Virus record (IMG/VR): IMGVR_UViG_3300042878_001080
Span: 1 to 64,000 of that record
Length of the DNA: 64,000 bases
Origin: a virus
Strand: one strand, 5' to 3'
This document shows positions 1 through 64,000 of the stretch, one piece after another (position 1 is the stretch's first letter; each line of letters opens with the position of its first letter). The translations under genes were made by a program, and so were the position numbers. Under the pieces are notes generated by a model. That model did no database searches. It was not told the DNA's origin and saw only the letters and a program-made list of their open reading frames with translations.

Positions 1-2
1 AT

Positions 3-182
3 AGTGGAACAATATCAGATAGTGCTTGGAGACCAACTCAACAATTTGTCGGAATTGGTAGTATATACGCTACTGACACAGCAAAAGGAAAAGGGAGTAT
101 CTTACAAATATACAACAGAGCACTATCATCATCAGAAGTATTACAAAATTATAACGCAGCAAAAGGAAGATTTGGATTATGA
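3..182 (+). CDS. 3' end of a LamG/concanavalin A-like domain protein (partial, not in ORF track)
   Basis: Frame +3 reads ...SILQIYNRALSSSEVLQNYNAAKGRFGL*, nearly identical to the C-terminus of the next ORF. The TGA overlaps the next ATG (ATGA). Confidence 0.85.
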   Translation, partial: SGTISDSAWRPTQQFVGIGSIYATDTAKGKGSILQIYNRALSSSEVLQNYNAAKGRFGL

Positions 183-1420
183 GTACAGTAGGAGGTGGAG
201 TAAATATTGTTAGAGATGGATTGGTTATGTATTTGGACGCTTCCAACACAAAATCGTTGGCAGATGTTCCAAGTCAGAATTTATTACCATGGAGTCAGGA
301 TTTCACTAATGTGAATTGGAATAAAATGAATATAACTGTAACTGCCAATACCACAACAGCACCCGATTTATCTAATACAGCAAACAGTGTTATACCAAAC
401 ACTGTTAATGGTGACCATTCCCTTAATGAAAATGGTGGAACTGTTAATTCTGCAAATACATATACCATATCTGTTTATGTTAAATCTAATGGGTATAATT
501 TTGTTAGATTAAGTTTTGAAGGTGCTGCAAGTAATGTTAATTATACTTTTTTTAATTTATCTAATGGGACTATAGGAAATACAAGTTCAATGTTATCAAA
601 CACAATAACCAACGTAGGAAATGGATGGTATCGTTGTAGTTCCACCCGAACAACAGATTTTTCAGGTCTTTTAAGAATGACAATATACGTCACAAGTGCA
701 AATAGTCAATTCTCCTATACTGGTGATGGTGTTTCAGGTCTTTATCTTTGGGGTACTCAATTAGAATTGGGTTCAGTTGCAACAACTTACATACCGACAA
801 CAACAGTTGCTGCATCAAGAGTACCAACATGGACAGACATATCAAAAGGGGGTAATAACGGAATATTAACAAGTGGATTTACATATAACTATTCAAATGG
901 GGGTAGTCTATTTTTTAATGGTGCGACTAGTTTTATCACAATATCAAATCCAATTAATCAATCAAATTTACTACAAGAATGGACAGTAATGGTATGGATT
1001 AATATAAGTGATAAAACTAGTCAAACATTACTAGGAGGGTTGAATCTGGGTTTATATGTTTGTTATTCTCAAGGTAATAATTCTCTACTGGCTTTAAATG
1101 ATTCATCTGGGGGGGATTATTATACATATGGCGGGGATTTAGGAGGAATAGGGTGGGTTTTAGTTAGCTTTATATTTAAAAATTTAACAGGTGAAAGATA
1201 TATTTATAGAAATGGTGTTAATATAACTACTAGTGGGCCAAATGTGTCCAGTAATCCTTTTGGTATATCATCAACATTGGTAATAGGTCAAATAAGTACT
1301 GGTAACTTAACTAGGGCATTTCAAGGATTACTGTCAAACATACAAATTTATAACAGAGCTTTATCACCATCAGAAGTATTACAAAATTATAATGCCGCAA
1401 AATCAAAATTCGGTTTATAA
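179..1420 (+). CDS. LamG-like jelly-roll virion protein with an inserted carbohydrate-binding/spike-like domain
   Basis: GLVMYLDAS...TWTDIS...NNG and C-terminal IYNRALSxxEVLQNYNA motifs typical of phage LamG proteins; about 190 aa insert NLLPWSQDF...GWYRC...WGTQLE...YIPTT. Confidence 0.75.
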   Translation: MSTVGGGVNIVRDGLVMYLDASNTKSLADVPSQNLLPWSQDFTNVNWNKMNITVTANTTTAPDLSNTANSVIPNTVNGDHSLNENGGTVNSANTYTISVYVKSNGYNFVRLSFEGAASNVNYTFFNLSNGTIGNTSSMLSNTITNVGNGWYRCSSTRTTDFSGLLRMTIYVTSANSQFSYTGDGVSGLYLWGTQLELGSVATTYIPTTTVAASRVPTWTDISKGGNNGILTSGFTYNYSNGGSLFFNGATSFITISNPINQSNLLQEWTVMVWINISDKTSQTLLGGLNLGLYVCYSQGNNSLLALNDSSGGDYYTYGGDLGGIGWVLVSFIFKNLTGERYIYRNGVNITTSGPNVSSNPFGISSTLVIGQISTGNLTRAFQGLLSNIQIYNRALSPSEVLQNYNAAKSKFGL

Positions 1421-1478
1421 TAATATCCGACATATTTATAATAAAATAACATTTACTGGAAAGGGAAAGTAAAACATT

Positions 1479-3293
1479 ATGGCATCAGAATTTAACATAA
1501 AAAATGGATTTATATCAAATAATAACTCCATCGTACAGGGTACTTTAACAGCAACAACATTATACACAACAACATCATCCGTTTACGGTAACTTATTATT
1601 AGGTACAACAACAGATAACGGTGTTTCAAAATTACAAATTAAAGGAACAACAGCATCAGATGGTCCAACATTAGGAACGGAACTTGCAACAACTGCGACA
1701 GGTACAAACTGGGTTGGAACATCATTTGCTTTAGGATATGACCACACAACAGGTAGTACAGTTGCATTGACATCTACATTAGCAGCAGTTAATGGAACTT
1801 ATTATCAAATTGCTTATACTATAACTGGTAGAACTACTGGTTCAATCTCTATAAATTATGGTGGTTCGAATAACACAAGTATAACTTCAACAGGTACTCT
1901 TGGACCATTAGCAACTACAACAGGTGTTTTAACTATAACACCAACAACTGATTTTGATGGTACATTAGTTTTAAGTGTTAAAGCACAAACAACAACAAGT
2001 GTTGCAACAACCACATTTACTAATAGTTCAGGTACAATTGTAAATGAGATTAGAAACTCAAGTAGTAATACCAATTTATTTATTGGACAAGATAGTGGTA
2101 GAAGAGTTACAACAGGATTAGGGAATATATTTTTAGGTAATGGGTCTGGTAAAAATAATACAACTGGAACTCAAAATACTTTTATAGGATTTAATTCTGG
2201 CCAGGTAAACTCTCTAGGTTTATTTAATACATTTATAGGTTATCAAACAGGTTTATTTAATACAACAGGTGGTTATAATACTTTTATAGGACAGAATGCT
2301 GGATATACTAATACAATAGGTGGTAGTAATGTATTCTTAGGACAAAGTGCTGGTTATCAAAATATTGGTGGTGGTAGTAACGTATTCTTAGGTCTTCAAG
2401 CTGGTTATAATAATACAAGTGGTGGTTCAAATATAAATATAGGTTTAAATGCTGGTTTTGCTAATCAAACAGGTAGTGAGAATGTTTTTATAGGTTATAC
2501 AGCTGGTCGATTTATTTCTAATGGTATTACAACAGCAACAGTTGTAAATAAATCAATATTAATTGGTGCCAATACAAAACCACTTGCTGATACTCAAACT
2601 AATCAAATTGTAATTGGTGATTCTACTGTAGGTCTTGGTTCAAATACTATAGTGTTAGGAAATACCTCTACAGTTACAACAGCAATTTATGGTAATCTAT
2701 TACTAGGAACAACAAGTGATGGTGGAGGTAAATTACAAATATCAGGTTCTATAAATCCAACATCAACAGTTGCTAGAGGTGCATCTATCTCTCCAACATT
2801 AGTTGCTACAGCAAATAACGATACACTTATTGGATTGGATATTAATCCAACTTTTACAAACGGAGTATTTACTGGATTAACTAATATAGCAATTAGAACA
2901 GGGGGACATATATTTCCAAGAAGCGGAAATTCTTCAGATTTAGGAGGGAGTAGTGTACCCTTTAGGGATATTATTAGTGCTGGTAATGTTTTTGCAAATT
3001 ATTTCCAAGGATATACAGGAGGATTTTATTTTGCAACGGGTTACGTGAATAAAGTCAGAGTTGTATCCAATGGAAATTTTATCATACAAGACGGTGGTAC
3101 TTTTACAGACGTATCAAGTGCAAGACTTCAAATAAATAGCACCACACAAGGTGTATTACTACCAAGAATGACGACAGCCCAAATAAACGCAATTGTTTCC
3201 CCAGTACAAGGTTTAACGGTTTTCAATACAGATTTAAACACACTTTGTTTTTATACAACATCGTGGCAAAAAGTAACTAATACAGCAATGTAA
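1479..3293 (+). CDS. Tail fibre/adhesin-like protein with 14-aa beta-roll repeats
   Basis: Tandem NxFIGxxAGxxNxxG repeats, G/T/N-rich, C-terminal STTQGVLLPRMTT...GLTVFNTD fibre module. Confidence 0.7.
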   Translation: MASEFNIKNGFISNNNSIVQGTLTATTLYTTTSSVYGNLLLGTTTDNGVSKLQIKGTTASDGPTLGTELATTATGTNWVGTSFALGYDHTTGSTVALTSTLAAVNGTYYQIAYTITGRTTGSISINYGGSNNTSITSTGTLGPLATTTGVLTITPTTDFDGTLVLSVKAQTTTSVATTTFTNSSGTIVNEIRNSSSNTNLFIGQDSGRRVTTGLGNIFLGNGSGKNNTTGTQNTFIGFNSGQVNSLGLFNTFIGYQTGLFNTTGGYNTFIGQNAGYTNTIGGSNVFLGQSAGYQNIGGGSNVFLGLQAGYNNTSGGSNINIGLNAGFANQTGSENVFIGYTAGRFISNGITTATVVNKSILIGANTKPLADTQTNQIVIGDSTVGLGSNTIVLGNTSTVTTAIYGNLLLGTTSDGGGKLQISGSINPTSTVARGASISPTLVATANNDTLIGLDINPTFTNGVFTGLTNIAIRTGGHIFPRSGNSSDLGGSSVPFRDIISAGNVFANYFQGYTGGFYFATGYVNKVRVVSNGNFIIQDGGTFTDVSSARLQINSTTQGVLLPRMTTAQINAIVSPVQGLTVFNTDLNTLCFYTTSWQKVTNTAM

Positions 3294-3314
3294 TAAAATA
3301 AATAACAAAAAATT

Positions 3315-3677
3315 ATGATACAATACGAATGGATTATTAGCAGTATGGACTGCGTACCGTCATTAGATGGTTTAACTGATGTAGTGAGCACAGTACATTG
3401 GAGATATAAAGGAACAACAGAAGAAGGTGTAATGGCTGAAATATACGGTCTTTTACCTGTCGGACAACCAAGTCCTGATAACTTTGTGGATTACTCAAAT
3501 TTAACTTTCGAACAAGTTAGTGGTTGGTTAGAAACCATCTATTCTCAGGAAATACCTGTAGAAGAAGGTCAAACAGAAATTAAAGAAACACAATTATCTT
3601 CGATGAAAAAAACTATTGAGGATAGAATCAATTTAATTTTAAACCCCCCAGTTATCACGTTACCATTACCATTTTAA
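3315..3677 (+). CDS. Small fibre-associated hypothetical protein
   Basis: 120 aa ORF with VVxTVHWRY and FVDYxxLTxEQVxGW motifs, directly downstream of the fibre gene. Confidence 0.55.
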   Translation: MIQYEWIISSMDCVPSLDGLTDVVSTVHWRYKGTTEEGVMAEIYGLLPVGQPSPDNFVDYSNLTFEQVSGWLETIYSQEIPVEEGQTEIKETQLSSMKKTIEDRINLILNPPVITLPLPF

Positions 3678-3680
3678 TTA

Positions 3681-4844
3681 ATGCAAGTAGTTGAAGTTAG
3701 TAGTTTAACCGGACATTCCCCGTACAGTATAACAATATGTGATATAACCAAGACATATTGTTATGTTGTTGCAACAGGTGTTGTATCTATACCAATAACG
3801 GTTGATATACCAACAGAATTATTGGGAACGGAAGAATTATTGGTTGTAATAACGGATTCTGCTGGTTGTGAAATGTTTCAACCATATTACTGTATTACAC
3901 CGACACCAACACCGACATTAACACCAACTCCGACAATAACCCCAACAAATATCTCATGTAATTGTATAACATTTACAAATATTGGGGTAACAACCCAAGG
4001 ATTTAGTTATATTGATTGTGAGAATCTAAGTATTGATTTTAAAATAAATTCGGGAACCACATTATATGTTTGTGGTAAATCACCGATGGTATCGGGTGAT
4101 GTAATATATTCGATGGGATTACCTTGTGTTGACAACACTTGTATATTACCAACTCCAACACCAACACCAACACAATTTAGAAACTTTAGGGTGACCAATT
4201 ACGACACTGATGGTTCCATGTTAACAGGTATAACAACAAGTTTTATTTCAACGTTTAATATTGTGTATCCATTATCTAGTGGTCACACAGGAAACGGATA
4301 TCTGTCAACAAATTCTATTGGTGATTATATGTCCTTTTCAATTACGGGTGGTTCAAACTACGCAATTAATGTTTATGTTAATAGTATATTATCGAGTGGT
4401 TATACAGGAATACCCCCATATACGGAAGTTTATTATTTAACACAAAGTATTGGTGGTAGTGATTTGTTATCTGTCGATATAATTGACCCTCTTAACCCTC
4501 CAACACAAACTCCAACACAAACTCCAACAAAAACTCCGACAAATACACCAACACCAAGTGTAACTCCGACATTAACACCAACAATAACACCGACCAATAC
4601 AGTCACACCTACGGTAACTCGAACACAAACCCCAACAGTAACCCCAACATTAACCCCGACTAATACCGTAACCCCAACACCTAGTGTAACCCCAACATTA
4701 ACCCCGACTAATACTGTTACACCAACTAAAACTGTGACCCCAACTATCACACCAACCCCAACTAGAACACCAATATATTATTTAGAACAAGCCAACGGAT
4801 TTTATGTTTTACAAGCGGATGGTTCAAAACTTATTATAACATAA
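3681..4844 (+). CDS. Thr-Pro repeat (mucin-like), Cys-containing putative virion protein
   Basis: Three TP tracts, the last about 90 aa, separating small Cys-containing modules. Confidence 0.7.
4498..4772 (+). repeat. Degenerate coding repeat encoding a (T-P-T-x)n tract
   Basis: Recurring acacca/accccaaca units; translation [24 protein letters not shown]... Confidence 0.9.
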
Positions 4845-4864
4845 ACTATTTATAAATAAAAAAT

Positions 4865-5503
4865 ATGCCAGATTTACCAATATCATCACTACCCGAATTA
4901 ACCGCCATGACTTCAAATGCGGAATTCGTTGTTGAACAGTCAGGTACAACATACAAAGTTAAGAAAACAGTGTTATCACCATTAACAACTGCTTATGGTC
5001 TGTATTCCCAAACAGGTGATAGTGCTACGGTATCAGCAACCACTGTTGAAACGAGTATAATAGGTCCGGGTGTTGGAACATTAACAGTCCCAGCAAATGG
5101 GTTTAGTGTTGGTGATTCGTTTCAAGTATCATTCGATGGTATTTTGTCTTGTATTAACACCGCAACAATCAACATTCACGTTAGAACAACTGGTGGGGCA
5201 TTACTCATTGATACAGGAGTAATAGATTTGGACACCTCAACCTCAAGGCCTTGGTTATTAACACTATATTTCACGATAAGAAAAATCGGAGGAACCACAG
5301 TTGCTTCAATATCATCCGGCGGACTATTCTCCTACCTTAAAGATGCTAGTATTACCTATGAAGGATATCCGTTAAGTGAGATTAATAATACGACATTTGA
5401 CACCACAATAATCAACACATTATCAGTGAATGTCCAATGGAATACCGCTAATGTGGGAAATCAAATATTTTCAAGAAATTTTACATTAACTAAAATATTT
5501 TAA
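4865..5503 (+). CDS. Putative virion structural protein
   Basis: N-terminal MPDLPISSLPEL type start seen in fibre/decoration proteins; beta-rich S/T/G composition; TATTTATA box upstream. Confidence 0.55.
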   Translation: MPDLPISSLPELTAMTSNAEFVVEQSGTTYKVKKTVLSPLTTAYGLYSQTGDSATVSATTVETSIIGPGVGTLTVPANGFSVGDSFQVSFDGILSCINTATINIHVRTTGGALLIDTGVIDLDTSTSRPWLLTLYFTIRKIGGTTVASISSGGLFSYLKDASITYEGYPLSEINNTTFDTTIINTLSVNVQWNTANVGNQIFSRNFTLTKIF

Positions 5504-5580
5504 GGAGAACGATAACACTAATTAAATAAAATTATTTATCTTTTATTTTAAGTTATTATTATTAATTTAAAATAAAAAAG

Positions 5581-6831
5581 ATGAATAAGATTTTTATACA
5601 AATTGCCGCTTATCGCGACCCCCAACTTAACATAACAATTAAGGATTGTATTAAGAACGCTAAATACCCTAAGAATTTGGTATTTGGCATTTGTAATCAA
5701 CACCACCCTGATGATGAATTTAATATTGACGAATATCAAAAGGACAAAAGATTTAAAATTGAGAATGTTTTATATTCCGATTCTAAAGGAGCTTGTTGGG
5801 CAAGAAATTTACTACAACAAAGATATAGTGGTGAAACCTACACACTACAAATAGATTCCCATATGAGGTTTGCTCCGAATTGGGATGTCGAATTAATTAA
5901 AATGATTAAACAACTCCAAAAGAAAGGATTTAAGAAACCTTTATTAACGGGATATGTTTCTTCGTTCGACCCGGATAATGACCCGGAAGGAAGAGTCCAA
6001 GAACCTTGGAGGATGGCTTTTGATAGATTTATTCCGGAAGGAGCCGTGTTTTTCCTACCTGAAACAATCCCCGGTTGGCAAACATTAACAGAACCAGTTC
6101 CGGCAAGATTCTATTCAGCACATTTTTGTTTCACATTAGGACAATTTAGTGAAGAAGTTCAACACGATAATGAATTCTACTTTCATGGTGAGGAAATATC
6201 TGTAGGTGTTAGAGCTTACACTCACGGATACGACCTATTCCATCCACACAAAACATTAATTTGGCACGAATACACGAGAAAAGATAGAGTTAAATCTTGG
6301 GATGATGACAAAGAGTGGGGTAAGAAAAATGAATCCGCACATTCAAAAAATAGAAAACTATTCTCGATGGATGGTGAAGTTTATAATCCCGAAGAATTTG
6401 GTAAATACGGATTTGGTACCGAAAGAACCCTTAAAGATTATGAAATATATTCAGGTCTTAAGTTTTCAAATAGAGCCGTTCAACAATACACATTAGATAA
6501 ACATTATCCCCCAAACCCCCAAGTTTTTGAAACTGAAGAAGAGTGGTTGGCAAGTTATGCGAGTATCTTCAAACATTGTATCGATATTGGATTTTCTCAA
6601 GTTCCGGAAAAGGATTACGACTTTTGGGTTGTTGCTTTCCACGATGAAAACGATGAAACTCTCTTTAGAAAAGATGCCGATATCAACGAAATTAACAATA
6701 TGTTAAGAGACCCTGATGGGTATTGTAAAGTTTGGAGAGAATTTCAAACCGTTCATAAACCAAAATACTGGGTTGTTTGGCCGTTTAGTAAGTCAAAAGG
6801 TTGGTGTGATAGAATAACGGGAAATTTATAA
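5581..6831 (+). CDS. GT60-like polypeptide alpha-GlcNAc transferase (Skp1/Gnt1-type GlcNAc family)
   Basis: IFIQIAAYRDPQL, SKGACWAR, LQIDSHMRF (DxH metal motif) and FHGEEI signatures of the family. Confidence 0.85.
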   Translation: MNKIFIQIAAYRDPQLNITIKDCIKNAKYPKNLVFGICNQHHPDDEFNIDEYQKDKRFKIENVLYSDSKGACWARNLLQQRYSGETYTLQIDSHMRFAPNWDVELIKMIKQLQKKGFKKPLLTGYVSSFDPDNDPEGRVQEPWRMAFDRFIPEGAVFFLPETIPGWQTLTEPVPARFYSAHFCFTLGQFSEEVQHDNEFYFHGEEISVGVRAYTHGYDLFHPHKTLIWHEYTRKDRVKSWDDDKEWGKKNESAHSKNRKLFSMDGEVYNPEEFGKYGFGTERTLKDYEIYSGLKFSNRAVQQYTLDKHYPPNPQVFETEEEWLASYASIFKHCIDIGFSQVPEKDYDFWVVAFHDENDETLFRKDADINEINNMLRDPDGYCKVWREFQTVHKPKYWVVWPFSKSKGWCDRITGNL

Positions 6832-8472
6832 ATGTTTAAAATTAATGATGTTAGAAAAGTTGTAATAAACCTTAAACGAAGACCTGATAGATTAGAACAA
6901 TTCAATCAAGAAATGAACTATATGGGTTGGGATTACGAGGTGTTTGAAGCAATTGATGGTGGTGGATATGTCGGATGTGCTTTATCTCATCAAAAAATTA
7001 TTGAGGATTTTTTAAAAACCGATGATGAATATATTATGGTTTTTGAGGATGATTCTTTTTTTATGCCTTATACTAAAAATCAATTAGAAAAATCTTTAAA
7101 CGAATTATCTAATCTTGATTGGGATTTTTTTCATTTAGGTCCAAGTATAAATTGCCCTGTAAATAATTTTTCAGATAATTTATTAAATTTATCTAAATTA
7201 CCAGAACAAGAACCTCACCATAGAGGGATTTATAACACCGTTTGTTACATTACTAATAAAAAGTTTGCCAAAAAAATACTTGAGTGGAAAGTTAATAACC
7301 AAAAAGCTATCGACCAATTTTTTTATGAGGACATATACAATCAATTAAATTGTTACGCACCTTCAATACCGTTAGTCACACAAAAAAATGGTTTTTCAGA
7401 CATTAATAATACAAACGATAATAATCATTATCTTATCACATATAATTGGAATTTATATACCCAAAACAAAATTAGTGCCTTTTATTACGACATTAATCAA
7501 TGTGAAAAAGAAAAAAAAATAATAGAAAAACCAATTACCGTTATTAGTGAGATTATAGAGTCAAAATTACAATTATTAGAAGTTAAGACCGAACATAAGG
7601 TTAAATTTATTACAGCCATTTACGCTAATCTATATGGTACCGAATTAGGTGGAAGACCTAATCGTCACGGACATTATAGATGGAGTTTATTATCCATATT
7701 AAAAATGACTAACGCTGATTTCATTTGTTACACCTCAGATGAGGAATTTGATGATTTAGTTAAGTTTTTTTATATAGAGAATAACATTAGTAACGAAAAA
7801 TTACAGATAGTTAAATTTAATCTGTTTAATAATGAGTTTTCTGAAATTATTAACAAATATAAAGATGTTGAGGGAATTAAACGAGGTGATAGATGTATCG
7901 AAATTCAATATATGAAATTCTTATGGTTTTTAACTGAAGATAAAACATATGATTATTATTTTTGGATTGATGCAGGATTATCCCATTGTGGATTAATACC
8001 AAATAAATACCTCTCTTTAACAGGCCCACATAACCAAGGTTATTATGAAAGTCCTTTATTTAATAATGTGTTTTTAAATAATTTAATTAAAAATACCGGA
8101 GATAAATTTACCCTTATTGGAAAAGAAAACGAGCGAAATTTTTGGTCGGGAACCGTAAATCCAATACATTTTATCGAATACAATCGAAGTATTCATATTA
8201 TTGGAGGTATGTTCGGTGGTAGAAAAGAATTGTGGGAAAGAATTGTTCAATTATTTAAAGGATATGTTTATAAAGTTACCGAATACGATAACCGATTATA
8301 TCACGAAGAAGATATTATGACATTAATGTTTAGAAATCACCCGGAATTATTTCACGATTATTATTTTGAAACTTGGTGGCACGAGGATGAAAGAATGGCC
8401 GGAACAGATATGGCGGAACACGTTAAAAACAATAAAAGCTTTTATAAAATATTAGAAGAATTAAATGAATAA
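6832..8472 (+). CDS. Two-domain glycosyltransferase: GT25-like + HtrL/WlaTC-like
   Basis: N-half VINLKRRPDR, GCALSH, FEDD; C-half FWIDAG, IGGMFGG, HEEDIM. Confidence 0.75.
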   Translation: MFKINDVRKVVINLKRRPDRLEQFNQEMNYMGWDYEVFEAIDGGGYVGCALSHQKIIEDFLKTDDEYIMVFEDDSFFMPYTKNQLEKSLNELSNLDWDFFHLGPSINCPVNNFSDNLLNLSKLPEQEPHHRGIYNTVCYITNKKFAKKILEWKVNNQKAIDQFFYEDIYNQLNCYAPSIPLVTQKNGFSDINNTNDNNHYLITYNWNLYTQNKISAFYYDINQCEKEKKIIEKPITVISEIIESKLQLLEVKTEHKVKFITAIYANLYGTELGGRPNRHGHYRWSLLSILKMTNADFICYTSDEEFDDLVKFFYIENNISNEKLQIVKFNLFNNEFSEIINKYKDVEGIKRGDRCIEIQYMKFLWFLTEDKTYDYYFWIDAGLSHCGLIPNKYLSLTGPHNQGYYESPLFNNVFLNNLIKNTGDKFTLIGKENERNFWSGTVNPIHFIEYNRSIHIIGGMFGGRKELWERIVQLFKGYVYKVTEYDNRLYHEEDIMTLMFRNHPELFHDYYFETWWHEDERMAGTDMAEHVKNNKSFYKILEELNE

Positions 8473-10141
8473 GGTAACATTAGTAACAGGATTATGGGAC
8501 ATAGGTAGAGGCGACCTACAAGAGGGTTGGTCTCGTTCATTTCAACATTATTTAGATAAATTCCAACAACTATTACAAGTTGATGTGAATATGATAATCT
8601 TTGGAGATGAAGAACTAGAAAAATTTGTATCTCAACATAGAAATAACGAAAACACACAATTTGTTCGTAGAAATTTATCTTGGTTTAAAAACAACGATTT
8701 TTACGATAAAATACAATCAATTAGAACAAACCCCGATTGGTTTAACCAAGTTGGGTGGTTATCAGAATCTACACAAGCTAAATTAGAAATGTATAATCCT
8801 TTGGTAATGTCCAAGGTGTATCTTTTACACGATGCAAAGATTTTAGATAAATTTGATTCAGAATATATGTTTTGGATTGACGCTGGTTTAACAAATACGA
8901 TTCACCCGGGTTATTTTAGCCACGACAAAGTTTTAGATAAATTACCAAAGTTAGTTAAGAACTTCCATTTTGTTTGTTTTCCTTACGAAACAAATAGTGA
9001 GATTCACGGATTCAAATACCAAGAATTAAGTGAATTAGCGGGAAAACCTGTTAATATGGTTGCTCGAGCAGGTTTCTTTGGTGGAAAAAAAGATGTTATA
9101 TCAGAAATTAATAGTATCTACTATGGTTTAATGAACGATACATTATCTCAAGGATTAATGGGTACCGAAGAGTCATTATTTACAATTATGACGTATAAGT
9201 ATCCAAATTTAATTACTTACTCTGAAATAGAGGATAATGGGTTAATGGGTAAATTTTTTGAGGATTTAAAGAACACAACCGTTGAGGTTAAATCGGAAGT
9301 ATCTAAAGATGTTGTTGTTAATAATTTGGACACATCAAAAGTTGGTCTTTATGTAATCACATTTAACTCACCTAAACAATTTGAAACATTAATTAAAAGT
9401 ATGTTAGAATATGATTCAGATTTTATTACCAAAACTAAAAAATTCTTATTAGATAACTCAACGGATTTATCAACTACTCCGAGATATATTGAGTTATGTG
9501 AGGAGTATAATTTTGAGCACATTAAGAAAGTTAATTTAGGTATTTGTGGAGGAAGACAATTTGTTTCAGACCATTTTAATGATTCTGATTTAGAAGTTGG
9601 AATTTGGTCGGAAGACGATATGTTTTTTCAAAATAAACCGGATGAAACTTGTAGAAACGGATTTAATCGTTATACACCAAACTTATACCAAAAATGTTTA
9701 GAGATATTACAAAAAGAAAACTTCGATGTATTAAAGTTAAACTTTAGTGAATTTTTTGGTGATAATAGTGTGCAGTGGAGTTGGTATAATACACCACAAG
9801 ATTTTAGACAAAAAAATTGGCCAAATAAACCAAAACTACCGGTTCAAGGGTTGGACCCTAATGCTCCTTTAACAGAATTTAAAAATATTAAATCACATAA
9901 AGGATTACCTTACGCAACAGGTGAAATTTATTACTGTAATTGGACTCATTTTTTTACAAAAGAAGGTAATCGTAAAATGTTTCAAGAAACAAAATGGGAC
10001 AGGCCTTTTGAGAATACGTGGATGTCACACATTTATCAAGAAACAATAAAAGGAAAAATCAATTCTGCTTTATTACTGTTAACACCAATAGAACACAATC
10101 GATTCGAACACTATTCCGCGGAATTAAGAAAAGAATCTTAG
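8465..10141 (+). CDS. Two-domain glycosyltransferase: HtrL/WlaTC-like + GT-A (GT2-like)
   Basis: TLVTGLWDIGR, FWIDAG, GFFGG, GTEES; C-half YVITFNS, LDNS, NLGICGGR, EDDM. Confidence 0.7.
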   Translation: MNKVTLVTGLWDIGRGDLQEGWSRSFQHYLDKFQQLLQVDVNMIIFGDEELEKFVSQHRNNENTQFVRRNLSWFKNNDFYDKIQSIRTNPDWFNQVGWLSESTQAKLEMYNPLVMSKVYLLHDAKILDKFDSEYMFWIDAGLTNTIHPGYFSHDKVLDKLPKLVKNFHFVCFPYETNSEIHGFKYQELSELAGKPVNMVARAGFFGGKKDVISEINSIYYGLMNDTLSQGLMGTEESLFTIMTYKYPNLITYSEIEDNGLMGKFFEDLKNTTVEVKSEVSKDVVVNNLDTSKVGLYVITFNSPKQFETLIKSMLEYDSDFITKTKKFLLDNSTDLSTTPRYIELCEEYNFEHIKKVNLGICGGRQFVSDHFNDSDLEVGIWSEDDMFFQNKPDETCRNGFNRYTPNLYQKCLEILQKENFDVLKLNFSEFFGDNSVQWSWYNTPQDFRQKNWPNKPKLPVQGLDPNAPLTEFKNIKSHKGLPYATGEIYYCNWTHFFTKEGNRKMFQETKWDRPFENTWMSHIYQETIKGKINSALLLLTPIEHNRFEHYSAELRKES

Positions 10142-10752
10142 TTTAATATTTTATTACTTTTTCTCAAATTATCTTCAGCCCATAGAGGCTGAAGATTTGT
10201 GTAATGATAAAGTTTATAAACATCTTTTTCTGTCTTAGCTGAAGACACTGGTATTATATGGTCTAAATGCCACCCATAGTACCCATAATTGTCCCAAGAC
10301 ATACCTTCAGTAAATTTATTCTCAATATATCCCATTAAAAATTCATAATCACACCCAACTAAATTAAGTGTTTTAGGATTATTGTATTGTTTATTAAGTA
10401 ATTGATTTATTCTTGACCTTAAAGAATTTTTAATTTTATTTTTTGGGTCTGAATTATACTCATTTATATATTTTTTCCTATGTTCTTTATTTTTATCTAC
10501 CCATTTTTTAAAATATTCCGGATTATTTTTTTTATATATCCGACATTTTTCTTTGTTAATTTCAGGGTTTTCTATCCTGAATTGTTTTCCCTTTTCAGAA
10601 ATTATTTTTGCATTTTTTTTATTATAATCAAATGAAGATTCATTCATACACTTTTTACATTGACCTCTATAAATGTTTGGATTTTTACTGTGTTTATAAA
10701 ACTCACAAACCTCTTTTTTTTCTTTACACTTACTACATATCTTTTTTTCCAT
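10138..10752 (-). CDS. HNH homing-type endonuclease with N-terminal Zn finger (copy 1)
   Basis: CSKC...CKKC, WHLDHIIP...HYTNLQPLWAEDNLRKS. Confidence 0.85.
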   Translation of the reverse strand: MEKKICSKCKEKKEVCEFYKHSKNPNIYRGQCKKCMNESSFDYNKKNAKIISEKGKQFRIENPEINKEKCRIYKKNNPEYFKKWVDKNKEHRKKYINEYNSDPKNKIKNSLRSRINQLLNKQYNNPKTLNLVGCDYEFLMGYIENKFTEGMSWDNYGYYGWHLDHIIPVSSAKTEKDVYKLYHYTNLQPLWAEDNLRKSNKILN

Positions 10753-10888
10753 AATACTCTTTTAATAATTTATTAAGTAATGTTGATTTTTTAATTTTTT
10801 CTTTAACCATTCGGTCAAATAAATCACGGTCTAAACTTATTCCAAATTTTACCTTTCTATCTTCTTCTAATTTTGTTGGTCTTGCCAT
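10733..10888 (-). CDS. Small ribbon-helix-helix-like protein (51 aa, not in ORF track), partner of HNH copy 1
   Basis: MARPTKLEEDRKVKFGISLDRDLFDRMVKEKIKKSTLLNKLLKEYYGKKDM*; homologous ORFs precede the other two HNH genes. Confidence 0.8.
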   Translation of the reverse strand: MARPTKLEEDRKVKFGISLDRDLFDRMVKEKIKKSTLLNKLLKEYYGKKDM

Positions 10889-10983
10889 ATTATATAAATA
10901 TCTTGTTTTTTATTAAAGTTTCACTACAACTAATAATAAATAATTATTTTTATTTTATCAAGTATTTATAATAAAAACTTTAT

Positions 10984-13908
10984 ATGGAGTGGTTCATTAA
11001 AAAAAATTCTACTTTACCAGTTTTAAAGTTATCCATAATTAAAGATGGGAGAAGTGATTACAATAATTTTATGGAATTATTGGAAACTTCCACCATATTC
11101 TTTTCTATGGTTAATTCTGAGACGGGTATCCCCAAGATAACTTCGAGACCTGCTGGGTTTGTTGAAAAAACATTTGACGACCCCAATGCGGAACCGGAGT
11201 ATTACATTTACTATCAATTTACCAAACAAGACACGAGTATTGAGGGTAGATATGAGGGCCAGTTTTTGGTTAAGACATTTGATGGGAATATTATATTACC
11301 TATCAGGGAAAAACTATACATATACGTCCAAGAATCATTCATTGCTGATGATTTAGAGTATAATACTTGTTATACATCAACGTTCCCTTGTTGTGGTAAT
11401 CCAAATATTGTTGATAACCCAAATGAGAATACGATAAACATTGTTCCCCAGTATTATCCGGGGTCGATAGGTGCGTTATATACGGCAACATCAAGATATC
11501 CGGTGGATACGGATGTTACTGTTACATTTAAAAATGTTTTAGGTGTAACAACAGGTGACCCGGTTATTATTAACACTTCAGTGACAATTTATACCGGTAG
11601 TAAAGAAGGTATTACGGAACTAATTATTGAGGACGATTTTGATAGATTAAATTTATACACATTATTCTCTGATGTGGTATTAACCACCAATAGTGATTCT
11701 CAATACGATAATGTTACTATAATAGATAGACCAATAGTTATCGAACCAATACCACCAAGACCAAGACCAAAATATGTTACCGCAACTGTTATAAGTTGTT
11801 GTGATGGTAAAGAAGGTTGTATGTCTGATATCCCAACAAATTTAAACATTGTTGTAGGTAATAGTGTCTTAGGTGATGATGGATTATGTTATGTTATTCA
11901 ACAATTTAATACTATAGAGTGTGAAACAACAGTTTCTTTTAATCAATCATATTATAAAGATTGTAAATATTGTACGTCAAAATATCCGTGTAATGTTATA
12001 AATACAACACCTACACCAACACCTACGGTTACACCAACACATACTCCAACACCAAGTCCAACAAAAAATTGTGTGGGACCTACATTAAGTACGGTTTTAA
12101 ATAGTAGTGGGAACACATTTTTAGTTTATTTTAATATAACTAACCCTTGTAGTACAATTTTAGTTAATTGGTCATCAGATAACATTAATTGGAATAGTAC
12201 CTCAGGTGGTTGTTCGTCACCAAGAAGTATTACTATTCCAAATCCGTTACCCCCAACAATATATTTTAATGTAACTCAAAATAGTAGTGAATGTCCTTCA
12301 TTTACATCAAATACGGTATCATATTATGTAATACCATTAACAAGAACCCCAACACCGACCCCAACAACTAGTTTGGGTGTTACTCCGAGTGCAACACCAA
12401 CTATAACACCGACAAACACTGTAACCCCAACACATACACCAACAAGTAGTCATACACCAACACCGACAACAACGAGAACACCGACACCAACAAAAAGAGT
12501 TAAGAATTTGGCTTATAATGTGTTATCTTGTTGTAGTAGAATTTCAGGTATTATAATATTACCATTAACATTTACTGTTGGCACAACAATTTTAACGACA
12601 AGTAATTTATGTATGTCTATTACAGGATATGCCCCAAAAGGTAGTATTCCAACATATACGTGGTCGGGTATGGAATATGGCCAAGGTTGTAACGAATGTT
12701 TAAATCGTTATCCTTGTAATCCTATCCCAACTCCGACACCAACCCCTACAAGATGTAATGGTTGTTTAAGTTATGTGTTAGATGGTGGTTTAGGAAGTAG
12801 TGGTCACACAGATTTTAGTTATATTCCTTGTGGAGGACAAACATCGGTAACGGTTTCGATAGATAGAACTAATATGTTACCAACAAATAAGGTAACAGTT
12901 TGTGGTGAGTGTTATTATGGTGTTTTAATTTTGTCAGGGACTGGTAGTTATTCAATATCGGGGAATTGTCCAACAATCACTCCAACACCAACAACCACAC
13001 CGACAACAACACCAGCAACCAATTTATGTTTAATAATCACCCCAAAATGTGGTACATATTTTCCAACTGAAGGTAATGGGTTAATAAATGGTAAGAAATT
13101 TTGGAACATAACTATTGATAACAACCCAACCTTAATTTATTGGGATAATGTTAATATTTGTTGGGTTGTTAAGAATACGTCAACAAATGAAGAATGTTCT
13201 AAATTATATATAGATTCTCAATACCCTATTGGTGATTACACTCAATGGGTATCACCTTCACAAACATCAATGGGTTGTGAATGTTTAACTACGGATAATT
13301 ACTTTAGTATATCGGCCATTAACTGTTTTACACCAACACCAACACCAACTAATACCGTTACACCAACACGCACTCCAACCCACACTCCAACACCAACAGT
13401 AACATCGTCACCATTATTACCAATTGTTGGTTATTTTCAAGATTGTTGTAATGAAAATATAAAATTTAAAGCGGGTTTATTACCTTTTGGGTTAATTTTG
13501 GGTGAATCCTATTATGTACAAACCACGGGATACACAGGTTGTACCACTTTTATACCCGAAACACCGGTTTCAGTTCAATACCCAAGTATTATTGTTATAG
13601 ATGAGGGTGAAAATTGTCAAGTTTGTAATCTTAAAATGTCTATTGTATGTGCAACACCTACACCAACACCAACACCAACAAATACCATCACACCAACAAA
13701 TACCGTTACACCAACACACACACCAACACCAACTATGACTCCAACTAACACACCAATTGGTTGTATTGATTGTGGTGTTTCAGGATACACATATATAATA
13801 TCCGAACCAATTATCTATCCATCACCAAGACCAACAAGCACACCGACAAGAACACCAACACAAACCCCGGATAACACAATATACACAATATGGGTTAATA
13901 TTGAATAA
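10984..13908 (+). CDS. Large mucin-like virion protein: BppU-like N-terminal domain, then Cys-rich modules separated by Thr-Pro tracts
   Basis: FIKKNSTLPVL...YQFTKQDT...GRYEGQF N-terminus; about seven TP tracts; repeated SCC/DCC...CxxC modules. Confidence 0.7.
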   Translation: MEWFIKKNSTLPVLKLSIIKDGRSDYNNFMELLETSTIFFSMVNSETGIPKITSRPAGFVEKTFDDPNAEPEYYIYYQFTKQDTSIEGRYEGQFLVKTFDGNIILPIREKLYIYVQESFIADDLEYNTCYTSTFPCCGNPNIVDNPNENTINIVPQYYPGSIGALYTATSRYPVDTDVTVTFKNVLGVTTGDPVIINTSVTIYTGSKEGITELIIEDDFDRLNLYTLFSDVVLTTNSDSQYDNVTIIDRPIVIEPIPPRPRPKYVTATVISCCDGKEGCMSDIPTNLNIVVGNSVLGDDGLCYVIQQFNTIECETTVSFNQSYYKDCKYCTSKYPCNVINTTPTPTPTVTPTHTPTPSPTKNCVGPTLSTVLNSSGNTFLVYFNITNPCSTILVNWSSDNINWNSTSGGCSSPRSITIPNPLPPTIYFNVTQNSSECPSFTSNTVSYYVIPLTRTPTPTPTTSLGVTPSATPTITPTNTVTPTHTPTSSHTPTPTTTRTPTPTKRVKNLAYNVLSCCSRISGIIILPLTFTVGTTILTTSNLCMSITGYAPKGSIPTYTWSGMEYGQGCNECLNRYPCNPIPTPTPTPTRCNGCLSYVLDGGLGSSGHTDFSYIPCGGQTSVTVSIDRTNMLPTNKVTVCGECYYGVLILSGTGSYSISGNCPTITPTPTTTPTTTPATNLCLIITPKCGTYFPTEGNGLINGKKFWNITIDNNPTLIYWDNVNICWVVKNTSTNEECSKLYIDSQYPIGDYTQWVSPSQTSMGCECLTTDNYFSISAINCFTPTPTPTNTVTPTRTPTHTPTPTVTSSPLLPIVGYFQDCCNENIKFKAGLLPFGLILGESYYVQTTGYTGCTTFIPETPVSVQYPSIIVIDEGENCQVCNLKMSIVCATPTPTPTPTNTITPTNTVTPTHTPTPTMTPTNTPIGCIDCGVSGYTYIISEPIIYPSPRPTSTPTRTPTQTPDNTIYTIWVNIE

Positions 13909-13925
13909 TATAAAAATAACGAATT

Positions 13926-15185
13926 ATGTTTACAGAAGAGATAAAAAATAAATTAAGTGAATTATACCAAAATACTCCTGATTATGTGGGGGTTGCATAT
14001 GGTTATAAAACAGTTCAAGGTGTTGAAACATCTGAGAAATCAATTGTTTTTACCGTTCCAAAAAAGAAACCGTTAAATGAAATTCCGTTAGAGGAACATT
14101 TACCGAAATTAGTTGATATTAACGGTGTGGTTTATAAAACAGATATTATTGAAATTAGTGAAGTTGTTACTATGACCGATTCTGTTGTTTGTAACGACCC
14201 TTTAATTGACCCAAGTTGTTATACTTGGTCTCCTTTGGGTTCCGTATCTCCATCAAATAGAAATACTTTAAGACCGTTAGTTGGTGGAATATCATTAACA
14301 TCACAGAATCAATTAGGTACCGTTGGTACCTTGGGACTAATCGTTGTTGATAGTGAAAGTCAAAAATTAGTTGGTTTAACCAATAATCACGTTGTTGTTA
14401 AAGATGCGTCATACACTAACGAAAGAAATTTAAGCGGTGTTATTGTGAATGAATATAAAGATATCGCTTACCAAAATGGTGAATCATCAACACCAAATAT
14501 TGGTAATGTTATTGGTGAAGTTGTTAGATATGTACCAATAAAAAGCCAACCTCAGTTAAATACTGTCGATGGGGCATTAGTTTCATTAAGTGCCAACACA
14601 CTTAGTAATGTTGAATCATTTAAACAATTGGGTATAAATTATTTACAACCTATGCCATTTGCAACAACAAACGAAATAAATAGTTTGATTGTAACACCAA
14701 GAACAATATTAAGTAGTGGTAGAACAACGGGAGCAAAAACCGGAAATTGTGGTATAAAAATAAAACTTTTAGGTGCAACACAAAATGTTGGGGCGTACCC
14801 CCTACAAGGTGTGGGTAGAACGGTAACTTTCAACGATTTAATAGTTTTCACAAGATTAAGTGAAACTTGTAATTACCCAATATATCACGGTGACTCAGGG
14901 TCTGTTCTTATCGCAGATTTTAATGGTACTTATAAAATAATTGGATTAAATTTTGCTGGTTCAAGTCAAGTTGAAGGTTCATTAACAGATATAGGACAAT
15001 ATGGTTTTGCTTGTAGAATAGATAATGTTGCTTTTGAGTTAGGTATTGAATCGTGGGATGGTAATTCTGTAAATGCTATAACAACAGTTAATAAAATTTT
15101 AACACCTAATGGTAGTGATAATAAAACGATTATTGTAAATGGTAAAACATACTGGCAAGTAGGTTTATCAAACCATTTAAACTAA
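13926..15185 (+). CDS. Trypsin-like (S1/Nal1-like) serine protease with N-terminal extension
   Basis: Catalytic motifs GTLG, TNNHV (His), VDGA (Asp) and GDSGS (Ser). Confidence 0.8.
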   Translation: MFTEEIKNKLSELYQNTPDYVGVAYGYKTVQGVETSEKSIVFTVPKKKPLNEIPLEEHLPKLVDINGVVYKTDIIEISEVVTMTDSVVCNDPLIDPSCYTWSPLGSVSPSNRNTLRPLVGGISLTSQNQLGTVGTLGLIVVDSESQKLVGLTNNHVVVKDASYTNERNLSGVIVNEYKDIAYQNGESSTPNIGNVIGEVVRYVPIKSQPQLNTVDGALVSLSANTLSNVESFKQLGINYLQPMPFATTNEINSLIVTPRTILSSGRTTGAKTGNCGIKIKLLGATQNVGAYPLQGVGRTVTFNDLIVFTRLSETCNYPIYHGDSGSVLIADFNGTYKIIGLNFAGSSQVEGSLTDIGQYGFACRIDNVAFELGIESWDGNSVNAITTVNKILTPNGSDNKTIIVNGKTYWQVGLSNHLN

Positions 15186-15210
15186 ATAAACAAAACAAAC
15201 AAAATAATTT

Positions 15211-17412
15211 ATGCCTTTTTCATCATCAATTTGTTTAACAAATATTGGAGTATTACCAACCGGGAGTAATTTAAATATTTATTCCAATACTGACTCTTAT
15301 TCAACACCTTTTCAAACAAACATACCATTATCTCAATTAGATTCAAATTGTCCGTTTATTTTAACTAATATTCCTGATGGAACAACGACTATTAAGTTTG
15401 TAGATTCAACCTCTAATTGTTGTTATGAACTCTTACTTTCACCCAACAATTTGTGTGACTTATTCGGAATTCAATTAACAGGTTTTTCATCCACAACAAT
15501 TAGTCAAATTATTGCAGGTAACTTAATTAGTTCTGTCGGAAACATCACAGATTATATTATAGATTGGTATGGCCCCGATAATAACACAACCGTAGCCTTT
15601 ACGTCCGGTTATGGAACAGTTTTTGGTCCTTATCAACAAACACATCCGTTTGTTAGAATATCACTCCCCGGATATTATGTACCGATGATTCAAAAAATAC
15701 GAATTAACGGTATTAATTATTCAATAACCGGTGGAACAGGATTTATTCAAGCAAATATCGATTGTTTGGAAAACCAAACTGTTGAGGTATTTCCATCAAC
15801 TTGTTCGGGTAATAGAGTAGAACCTATATATTCTTTTTCTGGATATAATAATTATTACTTTTCAAATACCGCAGCGTTTAACACACCACCCGAACCATTA
15901 TCTATGGGATTTGACCTTGATATAAATTCAAATCATTTTGCGTGGCAATTTCAAGCATACTCAGTTAGCGACACTATTAAAATAACTTTTCACGGAAATA
16001 ACTACCCAACACCAATTGTCTTAGAATATTATACTGTGGGTCAAGAATACACAGAATTAAATGTTTCTGTTATACCAAAAACAATAAAAGTTGGGGGTGG
16101 ATTTTTTAAAAAGGTTACAAACCTCTCTAAATTATTGAGAACCGAAAACGATTTTTTAACAATTGAAGTAACACCTAACCCAGTTATAAGTAGAACCAAT
16201 TGGGAATTATATTTTAAGTGTTTAAACACATTCAACTGTGAAACTTGTTTAGATTCTTTAAGTCCTTATAGATTTATTGATTCAAGTGTGACTATAACTT
16301 CATTGGGTTGTAATCTATATAAACTGAGTGCAAATCTATCAGGTTGCACCAATAGTGTGTTACAAAGTAGTGATATTTATAAATATTTAACCGAAAGTTC
16401 CGCAATAAACTCGGGGTCATTAAATTCGGAATTTTATGGGTACTGTTCAACACCTAATGGTGAAATTGGGTTTAATTCAACACTAAGTAGTGGTTCAACA
16501 TCTTGTAATAATTATGGTGTTTGCTCTGTAGATAATACTTCGTGTTCACAACAACCATATATTTGTGATAGTAATCCAGGTGGGTTTATTAGTTTTAATA
16601 AAACAAACGCTACTGTAGGAGGTCCCGGAAATATTTACATGGAATTCCAATATTTATCGGATTTAAATTTATATTATCAGTCGTATTTAACTAATGTTTT
16701 AAATTATGGGTTAGGAACACCATTTGATAACACAAATATTAATTATTATCGTTATTTCTCTTTGGTTATTCCTATCATACCTTCTAATGACCCTAACAGA
16801 ACTTGCGCCTCCGATACAGGTAATCAAGCACAATATTCAATTCATACATCAAGTGTTGTAACAACAGGAATCACTGGTAATTTTTATTTTTTAAATATTA
16901 CTATGCCATTGACGACCTTAGGTATTACTTTTGATTCGTGTGATTTAGGTTGTTTAGACTATGCGGATTCGGCGATTACCATTCTTAATAGTCACTCAAT
17001 TGGGTCAGGTAATCAATATAGTTTTTATAGTAATGTTGGAGCAAAAAAATTAAACCCAATTTCGCAATATGTAAAACTTGTTAAATATACCTCAGGAGAG
17101 GTAAATGCTAATCAACAGTCATTTCTAAGATTAACAAATCTAGTTAATAATACAATTCCGATGTCGGGAGATAGTTACACAATAATACCGTCATTATCGG
17201 CACAAACTTGTGATTTTTCGGGTTTTATAAATAATGGTACTTATTTAGGGGTAACCCGTTATGTTAAATATGCGTGGAATTACACCACTAACGTATCATT
17301 ATTAAATTATTATAATATTTTTACAGTAATTAACGGGTCTCAAGTTTTAATTTATCAATATAATTTAAACACCAACACACTCATATATAAAGACCCCACT
17401 TATTTTATTTAA
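15211..17412 (+). CDS. Cys/Ser/Thr/Asn-rich putative virion protein
   Basis: 733 aa ORF, last gene of the fibre cluster before a terminator; no recognised catalytic motif. Confidence 0.5.
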   Translation: MPFSSSICLTNIGVLPTGSNLNIYSNTDSYSTPFQTNIPLSQLDSNCPFILTNIPDGTTTIKFVDSTSNCCYELLLSPNNLCDLFGIQLTGFSSTTISQIIAGNLISSVGNITDYIIDWYGPDNNTTVAFTSGYGTVFGPYQQTHPFVRISLPGYYVPMIQKIRINGINYSITGGTGFIQANIDCLENQTVEVFPSTCSGNRVEPIYSFSGYNNYYFSNTAAFNTPPEPLSMGFDLDINSNHFAWQFQAYSVSDTIKITFHGNNYPTPIVLEYYTVGQEYTELNVSVIPKTIKVGGGFFKKVTNLSKLLRTENDFLTIEVTPNPVISRTNWELYFKCLNTFNCETCLDSLSPYRFIDSSVTITSLGCNLYKLSANLSGCTNSVLQSSDIYKYLTESSAINSGSLNSEFYGYCSTPNGEIGFNSTLSSGSTSCNNYGVCSVDNTSCSQQPYICDSNPGGFISFNKTNATVGGPGNIYMEFQYLSDLNLYYQSYLTNVLNYGLGTPFDNTNINYYRYFSLVIPIIPSNDPNRTCASDTGNQAQYSIHTSSVVTTGITGNFYFLNITMPLTTLGITFDSCDLGCLDYADSAITILNSHSIGSGNQYSFYSNVGAKKLNPISQYVKLVKYTSGEVNANQQSFLRLTNLVNNTIPMSGDSYTIIPSLSAQTCDFSGFINNGTYLGVTRYVKYAWNYTTNVSLLNYYNIFTVINGSQVLIYQYNLNTNTLIYKDPTYFI

Positions 17413-17418
17413 CATAAT

Positions 17419-17446
17419 ACCTCCCCCAAAAAGGGAGGTTTTTTTT
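17419..17446 (+). terminator. Rho-independent terminator
   Basis: ACCTCCC-loop-GGGAGGT followed by a T run. Confidence 0.85.
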
Positions 17447-17452
17447 ACCCAT

Positions 17453-17485
17453 TTGACTTAATCAATTATTTCCGATATATTTATA
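17453..17485 (+). promoter_or_regulatory. Promoter upstream of the DNA polymerase
   Basis: TTGACT-17 nt-TATATT, overlapping a TATTTATA box at 17478-17485. Confidence 0.6.
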
Positions 17486-17543
17486 GAAACAAGACAAACC
17501 TGACTTATGTCGGTGCTAATATGTCACTCAAAAAAAATATATT

Positions 17544-20333
17544 ATGGTAACACAAGAAGAAATTAAGGCGTTTCTAGAAGGAAACGACCCCGAAGAGCAC
17601 ATAGTTGCTATCGAGTATGATTACGTAACTGACGCAATCTACAAAATCAAAGAAATCCCTGGTCAGGGAAAAATAATCAAAAAAGATACATTTACAGCAT
17701 TTGCTTGGGTTGGAGACCTTAGAGATTTGAATTTTTATTCAAAATCTAAAGACCAACAAAGAGTTGCAATGAAAAAACATGGAATCGTCATTGATAAGTT
17801 AGAAACCAAAGGTAATGAGAGATTAGAAAAGGGTCTCAAATTTATGGTTAAATCAATGAAAGGTTACCGTTCACTTATCCAATTCTTCAAAGAGGGTGGT
17901 GTTGACCCTTGGGGTGAAAAAACAAAAGGAAAACTTACCGTACTTCCCCCAGTCGAACAATTCCTTATTTCGAGAGAAAAGAGGTTATTTAAGGGGTTTG
18001 AGGAGTATAATGATATCACCCGACTCGGATTTGACTTGGAGACGACCGCTTTAGAACCTAAAGATGGTCGTATATTTATGATTGGAATTAAAACCAATAA
18101 AGGATACCAAAAAGTTATTGAGTGTGCTGATGAAGACCAAGAGAGAAGAGGTTTAGTAGAATTCTTTAATATTATTGATGAATTAAAACCATCTATTATT
18201 GGTGGGTATAATTCAGCAAACTTTGACTGGTTTTGGATATTCGAGAGATGTAAAGCTCTTAACTTAGACATCAAAAAGATAGCTAAATCACTAAATCCAG
18301 CAAGACCTATCTCTCAAAAGGATGGTATGTTAAAACTTGCTAACGAGGTGGAAAGATTCTCACAAACTCAATTGTGGGGTTACAATATTATTGATATTAT
18401 CCACTCAGTTCGTAGAGCCCAAGCAATTAATTCAAGTATTAAATCAGCAGGTCTTAAATACATCACCCAATACATTAAAGCCGAAGCTCCCGACCGAGTT
18501 TATATCGACCACTTAGAGATTGGTCCAATGTATGCCAAAAAAGAAGAATATTGGTTAAATGTTGAGAATGGGAAATATAAGAAAGCCGATAATCCAGATT
18601 TCAATAACTTAGATACAAGATTCCCTGGTAAATACATTAAAGTAACCGGTGATAATGTTGTTGAGAGATATCTTGATGACGATTTAGAAGAAACCCTAAC
18701 AGTGGATGATGAGTTCAATCAAGGAACGTTTCTACTTGCGTCAATGGTACCAACAACATACGAGAGAGTTTCCACAATGGGAACGGCAACGATTTGGAGA
18801 ATGATAATGTTGGCGTTTTCATATAAACATAATTTAGCTATACCTCAAAAAGAAGAGAAGACTGACTTCGTAGGGGGACTTTCAAGACTACTTAAGGTGG
18901 GTTACTCTACTGATGTATTAAAACTCGATTATTCTTCTTTATATCCATCTATTCAACTAACTCACGACGTGTTTCCTAAATGCGATGTAATGGGGGGAAT
19001 GAAAGGGATGTTGGATTACTTTCGTAATGCTCGTATTATGTATAAAAATTTATCATCCGAATATAAAACTATTAACCCAAAGAAATCTTTATCGTATGAC
19101 CGTAAACAACTCCCTCTGAAGATTTTCATTAACTCTTTATTTGGTGGTTTAAGCGCTCCTCACGTATATGAATGGGGGGAAATGAATAGTGGTGAGAGAA
19201 TTACTTGTACCGGAAGACAATATCTTCGTCAGATGGTTAAATACTTTGTTAAAAGGGGTTATACTCCTTTAGTTCTCGATACTGATGGGGTTAACTTTAG
19301 TTTACCGAAAGAAGGTGTTGAGGATAGAGTCTATATTGGAAAAGGTTTAAATTGGTTGGTTAAAGAGGGTAAAGAATATAGGGGTTATTATGCCGACACC
19401 GCAGAATATAACGATTTATTTATGAAAAATTCTATGGGTTTAGATTGTGATGGGACTTGGGATTCTTGTATTAATTTAAGTAGAAAAAATTACGCCACGA
19501 TGGAGTCCAACGGTAAGATTAAATTAACCGGGAACTCAATTAAATCTAAAAAATTACCACTATATATTGAGGTATTTTTAGATAAAGGCGTGAGATTATT
19601 ATTGGAGGGAAAAGGACAAGAATTTATTGAGTGGTATTTTGAATATCACCAAAGAATATATAACCAACAAATCCCATTGAAACAAATTGCTCAAAGAGCG
19701 AGAGTTAAATTATCTATTGACGATTATAAAAAAAGATGTGGTATGAAAACTAAGGCGGGTTCGTTAATGTCGAGGATGAGTCATATGGAATTGGTAATTA
19801 AACACAACTTAAAAGTATCATTAGGTGATGTTATTAGTTATGTTAATAATGGAACTAAAGCCTCTCACGGAGACGTTCAAAAAATAACAAAAAACAATTA
19901 CACTAAAAAAGAGTTAGATTTATTTACATCCGTGAATGGGATGGAACCTGAAAATAAAACTACCTCAACAATACAACTTAATTGTTATCTGTTAGACCAA
20001 ACTGAAATTGAAAATAATCCCGAGTTAATAGGTGAGTATAATGTTGCAAGAGCAATCACAACATTTAATAAAAAAGTTGAACCATTATTGATTGTTTTTA
20101 ACAAGGAGTTACGAGAAAGTTTGTTAATTGCCAATCCAGAAGAGAGAGGGTTTTTCACTAAAACTCAGTGTGAATTAGTTAGTGGGGTTCCAAATAAAGA
20201 TGTTGACCAAGATAAAATTGAGGATTTATTAACGATAACCGATTTAGAGTTAAAATTTTGGGATAAAGTCGGGGTTAGTCCTGATTATATTTATGATTTA
20301 GCAGAACCGGGATGGGAAGAACATATTAACTAA
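17544..20333 (+). CDS. Family B DNA polymerase with 3'-5' exonuclease domain
   Basis: FDLETT (ExoI), YNSANFDW (ExoII), DYSSLYPS (motif A), KIFINSLFG (motif B), DTDG (motif C). Confidence 0.95.
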   Translation: MVTQEEIKAFLEGNDPEEHIVAIEYDYVTDAIYKIKEIPGQGKIIKKDTFTAFAWVGDLRDLNFYSKSKDQQRVAMKKHGIVIDKLETKGNERLEKGLKFMVKSMKGYRSLIQFFKEGGVDPWGEKTKGKLTVLPPVEQFLISREKRLFKGFEEYNDITRLGFDLETTALEPKDGRIFMIGIKTNKGYQKVIECADEDQERRGLVEFFNIIDELKPSIIGGYNSANFDWFWIFERCKALNLDIKKIAKSLNPARPISQKDGMLKLANEVERFSQTQLWGYNIIDIIHSVRRAQAINSSIKSAGLKYITQYIKAEAPDRVYIDHLEIGPMYAKKEEYWLNVENGKYKKADNPDFNNLDTRFPGKYIKVTGDNVVERYLDDDLEETLTVDDEFNQGTFLLASMVPTTYERVSTMGTATIWRMIMLAFSYKHNLAIPQKEEKTDFVGGLSRLLKVGYSTDVLKLDYSSLYPSIQLTHDVFPKCDVMGGMKGMLDYFRNARIMYKNLSSEYKTINPKKSLSYDRKQLPLKIFINSLFGGLSAPHVYEWGEMNSGERITCTGRQYLRQMVKYFVKRGYTPLVLDTDGVNFSLPKEGVEDRVYIGKGLNWLVKEGKEYRGYYADTAEYNDLFMKNSMGLDCDGTWDSCINLSRKNYATMESNGKIKLTGNSIKSKKLPLYIEVFLDKGVRLLLEGKGQEFIEWYFEYHQRIYNQQIPLKQIAQRARVKLSIDDYKKRCGMKTKAGSLMSRMSHMELVIKHNLKVSLGDVISYVNNGTKASHGDVQKITKNNYTKKELDLFTSVNGMEPENKTTSTIQLNCYLLDQTEIENNPELIGEYNVARAITTFNKKVEPLLIVFNKELRESLLIANPEERGFFTKTQCELVSGVPNKDVDQDKIEDLLTITDLELKFWDKVGVSPDYIYDLAEPGWEEHIN

Positions 20334-20383
20334 AAATTAAGAATAAAAACCTGACTTTTACATAAAATAAGATATTTATATAT

Positions 20384-20539
20384 ATGGGACGACCTAAAAA
20401 AGAAGAGAAAGATAAAAAGATTAAAATTGGTATAACAATTGACCGAGAACTTTATAATCAAATTAAAAAAGATAAAATAATGCCTTCCCGAATTATAGAA
20501 AAACTAGTTAAAGAATATTATGAAAACAAAAATTTGTAG
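20384..20539 (+). CDS. Small ribbon-helix-helix-like protein (51 aa, not in ORF track), partner of HNH copy 2
   Basis: MGRPKKEEKDKKIKIGITIDRELYNQIKKDKIMPSRIIEKLVKEYYENKNL*; overlaps the HNH start by 20 nt. Confidence 0.8.
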   Translation: MGRPKKEEKDKKIKIGITIDRELYNQIKKDKIMPSRIIEKLVKEYYENKNL

Positions 20540-21173
20540 TAAGTGTAAAGAAGAAAAAGATATTAATATGTTTTATACCGGCAGACCCGAATGTAAAAGT
20601 TGTAAATTACTTAGAGATAAATCTTATTATGATTTAAATAAAGAAATAATACTAAATAAAAATAAATTATATTGGGAAAATAATAAAGAAACAATAACAA
20701 ATAGACATAAAGAATATTGGGAAAATAATAAAGAAAAATGTAAAGACCTTCAAAAAACTTATAGGTTAAATAATGTCGAGAAAGAATCTAATAGACGTAA
20801 ATTATGGTTAAAATCTAACAAATGTCGAATTAATGATTATAGAAAAAAACAAAGGTTAGAACATCCGACTTATAGATTATCGGAAAATATTAGACGAAGA
20901 TTAAATACTTTTTTAAAATCAAATAATGTTACTAAAAAAAACAAAACATTTGATATTGTTGGTTGTTCTCCGGAATTCCTTAAAGAGTATTTAGAACAAA
21001 AATTTACAGAAGGAATGTCTTGGAAGTTAATGGGACAACACATTCATATCGACCACATAATCCCTTTATCATCGGCAAACACCGAAGAAGAACTATATAA
21101 ACTTTGTCATTATACAAACCTTCAACCATTATGGGCTTTTGATAATTTAAGTAAGGGAAGTAAAATATTATAA
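20520..21173 (+). CDS. HNH homing-type endonuclease with N-terminal Zn finger (copy 2)
   Basis: CSKC...CKSC, IHIDHIIP...HYTNLQPLWAFDNLSKG. Confidence 0.85.
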   Translation: MKTKICSKCKEEKDINMFYTGRPECKSCKLLRDKSYYDLNKEIILNKNKLYWENNKETITNRHKEYWENNKEKCKDLQKTYRLNNVEKESNRRKLWLKSNKCRINDYRKKQRLEHPTYRLSENIRRRLNTFLKSNNVTKKNKTFDIVGCSPEFLKEYLEQKFTEGMSWKLMGQHIHIDHIIPLSSANTEEELYKLCHYTNLQPLWAFDNLSKGSKIL

Positions 21174-21177
21174 ACAG

Positions 21178-21204
21178 AAAAGGTGTCGTTAGACACCTTT
21201 TTTT
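21178..21204. terminator. Bidirectional terminator between convergent genes
   Basis: AAAAGGTGTC-GTTA-GACACCTTTT with A and T runs on either side. Confidence 0.8.
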
Positions 21205-21547
21205 ATTCTAATTTTAAACCATCAGAACTAATAATGTACCAGTTACCCTCAACTCTAAAAAATTCAACCGCGGCACCTCGGTCAATAAATATTTCGTCAT
21301 ATTGTTCGTCAATTAGACCCATCATAGGTAAAATCATTACTTTTGTTAAAGTTTTAATTACAATATGTTCTGTAGTATTTTGGTCTAAAATAATTTTACA
21401 ATTAGGAACATCTTTAACTAAGATGAATTCTTCACCAATTGTTCTATGTTCCGGGATTGTAATTATTTGAATTGCCGGTTTATTTGGTAGGTTCGACATT
21501 GAACCGAATAATTTGTTTCCAATTTTTGTTCTTGTTATAAAAGTCAT
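21203..21547 (-). CDS. Hypothetical protein, probably structural
   Basis: 114 aa ORF co-oriented directly downstream of the neck gene. Confidence 0.55.
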   Translation of the reverse strand: MTFITRTKIGNKLFGSMSNLPNKPAIQIITIPEHRTIGEEFILVKDVPNCKIILDQNTTEHIVIKTLTKVMILPMMGLIDEQYDEIFIDRGAAVEFFRVEGNWYIISSDGLKLE

Positions 21548-21552
21548 ATAAA

Positions 21553-22674
21553 TTAAATTACGTATATTTGTCTTGGCATTGCTCTAAATCTCAAACTAGT
21601 GTTAAGGTCAGTTGCAATTTTGGCCTCTCTCTCCATAACTCGTTCAGGTTTAAGTCTTGTTAATCTACCTTCAGTACCAATTAACTCTTCAATTAACTTT
21701 GTTTTTTCGTCTTTAGCTTCAGTCGATAACGATAGATAATCCATTGTTAATTCACTATCCGGTGTTTTGATATTCCCACTAAATTTACCACGAACTCTTG
21801 ATAATGTTTCCTTCACGTATGCCGTAAACCAACGACGAACCCAAACTTGAGCAGGATTATTTAAATCGACCCAATCAATTCCTTCCAAAGGAACATCTGA
21901 AGGTAATTTAATGATATCCGGATTTGATTTTAAACATTTATCTCTATCAGCAGGTCCAGCATCATAATACCAGTACCAAACACGCCCCCTCTTCATAGTT
22001 GCTTGACCAAAATCAAATTTACCCCCCGGTGTTTGCATTAAATGTAGAGCCTTTTTTCCTTCAGGTAAAGCGGTGATTTTATAAGTTAAATCTCCGGCAA
22101 TAATTCTTCTTTGTATGTTATTCTCTTGTAATCTTAATAACATATCAAAAGCTGGCATCATAAACATCGACCCTGACATACCCATTTGTGAAAAACCCCC
22201 AGGACCACCTAATCCGGCTGCACCTAAGGAACCAAATGACCAAGGGTCTAGTAATATACTATTAAGTTCTGCGGGTGTATACCACATTACTTCATTAATT
22301 TCTCTATTAGCGGGAATTTCGTAAATTTGTTGGTTAGGAACTAACTCAACAAAATCTTTTTTAAGTTCCCAATCACCCCCCGCTTGTAGTCCAACAATTT
22401 TGGAGTAGGCGTAAGTATAACGAGTTTCATAATCCAAACTTTTGGTGATGAATGCTCGTGATAATGATTGTGTATCTAAATTTAAATTTGCTAATGATGT
22501 CCATTGAGATTCAATTAACCAATCTTGAATATATTGTGAATAATCACTAATTGATAATTCCATTAAACTATCCATCATTTCGTCTTCGATTTCAATTGAA
22601 CGAAGTGGTGCTCCCAATAAGTGTTTGATTCTTGTGTAAAGTTGGGTTCTTTCCGGTTCTGCAATTCCAGCCAT
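21553..22674 (-). CDS. Neck/head-tail adaptor protein (T4 gp13-like)
   Basis: IKHLLGAP..IEI N-terminus and WVRRWFTAYVKETLSRVRGKFSG C-terminal motif. Confidence 0.7.
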   Translation of the reverse strand: MAGIAEPERTQLYTRIKHLLGAPLRSIEIEDEMMDSLMELSISDYSQYIQDWLIESQWTSLANLNLDTQSLSRAFITKSLDYETRYTYAYSKIVGLQAGGDWELKKDFVELVPNQQIYEIPANREINEVMWYTPAELNSILLDPWSFGSLGAAGLGGPGGFSQMGMSGSMFMMPAFDMLLRLQENNIQRRIIAGDLTYKITALPEGKKALHLMQTPGGKFDFGQATMKRGRVWYWYYDAGPADRDKCLKSNPDIIKLPSDVPLEGIDWVDLNNPAQVWVRRWFTAYVKETLSRVRGKFSGNIKTPDSELTMDYLSLSTEAKDEKTKLIEELIGTEGRLTRLKPERVMEREAKIATDLNTSLRFRAMPRQIYVI

Positions 22675-22699
22675 ATAGATTTGTGTTTCTATATAAATA

Positions 22700-23536
22700 T
22701 CAGCTAAGAGTATAAATTAAATTCTCTTTGTTAAAAACAAAATTACCGTCAATAATTGTTGAATTTTTATTATCAAACACCAAAATTTCTTTATTATTTT
22801 TTGAGAAGATTAACCAATCGGTTTTATATTTTTTAACATTACCGGCACCCATAACAAATGTTAAATTTTGTTCTCCGATTAAATGGGTGAATGGTTTGAT
22901 TTGAGCTGTTTTACGTTCATCATTAATAATTATTTCACAATCAATTCCACCAATCATATCATCACTACTACCTAATTTACCGATAGGGATAACATTATTA
23001 ACACCGAATTGTTTTTTAAGAATTTCAACTGTTGTGTCTTCTCTTTTTTGACCCCACGCGTGGGTTTGGCCTAACACCATCATAAGTGATTGGAATGTTG
23101 AGGAGTTGGTGTTAAAGATTCGGTCTTTATATTGTTCGATTATGTTTATAAATTTTTTAACTTCATTTATTTGAGATAGAGCTGTTTGAAATTTGAAAAC
23201 AATTATTGGATGTTGCATAGACGACAGGACTTTATTAACATCTCTAAGAAGAACACAGAAACAACTATAGTTTGTGTTTAATTTGTTGATAACGGAACGA
23301 CCGGGTTGTTCTAAGTCGTATATACCATATGATTCACCTTCGGAATAACCTCCTTTTATGTAGTAGTTTTCTGAGAATACTTCTCTTAAAACATTATTAA
23401 TTGAGTTTTTAAAGATTTCTTTAACTCGGGGGTTTGTGTTAAAAAGTTGTCTAATTTCTTCAATTTGAATTGGAAGACACTTTTCTGCTTTAGTTTGAAT
23501 AAGTACTAAAGAAACTTTGTTTTCATTATTTATCAT
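22700..23536 (-). CDS. Hypothetical protein with possible PD-(D/E)xK nuclease fold
   Basis: E...DMIGGID...AQIK arrangement in the C-terminal half. Confidence 0.45.
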   Translation of the reverse strand: MINNENKVSLVLIQTKAEKCLPIQIEEIRQLFNTNPRVKEIFKNSINNVLREVFSENYYIKGGYSEGESYGIYDLEQPGRSVINKLNTNYSCFCVLLRDVNKVLSSMQHPIIVFKFQTALSQINEVKKFINIIEQYKDRIFNTNSSTFQSLMMVLGQTHAWGQKREDTTVEILKKQFGVNNVIPIGKLGSSDDMIGGIDCEIIINDERKTAQIKPFTHLIGEQNLTFVMGAGNVKKYKTDWLIFSKNNKEILVFDNKNSTIIDGNFVFNKENLIYTLS

Positions 23537-23565
23537 AATAGGCTTGTTTTAATTAAACAACCGAG

Positions 23566-25371
23566 CTATCCCCGATTGTTTATCTTGTTCATAAGTTCTC
23601 CAATAAAATCACCTTTATCTTCAATATTATCCCCCATTACAGTTCCAATATTTAATTTCTTTTGATTTACCATATCGTAAATGATTGCTTCGACACTGTT
23701 ATCAAAAATTGGGTAATAAACGGATACTGAATTTTTTTGTCCGTATCTGTACGCTCTATCTTCTGCTTGGGCTAAATCACCAGGGACAAATGATAGGTCA
23801 TTAATAATTACGGCTTCAGCTGCGGTTAGAGTGATACCAACACCTGCGGCCTTTACATTACCAACAAATACTTTAATCTTTTCGTTATCTTGAAATTGGT
23901 CCACAGCATATTGTCTTTGAGGTTTTGATGTTGAACCATCTAATCTTACGGCTTGTTTTCCAAAATGGTCGGCAATTCTGTTTAATGTTTCGGTAAAGTT
24001 GGTAAAGATAATAACTTTTTTGTCTTGTTCCAAAATATTTTCAGCTAATTCTATCGTATCTTTAATTTTTTCTTCGGCAATCACTTGACGAACCTTCATT
24101 AACTTACTGAACTGAACCGTTAGAGATGTTGATTCATCGGGGTTCTTATTATACCAATCGTAGTATTCCCCCATCAATCCTTCATAAAGTTTTGATTTTA
24201 ATCTTAAATAAACCGGTGTAATAATTTTTTCGGGTAAATCTAAAACTTCCGTTTTCAATCTACGTAAAACTTGTCTTGATGTTCGGTCTCTCAATTCTTC
24301 TAAGTTTGATGCTCCAGTAACATTCCATATTTTACGAGTTCCCGCAGTAAATTGATAACCTTGACAATATCTAATGGCATAGGCCATCCAATTATTACTT
24401 ACCGGACTTTCAACCAACGATAATAGGTTAAAATAATTCATCGGACGGTTAGTCATAGGTGTTCCGGTTAATAACCAAACTCTTTCACATTTTTTAGAAA
24501 AACTATTAACCAACTTTGTTCTCGCCGCTTGTCCGTTACTAACATAATGAGCTTCATCTAAGATAATTAAATCAAAATTTCCTTGTGTGATTAAAGAGTT
24601 TTCCTTATTTTTGAGGTCATAGAAGTTTTTAAGAATATCGTAATTAACAATTACAAAATCATGCTCAATTGAGAAATTTTTACCCTCAGAAATATAAACA
24701 CTCCTATCAGAATAGTTTTCAATCTCTCTTTGCCAGTTAATTTTTAAAGATGCCGGACAAATAATAAGTATTTTTTTGGCACCCGTTTCTAAAGCGGCGA
24801 TAATTGTTGATGTGGTCTTACCTAATCCCATATCATCGGCAAGGATGAATCTTTTAGACCCGGCAAGTTTTTCGATAGCTTCTTTTTGATGTTCTAATGG
24901 TGGTCTATGAGAGTATTTTGAATAATCCACAACAATATTCTTAATTGTGTGTGTTTTAATCAAAGCACCTTTCGGTAACCAAAAATCGTGGATAGTTTCG
25001 TTCTCCAATATTTTTCCCCAAACGTGGTAGGATTTTTCTTTCTCAACTAATAGCTTTTCTACCCATACCTGTTCGGGGATTTTAAGTAATAATTTTTCGT
25101 CGGCAATTTTTTTGGCAAAGTAGGGGTCTAAATCAACCCATCGTTTGGCTACCTTTGGTGTAACTTCGTAATAATTTATTATGTAATCGCATTGAGCTCT
25201 TGTAGGAAAAAATCGTTTATTTGATTCCTTTTGAAATTTTAATTTTAAGATGTGGTTGTTTGCTCCCTGATAAGTTCCAAGAAGAGATATTGCTCGTTGT
25301 TCTATTGTTAAATTAGAATTATCGGATGTGTTGTTTTCCAAATTTAATCTTTTTATAGAAATATAACACAT
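23566..25371 (-). CDS. SNF2-family (SMARCAL1/HARP-like) helicase
   Basis: LADDMGLGKT, DEAH, LTGTP, AAGVGITL, QAEDRAYRYGQ. The true start may be the TTG a few codons downstream. Confidence 0.92.
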   Translation of the reverse strand: MCYISIKRLNLENNTSDNSNLTIEQRAISLLGTYQGANNHILKLKFQKESNKRFFPTRAQCDYIINYYEVTPKVAKRWVDLDPYFAKKIADEKLLLKIPEQVWVEKLLVEKEKSYHVWGKILENETIHDFWLPKGALIKTHTIKNIVVDYSKYSHRPPLEHQKEAIEKLAGSKRFILADDMGLGKTTSTIIAALETGAKKILIICPASLKINWQREIENYSDRSVYISEGKNFSIEHDFVIVNYDILKNFYDLKNKENSLITQGNFDLIILDEAHYVSNGQAARTKLVNSFSKKCERVWLLTGTPMTNRPMNYFNLLSLVESPVSNNWMAYAIRYCQGYQFTAGTRKIWNVTGASNLEELRDRTSRQVLRRLKTEVLDLPEKIITPVYLRLKSKLYEGLMGEYYDWYNKNPDESTSLTVQFSKLMKVRQVIAEEKIKDTIELAENILEQDKKVIIFTNFTETLNRIADHFGKQAVRLDGSTSKPQRQYAVDQFQDNEKIKVFVGNVKAAGVGITLTAAEAVIINDLSFVPGDLAQAEDRAYRYGQKNSVSVYYPIFDNSVEAIIYDMVNQKKLNIGTVMGDNIEDKGDFIGELMNKINNRG

Positions 25372-25389
25372 TTCTCAATATTTATCAAT

Positions 25390-25698
25390 ATGAATAATGA
25401 ACCAATAAACTTTGACCGAGATTATAAGATAATTAAAAGGTATTTAGATATAACTAAACCAAGTGGCGTTTCGGATATTGAGTTTGAATTAAGACCAACA
25501 GGTGATAAAGACGAATATTATATGAGTATAATGTATATTGTTCCTGATGGTAGTAAATATTTAAGTTATGTTGTTACTAAAAATGTTGTACGAAATGAGT
25601 GGAATTACCAAATAATAAAAGATATTCAAAATTATTTTGGATTAAGGGTGATTATTAATAACTCCGGAACAAGAAGTGAAAAATTTAATTATGAATAA
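25390..25698 (+). CDS. Hypothetical protein
   Basis: 102 aa ORF with a TATTTAT box immediately upstream. Confidence 0.55.
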   Translation: MNNEPINFDRDYKIIKRYLDITKPSGVSDIEFELRPTGDKDEYYMSIMYIVPDGSKYLSYVVTKNVVRNEWNYQIIKDIQNYFGLRVIINNSGTRSEKFNYE

Positions 25699-26203
25699 TA
25701 AAGTACCAATTACAAGAATAGGAAAGTTCTTCGGAGCCGAGGATTTTACATTAGAACAAGATTTTGGTTCTGAATGGTTGCATAATGATATGAACTTTAC
25801 ATTAGTTCTATACCGTGTTGATAGATATAAGACAAAAGCTGATGACGTGTATGGTGAGACATCCGTGGATGGTATCAAGTTTTTACCACCGGTTGAATTT
25901 AAAGGATATGTTCAAATTATGGCTCCTGAGAACAAATATTTAGGAACATCTAAAATTGACCAAATGGAACCGGGTAATATGAAAGTATCTGTCTATCAAA
26001 GAGATTTGGAAGAATTGGAAATTGATATTAGTTATGGTGATTACATTGGATACTACGAAACTGAAGATAAAGTGAGGTATTACACTGTTAATAACGATGG
26101 AAGGGTAACATCAGACAATAAACATACAATTGGGGGTTATAAACCGTTCTATAGAACTATTATGGCATCTCCGGTTACAAATAACGAATTTAGAGGATTA
26201 TAA
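25676..26203 (+). CDS. Putative head-closure/neck protein (gp14-like); likely start at ATG 25691
   Basis: DDVYGE...KFLPPVE...GDYIGY motifs and position before the tail terminator. Confidence 0.55.
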   Translation: MKNLIMNNKVPITRIGKFFGAEDFTLEQDFGSEWLHNDMNFTLVLYRVDRYKTKADDVYGETSVDGIKFLPPVEFKGYVQIMAPENKYLGTSKIDQMEPGNMKVSVYQRDLEELEIDISYGDYIGYYETEDKVRYYTVNNDGRVTSDNKHTIGGYKPFYRTIMASPVTNNEFRGL

Positions 26204-26577
26204 TGAAAGTAGTAATAACAGAGAGTAGGTTATTTGACGCAATATATAATTATATCGATAATATGTATGATGTTTCCGAACTTACTTTAAAACACCCTGA
26301 AGTTTGGGACGATGAAGAAATGTCGGAGATTGAAAACGCATATGTAACAGATTTCTACGATTATAATGAAAATTTAATATTTAGTTATTTTGAAAAAGAA
26401 TATTACGGTAATGATATTGGTAGTAAATTTTTTAAAGATTCTGCACCAATTTTAGAGGTTAATGGATACGATTGGCAAAGATTAACTAGTATGTTTGGCA
26501 ATAATTGGAAGGAACCAATGAAAAAATCATTTGAAGATAAATTTGGATTACCGGTTAATACCGTAACAATAGAATAA
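26203..26577 (+). CDS. Hypothetical acidic protein
   Basis: 124 aa ORF, TAATG-coupled to the previous gene; starts MKVVITES. Confidence 0.6.
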   Translation: MKVVITESRLFDAIYNYIDNMYDVSELTLKHPEVWDDEEMSEIENAYVTDFYDYNENLIFSYFEKEYYGNDIGSKFFKDSAPILEVNGYDWQRLTSMFGNNWKEPMKKSFEDKFGLPVNTVTIE

Positions 26578-26589
26578 TAAAACAATAAA

Positions 26590-27624
26590 ATGGGTTTACC
26601 AAACAAAATAAAAAAAAATATACCACTAACGGAGTCCAAAACTCTTTTACCAAGAAGACACGAACTTTTGGATAAAATCAATAAAGACGGAACTTATCTT
26701 CCCAAATCTTTATTGCATGCCGACTTAGATAGAGGTTTTTTAGATTTTGTTAAAGACGATTTAAAAGTTGTTGTTGAAGGTAAAACTATTCCAACGGTAG
26801 ATATTTTAATTACCACTCAGAATTGGGCTCAATTCACTGAAACTTGGAATTTCCAAAATATAGATAAAAACGCTGAACCCCCATTTATAACTGTTGTTAG
26901 AACGCCTGAAGTTAAATTTGGGACTAATCCGGCAGTTTTATATAACATACCAAATAGAAGACAATATTTTTACGCTCAAGTTCCAACATTTGACGGACAA
27001 AGAAATGGTATGGATGTTTATACTATACCTCAACCGGTTCCGGTAGATATTACCTATTCTGTTAAAATTATTTGTAATAGAATGAGAGAATTAAATAAAC
27101 TTAATCAAATTATTCTTGAGAAGTTTGCATCAAGACAGGCATATGCGGTAATTAAGGGTCATTATATTCCTATTGTTATGGGTAATATTGCTGACGAATC
27201 GGTATTTGATGTTGAAAAAAGAAAGTATTACATTCAAACATATGAATTTACTATGTTGGGGTTTTTAATTGATGAAGACGAATTTGAGGTTTCTCCGGCA
27301 ATAACAAGGGTATTACAGGTTGTTGAGATTGAAAAAAAGACGACAAGACGTAATAAGAAAAAACCTATTGAAGAAGGTCCTGGAAATCAAGCGTTGTTTT
27401 TAGTTGGTAATACAACTCTAACACAACTGTTTAGTTATGTTGTTGATATTAAAATTGGTGAAATAGTTAATATAAGTTCGTTTGATGTTTATATCAACGA
27501 TGATTATTATGGGACCGATTTGATTTTAATACAAATTAACTCTGGTGATGTTCTAAGGTTAGATATTGTTAAAAATGATAACCTATTAGAATCTACAATT
27601 CAGTTTATTGATAAGATATTTTAA
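26590..27624 (+). CDS. Putative tail terminator/sheath stabiliser (gp15-like)
   Basis: PPFITVVR, PVPVDITYSV motifs; located immediately before the sheath. Confidence 0.55.
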   Translation: MGLPNKIKKNIPLTESKTLLPRRHELLDKINKDGTYLPKSLLHADLDRGFLDFVKDDLKVVVEGKTIPTVDILITTQNWAQFTETWNFQNIDKNAEPPFITVVRTPEVKFGTNPAVLYNIPNRRQYFYAQVPTFDGQRNGMDVYTIPQPVPVDITYSVKIICNRMRELNKLNQIILEKFASRQAYAVIKGHYIPIVMGNIADESVFDVEKRKYYIQTYEFTMLGFLIDEDEFEVSPAITRVLQVVEIEKKTTRRNKKKPIEEGPGNQALFLVGNTTLTQLFSYVVDIKIGEIVNISSFDVYINDDYYGTDLILIQINSGDVLRLDIVKNDNLLESTIQFIDKIF

Positions 27625-27785
27625 TCCTCACCATAGATATCCTTTGTTGGTTTGCATTTTTCAACAATTAGTCGTTCTAAAAAACGATACATTTTAATTC
27701 CCTTCTTTTCGCAGTAGTTTTTAAGAATCTCGTGTGATTCCACCGATATCTTTAAATTTTTAATCTTTTTGATGTCTTTATCCAT
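27621..27785 (-). CDS. Small ribbon-helix-helix-like DNA-binding protein (54 aa, not in ORF track)
   Basis: MDKDIKKIKNLKISVESHEILKNYCEKKGIKMYRFLERLIVEKCKPTKDIYGED*; its own TATTTATA box lies on the minus strand at 27821-27828. Confidence 0.7.
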   Translation of the reverse strand: MDKDIKKIKNLKISVESHEILKNYCEKKGIKMYRFLERLIVEKCKPTKDIYGED

Positions 27786-27902
27786 AAGTAGAAAAAAGGT
27801 AGAAAATAATCTCCCTAAAATATAAATAGTTGCTACGAAGTAAAGTATTTTGGTTTTTTTTTAATATTTATATATAAATAAAATTATAAACAAGACAAAC
27901 TA

Positions 27903-30900
27903 ATGGCAACAAACAGCAAAGTATTCGTATCTCCCGGGGTATATACTTCCGAAGTTGATTTAAGTTTCGTAGCACAAAGTGTGGGTGTAACCACATTAGG
28001 TATCGTTGGTGAGACACAAAAAGGTCCCGCTTTTGAACCAATCTTTATACGTAACTTCGATGAATTCTCAACTTTTTTTGGGGGAACATCCCCTGAGAAG
28101 TTTATCAATACACAAATACCGAAGTATGAAGCATCATATATCGCAAAGGCTTACTTACAACAATCTAATCAATTGTTTGTTACGAGAATTTTGGGGTTAT
28201 CAGGATATGATGCAGGACCATCTTGGTCTTTTAAAACAATCGCTAATGTTGATAAATCAACAGTAGGGTTTAAGTGTTCTGGAACAACATATGATGTAAC
28301 ATTATGTGCGGATGTATGTACGGGTTATACTATAACACCATTTACATTTACTTTCACAGGATGTAACAGTAATATAAATACGATTGGATTATCGGGGGTA
28401 ACTAGTTATATATCAAGTAATTTAAATGATACTTACGAAACATTTAATGGAAGTACCTCAACAATATCTGATAATATTAAAACACAATTATTTAATATTA
28501 TTAGTATTCCAAGTACTTCAGCAACATCAATTAACTACTACGGGACAATTTCAGGTTCTGATTATAACACATTAAGTACTACATACACAAGTGAAACTAA
28601 TGTTTATGGTGTTGATAGTGTAAGTTCAACAAATGCGGACTATACTGATGCAAATAATGACCCTTGGTATTACTCTTTATTTGATAATACTAATGGTTCA
28701 TATAGTGGTTTTTCATTTTATAATGTTGTTAGTGATTTAACTCAAACTTCAACATCTTCAAACTGTGCAACATTCTATTCATTATCAGTTAGTTCTGCAA
28801 CGGTATCAAATACTGTAGGTAGTATAAACTATAATACTAATACTATTGATGTTGTGTTACCATCAGGAACACCAACATCTGGTTTAACGGCATTAACAGT
28901 TATGTTTAGTGCTTGTACAACAAATGTTAAGGTTAGTGGTGTTACACAACAAAGTTCAGGTAGTACTCAAAACTTTTCAGCGGGAACTAAACAATATGTT
29001 TTAGTGTCCCAAGATAGTGGAACAACGAATAATTGGACCGTTAATGTTACGGTTGATAATCCTTGTAATCCAGCGACAACAGGTCATACAGGTTCTCATA
29101 ATACCGGAACAATAACTACTTGTTATAGTGGTACGGTTAGTGGTAAAATTTATGTTTATTCAGGTGTCTCTTATACTGATTTTGACGATATGGTTATTGC
29201 AACACTTCGTTCAAGAGGTATTGCAACATATAGTACTGATAGTAATGGTCCTGCTTATGAAGTTACAGGATTAACAGATGTTACTATTGATTGTGTTACT
29301 TCAACATATTCAAACATTGCTAAAAACCCATTTGCGGAATTTGGTCTTAATGTTATAGATAAAGATGGTAATAGTTTCTTCTTTGAAACATCATTTAGTG
29401 AATCGGATTCTAAATACTTACCAAAAGTGTTTGGTTCTTCTAATTTCTCTAAACCAAGAACAACAGTACCATTATTTGTTGAGGAAAAATTTCAAACATT
29501 ATTGAACTACGGTTATAATAAAGGATATATTAAAGGTTTAAGTTGTGACTTACTATCATTACCTAGAGCTAATTCAAATGTTAATTCCTCGTCATCTATA
29601 GCATATTACTTAGAAAAATATCAAACACCGGTTTCACCGTGGATTGTTTCTGAAGTTAGAGGTAGTAAAGTATATAACTTATTTAGATTTACAACCATTT
29701 CTGACGGTAATGGTGCAAATACGGAAGTTAAAATATCAATATCTAATATGTCTTTTAATAATTTAACATTTGACGTGTTAGTTAGAGATTTTTATGATAC
29801 CGATAATAATCCGGTAGTAATTGAGAAATTTACTAATTGTACTATGGATTCTAATAGTAATTCATTTGTGGGACAAAAAATTGGAACAACAGATGGTGAA
29901 TACGCATTAAATTCAAAATACATAATGGTAGAAATGAATGAAGATGCACCTATTGATACATTACCTTGTGGTTTTCAAGGATTTAAATTTAGACAATATG
30001 GTTCATCAAATTCCCCATTTCCAATTTATAAAACTAAATACGATTATCCGGGAGAAGTGGTTTTTGACCCACCATTTGGATTAAGTTCAGGAAGTAACAA
30101 CTCAACTTTAAGTCCGGGTGATAATGTTCGTAAAACATATTTAGGTATTTCTACAGGAAATGGTGCTGGTTTTGACGTTGATTTCTTCCAATATAAAGGA
30201 AAACAAAGACCTTTAAATTTATGTATTGATAGTGATGCTGCTGAATGGATAACATTAACTAAAGGTTATCATATGGATAAAAACGCAAGTGGTATAACAA
30301 TTTCTAATAGTTATACAACTAGTGGAACTTCAGCATATTATGTTGGTGACGCTACATTCACAACAGACCCTTCAGACGAAACAAGTCCTTATTACAGAAT
30401 ATATTCTCGTAAGTTCTCAGTATTAGTTCAAGGAGGTTTTGATGGTTGGGATATCTATAGAGAATCAAGAACAAATACCGACACATTTAAGTTAGGTAGA
30501 AGAGGTTACTTAAACGGTGCTTGTCAGGACATTAAATATCCTACAGCAACAGGTTGGGGAGCATTTAAACAAATTAAAGTTGGAAATAATACTGTTGATT
30601 GGGGTAACTCTGATTACTACGCTTATTTATTAGGACAACAAACATTCTCAAATCCTGAAGCAGTTAATATTAATTTATTTGTTACACCAGGTATTGATTA
30701 TACTAATAATTCTGATTTAGTTGGGGATGCAATTGAAATGATTGAGTTCAATAGAGCTGATTCATTATACATTTGTACGACTGCTGATAGTAATTTATTT
30801 TTACCAACACCTGATACCGCTGGTTTAATTTACCCTCAAGAAGCTGTTAATGTTTTGGACGATAGTGGTGTAGATTCTAATTATACAGCAACTTATTATC

Positions 30901-31496
30901 CTTGGGTATTAACTAGAGATAGTGTTAATAATACACAAATCTATTTACCACCAACGGCAGAAGTTGTAAGAAACTTGGCATTAACCGATAACATTGCGTT
31001 CCCTTGGTTCGCGGCAGCAGGTTATACAAGAGGTATTGTAAATGCTATCAAAGCGAGAAAGAAACTTACTCAAGAAGATAGAGATGTCCTTTATCAAGGT
31101 CGTATCAACCCAATCGCCACTTTTTCTGATGTTGGTACCGTAATTTGGGGTAATAAAACTCTTCAAGTAGCACAATCCGCTCTTGATAGAATAAATGTGA
31201 GAAGATTATTACTTCAAGCTCGTAAATTGATTTCAGCAGTATCTGTAAGATTATTGTTTGAACAAAACGACCAAAAAGTAAGACAAGATTTCTTAGATGC
31301 TGTTAATCCTATCTTGGACGCTATCAGAAGAGATAGAGGTTTATATGATTTCCGAGTTACAGTATCTTCAGACACTGCTGATTTAGATAGAAATCAAATG
31401 ACTGGTAAGATTTATATCAAACCAACCAAATCATTAGAATTTATAGACATTACGTTCTATATTACTCCAACCGGAGCTTCTTTTGAAAATATATAA
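27903..31496 (+). CDS. Contractile tail sheath protein with large S/T-rich insertions
   Basis: VSPGVYTSEVD N-terminus; PWFAAAGYTRG, INPI, WGNKTLQ, RINVRRLL, IKPTKSLEFI C-terminal sheath motifs. Confidence 0.95.
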   Translation: MATNSKVFVSPGVYTSEVDLSFVAQSVGVTTLGIVGETQKGPAFEPIFIRNFDEFSTFFGGTSPEKFINTQIPKYEASYIAKAYLQQSNQLFVTRILGLSGYDAGPSWSFKTIANVDKSTVGFKCSGTTYDVTLCADVCTGYTITPFTFTFTGCNSNINTIGLSGVTSYISSNLNDTYETFNGSTSTISDNIKTQLFNIISIPSTSATSINYYGTISGSDYNTLSTTYTSETNVYGVDSVSSTNADYTDANNDPWYYSLFDNTNGSYSGFSFYNVVSDLTQTSTSSNCATFYSLSVSSATVSNTVGSINYNTNTIDVVLPSGTPTSGLTALTVMFSACTTNVKVSGVTQQSSGSTQNFSAGTKQYVLVSQDSGTTNNWTVNVTVDNPCNPATTGHTGSHNTGTITTCYSGTVSGKIYVYSGVSYTDFDDMVIATLRSRGIATYSTDSNGPAYEVTGLTDVTIDCVTSTYSNIAKNPFAEFGLNVIDKDGNSFFFETSFSESDSKYLPKVFGSSNFSKPRTTVPLFVEEKFQTLLNYGYNKGYIKGLSCDLLSLPRANSNVNSSSSIAYYLEKYQTPVSPWIVSEVRGSKVYNLFRFTTISDGNGANTEVKISISNMSFNNLTFDVLVRDFYDTDNNPVVIEKFTNCTMDSNSNSFVGQKIGTTDGEYALNSKYIMVEMNEDAPIDTLPCGFQGFKFRQYGSSNSPFPIYKTKYDYPGEVVFDPPFGLSSGSNNSTLSPGDNVRKTYLGISTGNGAGFDVDFFQYKGKQRPLNLCIDSDAAEWITLTKGYHMDKNASGITISNSYTTSGTSAYYVGDATFTTDPSDETSPYYRIYSRKFSVLVQGGFDGWDIYRESRTNTDTFKLGRRGYLNGACQDIKYPTATGWGAFKQIKVGNNTVDWGNSDYYAYLLGQQTFSNPEAVNINLFVTPGIDYTNNSDLVGDAIEMIEFNRADSLYICTTADSNLFLPTPDTAGLIYPQEAVNVLDDSGVDSNYTATYYPWVLTRDSVNNTQIYLPPTAEVVRNLALTDNIAFPWFAAAGYTRGIVNAIKARKKLTQEDRDVLYQGRINPIATFSDVGTVIWGNKTLQVAQSALDRINVRRLLLQARKLISAVSVRLLFEQNDQKVRQDFLDAVNPILDAIRRDRGLYDFRVTVSSDTADLDRNQMTGKIYIKPTKSLEFIDITFYITPTGASFENI

Positions 31497-31502
31497 TAAA
31501 AA

Positions 31503-31535
31503 AATTATGACCCATTGTAATAGTGGGTCATAATT
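31503..31535 (+). terminator. Hairpin after the sheath gene
   Basis: AATTATGACCCA-loop-TGGGTCATAATT inverted repeat. Confidence 0.65.
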
Positions 31536-31553
31536 AAGCCTTAATTAAAAATT

Positions 31554-32372
31554 ATGTTAAAAAATAGAATTGTAGAGGGTATTGACGAAACAGGTGCTCC
31601 GGATGAAAAGTATTACGCTTTTGATTGGGACGATAATATTGTTTCTATGCCGACAAAGATAATATTAAAAGATGAAGATGGTGATGAGGTTGGAATGTCA
31701 ACTGAAGATTTTGCAACATATCGAGAAGAAATTGGTAAAGAACCAGTTGAGTTTGAAGGACACACTATTGTTGGGTTCTCTAACGACCCTTTTAGATGGT
31801 TTGGAACTAAAGGTGATAAACAATTTATTGTTGATTCAATGACCGCAAAACCAGGTCCTGCTTGGCCGGATTTTGTTGAAGCAATTAATAATGGTTCAAT
31901 ATTCTCAATCGTAACAGCAAGAGGGCATACACCTTCAGTTTTAAAAGAGGCTTGTTACAATTATATTGTATCTAATTTCAACGGTATTAATTCTAATGAA
32001 TTAGTTAGAAATTTAGAAAAATATAGAGATTTAACGGATGAAGAAAACACATCTAAAAGAGAAATGATTAGAGAATATTTAGATTTATGTCGTTTTTATC
32101 CTGTAACTTATGGAGAAGGTTCCGCAACAAATCCTGAACAAGGTAAAATCAAAGCATTAGATGAGTTTGTTGAGTATGTTAAAGATATATCTAACTATAT
32201 TCAAAAAGAAGCATTTTTAAAAAATAAAATAAATAATTATTTTGTACCTAAAATAGGTTTTTCAGATGACGACTTAAAAAATGTGGATGTAGTGAAAAAA
32301 CATTTTGAACAAGACCCAGAAAATATTATTAAAACATATTCAACCGCTGGAGGAATTAAAAAAGAATATTAA
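31554..32372 (+). CDS. HAD-superfamily phosphatase-like protein
   Basis: FDWDDNI (motif I), IVTARGH (motif II), K (motif III), GFSDDD (motif IV). Confidence 0.65.
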   Translation: MLKNRIVEGIDETGAPDEKYYAFDWDDNIVSMPTKIILKDEDGDEVGMSTEDFATYREEIGKEPVEFEGHTIVGFSNDPFRWFGTKGDKQFIVDSMTAKPGPAWPDFVEAINNGSIFSIVTARGHTPSVLKEACYNYIVSNFNGINSNELVRNLEKYRDLTDEENTSKREMIREYLDLCRFYPVTYGEGSATNPEQGKIKALDEFVEYVKDISNYIQKEAFLKNKINNYFVPKIGFSDDDLKNVDVVKKHFEQDPENIIKTYSTAGGIKKEY

Positions 32373-32380
32373 AATATTTA

Positions 32381-32490
32381 TAAATAAAAATTATTAAATA
32401 AAAATTATTAAATAAAAATTATTAAATAAAAATTATTAAATAAAAATTATTAAATAAAAATTATTAAATAAAAATTATTAAATAAACTAT
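32381..32490. repeat. 14-bp pure-AT tandem repeat, 7 perfect copies plus a degenerate eighth
   Basis: (TAAATAAAAATTAT)x7 at 32381-32478, then TAAATAAACTAT. Confidence 0.95.
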
Positions 32491-32616
32491 TAATATAAAA
32501 ACTAGGATTTCTAGAATGATAGATATTTTAATTCTAAAAGTCAAGTAAAAAAAATTAAATAGGTAATATTTATAATAAACAAGATAAAAAATAAAAATTA
32601 AAAAAACAAATAGAAA

Positions 32617-33105
32617 ATGGCTGATTTATTAATGAAAATGCCCATACCGTATGAACCGAAAAGACAAAATAGGTTTATTGTACGATTCCCTTCTACATTA
32701 GGGATTAACGAATGGTTCGTAGAATCTGCCGCTAGACCACACATAACAATCAAAGACGTTGAAATACCTTTTTTAAATACTTCAACTTATGTTGCTGGTA
32801 GATTTACTTGGGGTACTATGAATGTTAAATTCCGTGACCCAATTGGACCTTCAGCGTCACAAGCTCTTATGGAGTGGGTTCGTTTATGTGCTGAGTCTGT
32901 TACAGGTCGTATGGGGTATGCTGCGGGATACAAAAAAAATATTGACCTTGAGATGTTAGACCCAACAGGTGTTGTTGTGGAAAAATGGATTTTAGAAGGT
33001 TCTTGGTTAAGTGATGTTAATTTTGACGCTTTACAGTATAGTTCAGACCAATTAGCAACAATTTCAACAACTATTCGTATGGATAGATGTGTATTAGTTT
33101 ATTAA
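32617..33105 (+). CDS. Tail tube protein (T4 gp19-like)
   Basis: YEPKRQNRF, GRFTW, YKKNIDLEMLDPTG..VEKW motifs; follows the sheath. Confidence 0.85.
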   Translation: MADLLMKMPIPYEPKRQNRFIVRFPSTLGINEWFVESAARPHITIKDVEIPFLNTSTYVAGRFTWGTMNVKFRDPIGPSASQALMEWVRLCAESVTGRMGYAAGYKKNIDLEMLDPTGVVVEKWILEGSWLSDVNFDALQYSSDQLATISTTIRMDRCVLVY

Positions 33106-33120
33106 TTTATAAAAATTAAA

Positions 33121-33160
33121 ATAAAATACCCCTACATTTAATTATGTGGGGGTATTTTAT
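33121..33160 (+). terminator. Terminator hairpin after the tube gene
   Basis: ATAAAATACCCCTACAT-loop-ATGTGGGGGTATTTTAT. Confidence 0.75.
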
Positions 33161-33208
33161 TTATATTAAAAAAATATATCGTATTATTTATAATAAAAAC
33201 AAAATTAT

Positions 33209-33964
33209 ATGGAACAAAGTTTAATAGATGCTGGAACACAAAATTTCAGCTTACCACACGATATGGTTCAATTACCGACAGATGGGGTTTTTTATAAATC
33301 AAAAAAGAAAGCGGTTAAAATTGGTTATTTAACAGCAAATGATGAAAATTATTTAATTGGTGCTGGTCGTAGTAGTGAAAACATTATTTTAAAATTATTG
33401 AGAAATAAAATGTACGAACACGACTTACGTCCTGAAGAACTTTTAGATGGTGATGTTGAGGCAATATTAATCTTTTTAAGAAATACTTCTTTTGGTTCAG
33501 AATATAGTCTTAATTTAATTGACCCAGGAACTGATAAACCATTTGTTGGTACAATTACTTTAGATGAGTTAAATTTTAGAAAAACGAATGTTAAACCGGA
33601 TGAAGATGGTACATTTACCACTAAATTACCAAAAACTGGTGTTACAGTAAAATTAAAACCAACAACTTTTAATGATACAATTGATTTAGATAAAATGGCT
33701 GAACAATATCCCGTTGGTCATCAAGTGCCAAGAATTACTTGGAAATTATTAAAACATATTGTTGAAATTGATGGTAATACTGATAGAACAAAAATAAGTT
33801 TATTTATTGATTCCTTACCAATTATGGATTCAAAATACATAAGAAAGTTTTTAAAAGAAAATGAACCGTCATTGGATTTAAAAAGAAGTGTAATCGCCCC
33901 ATCAGGAGAATTGGTATCTTTCGAGATTGCCTTTGGGGTGGAGTTTTTTCGACCTTTCTTCTAA
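33209..33964 (+). CDS. Tail/baseplate hub assembly chaperone (T4 gp26-like)
   Basis: VQLPTDGVFY, LTANDE, GDVEAILIFLR...FG..Y, FFRPFF end; lies between tube and tape measure. Confidence 0.7.
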   Translation: MEQSLIDAGTQNFSLPHDMVQLPTDGVFYKSKKKAVKIGYLTANDENYLIGAGRSSENIILKLLRNKMYEHDLRPEELLDGDVEAILIFLRNTSFGSEYSLNLIDPGTDKPFVGTITLDELNFRKTNVKPDEDGTFTTKLPKTGVTVKLKPTTFNDTIDLDKMAEQYPVGHQVPRITWKLLKHIVEIDGNTDRTKISLFIDSLPIMDSKYIRKFLKENEPSLDLKRSVIAPSGELVSFEIAFGVEFFRPFF

Positions 33965-34103
33965 TCACCGACAATTATTGATTGAGGAATACTTGTATTT
34001 GTCTCAATCAATACACGTTTCATATTCGGATTTTCATTTGATGCCAACATATGTTCGAAAATATTTAATAAACCGATTAATCGATAATAACACACCAGAC
34101 TAG
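33948..34103 (+). CDS. +1-frame extension of the chaperone (gp51/GT-like), no upstream ATG
   Basis: FDLSSNHRQLLIEEYLYLSQSIHVSYSDFHLMPTYVRKYLINRLIDNNTPD* fills the gap before the tape measure gene. Confidence 0.6.
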   Translation, partial: FDLSSNHRQLLIEEYLYLSQSIHVSYSDFHLMPTYVRKYLINRLIDNNTPD

Positions 34104-34151
34104 TAATTTAAAAACTATGTTTGGTGTATTTATTTATAAATACATTTAATT

Positions 34152-35900
34152 ATGCCGACCCCAATAGACCCAACAACACCCGCAGATAAATCGAGAGGAT
34201 TAGGGGAAACTTTATATTCTAATATTAGTCCTGAAGCAATTGCTAAAGTTGTATTAACACTTGATGCTGCTGCTAGTCAAATGTTACATCAGTTTGGACA
34301 AGGTCAAGCTATGTCCGACATTTTGCGTAAAAGTATGGCAGAATCAGTTACTGATGTTAGAAAACTAGGTGGTGATATTGCGGATGTTCTTAAAACACAA
34401 CAAGAAGCTTCCTTAGCGTTAGGTAGAAATGTTATTTTATCTAATAAAACAACTGAAGATTTATATGCTACGATGAAGGTTACGGGACAATCTGTTAAAG
34501 AGATTGTTAGTAATATGGCAGATGCGGGTATATCATCCGCAAAGGCGACAAATGAAATGTTAAAAGTGGTTAATGTTGCTCGAGAATCTGGTGTAAGTGC
34601 TGTAGCAGTTTCTGAAACGGTTTTAAAAAATATGAATGCTCTTAACAAATATAATTTTGAAGGTGGTGTTGATGGTTTGGCTAAAATGGCGGCACAAGCG
34701 ACATCGTTAAGAATTGATATGTCTCAAACATTAGGGTTTGCTGAAAAAGTGTTTAATCCTGAGGGGGCTATTGAAATTGCTGCTGCGATGCAAAGATTAG
34801 GTGTTTCTCAAAGTTCATTACTTGACCCATTAAAATTAATGGATTTATCTCAAAATGACCCGGCTGAATTACAGAATCAAATTGCTGAAATGAGCAAACA
34901 ATTTGTTCAACTTGGAAAAGACGGACATTTTGAAATTATGCCGGGGGCAAAACGACAACTGAGAGAAATTTCAAGTGCGATGGGTATAGGTTACGACCAA
35001 CTTACCAAAATGGCCTTAGGTAGTGCTGATTTAGATAAAAAAATGAAAGAAATATCTTTTCCATCAGCAACTGAAGACCAAAAGAAAATGATTGCCAATA
35101 TGGCAGAAATGGGTACGGGTGGTGAATATATGGTTAAATTTACTGATAAAGAAGGTACTTCTCAAGAAAAGGCTGTTTCTGAATTAAATAAAGATGATGT
35201 TGCCGCTCTTGAAAAAATGGCTAACACAGCACCAAAATCGATGGAGGAATTGGCTAAAGACCAATTATCAGCAATACAAGATGTTACTGCAGCAATTAAC
35301 AGTTTAGGTGATAGAACAGGTTTAGGGTTAGCTACGAGTAATCTAAGTAGTCAATTATTAAAAGGTGGTAGAAAAATTGGTGAGGCTTTAGGTGAAGTCC
35401 CTGGTAAAAATTTATCGGCGAAAAATATTGGAAAAGGTGCTGATGAAATTATAAATGATTTAAGTTCAGGGGCTAGTTTAAGTGATGTTTTGAGTAAATT
35501 TAAAAATAAATTTATTAATGAATTACATACAGCTTTTGAAAATGTTAATGAACAAATGGCTAAACTAAAAGATGAGGTACCCCTATTCAAGGTGATTAAT
35601 AGTATTAGTACGGGAACCCCAATAGGAAACACTCCAACAAATTCTAGTATACCAAAAGGTAACAATACTACAAATAACTCTCAAACATCAAATAATCCAT
35701 CAAATGTTAATGTAACATTAACTCATAATATTACAGTAACTGCTCCGGTAAATATTGATGGAAAAACAATTGTAGAAGCGTTTAAAAATAATACAGATGT
35801 TTCTCAAGCAGTTGCTCAATCAATTAAAGAAACTTTTACAAATTCTAATTTTGGAATGAATTCAGGTAAAAATGATAAAGTTGGTAATCCATGGAGTTGA
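34152..35900 (+). CDS. Tape measure-like protein
   Basis: A/M/L/K-rich helical composition; canonical position after the tube and chaperone genes. Confidence 0.65.
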   Translation: MPTPIDPTTPADKSRGLGETLYSNISPEAIAKVVLTLDAAASQMLHQFGQGQAMSDILRKSMAESVTDVRKLGGDIADVLKTQQEASLALGRNVILSNKTTEDLYATMKVTGQSVKEIVSNMADAGISSAKATNEMLKVVNVARESGVSAVAVSETVLKNMNALNKYNFEGGVDGLAKMAAQATSLRIDMSQTLGFAEKVFNPEGAIEIAAAMQRLGVSQSSLLDPLKLMDLSQNDPAELQNQIAEMSKQFVQLGKDGHFEIMPGAKRQLREISSAMGIGYDQLTKMALGSADLDKKMKEISFPSATEDQKKMIANMAEMGTGGEYMVKFTDKEGTSQEKAVSELNKDDVAALEKMANTAPKSMEELAKDQLSAIQDVTAAINSLGDRTGLGLATSNLSSQLLKGGRKIGEALGEVPGKNLSAKNIGKGADEIINDLSSGASLSDVLSKFKNKFINELHTAFENVNEQMAKLKDEVPLFKVINSISTGTPIGNTPTNSSIPKGNNTTNNSQTSNNPSNVNVTLTHNITVTAPVNIDGKTIVEAFKNNTDVSQAVAQSIKETFTNSNFGMNSGKNDKVGNPWS

Positions 35901-35948
35901 GTAACTTAAAATGGGTTATTAATCTATTTATAATAAAAGAAAAAAAAT

Positions 35949-38900
35949 ATGTCAAATAGTACATTATCATTTGCTTCATCCTCTTCGTTTAGAGATATTT
36001 TATTGGCAAAAAATTTAGCACCGTATAGTGTTAGTGGTGTATATACACCACCAGCCTCAGATATTGATACGGAAGTGTCTTTAAACAATTTTAATGTTAT
36101 TGATTCACCAAATGATTTAATTACTAATGACCCTTTTGCTCAATTACTATATCCTTTAAATGAATATGGTCCTAATGGTGGTTATGATTTAAATATTAAT
36201 TTTAATGGACCCCCACTTCCAGTAACACCAAATCAAGGTGAATATGGTCCGAATGATACTGTTTTAGATTTAGTCAATGAATTTTTTATTGACGCCGCTT
36301 ATATTGATAACTACTATGGACCTGTTGGTGGTTTTAATGATATGTATGGGGTTACTACTCAGATATTGGGACAACCTATACATCAACCTTATTTACCTAC
36401 AAATTTTGTTCCTTCATCGTATTCACCATATACAATTTTAATGTCTAATAATCCGACTGGTAGTGATGGTTCATTATCTCAGGATTCATATTTGGCTAGA
36501 TTAGGAGCAACATTTTTAAATAAGTTATTTCAAGATAGAATTAATCGAGAAATTTTTATAAATACAGTGGGTCAAGTTAATTTACAATCATTACAAGACC
36601 CTTTTGATGCTAGTTTAATGATTACCGGACAAGAACCGTTAATTTATAAAAATTGGAAGATTACATCACCGGAAAACCCTGTTACTGCCGCCGCTGATTT
36701 ATTAACAAGATTGGCGGGGGCTTATTGGCCGGTATCTTTAATTCCTGGAGATTATTTTACCGATAACACAAGAAATGGACAAACACAACAAACATCAACA
36801 GCATTAAATGTTGTTAATCAATTAACGGGGGGGTTTTTAGGGCCAATATTAAATAGTAAAAGAAATCCTTCTGAGATATTCTTGGCAAACACAGGAAATG
36901 GTCAAAGGTCTGTTTTATTTAGAAATATTAATTATAATCGATATCAACCAAATTACGATAAAAATTATGGCGGTTTATTGGGTGTTGGTCAAGCAATTGT
37001 TAGTTTAATAAACCCATTTAATGGAACTTTAGTGGGTGGTTATTATGTTGGTAGTAGAAGTGCGGAACCTTCATCAATAACATCACCCCCAAATCAAGTT
37101 CCTGTTAATGCTTTTGGACAACAAGAGGATGTTCCGGTATATGGACCATCAGAATTAGGTATTTTATATGAGGGTAATCAAGATACTCTTAAATTTGGAC
37201 TTGCAGCAAAACCATTAAGTGATGGTGGAGGTATTGACGGTCAATTTGTTTGGACATCACCAAAATATAAATCAAATGCTGGTTTTCACGCAACTCCGGG
37301 AGGTGGTTCAGGTTCATTAGATGGTGAGTTTAATTTAATTAGTAGTAATTATACTCGTGATGAATCAACTAATTTTGTGTTTAAATCAACATCTATTTTA
37401 GATGAAACTCAAAGATTAGTTAATTCTGCTGATAACGTTCAAGGTATTTCAAGATTAAAACACGTTGGTAACGCTATCAATCAAGTTAGTAAAGTATTCC
37501 ACGATGGGTATAAAGAAATGACTAAAGGTTCTCAAGTTGTGTCTTATACAGACCAAACAACGGGAGGTGAAGCTGGTATTGAATATTGTAGAGTTTTTAC
37601 AAAAGATACACCATATTACACTTATAATGATTTACAAAAAGTTGATGGTATCACAACAAGTGGAAGACAATTTGCCGGTTCGGTATTAGACAACACATTC
37701 AATTTAAATATTTCACCAACAAGAAATCCGGGTTCAACAAATATAATTGCTGATGGACCTAACGGTATTGGGGGTTATGCTAAAAAATATATGTTCTCAA
37801 TTGAGAATTTGGCTTGGAGAACATCAAGTAAACAGGGTTATACTTATGATGAATTACCTGTTTGTGAAAAAGGACCAAATGGGGGTAGAGTTATGTGGTT
37901 TCCACCATATGATATTAAATTTAATGATAATAGTACAGCTAACTGGACACCAACATCATTTTTAGGAAGACCGGAACCAATATATACATATAAAGATTCT
38001 AATAGAACGGGAACTTTAAGTTGGAAAATAATTGTAGACCATCCATCTGTTATGAATGTTCTTGTTGAAAAACAATTAAAAGGTCAAAATAAAGAAAGAA
38101 TCAATTCTATTATTGATTCATTTTTTGCTGGTTGTGTTAAGTATGATATATATGAATTGGCTAAAAAGTTTAATACGGTACCAACTAAAGATTTATATAC
38201 TTATCAACAGATATTAAATGACCCTAATTTAGATAAAAATACCGCAAAAGAAGTATTCAACAGTAATGGTTCTGTGGGTACAGTAACTAATAGTAGTACA
38301 GCTGGTAATTCTATTCCAAAAACAAATACTGACACATCAGTTGCTCACTTATTGGATGGTTATAAGAATTTAGGGTTTTATTTTGATAATGATATTCCGG
38401 GACCAAACACTAAAAAAAACCCAATTCCTAATTCAACATATAAAGCTGATTATGATAACTACACAAACAGTGTGAATCAAGACCTATATGTTGATATATC
38501 AAGTAAAACTTTTGCAATAGTTAGTACTAATAGAAATGTTAAATCTTTTTTTGATAATGTGGTTATAGATAATTTTAATAAAATTAATAATAGTTTTATT
38601 GAGGATGCTTTTAAAATTTTGAGTGAAAATAAAGGTGTTATTAAAATTTCTTTAGCTAGTTCTGCATCAGCACCGGCACAGGATGATTATAATGTTACAT
38701 TATCTGTTAGAAGAAAAAATTCAGTTATTGAATATTTTAAAAATACTAAATTGGCGAAATTTATTACAGAATCTAAAACATTAATTTTTGAAGGGAATAC
38801 TGACAACGGTGAAATTGAAACAATTTCATTTCCACAAACCTCAAATGGGGTTTTTGGTTCCTCAGTTGATTGCCATCAAGATATTATGTCTCAATCAAAT

Positions 38901-40904
38901 ACAGCTGCGTCTAATAAACAGGCTCAAGTTTATTCAGTTGCTGCAATGGCTTGTAGAAGAGTTATTTTTAAAGATATAAAAGTTACGGATATTCCTTCAG
39001 ATAAACCAGTTGAACCTATAATAAAGGATGAAATCAAACCAACGATATCTGAGCCAATAAAACCAAAAGCAAAAACTACTAGAACAGAAAAAACAATAAA
39101 AGAAGGTATTAGTAAATTAATATTAAGAAGATTACTATCTGAATGTGATTATTTTGATGTTATTAAGAAAGAAGTACCAATGTTATATGATTCTATACAG
39201 GAAAAAATCAAATATTTTAACCCTGCGTTTCACTCTATGACACCTGAAGGATTAAACTCTCGTTTGACGTTTTTAAATCAATGTGTTCGACCTGGTGAAT
39301 CAATTCCTGTTATTGGGGATAAAGGTCAGATAGTAGCTAATGATGCGTTAAACACCTCATTTGGAGCACCACCTGTTTTAGTTTTAAGAATTGGGGATTT
39401 TTATAATGGTAAAATTATACCAAGGTCAATTGGTTTTTCATATGAACCTTTGGTTTTTGATATGAATCCTGAGGGTATTGGAATCCAACCAATGATTGCA
39501 AATGTTACGATGCAATTTGATATGATTGGTGGAATGGGATTAGAAAAACCGGTAGAAGAGTTACAAAACGCTTTATCGTTCAATTATTATGCTAATACTG
39601 AAATTTACGATGAAAGAGCAAAATGGACGGATGATAGTTGGAAAAAGTTAGATAAAGAATATTTCCAATCTTTAATTGATGAACAACCAACATTAACTGT
39701 TGCTCAAGTTGATAATCAACAAACAAATACTGCTGGAGAAACTATTGGACAAATACAAACAACTGTTAATGGTGTTAGTGGTCAAACTGGTGATATAACC
39801 TACATGAAAATTATGGATACTTTATTAGATGTAACTAAAGAGTATTATACTAATATTGTTAATCAAGGTGAGAGTATGACTAAATCATATAATAATGGTA
39901 TTTGGCAATTAATTTCAAAAGAAAGACAATATACTGATGGTATATCTAATTTTAATATTGATAATTTACCACCATCTTTTACTGTAAATATTTTTGGTAA
40001 ATCTGTTTTTGAGAGTAGAATTGATGAATTATTTAATAAAACAATTGAAGATGTTGATAATAATAGTAATTTCATAATTTTAGGATTAATTGCGGAAAAC
40101 TTTAATGATGCAACACTTAGAAGTGTTAAAACAAATTTAAAAACATATTTAACTAATTATAAAACTGATTTTAGTTTAGGTGTTAGTACTATTGTTAGTA
40201 ATGTCGTTCAACAACAAGTTGATATGGTTCAAGTTTTTAGAAAAATTAATTTTGTTACAACATTATCTGATGGTGTTATTATTGATTCAAAACCTAAAAT
40301 ATATAATATTTCCGGTACAACAGAAATTGATAAATCAAGTAAACCGATACCATTAGATACCTATGATGAATTATCAACAGATTATAAATCGGTTTCAAAT
40401 AATTTAAATAAATTTAATCAATATCTTATTGATAAGAGTATTATTTATAATGGATATAACGAACCGGGAGGGTTTAATCCAACATCAACAGTTTTTGAAT
40501 TAACAGATTTGCCAGGTAAAAGATTTTTTATGGTTATGTCTCAAATATTTGATAATAGTGATGATTTTAATACGTTTAAAACGTCAATAATTACTAATGA
40601 TATGGATAAATCAACACCAAATTTATTAAAATCATTTAATAAAATTGTTAATAAATTTCAAGATAAAGTTAAAATAGAATTAAAGGAAGAAGAAAAGTTT
40701 TATAAAACATTTAAAAAGAGTAACGATTATAAAAATTATCTTGTGGTTGAAAACCTTTATAAAAAAGGTAAAACACGTAAATTTAATTATACGACAGAAC
40801 CATCATCAAAGAATGTTGAACAAACTAAAAATTTATTTTTATTATACCAAGGTAAGAATGATGGTGATAAAATAATTTGGACTGATAAAACTCAATTTAA
40901 TTAA
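35949..40904 (+). CDS. Large baseplate/tail-tube initiator-like protein with an internal OmpA-like domain
   Basis: FPPYDIKF...GRPEPIYTY and PPVLVLRIGDFY tube-initiator-type motifs; FYFDND...SASA...YNVTLSVRR...CRRV segment. Confidence 0.6.
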   Translation: MSNSTLSFASSSSFRDILLAKNLAPYSVSGVYTPPASDIDTEVSLNNFNVIDSPNDLITNDPFAQLLYPLNEYGPNGGYDLNINFNGPPLPVTPNQGEYGPNDTVLDLVNEFFIDAAYIDNYYGPVGGFNDMYGVTTQILGQPIHQPYLPTNFVPSSYSPYTILMSNNPTGSDGSLSQDSYLARLGATFLNKLFQDRINREIFINTVGQVNLQSLQDPFDASLMITGQEPLIYKNWKITSPENPVTAAADLLTRLAGAYWPVSLIPGDYFTDNTRNGQTQQTSTALNVVNQLTGGFLGPILNSKRNPSEIFLANTGNGQRSVLFRNINYNRYQPNYDKNYGGLLGVGQAIVSLINPFNGTLVGGYYVGSRSAEPSSITSPPNQVPVNAFGQQEDVPVYGPSELGILYEGNQDTLKFGLAAKPLSDGGGIDGQFVWTSPKYKSNAGFHATPGGGSGSLDGEFNLISSNYTRDESTNFVFKSTSILDETQRLVNSADNVQGISRLKHVGNAINQVSKVFHDGYKEMTKGSQVVSYTDQTTGGEAGIEYCRVFTKDTPYYTYNDLQKVDGITTSGRQFAGSVLDNTFNLNISPTRNPGSTNIIADGPNGIGGYAKKYMFSIENLAWRTSSKQGYTYDELPVCEKGPNGGRVMWFPPYDIKFNDNSTANWTPTSFLGRPEPIYTYKDSNRTGTLSWKIIVDHPSVMNVLVEKQLKGQNKERINSIIDSFFAGCVKYDIYELAKKFNTVPTKDLYTYQQILNDPNLDKNTAKEVFNSNGSVGTVTNSSTAGNSIPKTNTDTSVAHLLDGYKNLGFYFDNDIPGPNTKKNPIPNSTYKADYDNYTNSVNQDLYVDISSKTFAIVSTNRNVKSFFDNVVIDNFNKINNSFIEDAFKILSENKGVIKISLASSASAPAQDDYNVTLSVRRKNSVIEYFKNTKLAKFITESKTLIFEGNTDNGEIETISFPQTSNGVFGSSVDCHQDIMSQSNTAASNKQAQVYSVAAMACRRVIFKDIKVTDIPSDKPVEPIIKDEIKPTISEPIKPKAKTTRTEKTIKEGISKLILRRLLSECDYFDVIKKEVPMLYDSIQEKIKYFNPAFHSMTPEGLNSRLTFLNQCVRPGESIPVIGDKGQIVANDALNTSFGAPPVLVLRIGDFYNGKIIPRSIGFSYEPLVFDMNPEGIGIQPMIANVTMQFDMIGGMGLEKPVEELQNALSFNYYANTEIYDERAKWTDDSWKKLDKEYFQSLIDEQPTLTVAQVDNQQTNTAGETIGQIQTTVNGVSGQTGDITYMKIMDTLLDVTKEYYTNIVNQGESMTKSYNNGIWQLISKERQYTDGISNFNIDNLPPSFTVNIFGKSVFESRIDELFNKTIEDVDNNSNFIILGLIAENFNDATLRSVKTNLKTYLTNYKTDFSLGVSTIVSNVVQQQVDMVQVFRKINFVTTLSDGVIIDSKPKIYNISGTTEIDKSSKPIPLDTYDELSTDYKSVSNNLNKFNQYLIDKSIIYNGYNEPGGFNPTSTVFELTDLPGKRFFMVMSQIFDNSDDFNTFKTSIITNDMDKSTPNLLKSFNKIVNKFQDKVKIELKEEEKFYKTFKKSNDYKNYLVVENLYKKGKTRKFNYTTEPSSKNVEQTKNLFLLYQGKNDGDKIIWTDKTQFN

Positions 40905-40906
40905 AA

Positions 40907-41233
40907 ATGAATAATAGACAAAATTATAATAGATATAATCAATTTTTATTAAATGGTGAACAAACTATTGTTCCTTATATTTCCGTTTCTAGTAAATCGT
41001 CGGATAAAAGATATATTTATAAAGTTGGTCAATCTAGATTGGATAAAATATCACAACAATATTATGGTACCCCAACTTTTGGTTGGTTAATTCTTGCGGG
41101 AAACCCAATTTTTGGTGGTGATGAATGGTCTATACCGGATGCTGCGATATTAACAATTCCATTTCCTTTAGTATCATCTTTACAAGAATATAAATCTCAA
41201 TTAGATAATCATTTCTATTATTATGGTAGGTAA
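40907..41233 (+). CDS. LysM-like baseplate protein (gp53/tail X-like)
   Basis: RLDKISQQYYG.P..GWLILAGNP...IP motif. Confidence 0.7.
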   Translation: MNNRQNYNRYNQFLLNGEQTIVPYISVSSKSSDKRYIYKVGQSRLDKISQQYYGTPTFGWLILAGNPIFGGDEWSIPDAAILTIPFPLVSSLQEYKSQLDNHFYYYGR

Positions 41234-44200
41234 CTCTGAAAATATATTGGTCGAATTCGACTACAATAACATTACAATTATTGACCCAAACAAAGTTATT
41301 GATAGTGATAATAAAGTGAAGGATAGATACGTTAAACAAGAGGATTTAGTGATGTACGCTAATCTTGAATGTAATGTCTTACCAAGAACTAAATTAGCTA
41401 TTGGGGTTGCAAATAATGATTCTATTAGAACAGTTTCTATTGCAAAAATTAATTTTTTAAAGCCTGGTGGTAAAGATTATTTAGATAATTCATATACGGA
41501 TGAATTAACGGGTAAAGGTGCTATAAAAGGTGATGGTGTTAATCAACCAACTTTTAAAGGGATAACTAATCCTAATAACAGTGATGATTTTTACATTAAA
41601 CAAACTATTAGTTCAAACGGAAAACCGGGGGCTACGGATAATGGTTTATTGGGGATAACTTCTATTAACATTAGACAAGGGTTAGATTTTATGCCAACAA
41701 TTGATATTAGGTTGGTGGATATTAAAGGTAGGGCGTTATTTGAAGCGGGTGATAATTCTCCATATGCGGCGTTTTTCAATTTACCTTACCCATTATTTCA
41801 TTTAACGATAAAAGGGTATTTTGGTAAGGCGGTTAGATTAGCCTTAATGTTACAAAATTTTACTACAACATATAATGGAAACACAGGTAACTTTGATATT
41901 GATTTAAAGTTTTACACATACAAATATACTGTTTTAGCTGATGTAACGATGGGGGCTTTATTGGCGACACCACATATGTATCAATCAAGATTTAATATTA
42001 GTCAAACTAGTGGTGGTCCAAGTCCAACAACTAAAACAGATAATGTTGTCGTTGAAAGAGGTTATCAAAAAATACGAGAATTATATAGTGAGTATAAATC
42101 AAAAGGTTTAATTGCGGATGATTTCCCTGAAATTACTTTAATGCAGATGAAAGACAGAATTGATAATTTTATTAAAAATGTTCTTGATTCGTTTATTAAA
42201 CAAAACTTGGACCCTTTAACTAATTTAGATACCTATGGTATTCAGTTAAGGGATTATCAAAAAGAAGTTTTTTATACTGTAAAAACTTCATGGTTTAATG
42301 AATTTATGGATACAAGTAATTATTATATCTTAAATAAATTAAATACAAAAGTTTATACATTCAAAAAAGAATTAAACGACCAAAATAAGTCTGACGCAAT
42401 TTCAAAATTGAAGGGGATTATTGATAAGAATAATAAATTACTTAATGAAAACTCTACTTGTGGTACAAACGGTAGTTATGTGATTAATGGTAAAAAAACG
42501 GAATGTAAAATACCTAATGATATTACTTATGAAAAAGTATTTACAATACAAATTAAACCAACGGATATTAATTTAACCGAAACATATAAATTACAAAGAA
42601 AAAATAGTCAAGCAACTCCGGAAGATTTAAAAAAATTCCAAGCGGAATTAGAAAAGACAAATCTTTTTCATAACACATCTGTAACTCTTAAAAATGGTGC
42701 TAAACAAGCTATTTCTGAATATTTTGTATTTGAAGGAACTGGTTCATTTATCGATTTAACTGATAATATGAATAAAAACTTAAAAACCAAAAGAAATGAA
42801 ATTGAAGATGAATTAACAAAGGCTTTATCGGCCTTATTGGAGAATAAGGATAATGGTATTGGTTTTGTACCAACAATTAGAAATGTGTTGGCGGTTGTTT
42901 TTGCAAATGGTGAGGCTTTTTTACGTTTATTGGATGAAGTTCATACTAAAGCTTGGGCTCAAAGAGATACTAAAATTAGAAAAGATGTTATTTTTAATAA
43001 ACAAGTTGCTAATGCAAGTGCTGATAGTAAAGATTCCGGAGATGATAAAAATCAACCGGTATATCCTTGGCCTCAAGTAATAAAAGAAACTCCGGGGGAA
43101 AAAGGTCAGGAAAAATATGAATTAAGATATCCTGGTGATAGTGATATTATTGGAGAAACTAAAGGTTATTTATATGATATTTGGCCTGAAATAGAGTTTG
43201 TTGAAGAATTTATTAGTTCAATGACTCAAAAAACACCACCACCACCACCATCAACAAAATCGTCAAATTCAAAAAAAGACCCTGTAAGAGTTTCAACAAA
43301 TGCTATCGAATTTCCAATTAGTAATGATGTTTATGCTAACAAAGAATTAGTAAAATATTTTTATGAAATTTATGAAAGAACATTATTAACCTCTCAATAT
43401 TCTAAATTAGATAGAACTAATAATTTAACTTCGGAGACTGATAAAGTTTCAAACGTTATTAGTGAAGGTGAATCTATTAATGTGTTAAATAGTTTATCAG
43501 ATAATAATGATGTGGAATTAATTAAAAATTTAAAAGAATATAATTTTACTTCAGTTAAATTTGATAGTGTGTTAAAACATATTTCAAATGAGGGCGTTTC
43601 CCAAAGTTGGCAAAATTATATAAGAGGTATTTTTAATACAGGTTATATTAAAAATGTTGTGGAAAACGCGTCTTTTGAGTTTAAATCTAAAAGTGTTGTT
43701 AATAATTCTGAGTCCCAACCATTAGTTTCTGTTAATAATGAAAAGGATATAATCGAATACATTTCAAATTCTACTACATCAAATCAATTTGATTTAACAG
43801 ATACTTACCCATTTACAGATAAAACTTGGGTTAAGAATAATTTGGCTAATGGGGTTGCAACAGATGAAAAATTAGCATTTAACACAACAAAAACATTATT
43901 ATATAATACTGTTAAAAAAGTTGTTACAAATTTTAGTGATACTCAATCAGAGGATGTTAAAAAACCAATAACTAATTTTGTTTATAAAAATGTAATTGCA
44001 CCAATTGTTGGAAATGATTTAAGAAATTTTTATAGTAGTAGAACATATACGAAACAATTACCAACTGAAGGTGATGTTAAATATTTGAACTATAGTGGGC
44101 TTGTTAGTAGTTATCAAACAACCTCAATGTTTAATACTCCATATTTTATAAATTCAATTCAAGAGGGGGTTCAAAATGTTAAAAATGGTGTTAAATACCC

Positions 44201-47200
44201 ATATGTTAGTTCCGCTTATTTGTTTATTAACAGTTTGCCATTATCAACCTTAAGAGAAAAATATAAAACATATACAGGTAACGACACAAATTATTCTGAA
44301 GAAAATTTAGATTATATTTTTGCGTCTATGAAAAAATTTGCGGCTTTACATAAGGTTCCGTATGCTTGGGCGTTAAAGATAGGTTCTATTTGGCATCGTT
44401 ATAAAACATATGTTAATACTAATGTTGATATATTAAGTGATTCTTGGAAAGATTTTGATTATAAAAATAATTATGACCCTATTAGTGGTAAAACATCTAC
44501 GGTTTATAATTTTACCATTCCGGGTCAAATATCGGCAACAACTATTGTGTTGGAAACAATAACAACAGCATCAACACTTAATGGTATAAATTACACAACA
44601 ACAATTAATACCGGATTCTATCCTAAATTGATAAATGATTTTAATGTGTTTTATCAGGGGTATAATATATTCACAGATTACACCAGTGGAGGTATTCAAA
44701 GTGGTTTCACCGAAGGACTTACTTTAAATTATGTTCCTGAGGCGGTAATAGATAATACTATGGGTATTCCTACCTCATATTGTATAACTAATAGAGTTAT
44801 TCCATGGTCTGTTTCTGTTACAGCAGATTATGGTCAATATGCTTATGTTATGCCATCAAATGGTAGTGTTTTTAATCAAACAAAGAATGAATGTTTTAAT
44901 ATATTAAGTGAATTAGTGTATGATTTAACTGGTAATACTTCTATGTATAATGGGTCGGCTAGATTATTTTGGGCGGCACCTAATTATGGTTATTTTGATA
45001 ATAGTAAGGTTGTTAAACCAGACCCTATTCGATATTTAAAACAAGTGTTTAATGGGCAAAGTGCTCAAGAAAATTTCTCAATTAATGGTGAATTAATTAA
45101 TTATACAGAAATTAGTGAAATGTTTTCTGTTTTTGATAGAGATGCTTTAGATAAATTTGAAAATGAGTTTTTAAATTTTACGATATCTGTTTATGATTAT
45201 AAAGTTGATGAAAATTCAACAGATACGGATACAGAAAAATCGTTTAAAAATTTCCAATCATTATTGAGAAATATGATGAAAATTACAAATACAACAACAA
45301 CTAATGAACAATCAGTTAGCGACATTCAATCTAAACAATTAACAAAAATATCTAATACGATTTCTCAATTTTTAAATTATGATGTTTATTTTAAATTAGG
45401 TAATCCATCGTCATTTAATAAACAATTATTTTACACCTTTTCAAATAAACATAAAGTAGAAATTGAAAATCCTATTACTTGGGATTATTATAACTATACA
45501 ACACCAAACGCATTACCTAGTGGTACAACATTAAATAATTCATTAGAAACTTATCCTTTAGAGTGGAAAGCATTGGAGACCTATGTTGGATTCTCCGATA
45601 TACCAGAGTTATTATATAAAGATGGTGGTTCGTATATTACAGATTTTTTTATTGATTGTAATGTGGCTTTTGATGTGTATAATATTGAAAAATTGGCACC
45701 AATAATTAAAATATATGCAACTCAAAAATTAAAAGATAAAACTTTGAATTATGATAAGTTTGTTAAATTAATGGATGTACATTTAGATAGTTTAGATTTA
45801 TTTACTAATAGAATTATAAACAGTACAATGATTAAATTACAAAATAAGTTACCTAATGTTAATTTTACTCCTCAACCTAAAATTGAAACTGTTTTGGAAA
45901 GTAAACAAACTAAACTTGAATTATGGGAATCATTTAAAGCGACAAATGATAAATGGATTTCAGGTACTGATTTTAAAGAAAAAACATTATTTGAGGATGT
46001 TTTATTGATGGATAGAGCAAGTAGAGATGTGGGCGATTTAATTCTTGTGGATATTCAAAAGTTACAAGTTGATTTAACAGATATAAATGTTACCTCGACA
46101 ATGCTAACATATGTTCAAACAATATTGGTTAGAAATAACTTTGTTGTTATGAATATACCATCATATGTAAATTTTTATAATGTTCAAAATGCGGTTAAAA
46201 ATCCAAAACCAAAACCGGAAGGAACGTTGGAATTTGCTAATACCTTATTTGGTACATTTATGAATGTTGATTATAGAGATTCTTCTGCTAAAATGGTTTG
46301 TTTTTATGCTGGAAAACCAAGTGAACAACTCGATTTAAAAGAGAATGTTGATTATAGATATAGAAATGATGCGTTTGATTTAAGACGAGTTGATAACCCA
46401 TTAGTTGAAAATCAAATAGGTAAAAATGATTGGGATAAGTCAAATAAGGTTGTTGGGTTTAATGTTGAATTTGGACCACAAAATCAATCTATATTTCAAG
46501 GGTTTAATGTTTCTCAAAACCCTGGTTTAGCTACGGCAGAATCGTTGGAAGTATTAAATCAAATGGCTAATCAATCAAATAATAGGGGTGGTGCCACTCA
46601 GAATACGTCATTGTATAACTTATATAAAAATAGAAGTTATGCTTGTACTGTAACTATGTTGGGTAACGCTATGATACAACCTACGATGTACTTTAATTTA
46701 AGACACGTACCAATGTTTAGTGGTCCTTATATGATTCAAAAAGTTAATCATTCAATAACACCAGGACATTTTGAGACAATTTTTGAAGGTATTAGACAAC
46801 CTACGGCTTCTTTACCTAAGATAGATAATTATATTCAATCACTTAAGACAACATTATTACAATCAATTATTGAAAAAAATAATAAAGATAAACAAGAGAA
46901 GGAGAAAGCTCTTAAATCAGGTGTGGATACTAACATTATTAATCAAAAAAATAGTGTAATTAGTAAAAATGTAAGTCAAGATGGTACGACTCAAAGCAAT
47001 AGTCAAAACTGTAAGCCTATGGAGGCAAAACAAAATAAATATGGTAAATTTACAGTTATTAATGATAAATTAAGTACTAGTGTAACATATAAAGAAGTTG
47101 TGGATTTAATATCGTTAAAAACAACAGACCAAAAACTTCGTTACGCAGTTTTTGCAAAAATGTACTTGAGTTCATCTCAAAGTGGCGTGTTACAATCGCA

Positions 47201-47561
47201 TTCATTTAATTTTAGTGATACGGATTTAAAACAAGATTGGGGTCCATCTGTTGAATCATTTTTTACGACAAAAAAATATTATTGTAGTAATGAAAATAAA
47301 CCATATATCGTCTTTACTAGTTTAACTCAAAATGTTGAATTTTTAATATCAAGATATAAAGATAGGGTTGGAAAAATTAAAAGTGTTAATTCAAAAGACA
47401 TTACAAAATTTTTAATATTATATGGTGAAACTTCAATGTATGATGATTCGTTTTATACAAAAATAAATCCTACAGTTATTACAACAATTGAAAGTAATGT
47501 TCAGGATTCTATTAATATTTATAACCCAATAAGTGGAAATTATAACAAAACACCAAATTAG
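41223..47561 (+). CDS. Very large baseplate hub protein (gp27/late control D-like segments)
   Basis: 2112 aa; C-terminal CTVTMLGNAMIQPTMYFNL...GPYMIQKVNHSI hub motif; position after the LysM gene. Confidence 0.6.
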   Translation: MVGNSENILVEFDYNNITIIDPNKVIDSDNKVKDRYVKQEDLVMYANLECNVLPRTKLAIGVANNDSIRTVSIAKINFLKPGGKDYLDNSYTDELTGKGAIKGDGVNQPTFKGITNPNNSDDFYIKQTISSNGKPGATDNGLLGITSINIRQGLDFMPTIDIRLVDIKGRALFEAGDNSPYAAFFNLPYPLFHLTIKGYFGKAVRLALMLQNFTTTYNGNTGNFDIDLKFYTYKYTVLADVTMGALLATPHMYQSRFNISQTSGGPSPTTKTDNVVVERGYQKIRELYSEYKSKGLIADDFPEITLMQMKDRIDNFIKNVLDSFIKQNLDPLTNLDTYGIQLRDYQKEVFYTVKTSWFNEFMDTSNYYILNKLNTKVYTFKKELNDQNKSDAISKLKGIIDKNNKLLNENSTCGTNGSYVINGKKTECKIPNDITYEKVFTIQIKPTDINLTETYKLQRKNSQATPEDLKKFQAELEKTNLFHNTSVTLKNGAKQAISEYFVFEGTGSFIDLTDNMNKNLKTKRNEIEDELTKALSALLENKDNGIGFVPTIRNVLAVVFANGEAFLRLLDEVHTKAWAQRDTKIRKDVIFNKQVANASADSKDSGDDKNQPVYPWPQVIKETPGEKGQEKYELRYPGDSDIIGETKGYLYDIWPEIEFVEEFISSMTQKTPPPPPSTKSSNSKKDPVRVSTNAIEFPISNDVYANKELVKYFYEIYERTLLTSQYSKLDRTNNLTSETDKVSNVISEGESINVLNSLSDNNDVELIKNLKEYNFTSVKFDSVLKHISNEGVSQSWQNYIRGIFNTGYIKNVVENASFEFKSKSVVNNSESQPLVSVNNEKDIIEYISNSTTSNQFDLTDTYPFTDKTWVKNNLANGVATDEKLAFNTTKTLLYNTVKKVVTNFSDTQSEDVKKPITNFVYKNVIAPIVGNDLRNFYSSRTYTKQLPTEGDVKYLNYSGLVSSYQTTSMFNTPYFINSIQEGVQNVKNGVKYPYVSSAYLFINSLPLSTLREKYKTYTGNDTNYSEENLDYIFASMKKFAALHKVPYAWALKIGSIWHRYKTYVNTNVDILSDSWKDFDYKNNYDPISGKTSTVYNFTIPGQISATTIVLETITTASTLNGINYTTTINTGFYPKLINDFNVFYQGYNIFTDYTSGGIQSGFTEGLTLNYVPEAVIDNTMGIPTSYCITNRVIPWSVSVTADYGQYAYVMPSNGSVFNQTKNECFNILSELVYDLTGNTSMYNGSARLFWAAPNYGYFDNSKVVKPDPIRYLKQVFNGQSAQENFSINGELINYTEISEMFSVFDRDALDKFENEFLNFTISVYDYKVDENSTDTDTEKSFKNFQSLLRNMMKITNTTTTNEQSVSDIQSKQLTKISNTISQFLNYDVYFKLGNPSSFNKQLFYTFSNKHKVEIENPITWDYYNYTTPNALPSGTTLNNSLETYPLEWKALETYVGFSDIPELLYKDGGSYITDFFIDCNVAFDVYNIEKLAPIIKIYATQKLKDKTLNYDKFVKLMDVHLDSLDLFTNRIINSTMIKLQNKLPNVNFTPQPKIETVLESKQTKLELWESFKATNDKWISGTDFKEKTLFEDVLLMDRASRDVGDLILVDIQKLQVDLTDINVTSTMLTYVQTILVRNNFVVMNIPSYVNFYNVQNAVKNPKPKPEGTLEFANTLFGTFMNVDYRDSSAKMVCFYAGKPSEQLDLKENVDYRYRNDAFDLRRVDNPLVENQIGKNDWDKSNKVVGFNVEFGPQNQSIFQGFNVSQNPGLATAESLEVLNQMANQSNNRGGATQNTSLYNLYKNRSYACTVTMLGNAMIQPTMYFNLRHVPMFSGPYMIQKVNHSITPGHFETIFEGIRQPTASLPKIDNYIQSLKTTLLQSIIEKNNKDKQEKEKALKSGVDTNIINQKNSVISKNVSQDGTTQSNSQNCKPMEAKQNKYGKFTVINDKLSTSVTYKEVVDLISLKTTDQKLRYAVFAKMYLSSSQSGVLQSHSFNFSDTDLKQDWGPSVESFFTTKKYYCSNENKPYIVFTSLTQNVEFLISRYKDRVGKIKSVNSKDITKFLILYGETSMYDDSFYTKINPTVITTIESNVQDSINIYNPISGNYNKTPN

Positions 47562-47603
47562 TAACATTTACAAATAAACAGATATTTATATATAAAAAAG
47601 ATT

Positions 47604-47828
47604 ATGGATACAAAATCATTATTAGAAAATTACTTAGGTAAAAAAACCCGTACTACCGAAAAAGATATGGGTAACGGTTCAAAACAAGTATGTGATTTAG
47701 ATTCAGGTGATTGTTATACAATTAGAATGAAAGATGGTCTAATTGAAAGAGTTGATAACACTATGAGTCAAAATAGAAAAATACAAGTTGAAACTACAAC
47801 AGGTGTAAAACAATTATTAAACGGATAA
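47604..47828 (+). CDS. Hypothetical protein
   Basis: 74 aa ORF with CDLDSGDC; TATTTATA box upstream. Confidence 0.6.
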   Translation: MDTKSLLENYLGKKTRTTEKDMGNGSKQVCDLDSGDCYTIRMKDGLIERVDNTMSQNRKIQVETTTGVKQLLNG

Positions 47829-47829
47829 A

Positions 47830-48504
47830 ATGAAAAAAATAGATAATAGAATTTTAGAGGAGATTGCTAGATATAATTCAATTAATAGTTATATTGTAGA
47901 ACAAGATGCTACTTTACCACCACCTCCGGGTGAAGACCCAAATGCGTTACCACCTATGGGAGGAGCTCCAGCTCCTATGGACCCAAATATGGTAACACCA
48001 TCACCTGAAGCTCCAGCAGGACCACAACCGGTTGATTTAACTACTGACCCTGATGTGGAAAAAGTTGGTGAAGGTGAAACAGGGGATAAAACAGGGGGTT
48101 CAACTGAAGAAATGGATATTACTGATTTAGTAAAATCTCAGAAAAATGTTGAACAAAAACAAGAAGAGTATTTTGATAATTTATTTCAACATTTAGATAA
48201 CTTAGAATCTAAGTTAGGTGAGATGGATGGTATTATGAGTAAATTGAATGATTTAGAAGCGAAGATTGAAAAATATAGAGAAAAAACTCCTCAAGAAAAA
48301 TTAGAACTTAGAACTTTAGATTCGGGACCATTCAATCAAAAATTAAGTCAATTTTTTGATGATAAAGAAGAGGACATGGAAAAATCAGGAAAAAATGAAT
48401 ATGTTTTAACACAAGATGATGTTGAAGATTATTCACCTGTTGAAATTAAAAAAACATTTAGAAATTTTGACGATAGTTCGTCAGGGTTTCAACAAGTTAG
48501 ATAG
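47830..48504 (+). CDS. Acidic, Pro-rich, coiled-coil hypothetical protein
   Basis: Pro-rich linker followed by a heptad-like LDNLESKL...LNDLEAKI segment. Confidence 0.6.
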   Translation: MKKIDNRILEEIARYNSINSYIVEQDATLPPPPGEDPNALPPMGGAPAPMDPNMVTPSPEAPAGPQPVDLTTDPDVEKVGEGETGDKTGGSTEEMDITDLVKSQKNVEQKQEEYFDNLFQHLDNLESKLGEMDGIMSKLNDLEAKIEKYREKTPQEKLELRTLDSGPFNQKLSQFFDDKEEDMEKSGKNEYVLTQDDVEDYSPVEIKKTFRNFDDSSSGFQQVR

Positions 48505-48509
48505 ATAAG

Positions 48510-48530
48510 ACGGTCTTCGGACCGTTTTTA
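48510..48530 (+). terminator. Rho-independent terminator with UUCG tetraloop
   Basis: ACGGTC-TTCG-GACCGT-TTTT. Confidence 0.9.
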
Positions 48531-48544
48531 TTTCACAAAACAAT

Positions 48545-48573
48545 TTGACAAACACACCTTTAACACTTATACT
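48545..48573 (+). promoter_or_regulatory. Sigma70-like promoter of the replication block
   Basis: TTGACA-17 nt-TATACT just after a terminator and 30 nt before the SSB start. Confidence 0.75.
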
Positions 48574-48602
48574 TTTATAAACCTTTAAATATTTTAAACA
48601 CT

Positions 48603-49457
48603 ATGGCGACAAATTCATTAGACGCAGTTTTGGCTCAATACGAGAAAGCAAAACAAGGTAGTAATTCTTCTACTACAAAATTTACACAAGAAGAAAGAAT
48701 GAAAAAATACTTCGCGGCAATCCTTCCAGATAAGGAAACTCAAGGCCAAAGAAGATTAAGAATCTTACCAACAACAGATGGTTCTTCACCATTTAAAGAA
48801 GTTTGGTACCACGAGATTCAAGTGGATGGAAAATTCCAAAAATTTTATGACCCGGGAAAAAACGACAATGAACGCTCACCTTTAACTGAGGTTTATGAAG
48901 AACTTCGTGAAACAGGAAAAGAAGAGGACAAAAAATTATCGTCAAATTATTTGGCTCGTAAATTTTACATTGTTAAAGTTATCGATAGAGATAATGAGGG
49001 GGATGGAGTTAAATTTTGGAGATTTAAATCTAACTACAAGAATGAAGGTATCTACGACAAAATCATCCCTATCTACAGAAATAAAGGTGATATTGCTGAC
49101 CCTGAAAAAGGTAGAGACCTTATCTTAGAATTAACTAAGGCTAAGACTCCAAAGGGAGCTGTTTATACAGTAATTCAAACGGTTATGTATGATGATGCAG
49201 CACCAATTCACGAAGATTCAAAACTTGCTGAAAGTTGGATTAACGATGAATTAACTTGGGAAGATGTTTACTCTAAAAAACCAGTTGAGTACTTAGAATC
49301 TATTGCAAGAGGTGAAACTCCAAAATGGAATTCTGATAAAGGTGGTTATGATTATGGTAACTCTGATGAGTCTGAAGTATCGTTTGGTGGTTCTAAACCA
49401 TCTGCACCAATTGACCCACAAGCGGGAGATGAAGAGGATAATGATATGCCTTTCTAA
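48603..49457 (+). CDS. Single-stranded DNA-binding protein (T4 gp32-like)
   Basis: LRILP, PFKEVWYH, VIDRD..GVKFW, GDIADPEKGRD; acidic tail ending DMPF. Confidence 0.85.
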   Translation: MATNSLDAVLAQYEKAKQGSNSSTTKFTQEERMKKYFAAILPDKETQGQRRLRILPTTDGSSPFKEVWYHEIQVDGKFQKFYDPGKNDNERSPLTEVYEELRETGKEEDKKLSSNYLARKFYIVKVIDRDNEGDGVKFWRFKSNYKNEGIYDKIIPIYRNKGDIADPEKGRDLILELTKAKTPKGAVYTVIQTVMYDDAAPIHEDSKLAESWINDELTWEDVYSKKPVEYLESIARGETPKWNSDKGGYDYGNSDESEVSFGGSKPSAPIDPQAGDEEDNDMPF

Positions 49458-49547
49458 TCAAATAATTTAGACATATAGTTAGGACACTAAGATATACTTG
49501 GTGTCCTACTTGTCTAAAAAAAATAACAAATTAAACTAATTAGAAAT

Positions 49548-50537
49548 ATGGCGATTAAAAAGAAAACATTCTCGTTAGAGGATATAAAGGGTAAATTCTC
49601 TACAAAAACAAAATACAAACCTGAAAGCTTCTATAACTGCGGTGAAGCTTTTATGGATGCTTGTGGTTTACCCGGACCTGTAATGGGGGGTATCAATATG
49701 ATGTTAGGTCATTCAAATACTTCAAAAACAACAGCTATGATATTAGCGGCGGCTGATGCTCAGAAAAAAGGACATTTACCGGTGTTTATTATAACGGAAA
49801 AAAAATGGTCTTGGGAACACTCGGTTGAATTGGGGTTACAAGCGGAACAAAATGAAAATGGTGAGTGGGACGGTCATTTTATTTTTAACGATTCTTTTGA
49901 AACAATAGAACAGGCGACTGATTTTATGAATGATATATTAGATGCTCAAGAAAAAGGTGAATTACCGTATAATGTTGCTTTTTTCTTTGATAGTATTGGT
50001 AGTATTCCCTGTCAAATGACTTTTGAAGGTAAGGGGGGGTCTATGCACAATGCTAGAGTACTATCAGAAAGAATAGGTATGGGGTTACATTCAAGAATAA
50101 CAAAATCAAAAAAAGAGGATTATCCTTATTACAATACTTTAGTTGTAATTGTACAACCTTGGGTTGAATTGCCGGACTCACCATTTGGTCAGCCTTCTAT
50201 TAAACCTAAAGGCGGTGAGGCGTTATATTTGGCATCTTCTTTAGTATTTTTATTTGGTAACCAAAAAAATGCTGGAGTTAATCATATAACCGCAACTAAA
50301 AATGGTAGAACCGTATCTTATGCTGTTAGAACAAAAGTATCAATATTAAAAAATCACGTAAATGGTATTGCGTTTAAGGATGGGAAAATTATTGCGGTTC
50401 CTCAAGGATATATTGCGGATACAAAAGAGGCGTTAGATAAATATAAAAAACAATATTCTAGTTATTGGGGTGCGATACTTAGTGGTACCGGTGAATTGAT
50501 ATTAGATGAAAATAGTGAAGACGATTCTGACGATTAA
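49548..50537 (+). CDS. recA: RecA/UvsX-like recombinase
   Basis: Walker A-like GHSNTSKTT, FFFDSIGS, KGGEAL, KNHV. Confidence 0.8.
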   Translation: MAIKKKTFSLEDIKGKFSTKTKYKPESFYNCGEAFMDACGLPGPVMGGINMMLGHSNTSKTTAMILAAADAQKKGHLPVFIITEKKWSWEHSVELGLQAEQNENGEWDGHFIFNDSFETIEQATDFMNDILDAQEKGELPYNVAFFFDSIGSIPCQMTFEGKGGSMHNARVLSERIGMGLHSRITKSKKEDYPYYNTLVVIVQPWVELPDSPFGQPSIKPKGGEALYLASSLVFLFGNQKNAGVNHITATKNGRTVSYAVRTKVSILKNHVNGIAFKDGKIIAVPQGYIADTKEALDKYKKQYSSYWGAILSGTGELILDENSEDDSDD

Positions 50538-50588
50538 AAAAATTGATACTATTACTACTTTTAAGTATTTTTAAGATATTTATATAAT

Positions 50589-50741
50589 ATGGGAAGACAT
50601 AAGATTGATGAAGATAAAAAAAAGGTAAAAGTTTCGGTTGCGATTGACCCTGAATTACCTCAATACTTTAAGGATAAATCTATAAATTTATCTTCCCTTG
50701 TTAATAAATTATTAAAAGAATATATTAAAAATGGAAACTAA
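50589..50741 (+). CDS. Small ribbon-helix-helix-like protein (50 aa, not in ORF track), partner of HNH copy 3
   Basis: MGRHKIDEDKKKVKVSVAIDPELPQYFKDKSINLSSLVNKLLKEYIKNGN*; overlaps the HNH start. Confidence 0.8.
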   Translation: MGRHKIDEDKKKVKVSVAIDPELPQYFKDKSINLSSLVNKLLKEYIKNGN

Positions 50742-51291
50742 AGTTTGTAGTAAATGTAATGTTGAAAAACAAATAACCGATTTTTATAAAAAAAATAATT
50801 ATTGTAAAATTTGTCATTTAGAAAAAAAACAAAATTGGAGAAAAAATAATCCCGAAGAATATAAAAAACAAAACAAAAATTATTGGGAGAGAACTAAAGA
50901 TGTTCAATCACAAAAAAAGAAAGTTTGGATTAAAAATAATCGGGAAAAGTATAATAGTTATTGGACAAATAGAAAAAATATAGACCCAGAATTCAAACTA
51001 CTAATGAATATGAGGTCTAGATTATGTGGTTATTTAAAGAAACTTAACATAACCAAAACTAACAAAACTTTTGATATTGTGGGTTGTTCTCCCCAATTTT
51101 TAAAAGAACATTTAGAAACCCAATTTACTGATGGTATGAGTTGGGATAACAGGAGTGAGTGGCATATTGACCACATCATTCCATTATCATCGGCAAAAAC
51201 AGAAGACGAACTTTATAAGTTGTGTCATTATGAAAATCTTCAACCATTATGGGCTGAGGATAATTTGAAAAAGAGTAACAAAATTTTATAG
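50731..51291 (+). CDS. HNH homing-type endonuclease with N-terminal Zn finger (copy 3)
   Basis: CSKC...CKIC, WHIDHIIP...HYENLQPLWAEDNLKKS. Confidence 0.85.
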   Translation: METKVCSKCNVEKQITDFYKKNNYCKICHLEKKQNWRKNNPEEYKKQNKNYWERTKDVQSQKKKVWIKNNREKYNSYWTNRKNIDPEFKLLMNMRSRLCGYLKKLNITKTNKTFDIVGCSPQFLKEHLETQFTDGMSWDNRSEWHIDHIIPLSSAKTEDELYKLCHYENLQPLWAEDNLKKSNKIL

Positions 51292-51312
51292 TAACGAATA
51301 CAAACAAAACAA

Positions 51313-52314
51313 GTGACTAAAACACTATTAGTGGATGGAAACAATCTACTTAAGATTGGGTTTTGCGGGGTTAAAGACTTTTACCACAACGGAAAACACA
51401 TAGGAGGATTATGGCATTTTATCAATACAATTAGACGTTTTATAGACGAACAAAATTTTGATAAGGTTGTTGTTATGTGGGATGGTGATAATAATTCATC
51501 CGCCCGAAAACTTATTTACCCCCAATATAAAGAAAAACGACGTATAACCGAAGATTTCAAAGATGAATCTTTTGAAGAACAGAAAGAGAGAATCAAACAA
51601 TACTTGGAGGAATGTTATATAAGACAAATCAACGTAGATAATAACGAAGGCGACGATTTGATTGCTTACTACTGCCAAATCTCGGAAAACGAACAAAAGA
51701 CTATCTATTCGGGGGATAAAGACCTTACCCAACTTATATCGGATAAGGTATCGGTATATTATCCAAGAACCAAAGAGACTTATCATTTAGGAAGTAAAAT
51801 CAAATGTGATTTTTACGAATTTCCCCACGAAAACATCAGGACTTATAAAATTCTATCTGGAGATAAATCGGACAATATTGACGGTATTTCAGGGTTGGGT
51901 GAGAAAACTCTTATAAAGTTTTTTCCTGAGCTACTTGAAAAAACCGTTTCTATTACCGATATTTTAGAAAAGGCTGAAATTCTACTAAAGGAAAACAAGG
52001 GTAATAAGACATTACAAAATCTTTTATCCGGAAAAACTAAAAGTGGTGTGTATGGTGATGAGTTTTTTGTTATTAACGAAAAAATTATAAATTTATCAAA
52101 CCCATTAATTACTGATGGTGCTAAAGAACTTGTTGAATTATATTATAAAGAAACCTTAGACCCTGATGGAAGGGGTCATAGGGGACTTATTAAAATGATG
52201 ATGGAAGATGGGTTTTTTAAGTATCTACCGAAGGGGGATGACGCGTGGGTTAATTTTGTTAGACCCTTTTTAAAACTAACAAGAAAAGAAAAAAGAAATT
52301 ATAAAAACAATTAA
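51313..52314 (+). CDS. 5'-3' exonuclease/RNase H (T4 Rnh/PolI N-terminal-like)
   Basis: LLVDGNNL, WDG, YKEKR, EGDDLIA, SGDKDLTQL, GDKSDNIDGI. Confidence 0.92.
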   Translation: MTKTLLVDGNNLLKIGFCGVKDFYHNGKHIGGLWHFINTIRRFIDEQNFDKVVVMWDGDNNSSARKLIYPQYKEKRRITEDFKDESFEEQKERIKQYLEECYIRQINVDNNEGDDLIAYYCQISENEQKTIYSGDKDLTQLISDKVSVYYPRTKETYHLGSKIKCDFYEFPHENIRTYKILSGDKSDNIDGISGLGEKTLIKFFPELLEKTVSITDILEKAEILLKENKGNKTLQNLLSGKTKSGVYGDEFFVINEKIINLSNPLITDGAKELVELYYKETLDPDGRGHRGLIKMMMEDGFFKYLPKGDDAWVNFVRPFLKLTRKEKRNYKNN

Positions 52315-52322
52315 TTAAAACT

Positions 52323-52775
52323 ATGAAAGACCAAGATTCGGTAAAATTAGAATTCTTAATGATGGTAAATGATAACATCATTGTGCAGAGATTTTTTAAC
52401 GTAAGAGAGTTCAATAATGAGGGAAAAAACTCGTTAGAACTTTATGACTTACTTCGTGAATTTAAAGACGATATTCAAACTCAATTGTCGTTGAAAACCG
52501 TAACGTATATGACGGATAATATGTACGAAATTGTGAACAATCCTGCTATTTTGGAAACGTCTTATACTGACGGTCCGGAGTACTTCAACATCTTCATCAA
52601 ACAAAATGATGTGACAATTTGTCATAGACAGGTGGATGCTAAAGTATACCCTCCAAAGATAAGATATACTGTGGATGTACGCCCACACCTAAAAAACCTA
52701 TTAATGAATTTAACTGACATTTTTTCGTCAAAAGATTTAACAAAAAAATATCTAGAAGTTAACCTAAGTGTATAG
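52323..52775 (+). CDS. Hypothetical protein
   Basis: 150 aa ORF inside the replication operon. Confidence 0.6.
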   Translation: MKDQDSVKLEFLMMVNDNIIVQRFFNVREFNNEGKNSLELYDLLREFKDDIQTQLSLKTVTYMTDNMYEIVNNPAILETSYTDGPEYFNIFIKQNDVTICHRQVDAKVYPPKIRYTVDVRPHLKNLLMNLTDIFSSKDLTKKYLEVNLSV

Positions 52776-52804
52776 TATTTATTAATACACTAAAAGAAAA
52801 ATAT

Positions 52805-54190
52805 ATGGCGTCAAACAAAAATTTTGAGTATCTAGGTAGTACATTTCAGATACAATTATTAAACCAAATCATTATCGATAAAGACTTCTCAAGGTCAATT
52901 ATAGATGTGATTGAAACAAGTTATTTTGAGAATAAATATTTCAAATTAATCATTCAAATGATTAAAGAGTATTACACAAAATACGAACACACACCAACCT
53001 TTGACACCTTAGAACAAATCACAAAATCTGAGATACAACAACCTCTGGCGGCAAAAATCATTATTGATACCCTTACAAAAGTTAAGGAGTCCACGTTAGA
53101 AGGTGCTGAGTTTGTACAAGAAAAATCTATGAAATTTTGTAAACAACAAGAGTTACAAAAAGTAATGGTTAAAGCTCAAAAAATCATCGATACTGGTGAG
53201 TTTGAAAGTTATGATACATTAGAGGAAATGGTTAGTAAGGCATTACAAGTAGGGGAACACGATAAGGGAACTGAAAGTGTTTTTAGTAACTTAGATGATG
53301 TTTTAAACGAAGATTATCGTCATCCGATACCGATGGGTATTCCGGGGATAGATAGACTCTTAAAAGGAGGGTTGGCTAAAGGTGAAATCGGTGTTATTTT
53401 AGCACCAACAGGTGTAGGTAAATCTACTTTACTTACAAAAATTGCAAATCATTCATTTAATTTGGGGTATAATGTTTTACAAATATTCTTTGAGGATAAT
53501 CCGAAGATTATCCAACGAAAACACATTACATTATGGACAAAAATCCATCCGGATGAATTGTCTATAAGAAAAGATGAAGTTATGGTTAAAGTTCAAGAAA
53601 TTAAGGAGAAAATGCCTAATGAATTAATACTTAAAAAACTTCCATCTGATACTATAACAATGATGCAAATTAAGAATCAAATTAGAAAAATGATTTCTGA
53701 AGGTATTAAAATTGATATGGTATTATTGGACTACATTGACTGTGTGGTTCCGGATAAAAACTTAGGAGATGAATGGAAATCTGAAGGGTCTGTGATGAGA
53801 GGTTTTGAATCTATGTGTCACGAACTTGATTTAGTTGGATGGACTGCAACTCAGGGTAATAGAAGTTCAATATCCTCAGATGTTGTAACTACCGACCAAA
53901 TGGGTGGTTCTATCAAAAAAGCTCAGGTTGGACACGTAATCATTTCCGTGGCTAAATCTCTACAGCAAAAAGAAATGAAACTAGCGACGATAGCAATTAC
54001 TAAATCACGTATTGGTGATGATGGTGTTGTCTTTGAGAATTGTAAATTCGATAATGGTATGTTAGAGATTGATACTGAGAGTTCAGTAACATTCTTAGGG
54101 TTAGAAGAACAAACTGAAGAAAGAAATAGACAGAGAATCAAGGACTTGTTAGATAAGAGAAAAGAAAAAAACCAACAACAAATTAATTAA
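52805..54190 (+). CDS. dnaB: Replicative DnaB-like helicase (T4 gp41-like)
   Basis: APTGVGKS Walker [20 protein letters not shown]. Confidence 0.9.
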
Positions 54191-54191
54191 T

Positions 54192-55142
54192 ATGAAAGAA
54201 AAAATATTAGAACCAAATAATGAGAGATTTGTTATCTTCCCAATAGAACATAATGATATTTGGGAATTTTACAAACAACACCAAGCGGCGTTTTGGACAG
54301 CGGAAGAAGTTGATTTATCTAATGATATTAGAGATTGGGAAAACCTATCTGATAATGAGAGATATTTCCTTAAAAATATATTAGCATTCTTTGCGGCATC
54401 TGATGGTATCGTGAATGAAAATTTGGCTGAGAACTTCTTAAAAGAAGTTCAATATGCTGAAGCGAAGTTCTTCTACGGATTCCAAATTATGATGGAGAAT
54501 ATTCACTCCTTAATGTATTCATTATTAATAGATACTTATGTGTCTGATGAGACAGAAAAAGATGAATGTTTCCACGCAATAGATAGATTACCTGCTGTTC
54601 AGAAAAAAGCTAGTTGGGCATTGAAATGGATAGAAAGTTCGTCTTTTCAAGAAAGATTAGTAGCGTTTGCGGCGGTTGAGGGTATCTTCTTCTCAGGTTC
54701 ATTCTGTTCAATCTTTTGGATGAAATCAAGAGGGATTATGCAAGGATTATGTAATGCTAATAGCCTCATCTTCAAAGATGAGAACTTACATTGTGATTTT
54801 GCGATTCATTTGATTAACAATCATATTGAAAACAAACCAACGGAGAAAAGAATTAAAGAAATTTTATTATCAGCATTAGAAATTGAAAAAGAGTTTATTA
54901 CTGAGTCATTACCTGTATCTTTAATTGGTATGAATTCAAATTTAATGAAACAATATCTTGAATTTGTAACTGATGGACTATTAGTTAAGTTTGGATGTAA
55001 AAAACATTTTAATGTTGAACAACCATTTAAATTTATGGAACAAATCGCTGTTGAAACAAAGGGTAACTTTTTTGAATCAAGAACAATGGAGTATCAAAAA
55101 GCTAAGTTAGGAGAATCATTAACATTTACAGACGATTTTTAA
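54192..55142 (+). CDS. nrdB: Ribonucleotide reductase class Ia beta subunit
   Basis: [42 protein letters not shown]. Confidence 0.97.
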
Positions 55143-55143
55143 T

Positions 55144-57558
55144 ATGATGTCACTAAAAATAAGAAAAAGAGGGGGTGATGAGGTATCCTTTAACCCCCAA
55201 AAAATTTACAATAGAGTTAAACAAGCTTCTAAAGGGTTAAAAGTTAATGCTGATGAGGTGTTCATTAAAGTGATTACTTCGGTCCCAACTGAAGGTGTTA
55301 TTACAACTAAAGAGTTGGATAAATTGGTTTACGAGATTGCTGCGGCTTATACTGGTAGTCATCACGATTACTCAAGACTAGCGTCATCTGTGGCAATATC
55401 TGCGTATCACAAAGAGACTGATGAAAGTTTCTGTAATACAATGAAAAGTTTATATGACGATGATATTATTAATGATATCTTAATCAATACAATTACTCAA
55501 TACGGTCCTGAAAATATTGATTCGGTAATAAATCACGAGAATGATTACAATTTTGATTATTTTGCGTGGAAATCATTACAGGAAATGTATTTGTTGAAAA
55601 CACCTAAAGGTGTTGTAGTTGAAAGACCTCAACATATGTATATGAGAGTTGCTTTATGGGTGACTAAATCATTTGAAGAGGCGGTTGAATACTATAATTC
55701 GTTATCGAATCAACTTATCTCTCCGGCAACACCAATTATGATTAATGCGGGTACCAAAACACCTCAACTAGCGTCTTGTGTGTTGAAGTACAATAACGGA
55801 GATTCAAGACAAGGTTTGTTGGATACATTTAATGACATTTCAACTTATTCGTCAGATGCGGCTGGAATTGGGTTATGTATGTCTAACATTCGTAGTAAAG
55901 AAAGTCGTATTAACTCATCAGGAGGATTTGCGGGTGGTTTATTGAAATACCTAAAGATTGTTAATGAAGGGTTAAGATTCTTCAACCAACAAGGAAGAAG
56001 ACCGGGTAGTGCTGCTATCTACATAGAACCTTGGCATAAGGATATTATGGACTTACTTGAAATCAAAAAGAATACGGGTGCTGAGGAGTTGAGAGCAAAA
56101 GATTTATTTACCTCAATTTGGTTACCGGACAACTTTATGAACGCAGTTAAGAACAATGATGATTGGTATTTGTTCTGTCCTAACGAAATTATCAAAGCGG
56201 GTATCAAACCATTACAAGAAGCTTACGGTGATGAGTATGAATCAAATTACAACAAAGCAGTTGAACTTGGTTTAGGTAAGAAAGTAAAAGCACAAACAAT
56301 TTGGAATAAGATTATTGAATCTCAGGTTGAAACCGGAGTTCCTTACTTATGTTCTAAAGATAGTGCTAACAGAAAAACTAACCATCAAAACATCGGAGTG
56401 ATTAAACAATCTAACTTATGTAATGAGATTTACCAATTCACCGATGAGAACACCACAGCAATCTGTACGTTATCATCTATGGTATTAAAGAACTTCATCA
56501 TAAAAGGAGAATTTGATTTCAAATTACTTTATAGTGAAGTTAGAAAGGTTGTTAGAGCACTTAACAAAGTTGTTGATATCAATAGTTATTCAACTGAACA
56601 AGGAAGAAAAGGTGGGTTGGAACAAAGAGCGATTGCCATTGGAACACAAGGTCTTGCTGATGTATTCTTCTTAATGGATTATATCTTTACAACTGAAGAA
56701 GCAAAGAAACTTAATAAAGAGATTTTTGAAACAATCTACTTCGCAGCAATCACTGAAAGTATGAATCTATGTAAAACAGGTGAATACAAACCATACGACT
56801 TTTTTAATGGGTCACCAATGTCAAAAGGTATATTCCAATTTGATATGTGGGGGTTAGATTATGAAGGTTTAGGTGGAATGTGGGATTGGGACTCACTTAA
56901 ATTAGAAGTGTCTAACCACGGTGTTTGTAATTCGTTATTCACGGCTCAGATGCCAGTTGCGTCTTCGGCTAAGATTACAGGTTCATTTGAAATGACAGAA
57001 CCGGCTCACTCGGCATTATTTAATCGTCGTGTTGTCGGTGGTGAAATTTTAATTGTTAATAAATACTTAATTAACGATTTTGAAAAGTTAGGTGTTTGGT
57101 GTGAGGACTTGAAAAATGAGATTATAATGAATGAAGGGTCAGTACAAAATATTAATTTTAATCATTACTTGGACCCGGAAGATAAAAATTATAATAAGAA
57201 GGTTAAACGAATAGAACATTTAATTCCAAAATACAAAACAATTTGGGAGATATCTCAAAGAGAATTGATTGATATGGCTGCGGACAGAGCACCATTCATA
57301 GACCAATCACAGTCAATGAATATCTATATGTCTGAACCAACATTATCAAAGATTTCATCATCACACTTCCATTCTTGGGGTAAAGGGTTGAAAACTCTTT
57401 GTTATTATGTTAGAACAAAGGCGATATCAACCGGAGCTAAACACTTAGCTGTTGATATATCAAAAGTGAGTCAATCAAAACCAATTGAGAAACCAACCGT
57501 TGATTTAACACAAAAACCTTCGGATTCCGAGTTTGAGTGTTTCGGATGTGGTTCTTAA
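55144..57558 (+). CDS. nrdA: Ribonucleotide reductase class Ia alpha subunit with ATP cone
   Basis: ERPQHM, QLASC, SNLCNEI, KTLCYY, C-terminal CFGC. Confidence 0.97.
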   Translation: MMSLKIRKRGGDEVSFNPQKIYNRVKQASKGLKVNADEVFIKVITSVPTEGVITTKELDKLVYEIAAAYTGSHHDYSRLASSVAISAYHKETDESFCNTMKSLYDDDIINDILINTITQYGPENIDSVINHENDYNFDYFAWKSLQEMYLLKTPKGVVVERPQHMYMRVALWVTKSFEEAVEYYNSLSNQLISPATPIMINAGTKTPQLASCVLKYNNGDSRQGLLDTFNDISTYSSDAAGIGLCMSNIRSKESRINSSGGFAGGLLKYLKIVNEGLRFFNQQGRRPGSAAIYIEPWHKDIMDLLEIKKNTGAEELRAKDLFTSIWLPDNFMNAVKNNDDWYLFCPNEIIKAGIKPLQEAYGDEYESNYNKAVELGLGKKVKAQTIWNKIIESQVETGVPYLCSKDSANRKTNHQNIGVIKQSNLCNEIYQFTDENTTAICTLSSMVLKNFIIKGEFDFKLLYSEVRKVVRALNKVVDINSYSTEQGRKGGLEQRAIAIGTQGLADVFFLMDYIFTTEEAKKLNKEIFETIYFAAITESMNLCKTGEYKPYDFFNGSPMSKGIFQFDMWGLDYEGLGGMWDWDSLKLEVSNHGVCNSLFTAQMPVASSAKITGSFEMTEPAHSALFNRRVVGGEILIVNKYLINDFEKLGVWCEDLKNEIIMNEGSVQNINFNHYLDPEDKNYNKKVKRIEHLIPKYKTIWEISQRELIDMAADRAPFIDQSQSMNIYMSEPTLSKISSSHFHSWGKGLKTLCYYVRTKAISTGAKHLAVDISKVSQSKPIEKPTVDLTQKPSDSEFECFGCGS

Positions 57559-57565
57559 ATAAAAT

Positions 57566-57598
57566 AATCACGACATTAGTGTCGTGATTTTTTATTTT
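57566..57598 (+). terminator. Terminator hairpin after nrdA
   Basis: AATCACGACA-TTAG-TGTCGTGATT followed by a T run. Confidence 0.75.
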
Positions 57599-57640
57599 AA
57601 TCTATTTATAAGAAATAATCACGACACTATATTTATAGTT

Positions 57641-58099
57641 ATGGCAGATGGAACAACATATGGGTTAACTTTTCCTTTCAGAGATTCTTTTGATGGGAAA
57701 TATTTAGATTTATCGGATTATAATGACCAAGAGATTAGGTCTAATTTAATACATCTTTTATTATCTAAAAAGGGTAGTAGATATTATTTACCTGATTTTG
57801 GTACAAGATTATATGAGTTCATATTTGAACCATTAGATGGACCTACTTTTTCAGAAATAGAAACAGAAATAAGAGAATCTGCGGGTATATATCTTCCGGG
57901 AATAAGAATAACTAAAATTAGTATTACCGCGGCATCCGATGGTGATGAAGATAAAGGAAGTTATATAAACGATAACGATGAAAGAGTATTTAGAGTACCT
58001 AACATCTCAAATAATGAACATACTGCAAAAGTTAAAATTGATTATATCATAAATAATGATGTTTTTAATAGTAGTGACTTTGTAATTATTAATATATAA
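57641..58099 (+). CDS. Baseplate wedge protein (T4 gp25-like)
   Basis: IRSNLIHLLLSKKGSRYYLPDFGTRLYEFIFEP. Start placed at ATG 57641 because the track's 57584 start lies inside the terminator. Confidence 0.88.
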   Translation: MADGTTYGLTFPFRDSFDGKYLDLSDYNDQEIRSNLIHLLLSKKGSRYYLPDFGTRLYEFIFEPLDGPTFSEIETEIRESAGIYLPGIRITKISITAASDGDEDKGSYINDNDERVFRVPNISNNEHTAKVKIDYIINNDVFNSSDFVIINI

Positions 58100-58103
58100 A
58101 ATT

Positions 58104-59942
58104 ATGGCAAACAAGAAAATTTCCTATACTACAAGAGATTTCCAATCAATTAGAACAGAGTTAATTAACTTTACTAAAACGTATTATCCTGATACAATTC
58201 AAAACTTTAATGATGCGTCGGTTTTTTCAGTATTATTAGATTTAAATGCTGCGGTTACAGATAACTTACAATTTAATATTGATAGAAGTATTCAGGAGAC
58301 AGTACTTCAATTCGCACAACAAAGGTCATCAGTTTTTAATATCGCAAAAACTTATGGATTAAAAGTTCCGGGAATGAGACCATCAGTTGCTTTAGTTGAT
58401 TTCTCAATTACGGTTCCTGCTTATGGTGATAAGGAAGATTTAAGGTATTGTGGTATTTTAAGAAGGGGTTCTCAAGTTAATGGTGCGGGACAAGTATTTG
58501 AAACCGTTTATGACATTGATTTTACATCCCCAGTTAATGATGAAGGATATCCTAATAGATTAAAAATACCTAATTTTGACTCAAATAACAAGTTATTAAA
58601 TTATACAATAACTAAAAGAGAAACTGTTGTTAATGGTACAACAAAAGTATTTAAAAAAGTTATAACTCCAAATGATGTTAAACCTTTTTATGAATTATTT
58701 TTACCGGACAAAAACGTGTTAGGGGTGACTAGTGTTTTATTAAAAGATAGTACTCAATATACAAATATCCCATCAGTACAAGAGTTTTTAGGGTTAAATA
58801 ATAGATGGTATGAAGTAGATTCTTTGGCGGAAGATAGAGTATTTGTTGAGGACCCAACCAAAGTATCAGATGCTCCGGGGGTTAAAGTTGGAAAATATAT
58901 ACAAACTAGTGATAAATTTATAACAGAATTCACACCTGAAGGGTTTTTAAAAATGACTTTTGGTGGTGGTAATCAATCTGCTGATGAACAATTAAGAGAA
59001 TTTGCTAAAGACGGTTATCAATTAAATTTATATAAATACTCAAATAACTTAGCGTTAGGTAGTTCTTTGAAGGCGAACACAACCTTATTTGTTCAATATA
59101 GAGTTGGTGGGGGTGTTGGTTGTAATCTTGGTGTTAATGCAATTACTCAAATAGGTACGGTATCATTCTTTGTTAATGGTCCTTCGGATAGTGTTAATAC
59201 AACTGTGGTTAATTCGTTACGATGTAATAATGTAACAGCAGCAATCGGTGGGGCAAGTTTTCCAACTACGGAAGAAGTTAGAAATTTGGTATCGTATAAC
59301 TTTTCATCACAAAAAAGAGCTGTAACGGTTAATGATTATGAGTCGATAATTAGAACAATGCCATCACAATTTGGTGCTCCGGCAAAAGTTTCAATTACAG
59401 AAAACAATAATAAAATTATTGTACAAATGTTATCTTATGATGAAACAGGTAGGTTAACGGAAGTAATATCAAATACTTTAAAAAATAATGTCGCAAATTA
59501 TTTATCAAACTATCGTATGATAAATGATTATGTATCAATACAAAGTGCTAATGTTATTGATTTAGGGTTTAACATTGATGTTGTTTTAGATAACACACAA
59601 AATCAAGGGACGGTTATTTCTCAAATTATTACAATTGTTTCTGATTATTTTGACCCAGCAAATAGACATATGGGAGAAAATGTCAATATTTCAGAATTAA
59701 GAAGATTAATACAGAGTGAAAACGGTGTTGTTTCATTATCTGATATACAAGTATTCAATAAAGTTGGGGGTCAATACTCCTCATCTCAAACATCTCAAAA
59801 ATATTCGGATAGTTCAACTTATCAAATAGGTTTAATTGATGATACCATTTTTGCGGAACCAAATCAAACCTATCAAATAAAATATCCTAACAAAGATATC
59901 AATATTAGAGTTAAAAACTTAAAAACTGTTAACTTCTCATAA
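58104..59942 (+). CDS. Baseplate wedge subunit (T4 gp6/baseplate J-like)
   Basis: YTTRDFQSIR, YRVGGG, QKRAVTVNDY motifs. Confidence 0.85.
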   Translation: MANKKISYTTRDFQSIRTELINFTKTYYPDTIQNFNDASVFSVLLDLNAAVTDNLQFNIDRSIQETVLQFAQQRSSVFNIAKTYGLKVPGMRPSVALVDFSITVPAYGDKEDLRYCGILRRGSQVNGAGQVFETVYDIDFTSPVNDEGYPNRLKIPNFDSNNKLLNYTITKRETVVNGTTKVFKKVITPNDVKPFYELFLPDKNVLGVTSVLLKDSTQYTNIPSVQEFLGLNNRWYEVDSLAEDRVFVEDPTKVSDAPGVKVGKYIQTSDKFITEFTPEGFLKMTFGGGNQSADEQLREFAKDGYQLNLYKYSNNLALGSSLKANTTLFVQYRVGGGVGCNLGVNAITQIGTVSFFVNGPSDSVNTTVVNSLRCNNVTAAIGGASFPTTEEVRNLVSYNFSSQKRAVTVNDYESIIRTMPSQFGAPAKVSITENNNKIIVQMLSYDETGRLTEVISNTLKNNVANYLSNYRMINDYVSIQSANVIDLGFNIDVVLDNTQNQGTVISQIITIVSDYFDPANRHMGENVNISELRRLIQSENGVVSLSDIQVFNKVGGQYSSSQTSQKYSDSSTYQIGLIDDTIFAEPNQTYQIKYPNKDINIRVKNLKTVNFS

Positions 59943-60014
59943 TAATTTATTTTTAATAATAATGAATTATCTTTTAAAAATAGTGTATAAACTATTTATT
60001 AAAAAAGATAAAAA

Positions 60015-63000
60015 ATGTCAAAATCATATAGAATAAGAACGAAGGTCGGTGTAGATACTTCTTTAAAAGTGTTAATTGAACAAGAGTTTGAGCACTTGGA
60101 GATTTTATCGTTAAAAATATTACAAAGTGATATCTACACAAGACAATGCTCGGATTATGGTGTTATTATTGGCCGAGTTAGCGTTAATAACGGATTTGGT
60201 GTTCCAAACGCTAAAATATCTATTTTTATTCCTATAGATAGTGAAGACCAAAAAAACCCTATTATATCTGAATTATATCCCTACAAATCATTATTAGATA
60301 ATAATTCTGATGGTTATAGATATAATCTACTTCCATATGTTAAATCATATAGTGAGCACATACCTACAGGAACTTTTTTCACTAGAAATGATGTACTTAA
60401 AGACCCCACTTTAATTGAGGTTTATGATAAATATTACAAATATAATGCCGTAACAAATCAAAGTGGTGATTATATGATATTTGGGGTTCCAGTTGGTTCT
60501 CATACAATTGTAATGGATGTTGATTTATCCGATATTGGTGAATTTTCATTATCACCCCAAGATTTAATTCGAATGGGGTTGGCAACAGAATCTCAGGTTT
60601 CGGGAACTAATTTTAAATCGTCACATAATTTACGAGAATTACCTCAAATTATTAATCTTAGTAAATCTATTGAGGTTGAACCATTATGGGGTCAGCCTGA
60701 AATCTGTAATTTAGGAATTACAAGAACTGATTTTGACTTGAGTAGTGAGTCGAAAATTGATATTAGACCAACAGCGGTTTTTATGGGGTCAATAATTTCT
60801 GATTCTAATACTAACGCTTTAAAATCTAATTGTAAGCCAACAAATAAATCTGGTTATTTATGTAGTTTAATTGCGGGTCCGGGTGAAATATTATCTATTA
60901 GACAAACAATAAATCAAGATTCTAATGGGTTACCAATTCTTGAAAACTTTAGTTTAGAAAGTGGGGGTAAAGTAATTGATGAAAACGGGGCTTGGTTAAT
61001 AGATGTTCCGATGAATTTAGATTATTATATAACTAATGAGTTTGGAGAACAGGTATTATCGAATGACCCTGAAGTGGGTATTCCAACAAAATCTAAATAT
61101 AGGTTTAAAGTAAAATGGTCTCAATCACCATCATTGTCTGATGTTACTAAACGAGCGTATTATTTAGTTCCAAATATTAGAGAATACCCTGAACCTTTTA
61201 ATTTAAATTCATACTCGTTTAGTGTTGATTGGAATGATTATGGAAATTCTCAAATGATTCAAGACGCAATAAACTGTGATGATAAATTTTATTTAATGCA
61301 ATATAATAAAGTTTATACGATTTCTGAGTTTATTGATAATCATAAGTATGGTAGTGGAACAGAAAGATATATTGGGATTAAAAATATATTAGAAGATACC
61401 TGTGAAAGTGATAACAATAAATTCCCGACTAATGATGGGACATTTAGATTTGATATAATATACATAATATTTATGTTTTTCAGTGTTATGTTAACACCGA
61501 TTTTTTTCTCTTTAATACTTTTATTACATATTTTATATTTTGTTGCGTGGTTGACAGGTATTATACTTTCCTTAGTTATTGTTGTTGTAGGTAGTATTGT
61601 TGTTTTATTATGTAATTTTGTAAAATTGATTGTTAATGTTATTAATTCAATACCTTATGTTAGTATTGGGGATTCTCCTGATTGTCCGGATTTTGAAGAT
61701 ATAAAAAATTTAATAAAACAAGTTATGGGGTTAAAGGATTATTTTAAGAATGTAAAAGTTCCTATTTTAACCTATCCGGATTGTAATCTTTGTTCTTGTG
61801 AGCAAGGTGAGGGTATTAATGAACCGTCTGACCCTGATGGGTGGCCAAATACTGAAGTTGGTAAATTAACTCCTTGTGATACAATATCTTCAGACCCTAA
61901 ACCAATGTCTACATTAAATAATGGTATGACTATTGCTCCCTTATCTACTTTTTCAGGGTTTAAATTACCTACATACAATATACAGGAAAACCCAACAGGG
62001 TTTAATGGTCAAAGAAAAACCATCTTTGCTAATGATTTTGCTGGTTATACTTATGATGGTCAGTATGGGTCATCAACTATTGGGGCACCTTTTTTACAGT
62101 TAGAAACTATAACAACAGGGTCGGGAGGTAACTCTTCGACGGAAGTTTGGAATTGGTTTACAAACGGGTTACCTCTTGCTGATAGAATTAATTTATTTAA
62201 TGTTAAGGCCAAATATTTTGATGAAAATGCTAATAACCCTGGTGGTGGTGTTAATAGAATATCTGTTAATTTCCAACCAACTCAACCTCAAGTTCATTAT
62301 GACAATACTATTGTAATTTTATGTGATAAAACCACGGCTAAGAAATTTGCTGCGGGGCAAATGATATCATTTCAAAATCCTTCTTTTACTAAAGACCCAA
62401 ATTTAACGGGGGGTATTAAGAATAAGTATAATAATTACGCAATTACAGGGACAACATTTACTGGTAATAATACTACAGTTCAAGTTAATTATTCGAGGTT
62501 TGATGGTAATGGTTATACACAATCTCCGGTATATGTTGTTAATATTACTGCGGACACAACAAACAATTATCATAAGTTTCCTATTGATATAGAATATTTC
62601 CAAGTTATAACGGGAATGACATATAATCAATTTAACGGTCAATGTTCGACTCAATTACCAAATTCGTTAAATGAAAAATATTTTAATAATGATACAACTT
62701 TTTTCCAACTTTATAATAATACTAATGGTTATGTTGCGGGGTATAGAGGATTCATTAATATAGAGACCTTTGGACAAACACCATTAACGCCCTCAGGTAT
62801 TAATGTGTTAAATTCTATGACTTATGTTAAAAATGTTAATGATAACTATGTTGTAATATTAAATAGAGGTGTTGACCCATATACTAATAAGATTGATATT
62901 GAATATGGTATTGGTAAACTTCTTGGTTATAGTTCTGAAAGTGAGGTAAAAGTTAGAGGGTTATACCGTATGAATATACCTATTCAAGGGAGTTATAAAA

Positions 63001-64000
63001 ATATTAGTCATAACAGTAGTGATAGAGCTATTACAACACCAACATCTCCTTGGACGCCATTATCAAGTACAAGTACTCAAAATTATGTTGATGGGTTAAC
63101 TTGGGTTGGTGGTAATTCAGTGCCTGTAGGTGGAAATGTTAATAATGAAACAGGATATGCCGGACAACAATTGTATTTTAATTCGTTTTCTTATTGTGAT
63201 AATCAAAAAGAAACTTGGGGATGGGTAACAGGGTATACTCAAGGTTTAACAGCAACAACTTGGACGCAAAAAACCTCAAGATTTTCAGGGTTTAATTCAA
63301 ATTTAATTAGTTATTATTCTAGTTTAGATAATCGTTCTTTAAATTACAAACCAACTTGTAATAATATACAACCTGGTAATGGAACAACCAATACTGGTGA
63401 TGATGTACCTTTATTCTCTCAGACACCACCTTTAAGTGATGGTGCTATTGCAGACACATTCCACGGGTTATGTATTAGTTTGGCAAATGGATTTACATAT
63501 TCTTGGAGTAGAACACCAACTTATCATTATCAATTACAAACTTGTGTTTATGATGATATTACAGGGAATAATTGTGATGCGTGTGGTTGTTGGACTGATT
63601 CAAATGGTGATTGTGTTAATTGGTCTCTACCATGGATGACTCGAGATATTTCACAATATTACACAACAACAGGTAAGAATGAAGGTTATATTCCTAATGA
63701 AATTGTTGAGGGAGGTTCGATGTTACATATGATGTCAATAATTCCGACAAGTCCTCTTGTTGTAGATTGTTGTAGTGATATTTGTTCTTATCCCCCACCG
63801 GAAGTAAATGTTAAGACATTTTATTATTCACCAATTTATGATACAACGGGAAATACTATGAATTTCACTTTAGGTAGTATTCCGTCACCTACATTTATTT
63901 CTTTTCCTAATATGACTGAGAACCAAATTGTGATGAGAGGGGATAGGTTACCTACAAGTACTAATGTTGAAGAATATTGTTGTAATGGGCGGGTTTTACA
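60015..64000 (+). CDS. Large baseplate-associated protein, partial (runs off the window; not in ORF track)
   Basis: ATG at 60015 (MSKSYRIRTKVG...); the same frame is open where I read it (start, 61443-61660, window end). Includes TNQSGDYMIFGVPVG and a long hydrophobic stretch. Confidence 0.8.
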   Translation, partial: MSKSYRIRTKVGVDTSLKVLIEQEFEHLEILSLKILQSDIYTRQCSDYGVIIGRVSVNNGFGVPNAKISIFIPIDSEDQKNPIISELYPYKSLLDNNSDGYRYNLLPYVKSYSEHIPTGTFFTRNDVLKDPTLIEVYDKYYKYNAVTNQSGDYMIFGVPVGSHTIVMDVDLSDIGEFSLSPQDLIRMGLATESQVSGTNFKSSHNLRELPQIINLSKSIEVEPLWGQPEICNLGITRTDFDLSSESKIDIRPTAVFMGSIISDSNTNALKSNCKPTNKSGYLCSLIAGPGEILSIRQTINQDSNGLPILENFSLESGGKVIDENGAWLIDVPMNLDYYITNEFGEQVLSNDPEVGIPTKSKYRFKVKWSQSPSLSDVTKRAYYLVPNIREYPEPFNLNSYSFSVDWNDYGNSQMIQDAINCDDKFYLMQYNKVYTISEFIDNHKYGSGTERYIGIKNILEDTCESDNNKFPTNDGTFRFDIIYIIFMFFSVMLTPIFFSLILLLHILYFVAWLTGIILSLVIVVVGSIVVLLCNFVKLIVNVINSIPYVSIGDSPDCPDFEDIKNLIKQVMGLKDYFKNVKVPILTYPDCNLCSCEQGEGINEPSDPDGWPNTEVGKLTPCDTISSDPKPMSTLNNGMTIAPLSTFSGFKLPTYNIQENPTGFNGQRKTIFANDFAGYTYDGQYGSSTIGAPFLQLETITTGSGGNSSTEVWNWFTNGLPLADRINLFNVKAKYFDENANNPGGGVNRISVNFQPTQPQVHYDNTIVILCDKTTAKKFAAGQMISFQNPSFTKDPNLTGGIKNKYNNYAITGTTFTGNNTTVQVNYSRFDGNGYTQSPVYVVNITADTTNNYHKFPIDIEYFQVITGMTYNQFNGQCSTQLPNSLNEKYFNNDTTFFQLYNNTNGYVAGYRGFINIETFGQTPLTPSGINVLNSMTYVKNVNDNYVVILNRGVDPYTNKIDIEYGIGKLLGYSSESEVKVRGLYRMNIPIQGSYKNISHNSSDRAITTPTSPWTPLSSTSTQNYVDGLTWVGGNSVPVGGNVNNETGYAGQQLYFNSFSYCDNQKETWGWVTGYTQGLTATTWTQKTSRFSGFNSNLISYYSSLDNRSLNYKPTCNNIQPGNGTTNTGDDVPLFSQTPPLSDGAIADTFHGLCISLANGFTYSWSRTPTYHYQLQTCVYDDITGNNCDACGCWTDSNGDCVNWSLPWMTRDISQYYTTTGKNEGYIPNEIVEGGSMLHMMSIIPTSPLVVDCCSDICSYPPPEVNVKTFYYSPIYDTTGNTMNFTLGSIPSPTFISFPNMTENQIVMRGDRLPTSTNVEEYCCNGRVL

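Follow-up and report, generated by a model that had tools for sequence, protein, structure and literature searches.

In chloroviruses and Mimivirus (PBCV-1 capsid glycans; R699/L230-type enzymes), virion proteins are decorated by virus-encoded, soluble multi-domain GT-A glycosyltransferases (GTs) and sugar methyltransferases, and no secretory pathway is involved. Phage virion glycosylation as such is already known from mycobacteriophages, where the phage supplies transferases that act on its own virion proteins in the host cytoplasm (Freeman et al. 2023, as cited in PMC12619734 and PMC12582341). The virions of the cultured Xanthomonas jumbo phage XacN1 give at least two Schiff-positive glycoprotein bands, of which the identity is not given and which are not tied to its GT60 enzyme (Supplementary Fig. 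S4 of PMC5852040), and the authors proposed that phage GTs make the virion glycoproteins (PMC5852040). The characterised enzymes of the GT60 family transfer α-GlcNAc onto Thr of Thr-rich mucins (PMC3769586), and a DxH motif is a hallmark of GT27 and GT60 (PMC7185993).

The window considered here, i.e., the whole 64,000-nt stretch of DNA that was analysed, comes from an uncultured jumbo phage that looks like a lytic jumbo myovirus. It contains a GT island beside Thr-Pro (TP) tract proteins which, in our best reading, most likely O-glycosylates the phage's own virion proteins, with a probability of roughly 0.6.

Results and Discussion

Organization of the Island

The genes at 5581-6831 and 6832-8472 abut, while the gene at 8465-10141 overlaps the preceding reading frame by 8 nt (Table 1). 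As stated in the original prediction, the three genes carry five GT-like domains: the coordinates are exact, and the domains, all of the GT-A type, were found by Pfam, hhalign and AlphaFold/Foldseek as GT60 (PF11397) in the first gene, GT25 and HtrL-like in the second, and HtrL and a second GT-A in the third. None of the three proteins has a transmembrane segment, in line with the same prediction, the maximum 19-residue Kyte-Doolittle hydropathy being at most 0.79. The trio is flanked by TP-tract proteins at 3681-4844 and 10984-13908 and lies in a same-strand block together with fibre genes, a terminator and a sigma-70-like promoter setting this block apart from polB.

Table 1. Features of the island and its surroundings in the window
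Position	Strand	Feature	Evidence
179..1420	+	Fibre-like protein with C-terminal Laminin_G_3/ConA-like lectin domain, start of same-strand block	phrog_5939 tail protein, E 6e-29; phrog_8510 virion structural protein; PF13385, E 1.7e-14
1479..3293	+	Tailspike-like protein	phrog_4636 tail spike, E 6e-11; virion structural PHROGs
3681..4844	+	TP-tract protein, 387 aa, candidate glycan acceptor	Translation; 3 Thr-Pro tracts
4865..5503	+	Thr/Ser-rich 212-aa protein between TP protein and GT60	No Pfam or PHROG match
5581..6831	+	Soluble GT60-family (PF11397) glycosyltransferase, predicted initiating polypeptide HexNAc transferase	Pfam, PHROG, motifs
6832..8472	+	GT25-like (about 1-220) and HtrL-like GT-A (about 255-546) fusion, in variable cassette	PF01755; hhalign
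8465..10141	+	Dual GT-A enzyme: HtrL_YibB 3-252 and second GT-A about 290-540	PF09612; AF2/Foldseek
10984..13908	+	974-aa "beads-on-a-string" TP-tract protein, candidate glycan acceptor	Translation; Ig-like fold at N-terminus
17419..17439	.	Strong bidirectional terminator-like hairpin, end of same-strand fibre/GT/TP block	
17453-17481		Sigma-70-like promoter, after hairpin 17419-17439, ahead of polB	

Glycosyltransferase Domains

The 5581 protein matches the Pfam HMM PF11397 ("GlcNAc", GT60) with an E value of 1.2e-66 and 226 bits (cut-off 21), a match that was recovered in the genome search too, and phrog_24687 with E 5e-162. It has DxH instead of the DxD metal-binding motif, as D92-S93-H94, which is invariant in 17 GT60 sequences from three clades; in the same clades a W-H-E-Y motif is invariant or nearly so. 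The family HMM and the alignment thus uphold the proposed GT60-like identity, and the sequence suggests that this protein, the first conserved anchor of the island, is an initiating polypeptide HexNAc transferase.

In the 6832 protein, residues 45-163 of the N-terminal part match PF01755 (GT25) with 59.7 bits (cut-off 24, E 4.7e-16), and this part weakly resembles COLGALT1 chains in sequence (E about 1e-3). The C-terminal part is related to the HtrL domain of the 8465 protein, with a BLASTP E value of 2e-4 and, in a profile-profile comparison with hhalign, 99% probability and E 7.6e-18. The expected GT25-like and HtrL-like pair is accordingly present, its two halves being separate adjacent genes in relatives.

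The N-terminal part of the 8465 protein, the second conserved anchor, is HtrL_YibB (PF09612, E 1.7e-19, 70.9 bits, cut-off 24.1), while the C-terminal half has no sequence match in Pfam (GT2 or other family) or the PDB. The AlphaFold model (pLDDT 80) has two GT-A domains, and Foldseek relates it to tandem-GT-A enzymes such as LH3, Mimivirus R699, LARGE1, K4CP and COLGALT1 with E values of about 1e-9. The second GT-A domain carries invariant N-S-x-D (331-334) and E-D-D (383-385) motifs. Of the proposed HtrL-like and GT2-like composition, the HtrL domain is therefore confirmed and the GT-A fold of the second domain is indicated by the model, but its assignment to GT2 in particular stays putative, since the half lacks a Pfam match to GT2 or any other family.

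Thr-Pro Tract Proteins

The modular 3681 protein contains three TP tracts (70-91, 153-167 and 270-366), together 134 residues with 57 Thr, and the 10984 protein contains eight, with 203 residues and 84 Thr; TP tracts therefore flank the GT genes on both sides, as predicted. The compositions, 22% Thr and 11% Pro in the former and 17% Thr and 10% Pro in the latter, compare with 8.8% Thr and 4.5% Pro in the contig proteome overall. Pro/Thr/Ser-rich candidate acceptor domains and an initiating-type enzyme thus occur together.

The 10984 protein begins with an Ig-like, anchor-like domain (1-120), followed by Cys-rich modules with the eight tracts between them. This domain is kept in relatives, in some of which it stands by itself (121-143 aa), and the C-terminal extensions vary. 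The placement of the island in a fibre gene cluster holds in part: the upstream genes match tail-fibre and tailspike PHROGs and the Ig-like fold gives weak matches to phage baseplate parts, but the 3681 protein matches no known structural protein. In many relatives, a homologue of the latter immediately precedes GT60. In the window, the immediate GT60 neighbour is the 4865-5503 protein, which has no TP tract and no match in Pfam or PHROG, and which has homologues in a few relatives only.

TP tracts are common interdomain linkers. Since they also occur elsewhere in these genomes, in 4-14 other proteins per genome that lie remote from the island, large ones among them, the adjacency of GT and TP genes is suggestive rather than proof, and it may just reflect that the island borders on the fibre module.

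Related Loci in Phages and Bacteria

Among the best 80 of 106 related jumbo-phage contigs, GT60 and the dual-GT-A gene are the conserved anchors of the island, which adjoins polB in relatives. The dual-GT-A gene is found in 27 of the 35 polB-anchored loci whose upstream sequence spans at least 9 kb. Most loci of this set without a GT60 match have the dual-GT-A gene at the locus edge, so that GT60 would fall past the retrieved flank; in two of the 35 (L183 and L211) no island gene was found.

The cassette between the anchors changes fast: there are 36 compositions in 55 loci, and seven among loci with a polB at least 93% identical to that of the window. Its genes code for transferases, for methyltransferases of sugars and for nucleotide-sugar enzymes (among them GT2, GT25, GT34-like, GT10, FkbM/CmcI-type methyltransferases, epimerase, and HAD with nucleotidyltransferase). 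All are soluble, with a transmembrane-like segment (hydrophobic 19-mer of at least 1.6) in 0 of 238 cassette proteins.

The co-occurrence of GT60 and TP tracts across related phages, a check set beforehand, is seen in three clades of phages as well as in bacteria. Of the 53 distinct genes next to GT60 on its upstream side, which come from related loci and do not count as independent events, 30 have TP tracts and 23 (43%) have none; genome-wide, about 1.3-3.6% of ORFs have such tracts. In XacN1, ORF334 is a GT60 protein (47% identity), ORF332 is HtrL-like, and ORF330 is orthologous to the dual-GT-A enzyme over its full length (42% identity, E 1e-159). The XacN1 island adjoins a baseplate-adjacent protein of 3313 aa that combines TP tracts with Cys modules, and in this clade the GT60 side abuts replication genes, RNaseH, NUDIX and polB adjoining in XacN1. 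A third clade (GT60 37-40% identical) has a TP-tract protein immediately upstream of GT60. For bacterial GT60 homologues from many phyla, 11.8% of the immediate neighbours have S/T/P tracts, compared to 3.0% of the remaining ORFs in these loci (odds ratio 4.4, Fisher p 1.7e-5).

Proposed Mechanism

The acceptor, donor, timing and function in the following scheme are those that we infer. Late in infection, the soluble GT60-type enzyme would place a first HexNAc, most likely α-GlcNAc from UDP-GlcNAc, on Thr (or Ser) of the Thr-Pro tracts of fibre-like or decoration proteins. The acceptors would be the two flanking TP proteins and probably other virion proteins with such tracts. The GT25-like, HtrL-like and second GT-A domains would then lengthen the first sugar to an oligosaccharide, and the glycosylated proteins would be assembled into the particle. 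The product may be a mucin-like coat, shielding or adhesive: it might stiffen the linkers, protect them from proteases and alter the surface chemistry of the particle, e.g., for adhesion or for evading host decoys or lectins. Relatives have other transferases in the central part of the island, along with sugar O-methyltransferases and enzymes of nucleotide-sugar metabolism, so that close relatives would bear different glycans.

Alternative Readings

GT25 (PF01755) and HtrL_YibB were annotated from LPS loci and are both best known from LPS/LOS, homologues are named "glycosyltransferase involved in cell wall biosynthesis" in source annotations, and hypervariable GT cassettes look like O-antigen loci. 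The island might on these grounds build or alter a host envelope glycan (LPS/LOS core, capsule or host glycoprotein), e.g., in superinfection block or release, next to TP proteins that are unrelated fibre proteins. We consider this unlikely: the 238 cassette proteins include no flippase, polymerase, Und-P transferase or transmembrane protein, and the membrane-embedded flippase, bactoprenol-linked GT and polymerase that mark serotype-converting Gtr-type or lipid-carrier systems, sought with the same hydropathy threshold, are absent from them and from the window GTs. Serotype conversion is moreover not expected of apparently lytic jumbo myoviruses. The initiator comes from a polypeptide-transferase family, and its conservation, with that of the terminal enzyme, across phages that differ widely in GC content, and whose hosts differ widely in their envelopes, fits a phage-borne acceptor. 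We judge it similarly improbable that the enzymes glycosylate proteins at sites other than the TP tracts, or proteins other than those of the virion (capsid, sheath, non-structural or host targets), the tracts being plain linkers. The upstream GT60 neighbours without tracts and the unassigned XacN1 bands would allow it, as would the mycobacteriophage glycans, which PMC12619734 places on the C-termini of capsid and tail-tube subunits and not on fibres. Against it stand the enrichment of S/T/P tracts beside GT60, seen in phages as well as in bacteria from many phyla, and the known GT60 acceptors, which are Thr-rich, Pro-flanked mucin peptides (PMC3769586).

Less probable still is that the island glycosylates the phage DNA, as a glycan hypermodification of hydroxymethyl-pyrimidines against restriction. 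Phage GT-A enzymes are able to attach diverse glycans to 5hmC (bioRxiv 10.1101/2023.12.21.572611), and the replication genes lie close by in relatives; in the window, however, the terminator and promoter come between island and polB. Four near-complete relatives gave no match to Tet/JBP (PF12851; a search run without positive control) or to C5 DNA methyltransferase (PF00145). The thymidylate-synthase homologue (PF00303) is distant from the island and ThyA-like, with uracil-type F-N-I-A-S and P-C-H motifs, and it is missing from a 98%-complete genome (G002) in which the island is retained. The DNA of XacN1 was cut with BssHII, NaeI and SpeI in restriction mapping and sequenced normally (PMC5852040).

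O-Glycosylation of the phage's own structural proteins, as originally proposed, is thus favoured by the sequence features, the GT60/TP co-occurrence, the XacN1 Schiff bands and the weakening of the DNA reading, the adjacency itself being suggestive only. A broader proposal, which we put forward tentatively, is that abundant and widespread jumbo phages, as well as many bacteria, place mucin-type O-glycans on Thr-Pro tracts in the cytoplasm, with a GT60 enzyme as initiator, and that, in the phages, the conserved first and last enzymes enclose a cassette that is rapidly exchanged. Near-identical phages would in that case show different fibre "glyco-serotypes", a sugar-based second layer of host-range or defence-evasion variation.

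Comparison with Known Systems

The phage DNA GT systems (T4 α/β-GT; 5hmC-glycan GT-A/GT-B clusters) likewise consist of soluble phage GTs, sometimes several consecutive and sometimes near replication genes, but partners that make hydroxymethyl-pyrimidines were not found in the four near-complete relatives of the present phage, and the DNA of the orthologous XacN1 is restriction-sensitive. Mimivirus R699 resembles the dual-GT-A enzyme in its modelled fold; the chlorovirus and Mimivirus systems differ in belonging to eukaryotic viruses, in their N-linked or collagen-type acceptors and in having no GT60 initiator.

The protist GT60 enzymes (T. cruzi pp-α-GlcNAcT/TcOGNT-2, Dictyostelium Gnt2 and the Skp1 enzyme Gnt1) share PF11397 and the invariant DxH with the 5581 protein, next to whose gene a Thr/Pro-rich candidate acceptor is likewise encoded, along with further transferases that could elongate the initial sugar. 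Of the protist enzymes, those acting on mucins are membrane proteins of the Golgi, and the cytoplasmic Gnt1 is soluble, like the 5581 protein. The latter, known here from its sequence, differs in being phage-encoded, for the bacterial cytoplasm, and in an additional conserved domain of about 120 aa at its C-terminus.

XacN1 (Yoshikawa et al. 2018, PMC5852040) has orthologous GT60, HtrL-like and dual-GT-A genes and a giant TP-tract protein alongside, with another host and GC content and a carbamoyltransferase in its cassette. Its description annotated two GTs only and made neither the GT60 family assignment nor the link to TP tracts. With the mycobacteriophage system, as far as it is presented in the accounts cited above, the present phage would share the cytoplasmic action of phage GTs on the phage's own virion proteins. 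It differs in its predicted GT60-type initiator, in its predicted acceptors, Thr-Pro tracts in the interior of fibre-like proteins instead of capsid and tail-tube C-termini, and in the layout of its island as conserved anchors around a variable cassette.

Transferase Genes and Their Genomic Setting

The ORFs found in the window coincide exactly with those originally predicted, and the three transferase genes indeed encode five domains of the GT-A type, although the GT2 label given to the last of them is not established. The 5581 protein matches PF11397 ("GlcNAc", CAZy GT60) with 226 bits (E 1.2e-66) and aligns end to end with a phage glycosyltransferase PHROG. The 6832 protein has a GT25 domain (E 4.7e-16) and shows homology, in its C-terminal half, to the HtrL domain of the 8465 protein, both by BLASTP (E 2e-4) and by profile-profile comparison (99% probability, E 7.6e-18). 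The 6832 gene is regarded as a fusion, because its GT25 and HtrL-like halves, joined in the window and in the related locus L005, stand as two adjacent genes in L046, L052-L054, L058, L068, and L078.

In the 8465 protein, an HtrL_YibB domain (E 1.7e-19) is followed by a C-terminal half for which no Pfam or PDB sequence match was found, and a Pfam search of the isolated C-terminal halves likewise gave none. The AlphaFold model (18 homologues, pLDDT 80) has two GT-A domains and matches tandem-GT-A enzymes, namely LH3, Mimivirus R699, LARGE1, chondroitin polymerase, COLGALT1, and heparosan synthase; the N-S-x-D and E-D-D motifs of the second domain are invariant. Searches of PDB sequences with the GT60 and dual-GT-A proteins (phmmer and profiles) returned no matches, so that these two are assigned to families from Pfam and the predicted fold. 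In line with the predicted lack of transmembrane helices, all three transferases are without a hydrophobic segment.

Features of the window and of related loci
Position	Strand	Feature
3681-4844		flanking protein with Thr-Pro (TP) tracts
5581-6831	+	GT60 (5581 protein)
6832-8472	+	GT25 and HtrL-like halves (6832 protein)
8465-10141	+	dual-GT-A (8465 protein)
10138-10752	-	HNH/endonuclease-VII-like homing endonuclease
10984-13908		flanking TP-tract protein (10984 protein)
17419-17481 (region)		perfect bidirectional terminator hairpin, then TTGACT-17-TATATT, ahead of polB
20520-21173	+	HNH/endonuclease-VII-like homing endonuclease
27903-31496		tail sheath, 1197 aa
50731-51291	+	HNH/endonuclease-VII-like homing endonuclease
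L050:258-5588		TP-tract protein directly upstream of GT60, 1776 aa
G001:C1:5332-7607		thymidylate-synthase homologue in three pieces (relative, 322-kb genome)
G002:C1:288908-291681		two 2OG-Fe(II) oxygenase (prolyl-hydroxylase-type) genes

The window makes up the first 64 kb of an IMG/VR record that is 93 kb long, and has a GC content of ~31%. It encodes the tail sheath, proteins resembling fibres and spikes, and a baseplate wedge, together with a family-B DNA polymerase, DnaB, a UvsX-like recombinase, SSB, and ribonucleotide reductase; this gene content and the ~32% completeness of the record indicate a fragment of a jumbo myovirus genome about 290 kb in size. No GenBank phage matched the region in a megablast search. 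Only the last ~300 residues of the sheath match sheath families; the remainder is therefore a very large extra region, either N-terminal or inserted.

The endonuclease gene at 10138-10752 shares 4 nt with the end of the dual-GT-A gene, stop codon included. Only 7 of 55 relatives have it at this site, on the strand opposite to the island, so it has the look of a mobile insertion. The thymidylate-synthase homologue of the relative G001 is in three pieces and two open frames, which suggests interruption by an intron, an intein, or a homing endonuclease. The terminator and promoter ahead of polB mark the boundary between the structural/transferase block and the replication genes. A late-promoter-like motif, TATTTATA, lies 18-25 nt ahead of several structural genes, with only a partial copy near GT60, 48 nt upstream; the DNA being AT-rich, the motif is uninformative about the timing of GT60 expression.

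Four contigs binned as Saprospiraceae MAGs (L218, CALJOK010000014.1, 230 kb; L224; L217; L220) carry GT60 and dual-GT-A genes at 66-68% identity and have a GC content of 33-34%. L218 is perhaps a jumbo phage genome that was placed in the bin of its host; if so, this hints at a Bacteroidota (Saprospiraceae) host.

A Conserved Island with a Variable Cassette

IMG/VR contains 106 relatives of the GT60 protein (60-91% identity), on contigs of up to 322 kb. The 7,199 matching protein clusters in a large protein collection (E up to 1e-5) comprise close metagenomic relatives only and thus speak to abundance rather than to named cellular relatives; the GT60-bearing phage lineage is abundant. With the GT60 and dual-GT-A genes as anchors in the best 80 of the 106 related contigs, the conserved order is a TP-tract fibre-like gene, GT60, a variable cassette, dual-GT-A, a small gene, and polB.

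The cassette has 36 compositions in 55 loci, drawn from more than 60 gene clusters, and seven compositions occur even among loci whose polB is ≥93% identical to that of the window. Representative genes encode GT2, GT25, GT34-like, and GT10 (fucosyltransferase-like) enzymes and FkbM- and CmcI-type methyltransferases, as well as an epimerase and a HAD-phosphatase/nucleotidyltransferase fusion. TM-like segments are absent from all 238 cassette proteins. Judged by its gene content, the island is a putative soluble kit for building oligosaccharides, of which the first and last enzymes are fixed. When close relatives devoid of GT60 were sought from polB to serve as negative controls, most apparent negatives were cases where the island lay beyond the fetched flank; two loci (L183 and L211) had no island genes within ~9.5 kb upstream of polB. 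The search thus gave no set of negatives fit for use.

Thr-Pro Tract Proteins

The two flanking proteins contain, as predicted, 134 (57 Thr) and 203 (84 Thr) residues in TP tracts, and their Thr content is 17-22%, compared to 8.8% in the proteome of the contig. The expected co-occurrence in related phages is also borne out: 30 of 53 distinct genes directly upstream of GT60 have TP tracts (fewer than 30 independent events, the loci being related), against 1.3-3.6% of the ORFs, depending on the definition, in two near-complete relatives. These upstream neighbours vary greatly in both sequence and length. The protein of L050, which resembles a mucin more than any other seen in the clade, carries 59 TP tracts with a combined 746 residues.

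The small gene ahead of polB corresponds to residues 1-140 of the 10984 protein, followed by C-terminal extensions of 0 to ~840 residues that are often TP-rich. The N-terminal domain of the 10984 protein has an Ig-like sandwich fold, whose best, though weak, matches include the phage baseplate components of NF5, TP901-1 (BppU), T5, and DT57C; the modeled fold fits an anchor that would bear a variable appendage. The modules between its TP tracts are Cys-rich (4.3% versus 1.4% in the proteome), with a recurring CC...C...C..C pattern. Such modules are unusual for a protein made in the bacterial cytoplasm. Similar small Cys modules lie between the TP tracts of ORF325 of the cultured Xanthomonas jumbo phage XacN1.

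The island reaches beyond this clade. XacN1 has a GT60 (47% identity), a carbamoyltransferase, an HtrL-like gene (ORF332), and a dual-GT-A orthologue (ORF330; E 1e-159, with 42% identity along its entire length). A few genes separate them from the baseplate wedge and from a protein of 3313 aa, in the C-terminal part of which TP tracts border small modules containing Cys. Of 18 further XacN1-like contigs searched, 16 belong to that clade and one is a window-clade contig caught by the query; the GT60/dual-GT-A pair is kept in all of these except one contig that ends before it, and several of these contigs have TP-tract genes nearby. In a third clade (GT60 37-40% identical), a TP-tract gene lies directly upstream. 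In bacteria, genomes from many phyla carry full-length homologues (38-68% identity). With crude ORF calls and statistics that ignore kinship, S/T/P tracts are found in 11.8% of the immediate bacterial GT60 neighbours versus 3.0% of other ORFs at the same loci (odds ratio 4.4, p 1.7e-5), and the dual-GT-A partner is kept in ~28 of 65 loci.

Alternative Acceptors and Proposed Mechanism

That the transferases glycosylate phage DNA has a real precedent in phage GT-A enzymes (bioRxiv 10.1101/2023.12.21.572611). However, four near-complete relatives gave no TET/JBP or C5-methylase matches (the TET/JBP search having no positive control), and the thymidylate-synthase homologue is distant from the island, has uracil-type active-site motifs, and has no counterpart in one genome that retains the island and is 98% complete. 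Moreover, three ordinary restriction enzymes served to map XacN1 DNA, which was also sequenced normally (PMC5852040), and in the window a strong terminator and a sigma-70-like promoter part the fibre/transferase/TP block from polB. Modification of the host envelope would agree with the LPS contexts in which the GT25 and HtrL families originate, but the island lacks membrane machinery, and phages infecting very different hosts have kept its first and last enzymes, which points to a phage-borne acceptor. Protein glycosylation could also take place at other sites or on other proteins than the TP tracts.

For glycosylation of virion proteins as such, XacN1 offers an experimental foothold: its purified virions show at least two Schiff-positive glycoprotein bands, reported without protein names (PMC5852040). 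We favor glycosylation of the TP-tract proteins, in which GT60 would start chains on Thr of the tracts, in the cytoplasm and late in infection. UDP-GlcNAc would be the sugar donor; we infer the donor, linkage, acceptors, and role alike. The remaining GT domains would extend the chains, with the cassette determining which kind of glycan is made, and the products would then become part of the virion, where they may stiffen linkers, protect from proteases, or serve adhesion or evasion. A route through hydroxyproline was dropped, as prolyl-hydroxylase-type oxygenases occur in only one relative (G002), far from its island.

Implications and Relation to Known Systems

If this proposal is correct, mucin-type protein glycosylation extends beyond eukaryotes and is routine in a very common environmental phage group (the 7,199 clusters), and the purpose of the ubiquitous Thr-Pro "linkers" of phage fibres and many bacterial proteins would be explained. 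The fast-changing cassette would constitute a new axis of phage surface diversity, bearing on host recognition, particle stability, and the antigenicity of therapeutic phages. Direct testing is possible, as the same module is present in the cultured phages XacN1, Xoo-sp13, and Stenotrophomonas CM1/RAS14.

Mycobacteriophages are already known to have glycosylated virions (cited in PMC12619734 and PMC12582341), and the XacN1 authors already suggested the phage's own transferases as the makers of its virion glycoproteins (PMC5852040). A literature search for GT60 and phage returned nothing relevant. Compared to these systems, what is new here is the predicted GT60 initiator and the hypothesis, supported by sequence comparison, of TP-tract acceptors, together with the layout of fixed anchors around a variable cassette and the abundance of the lineage.
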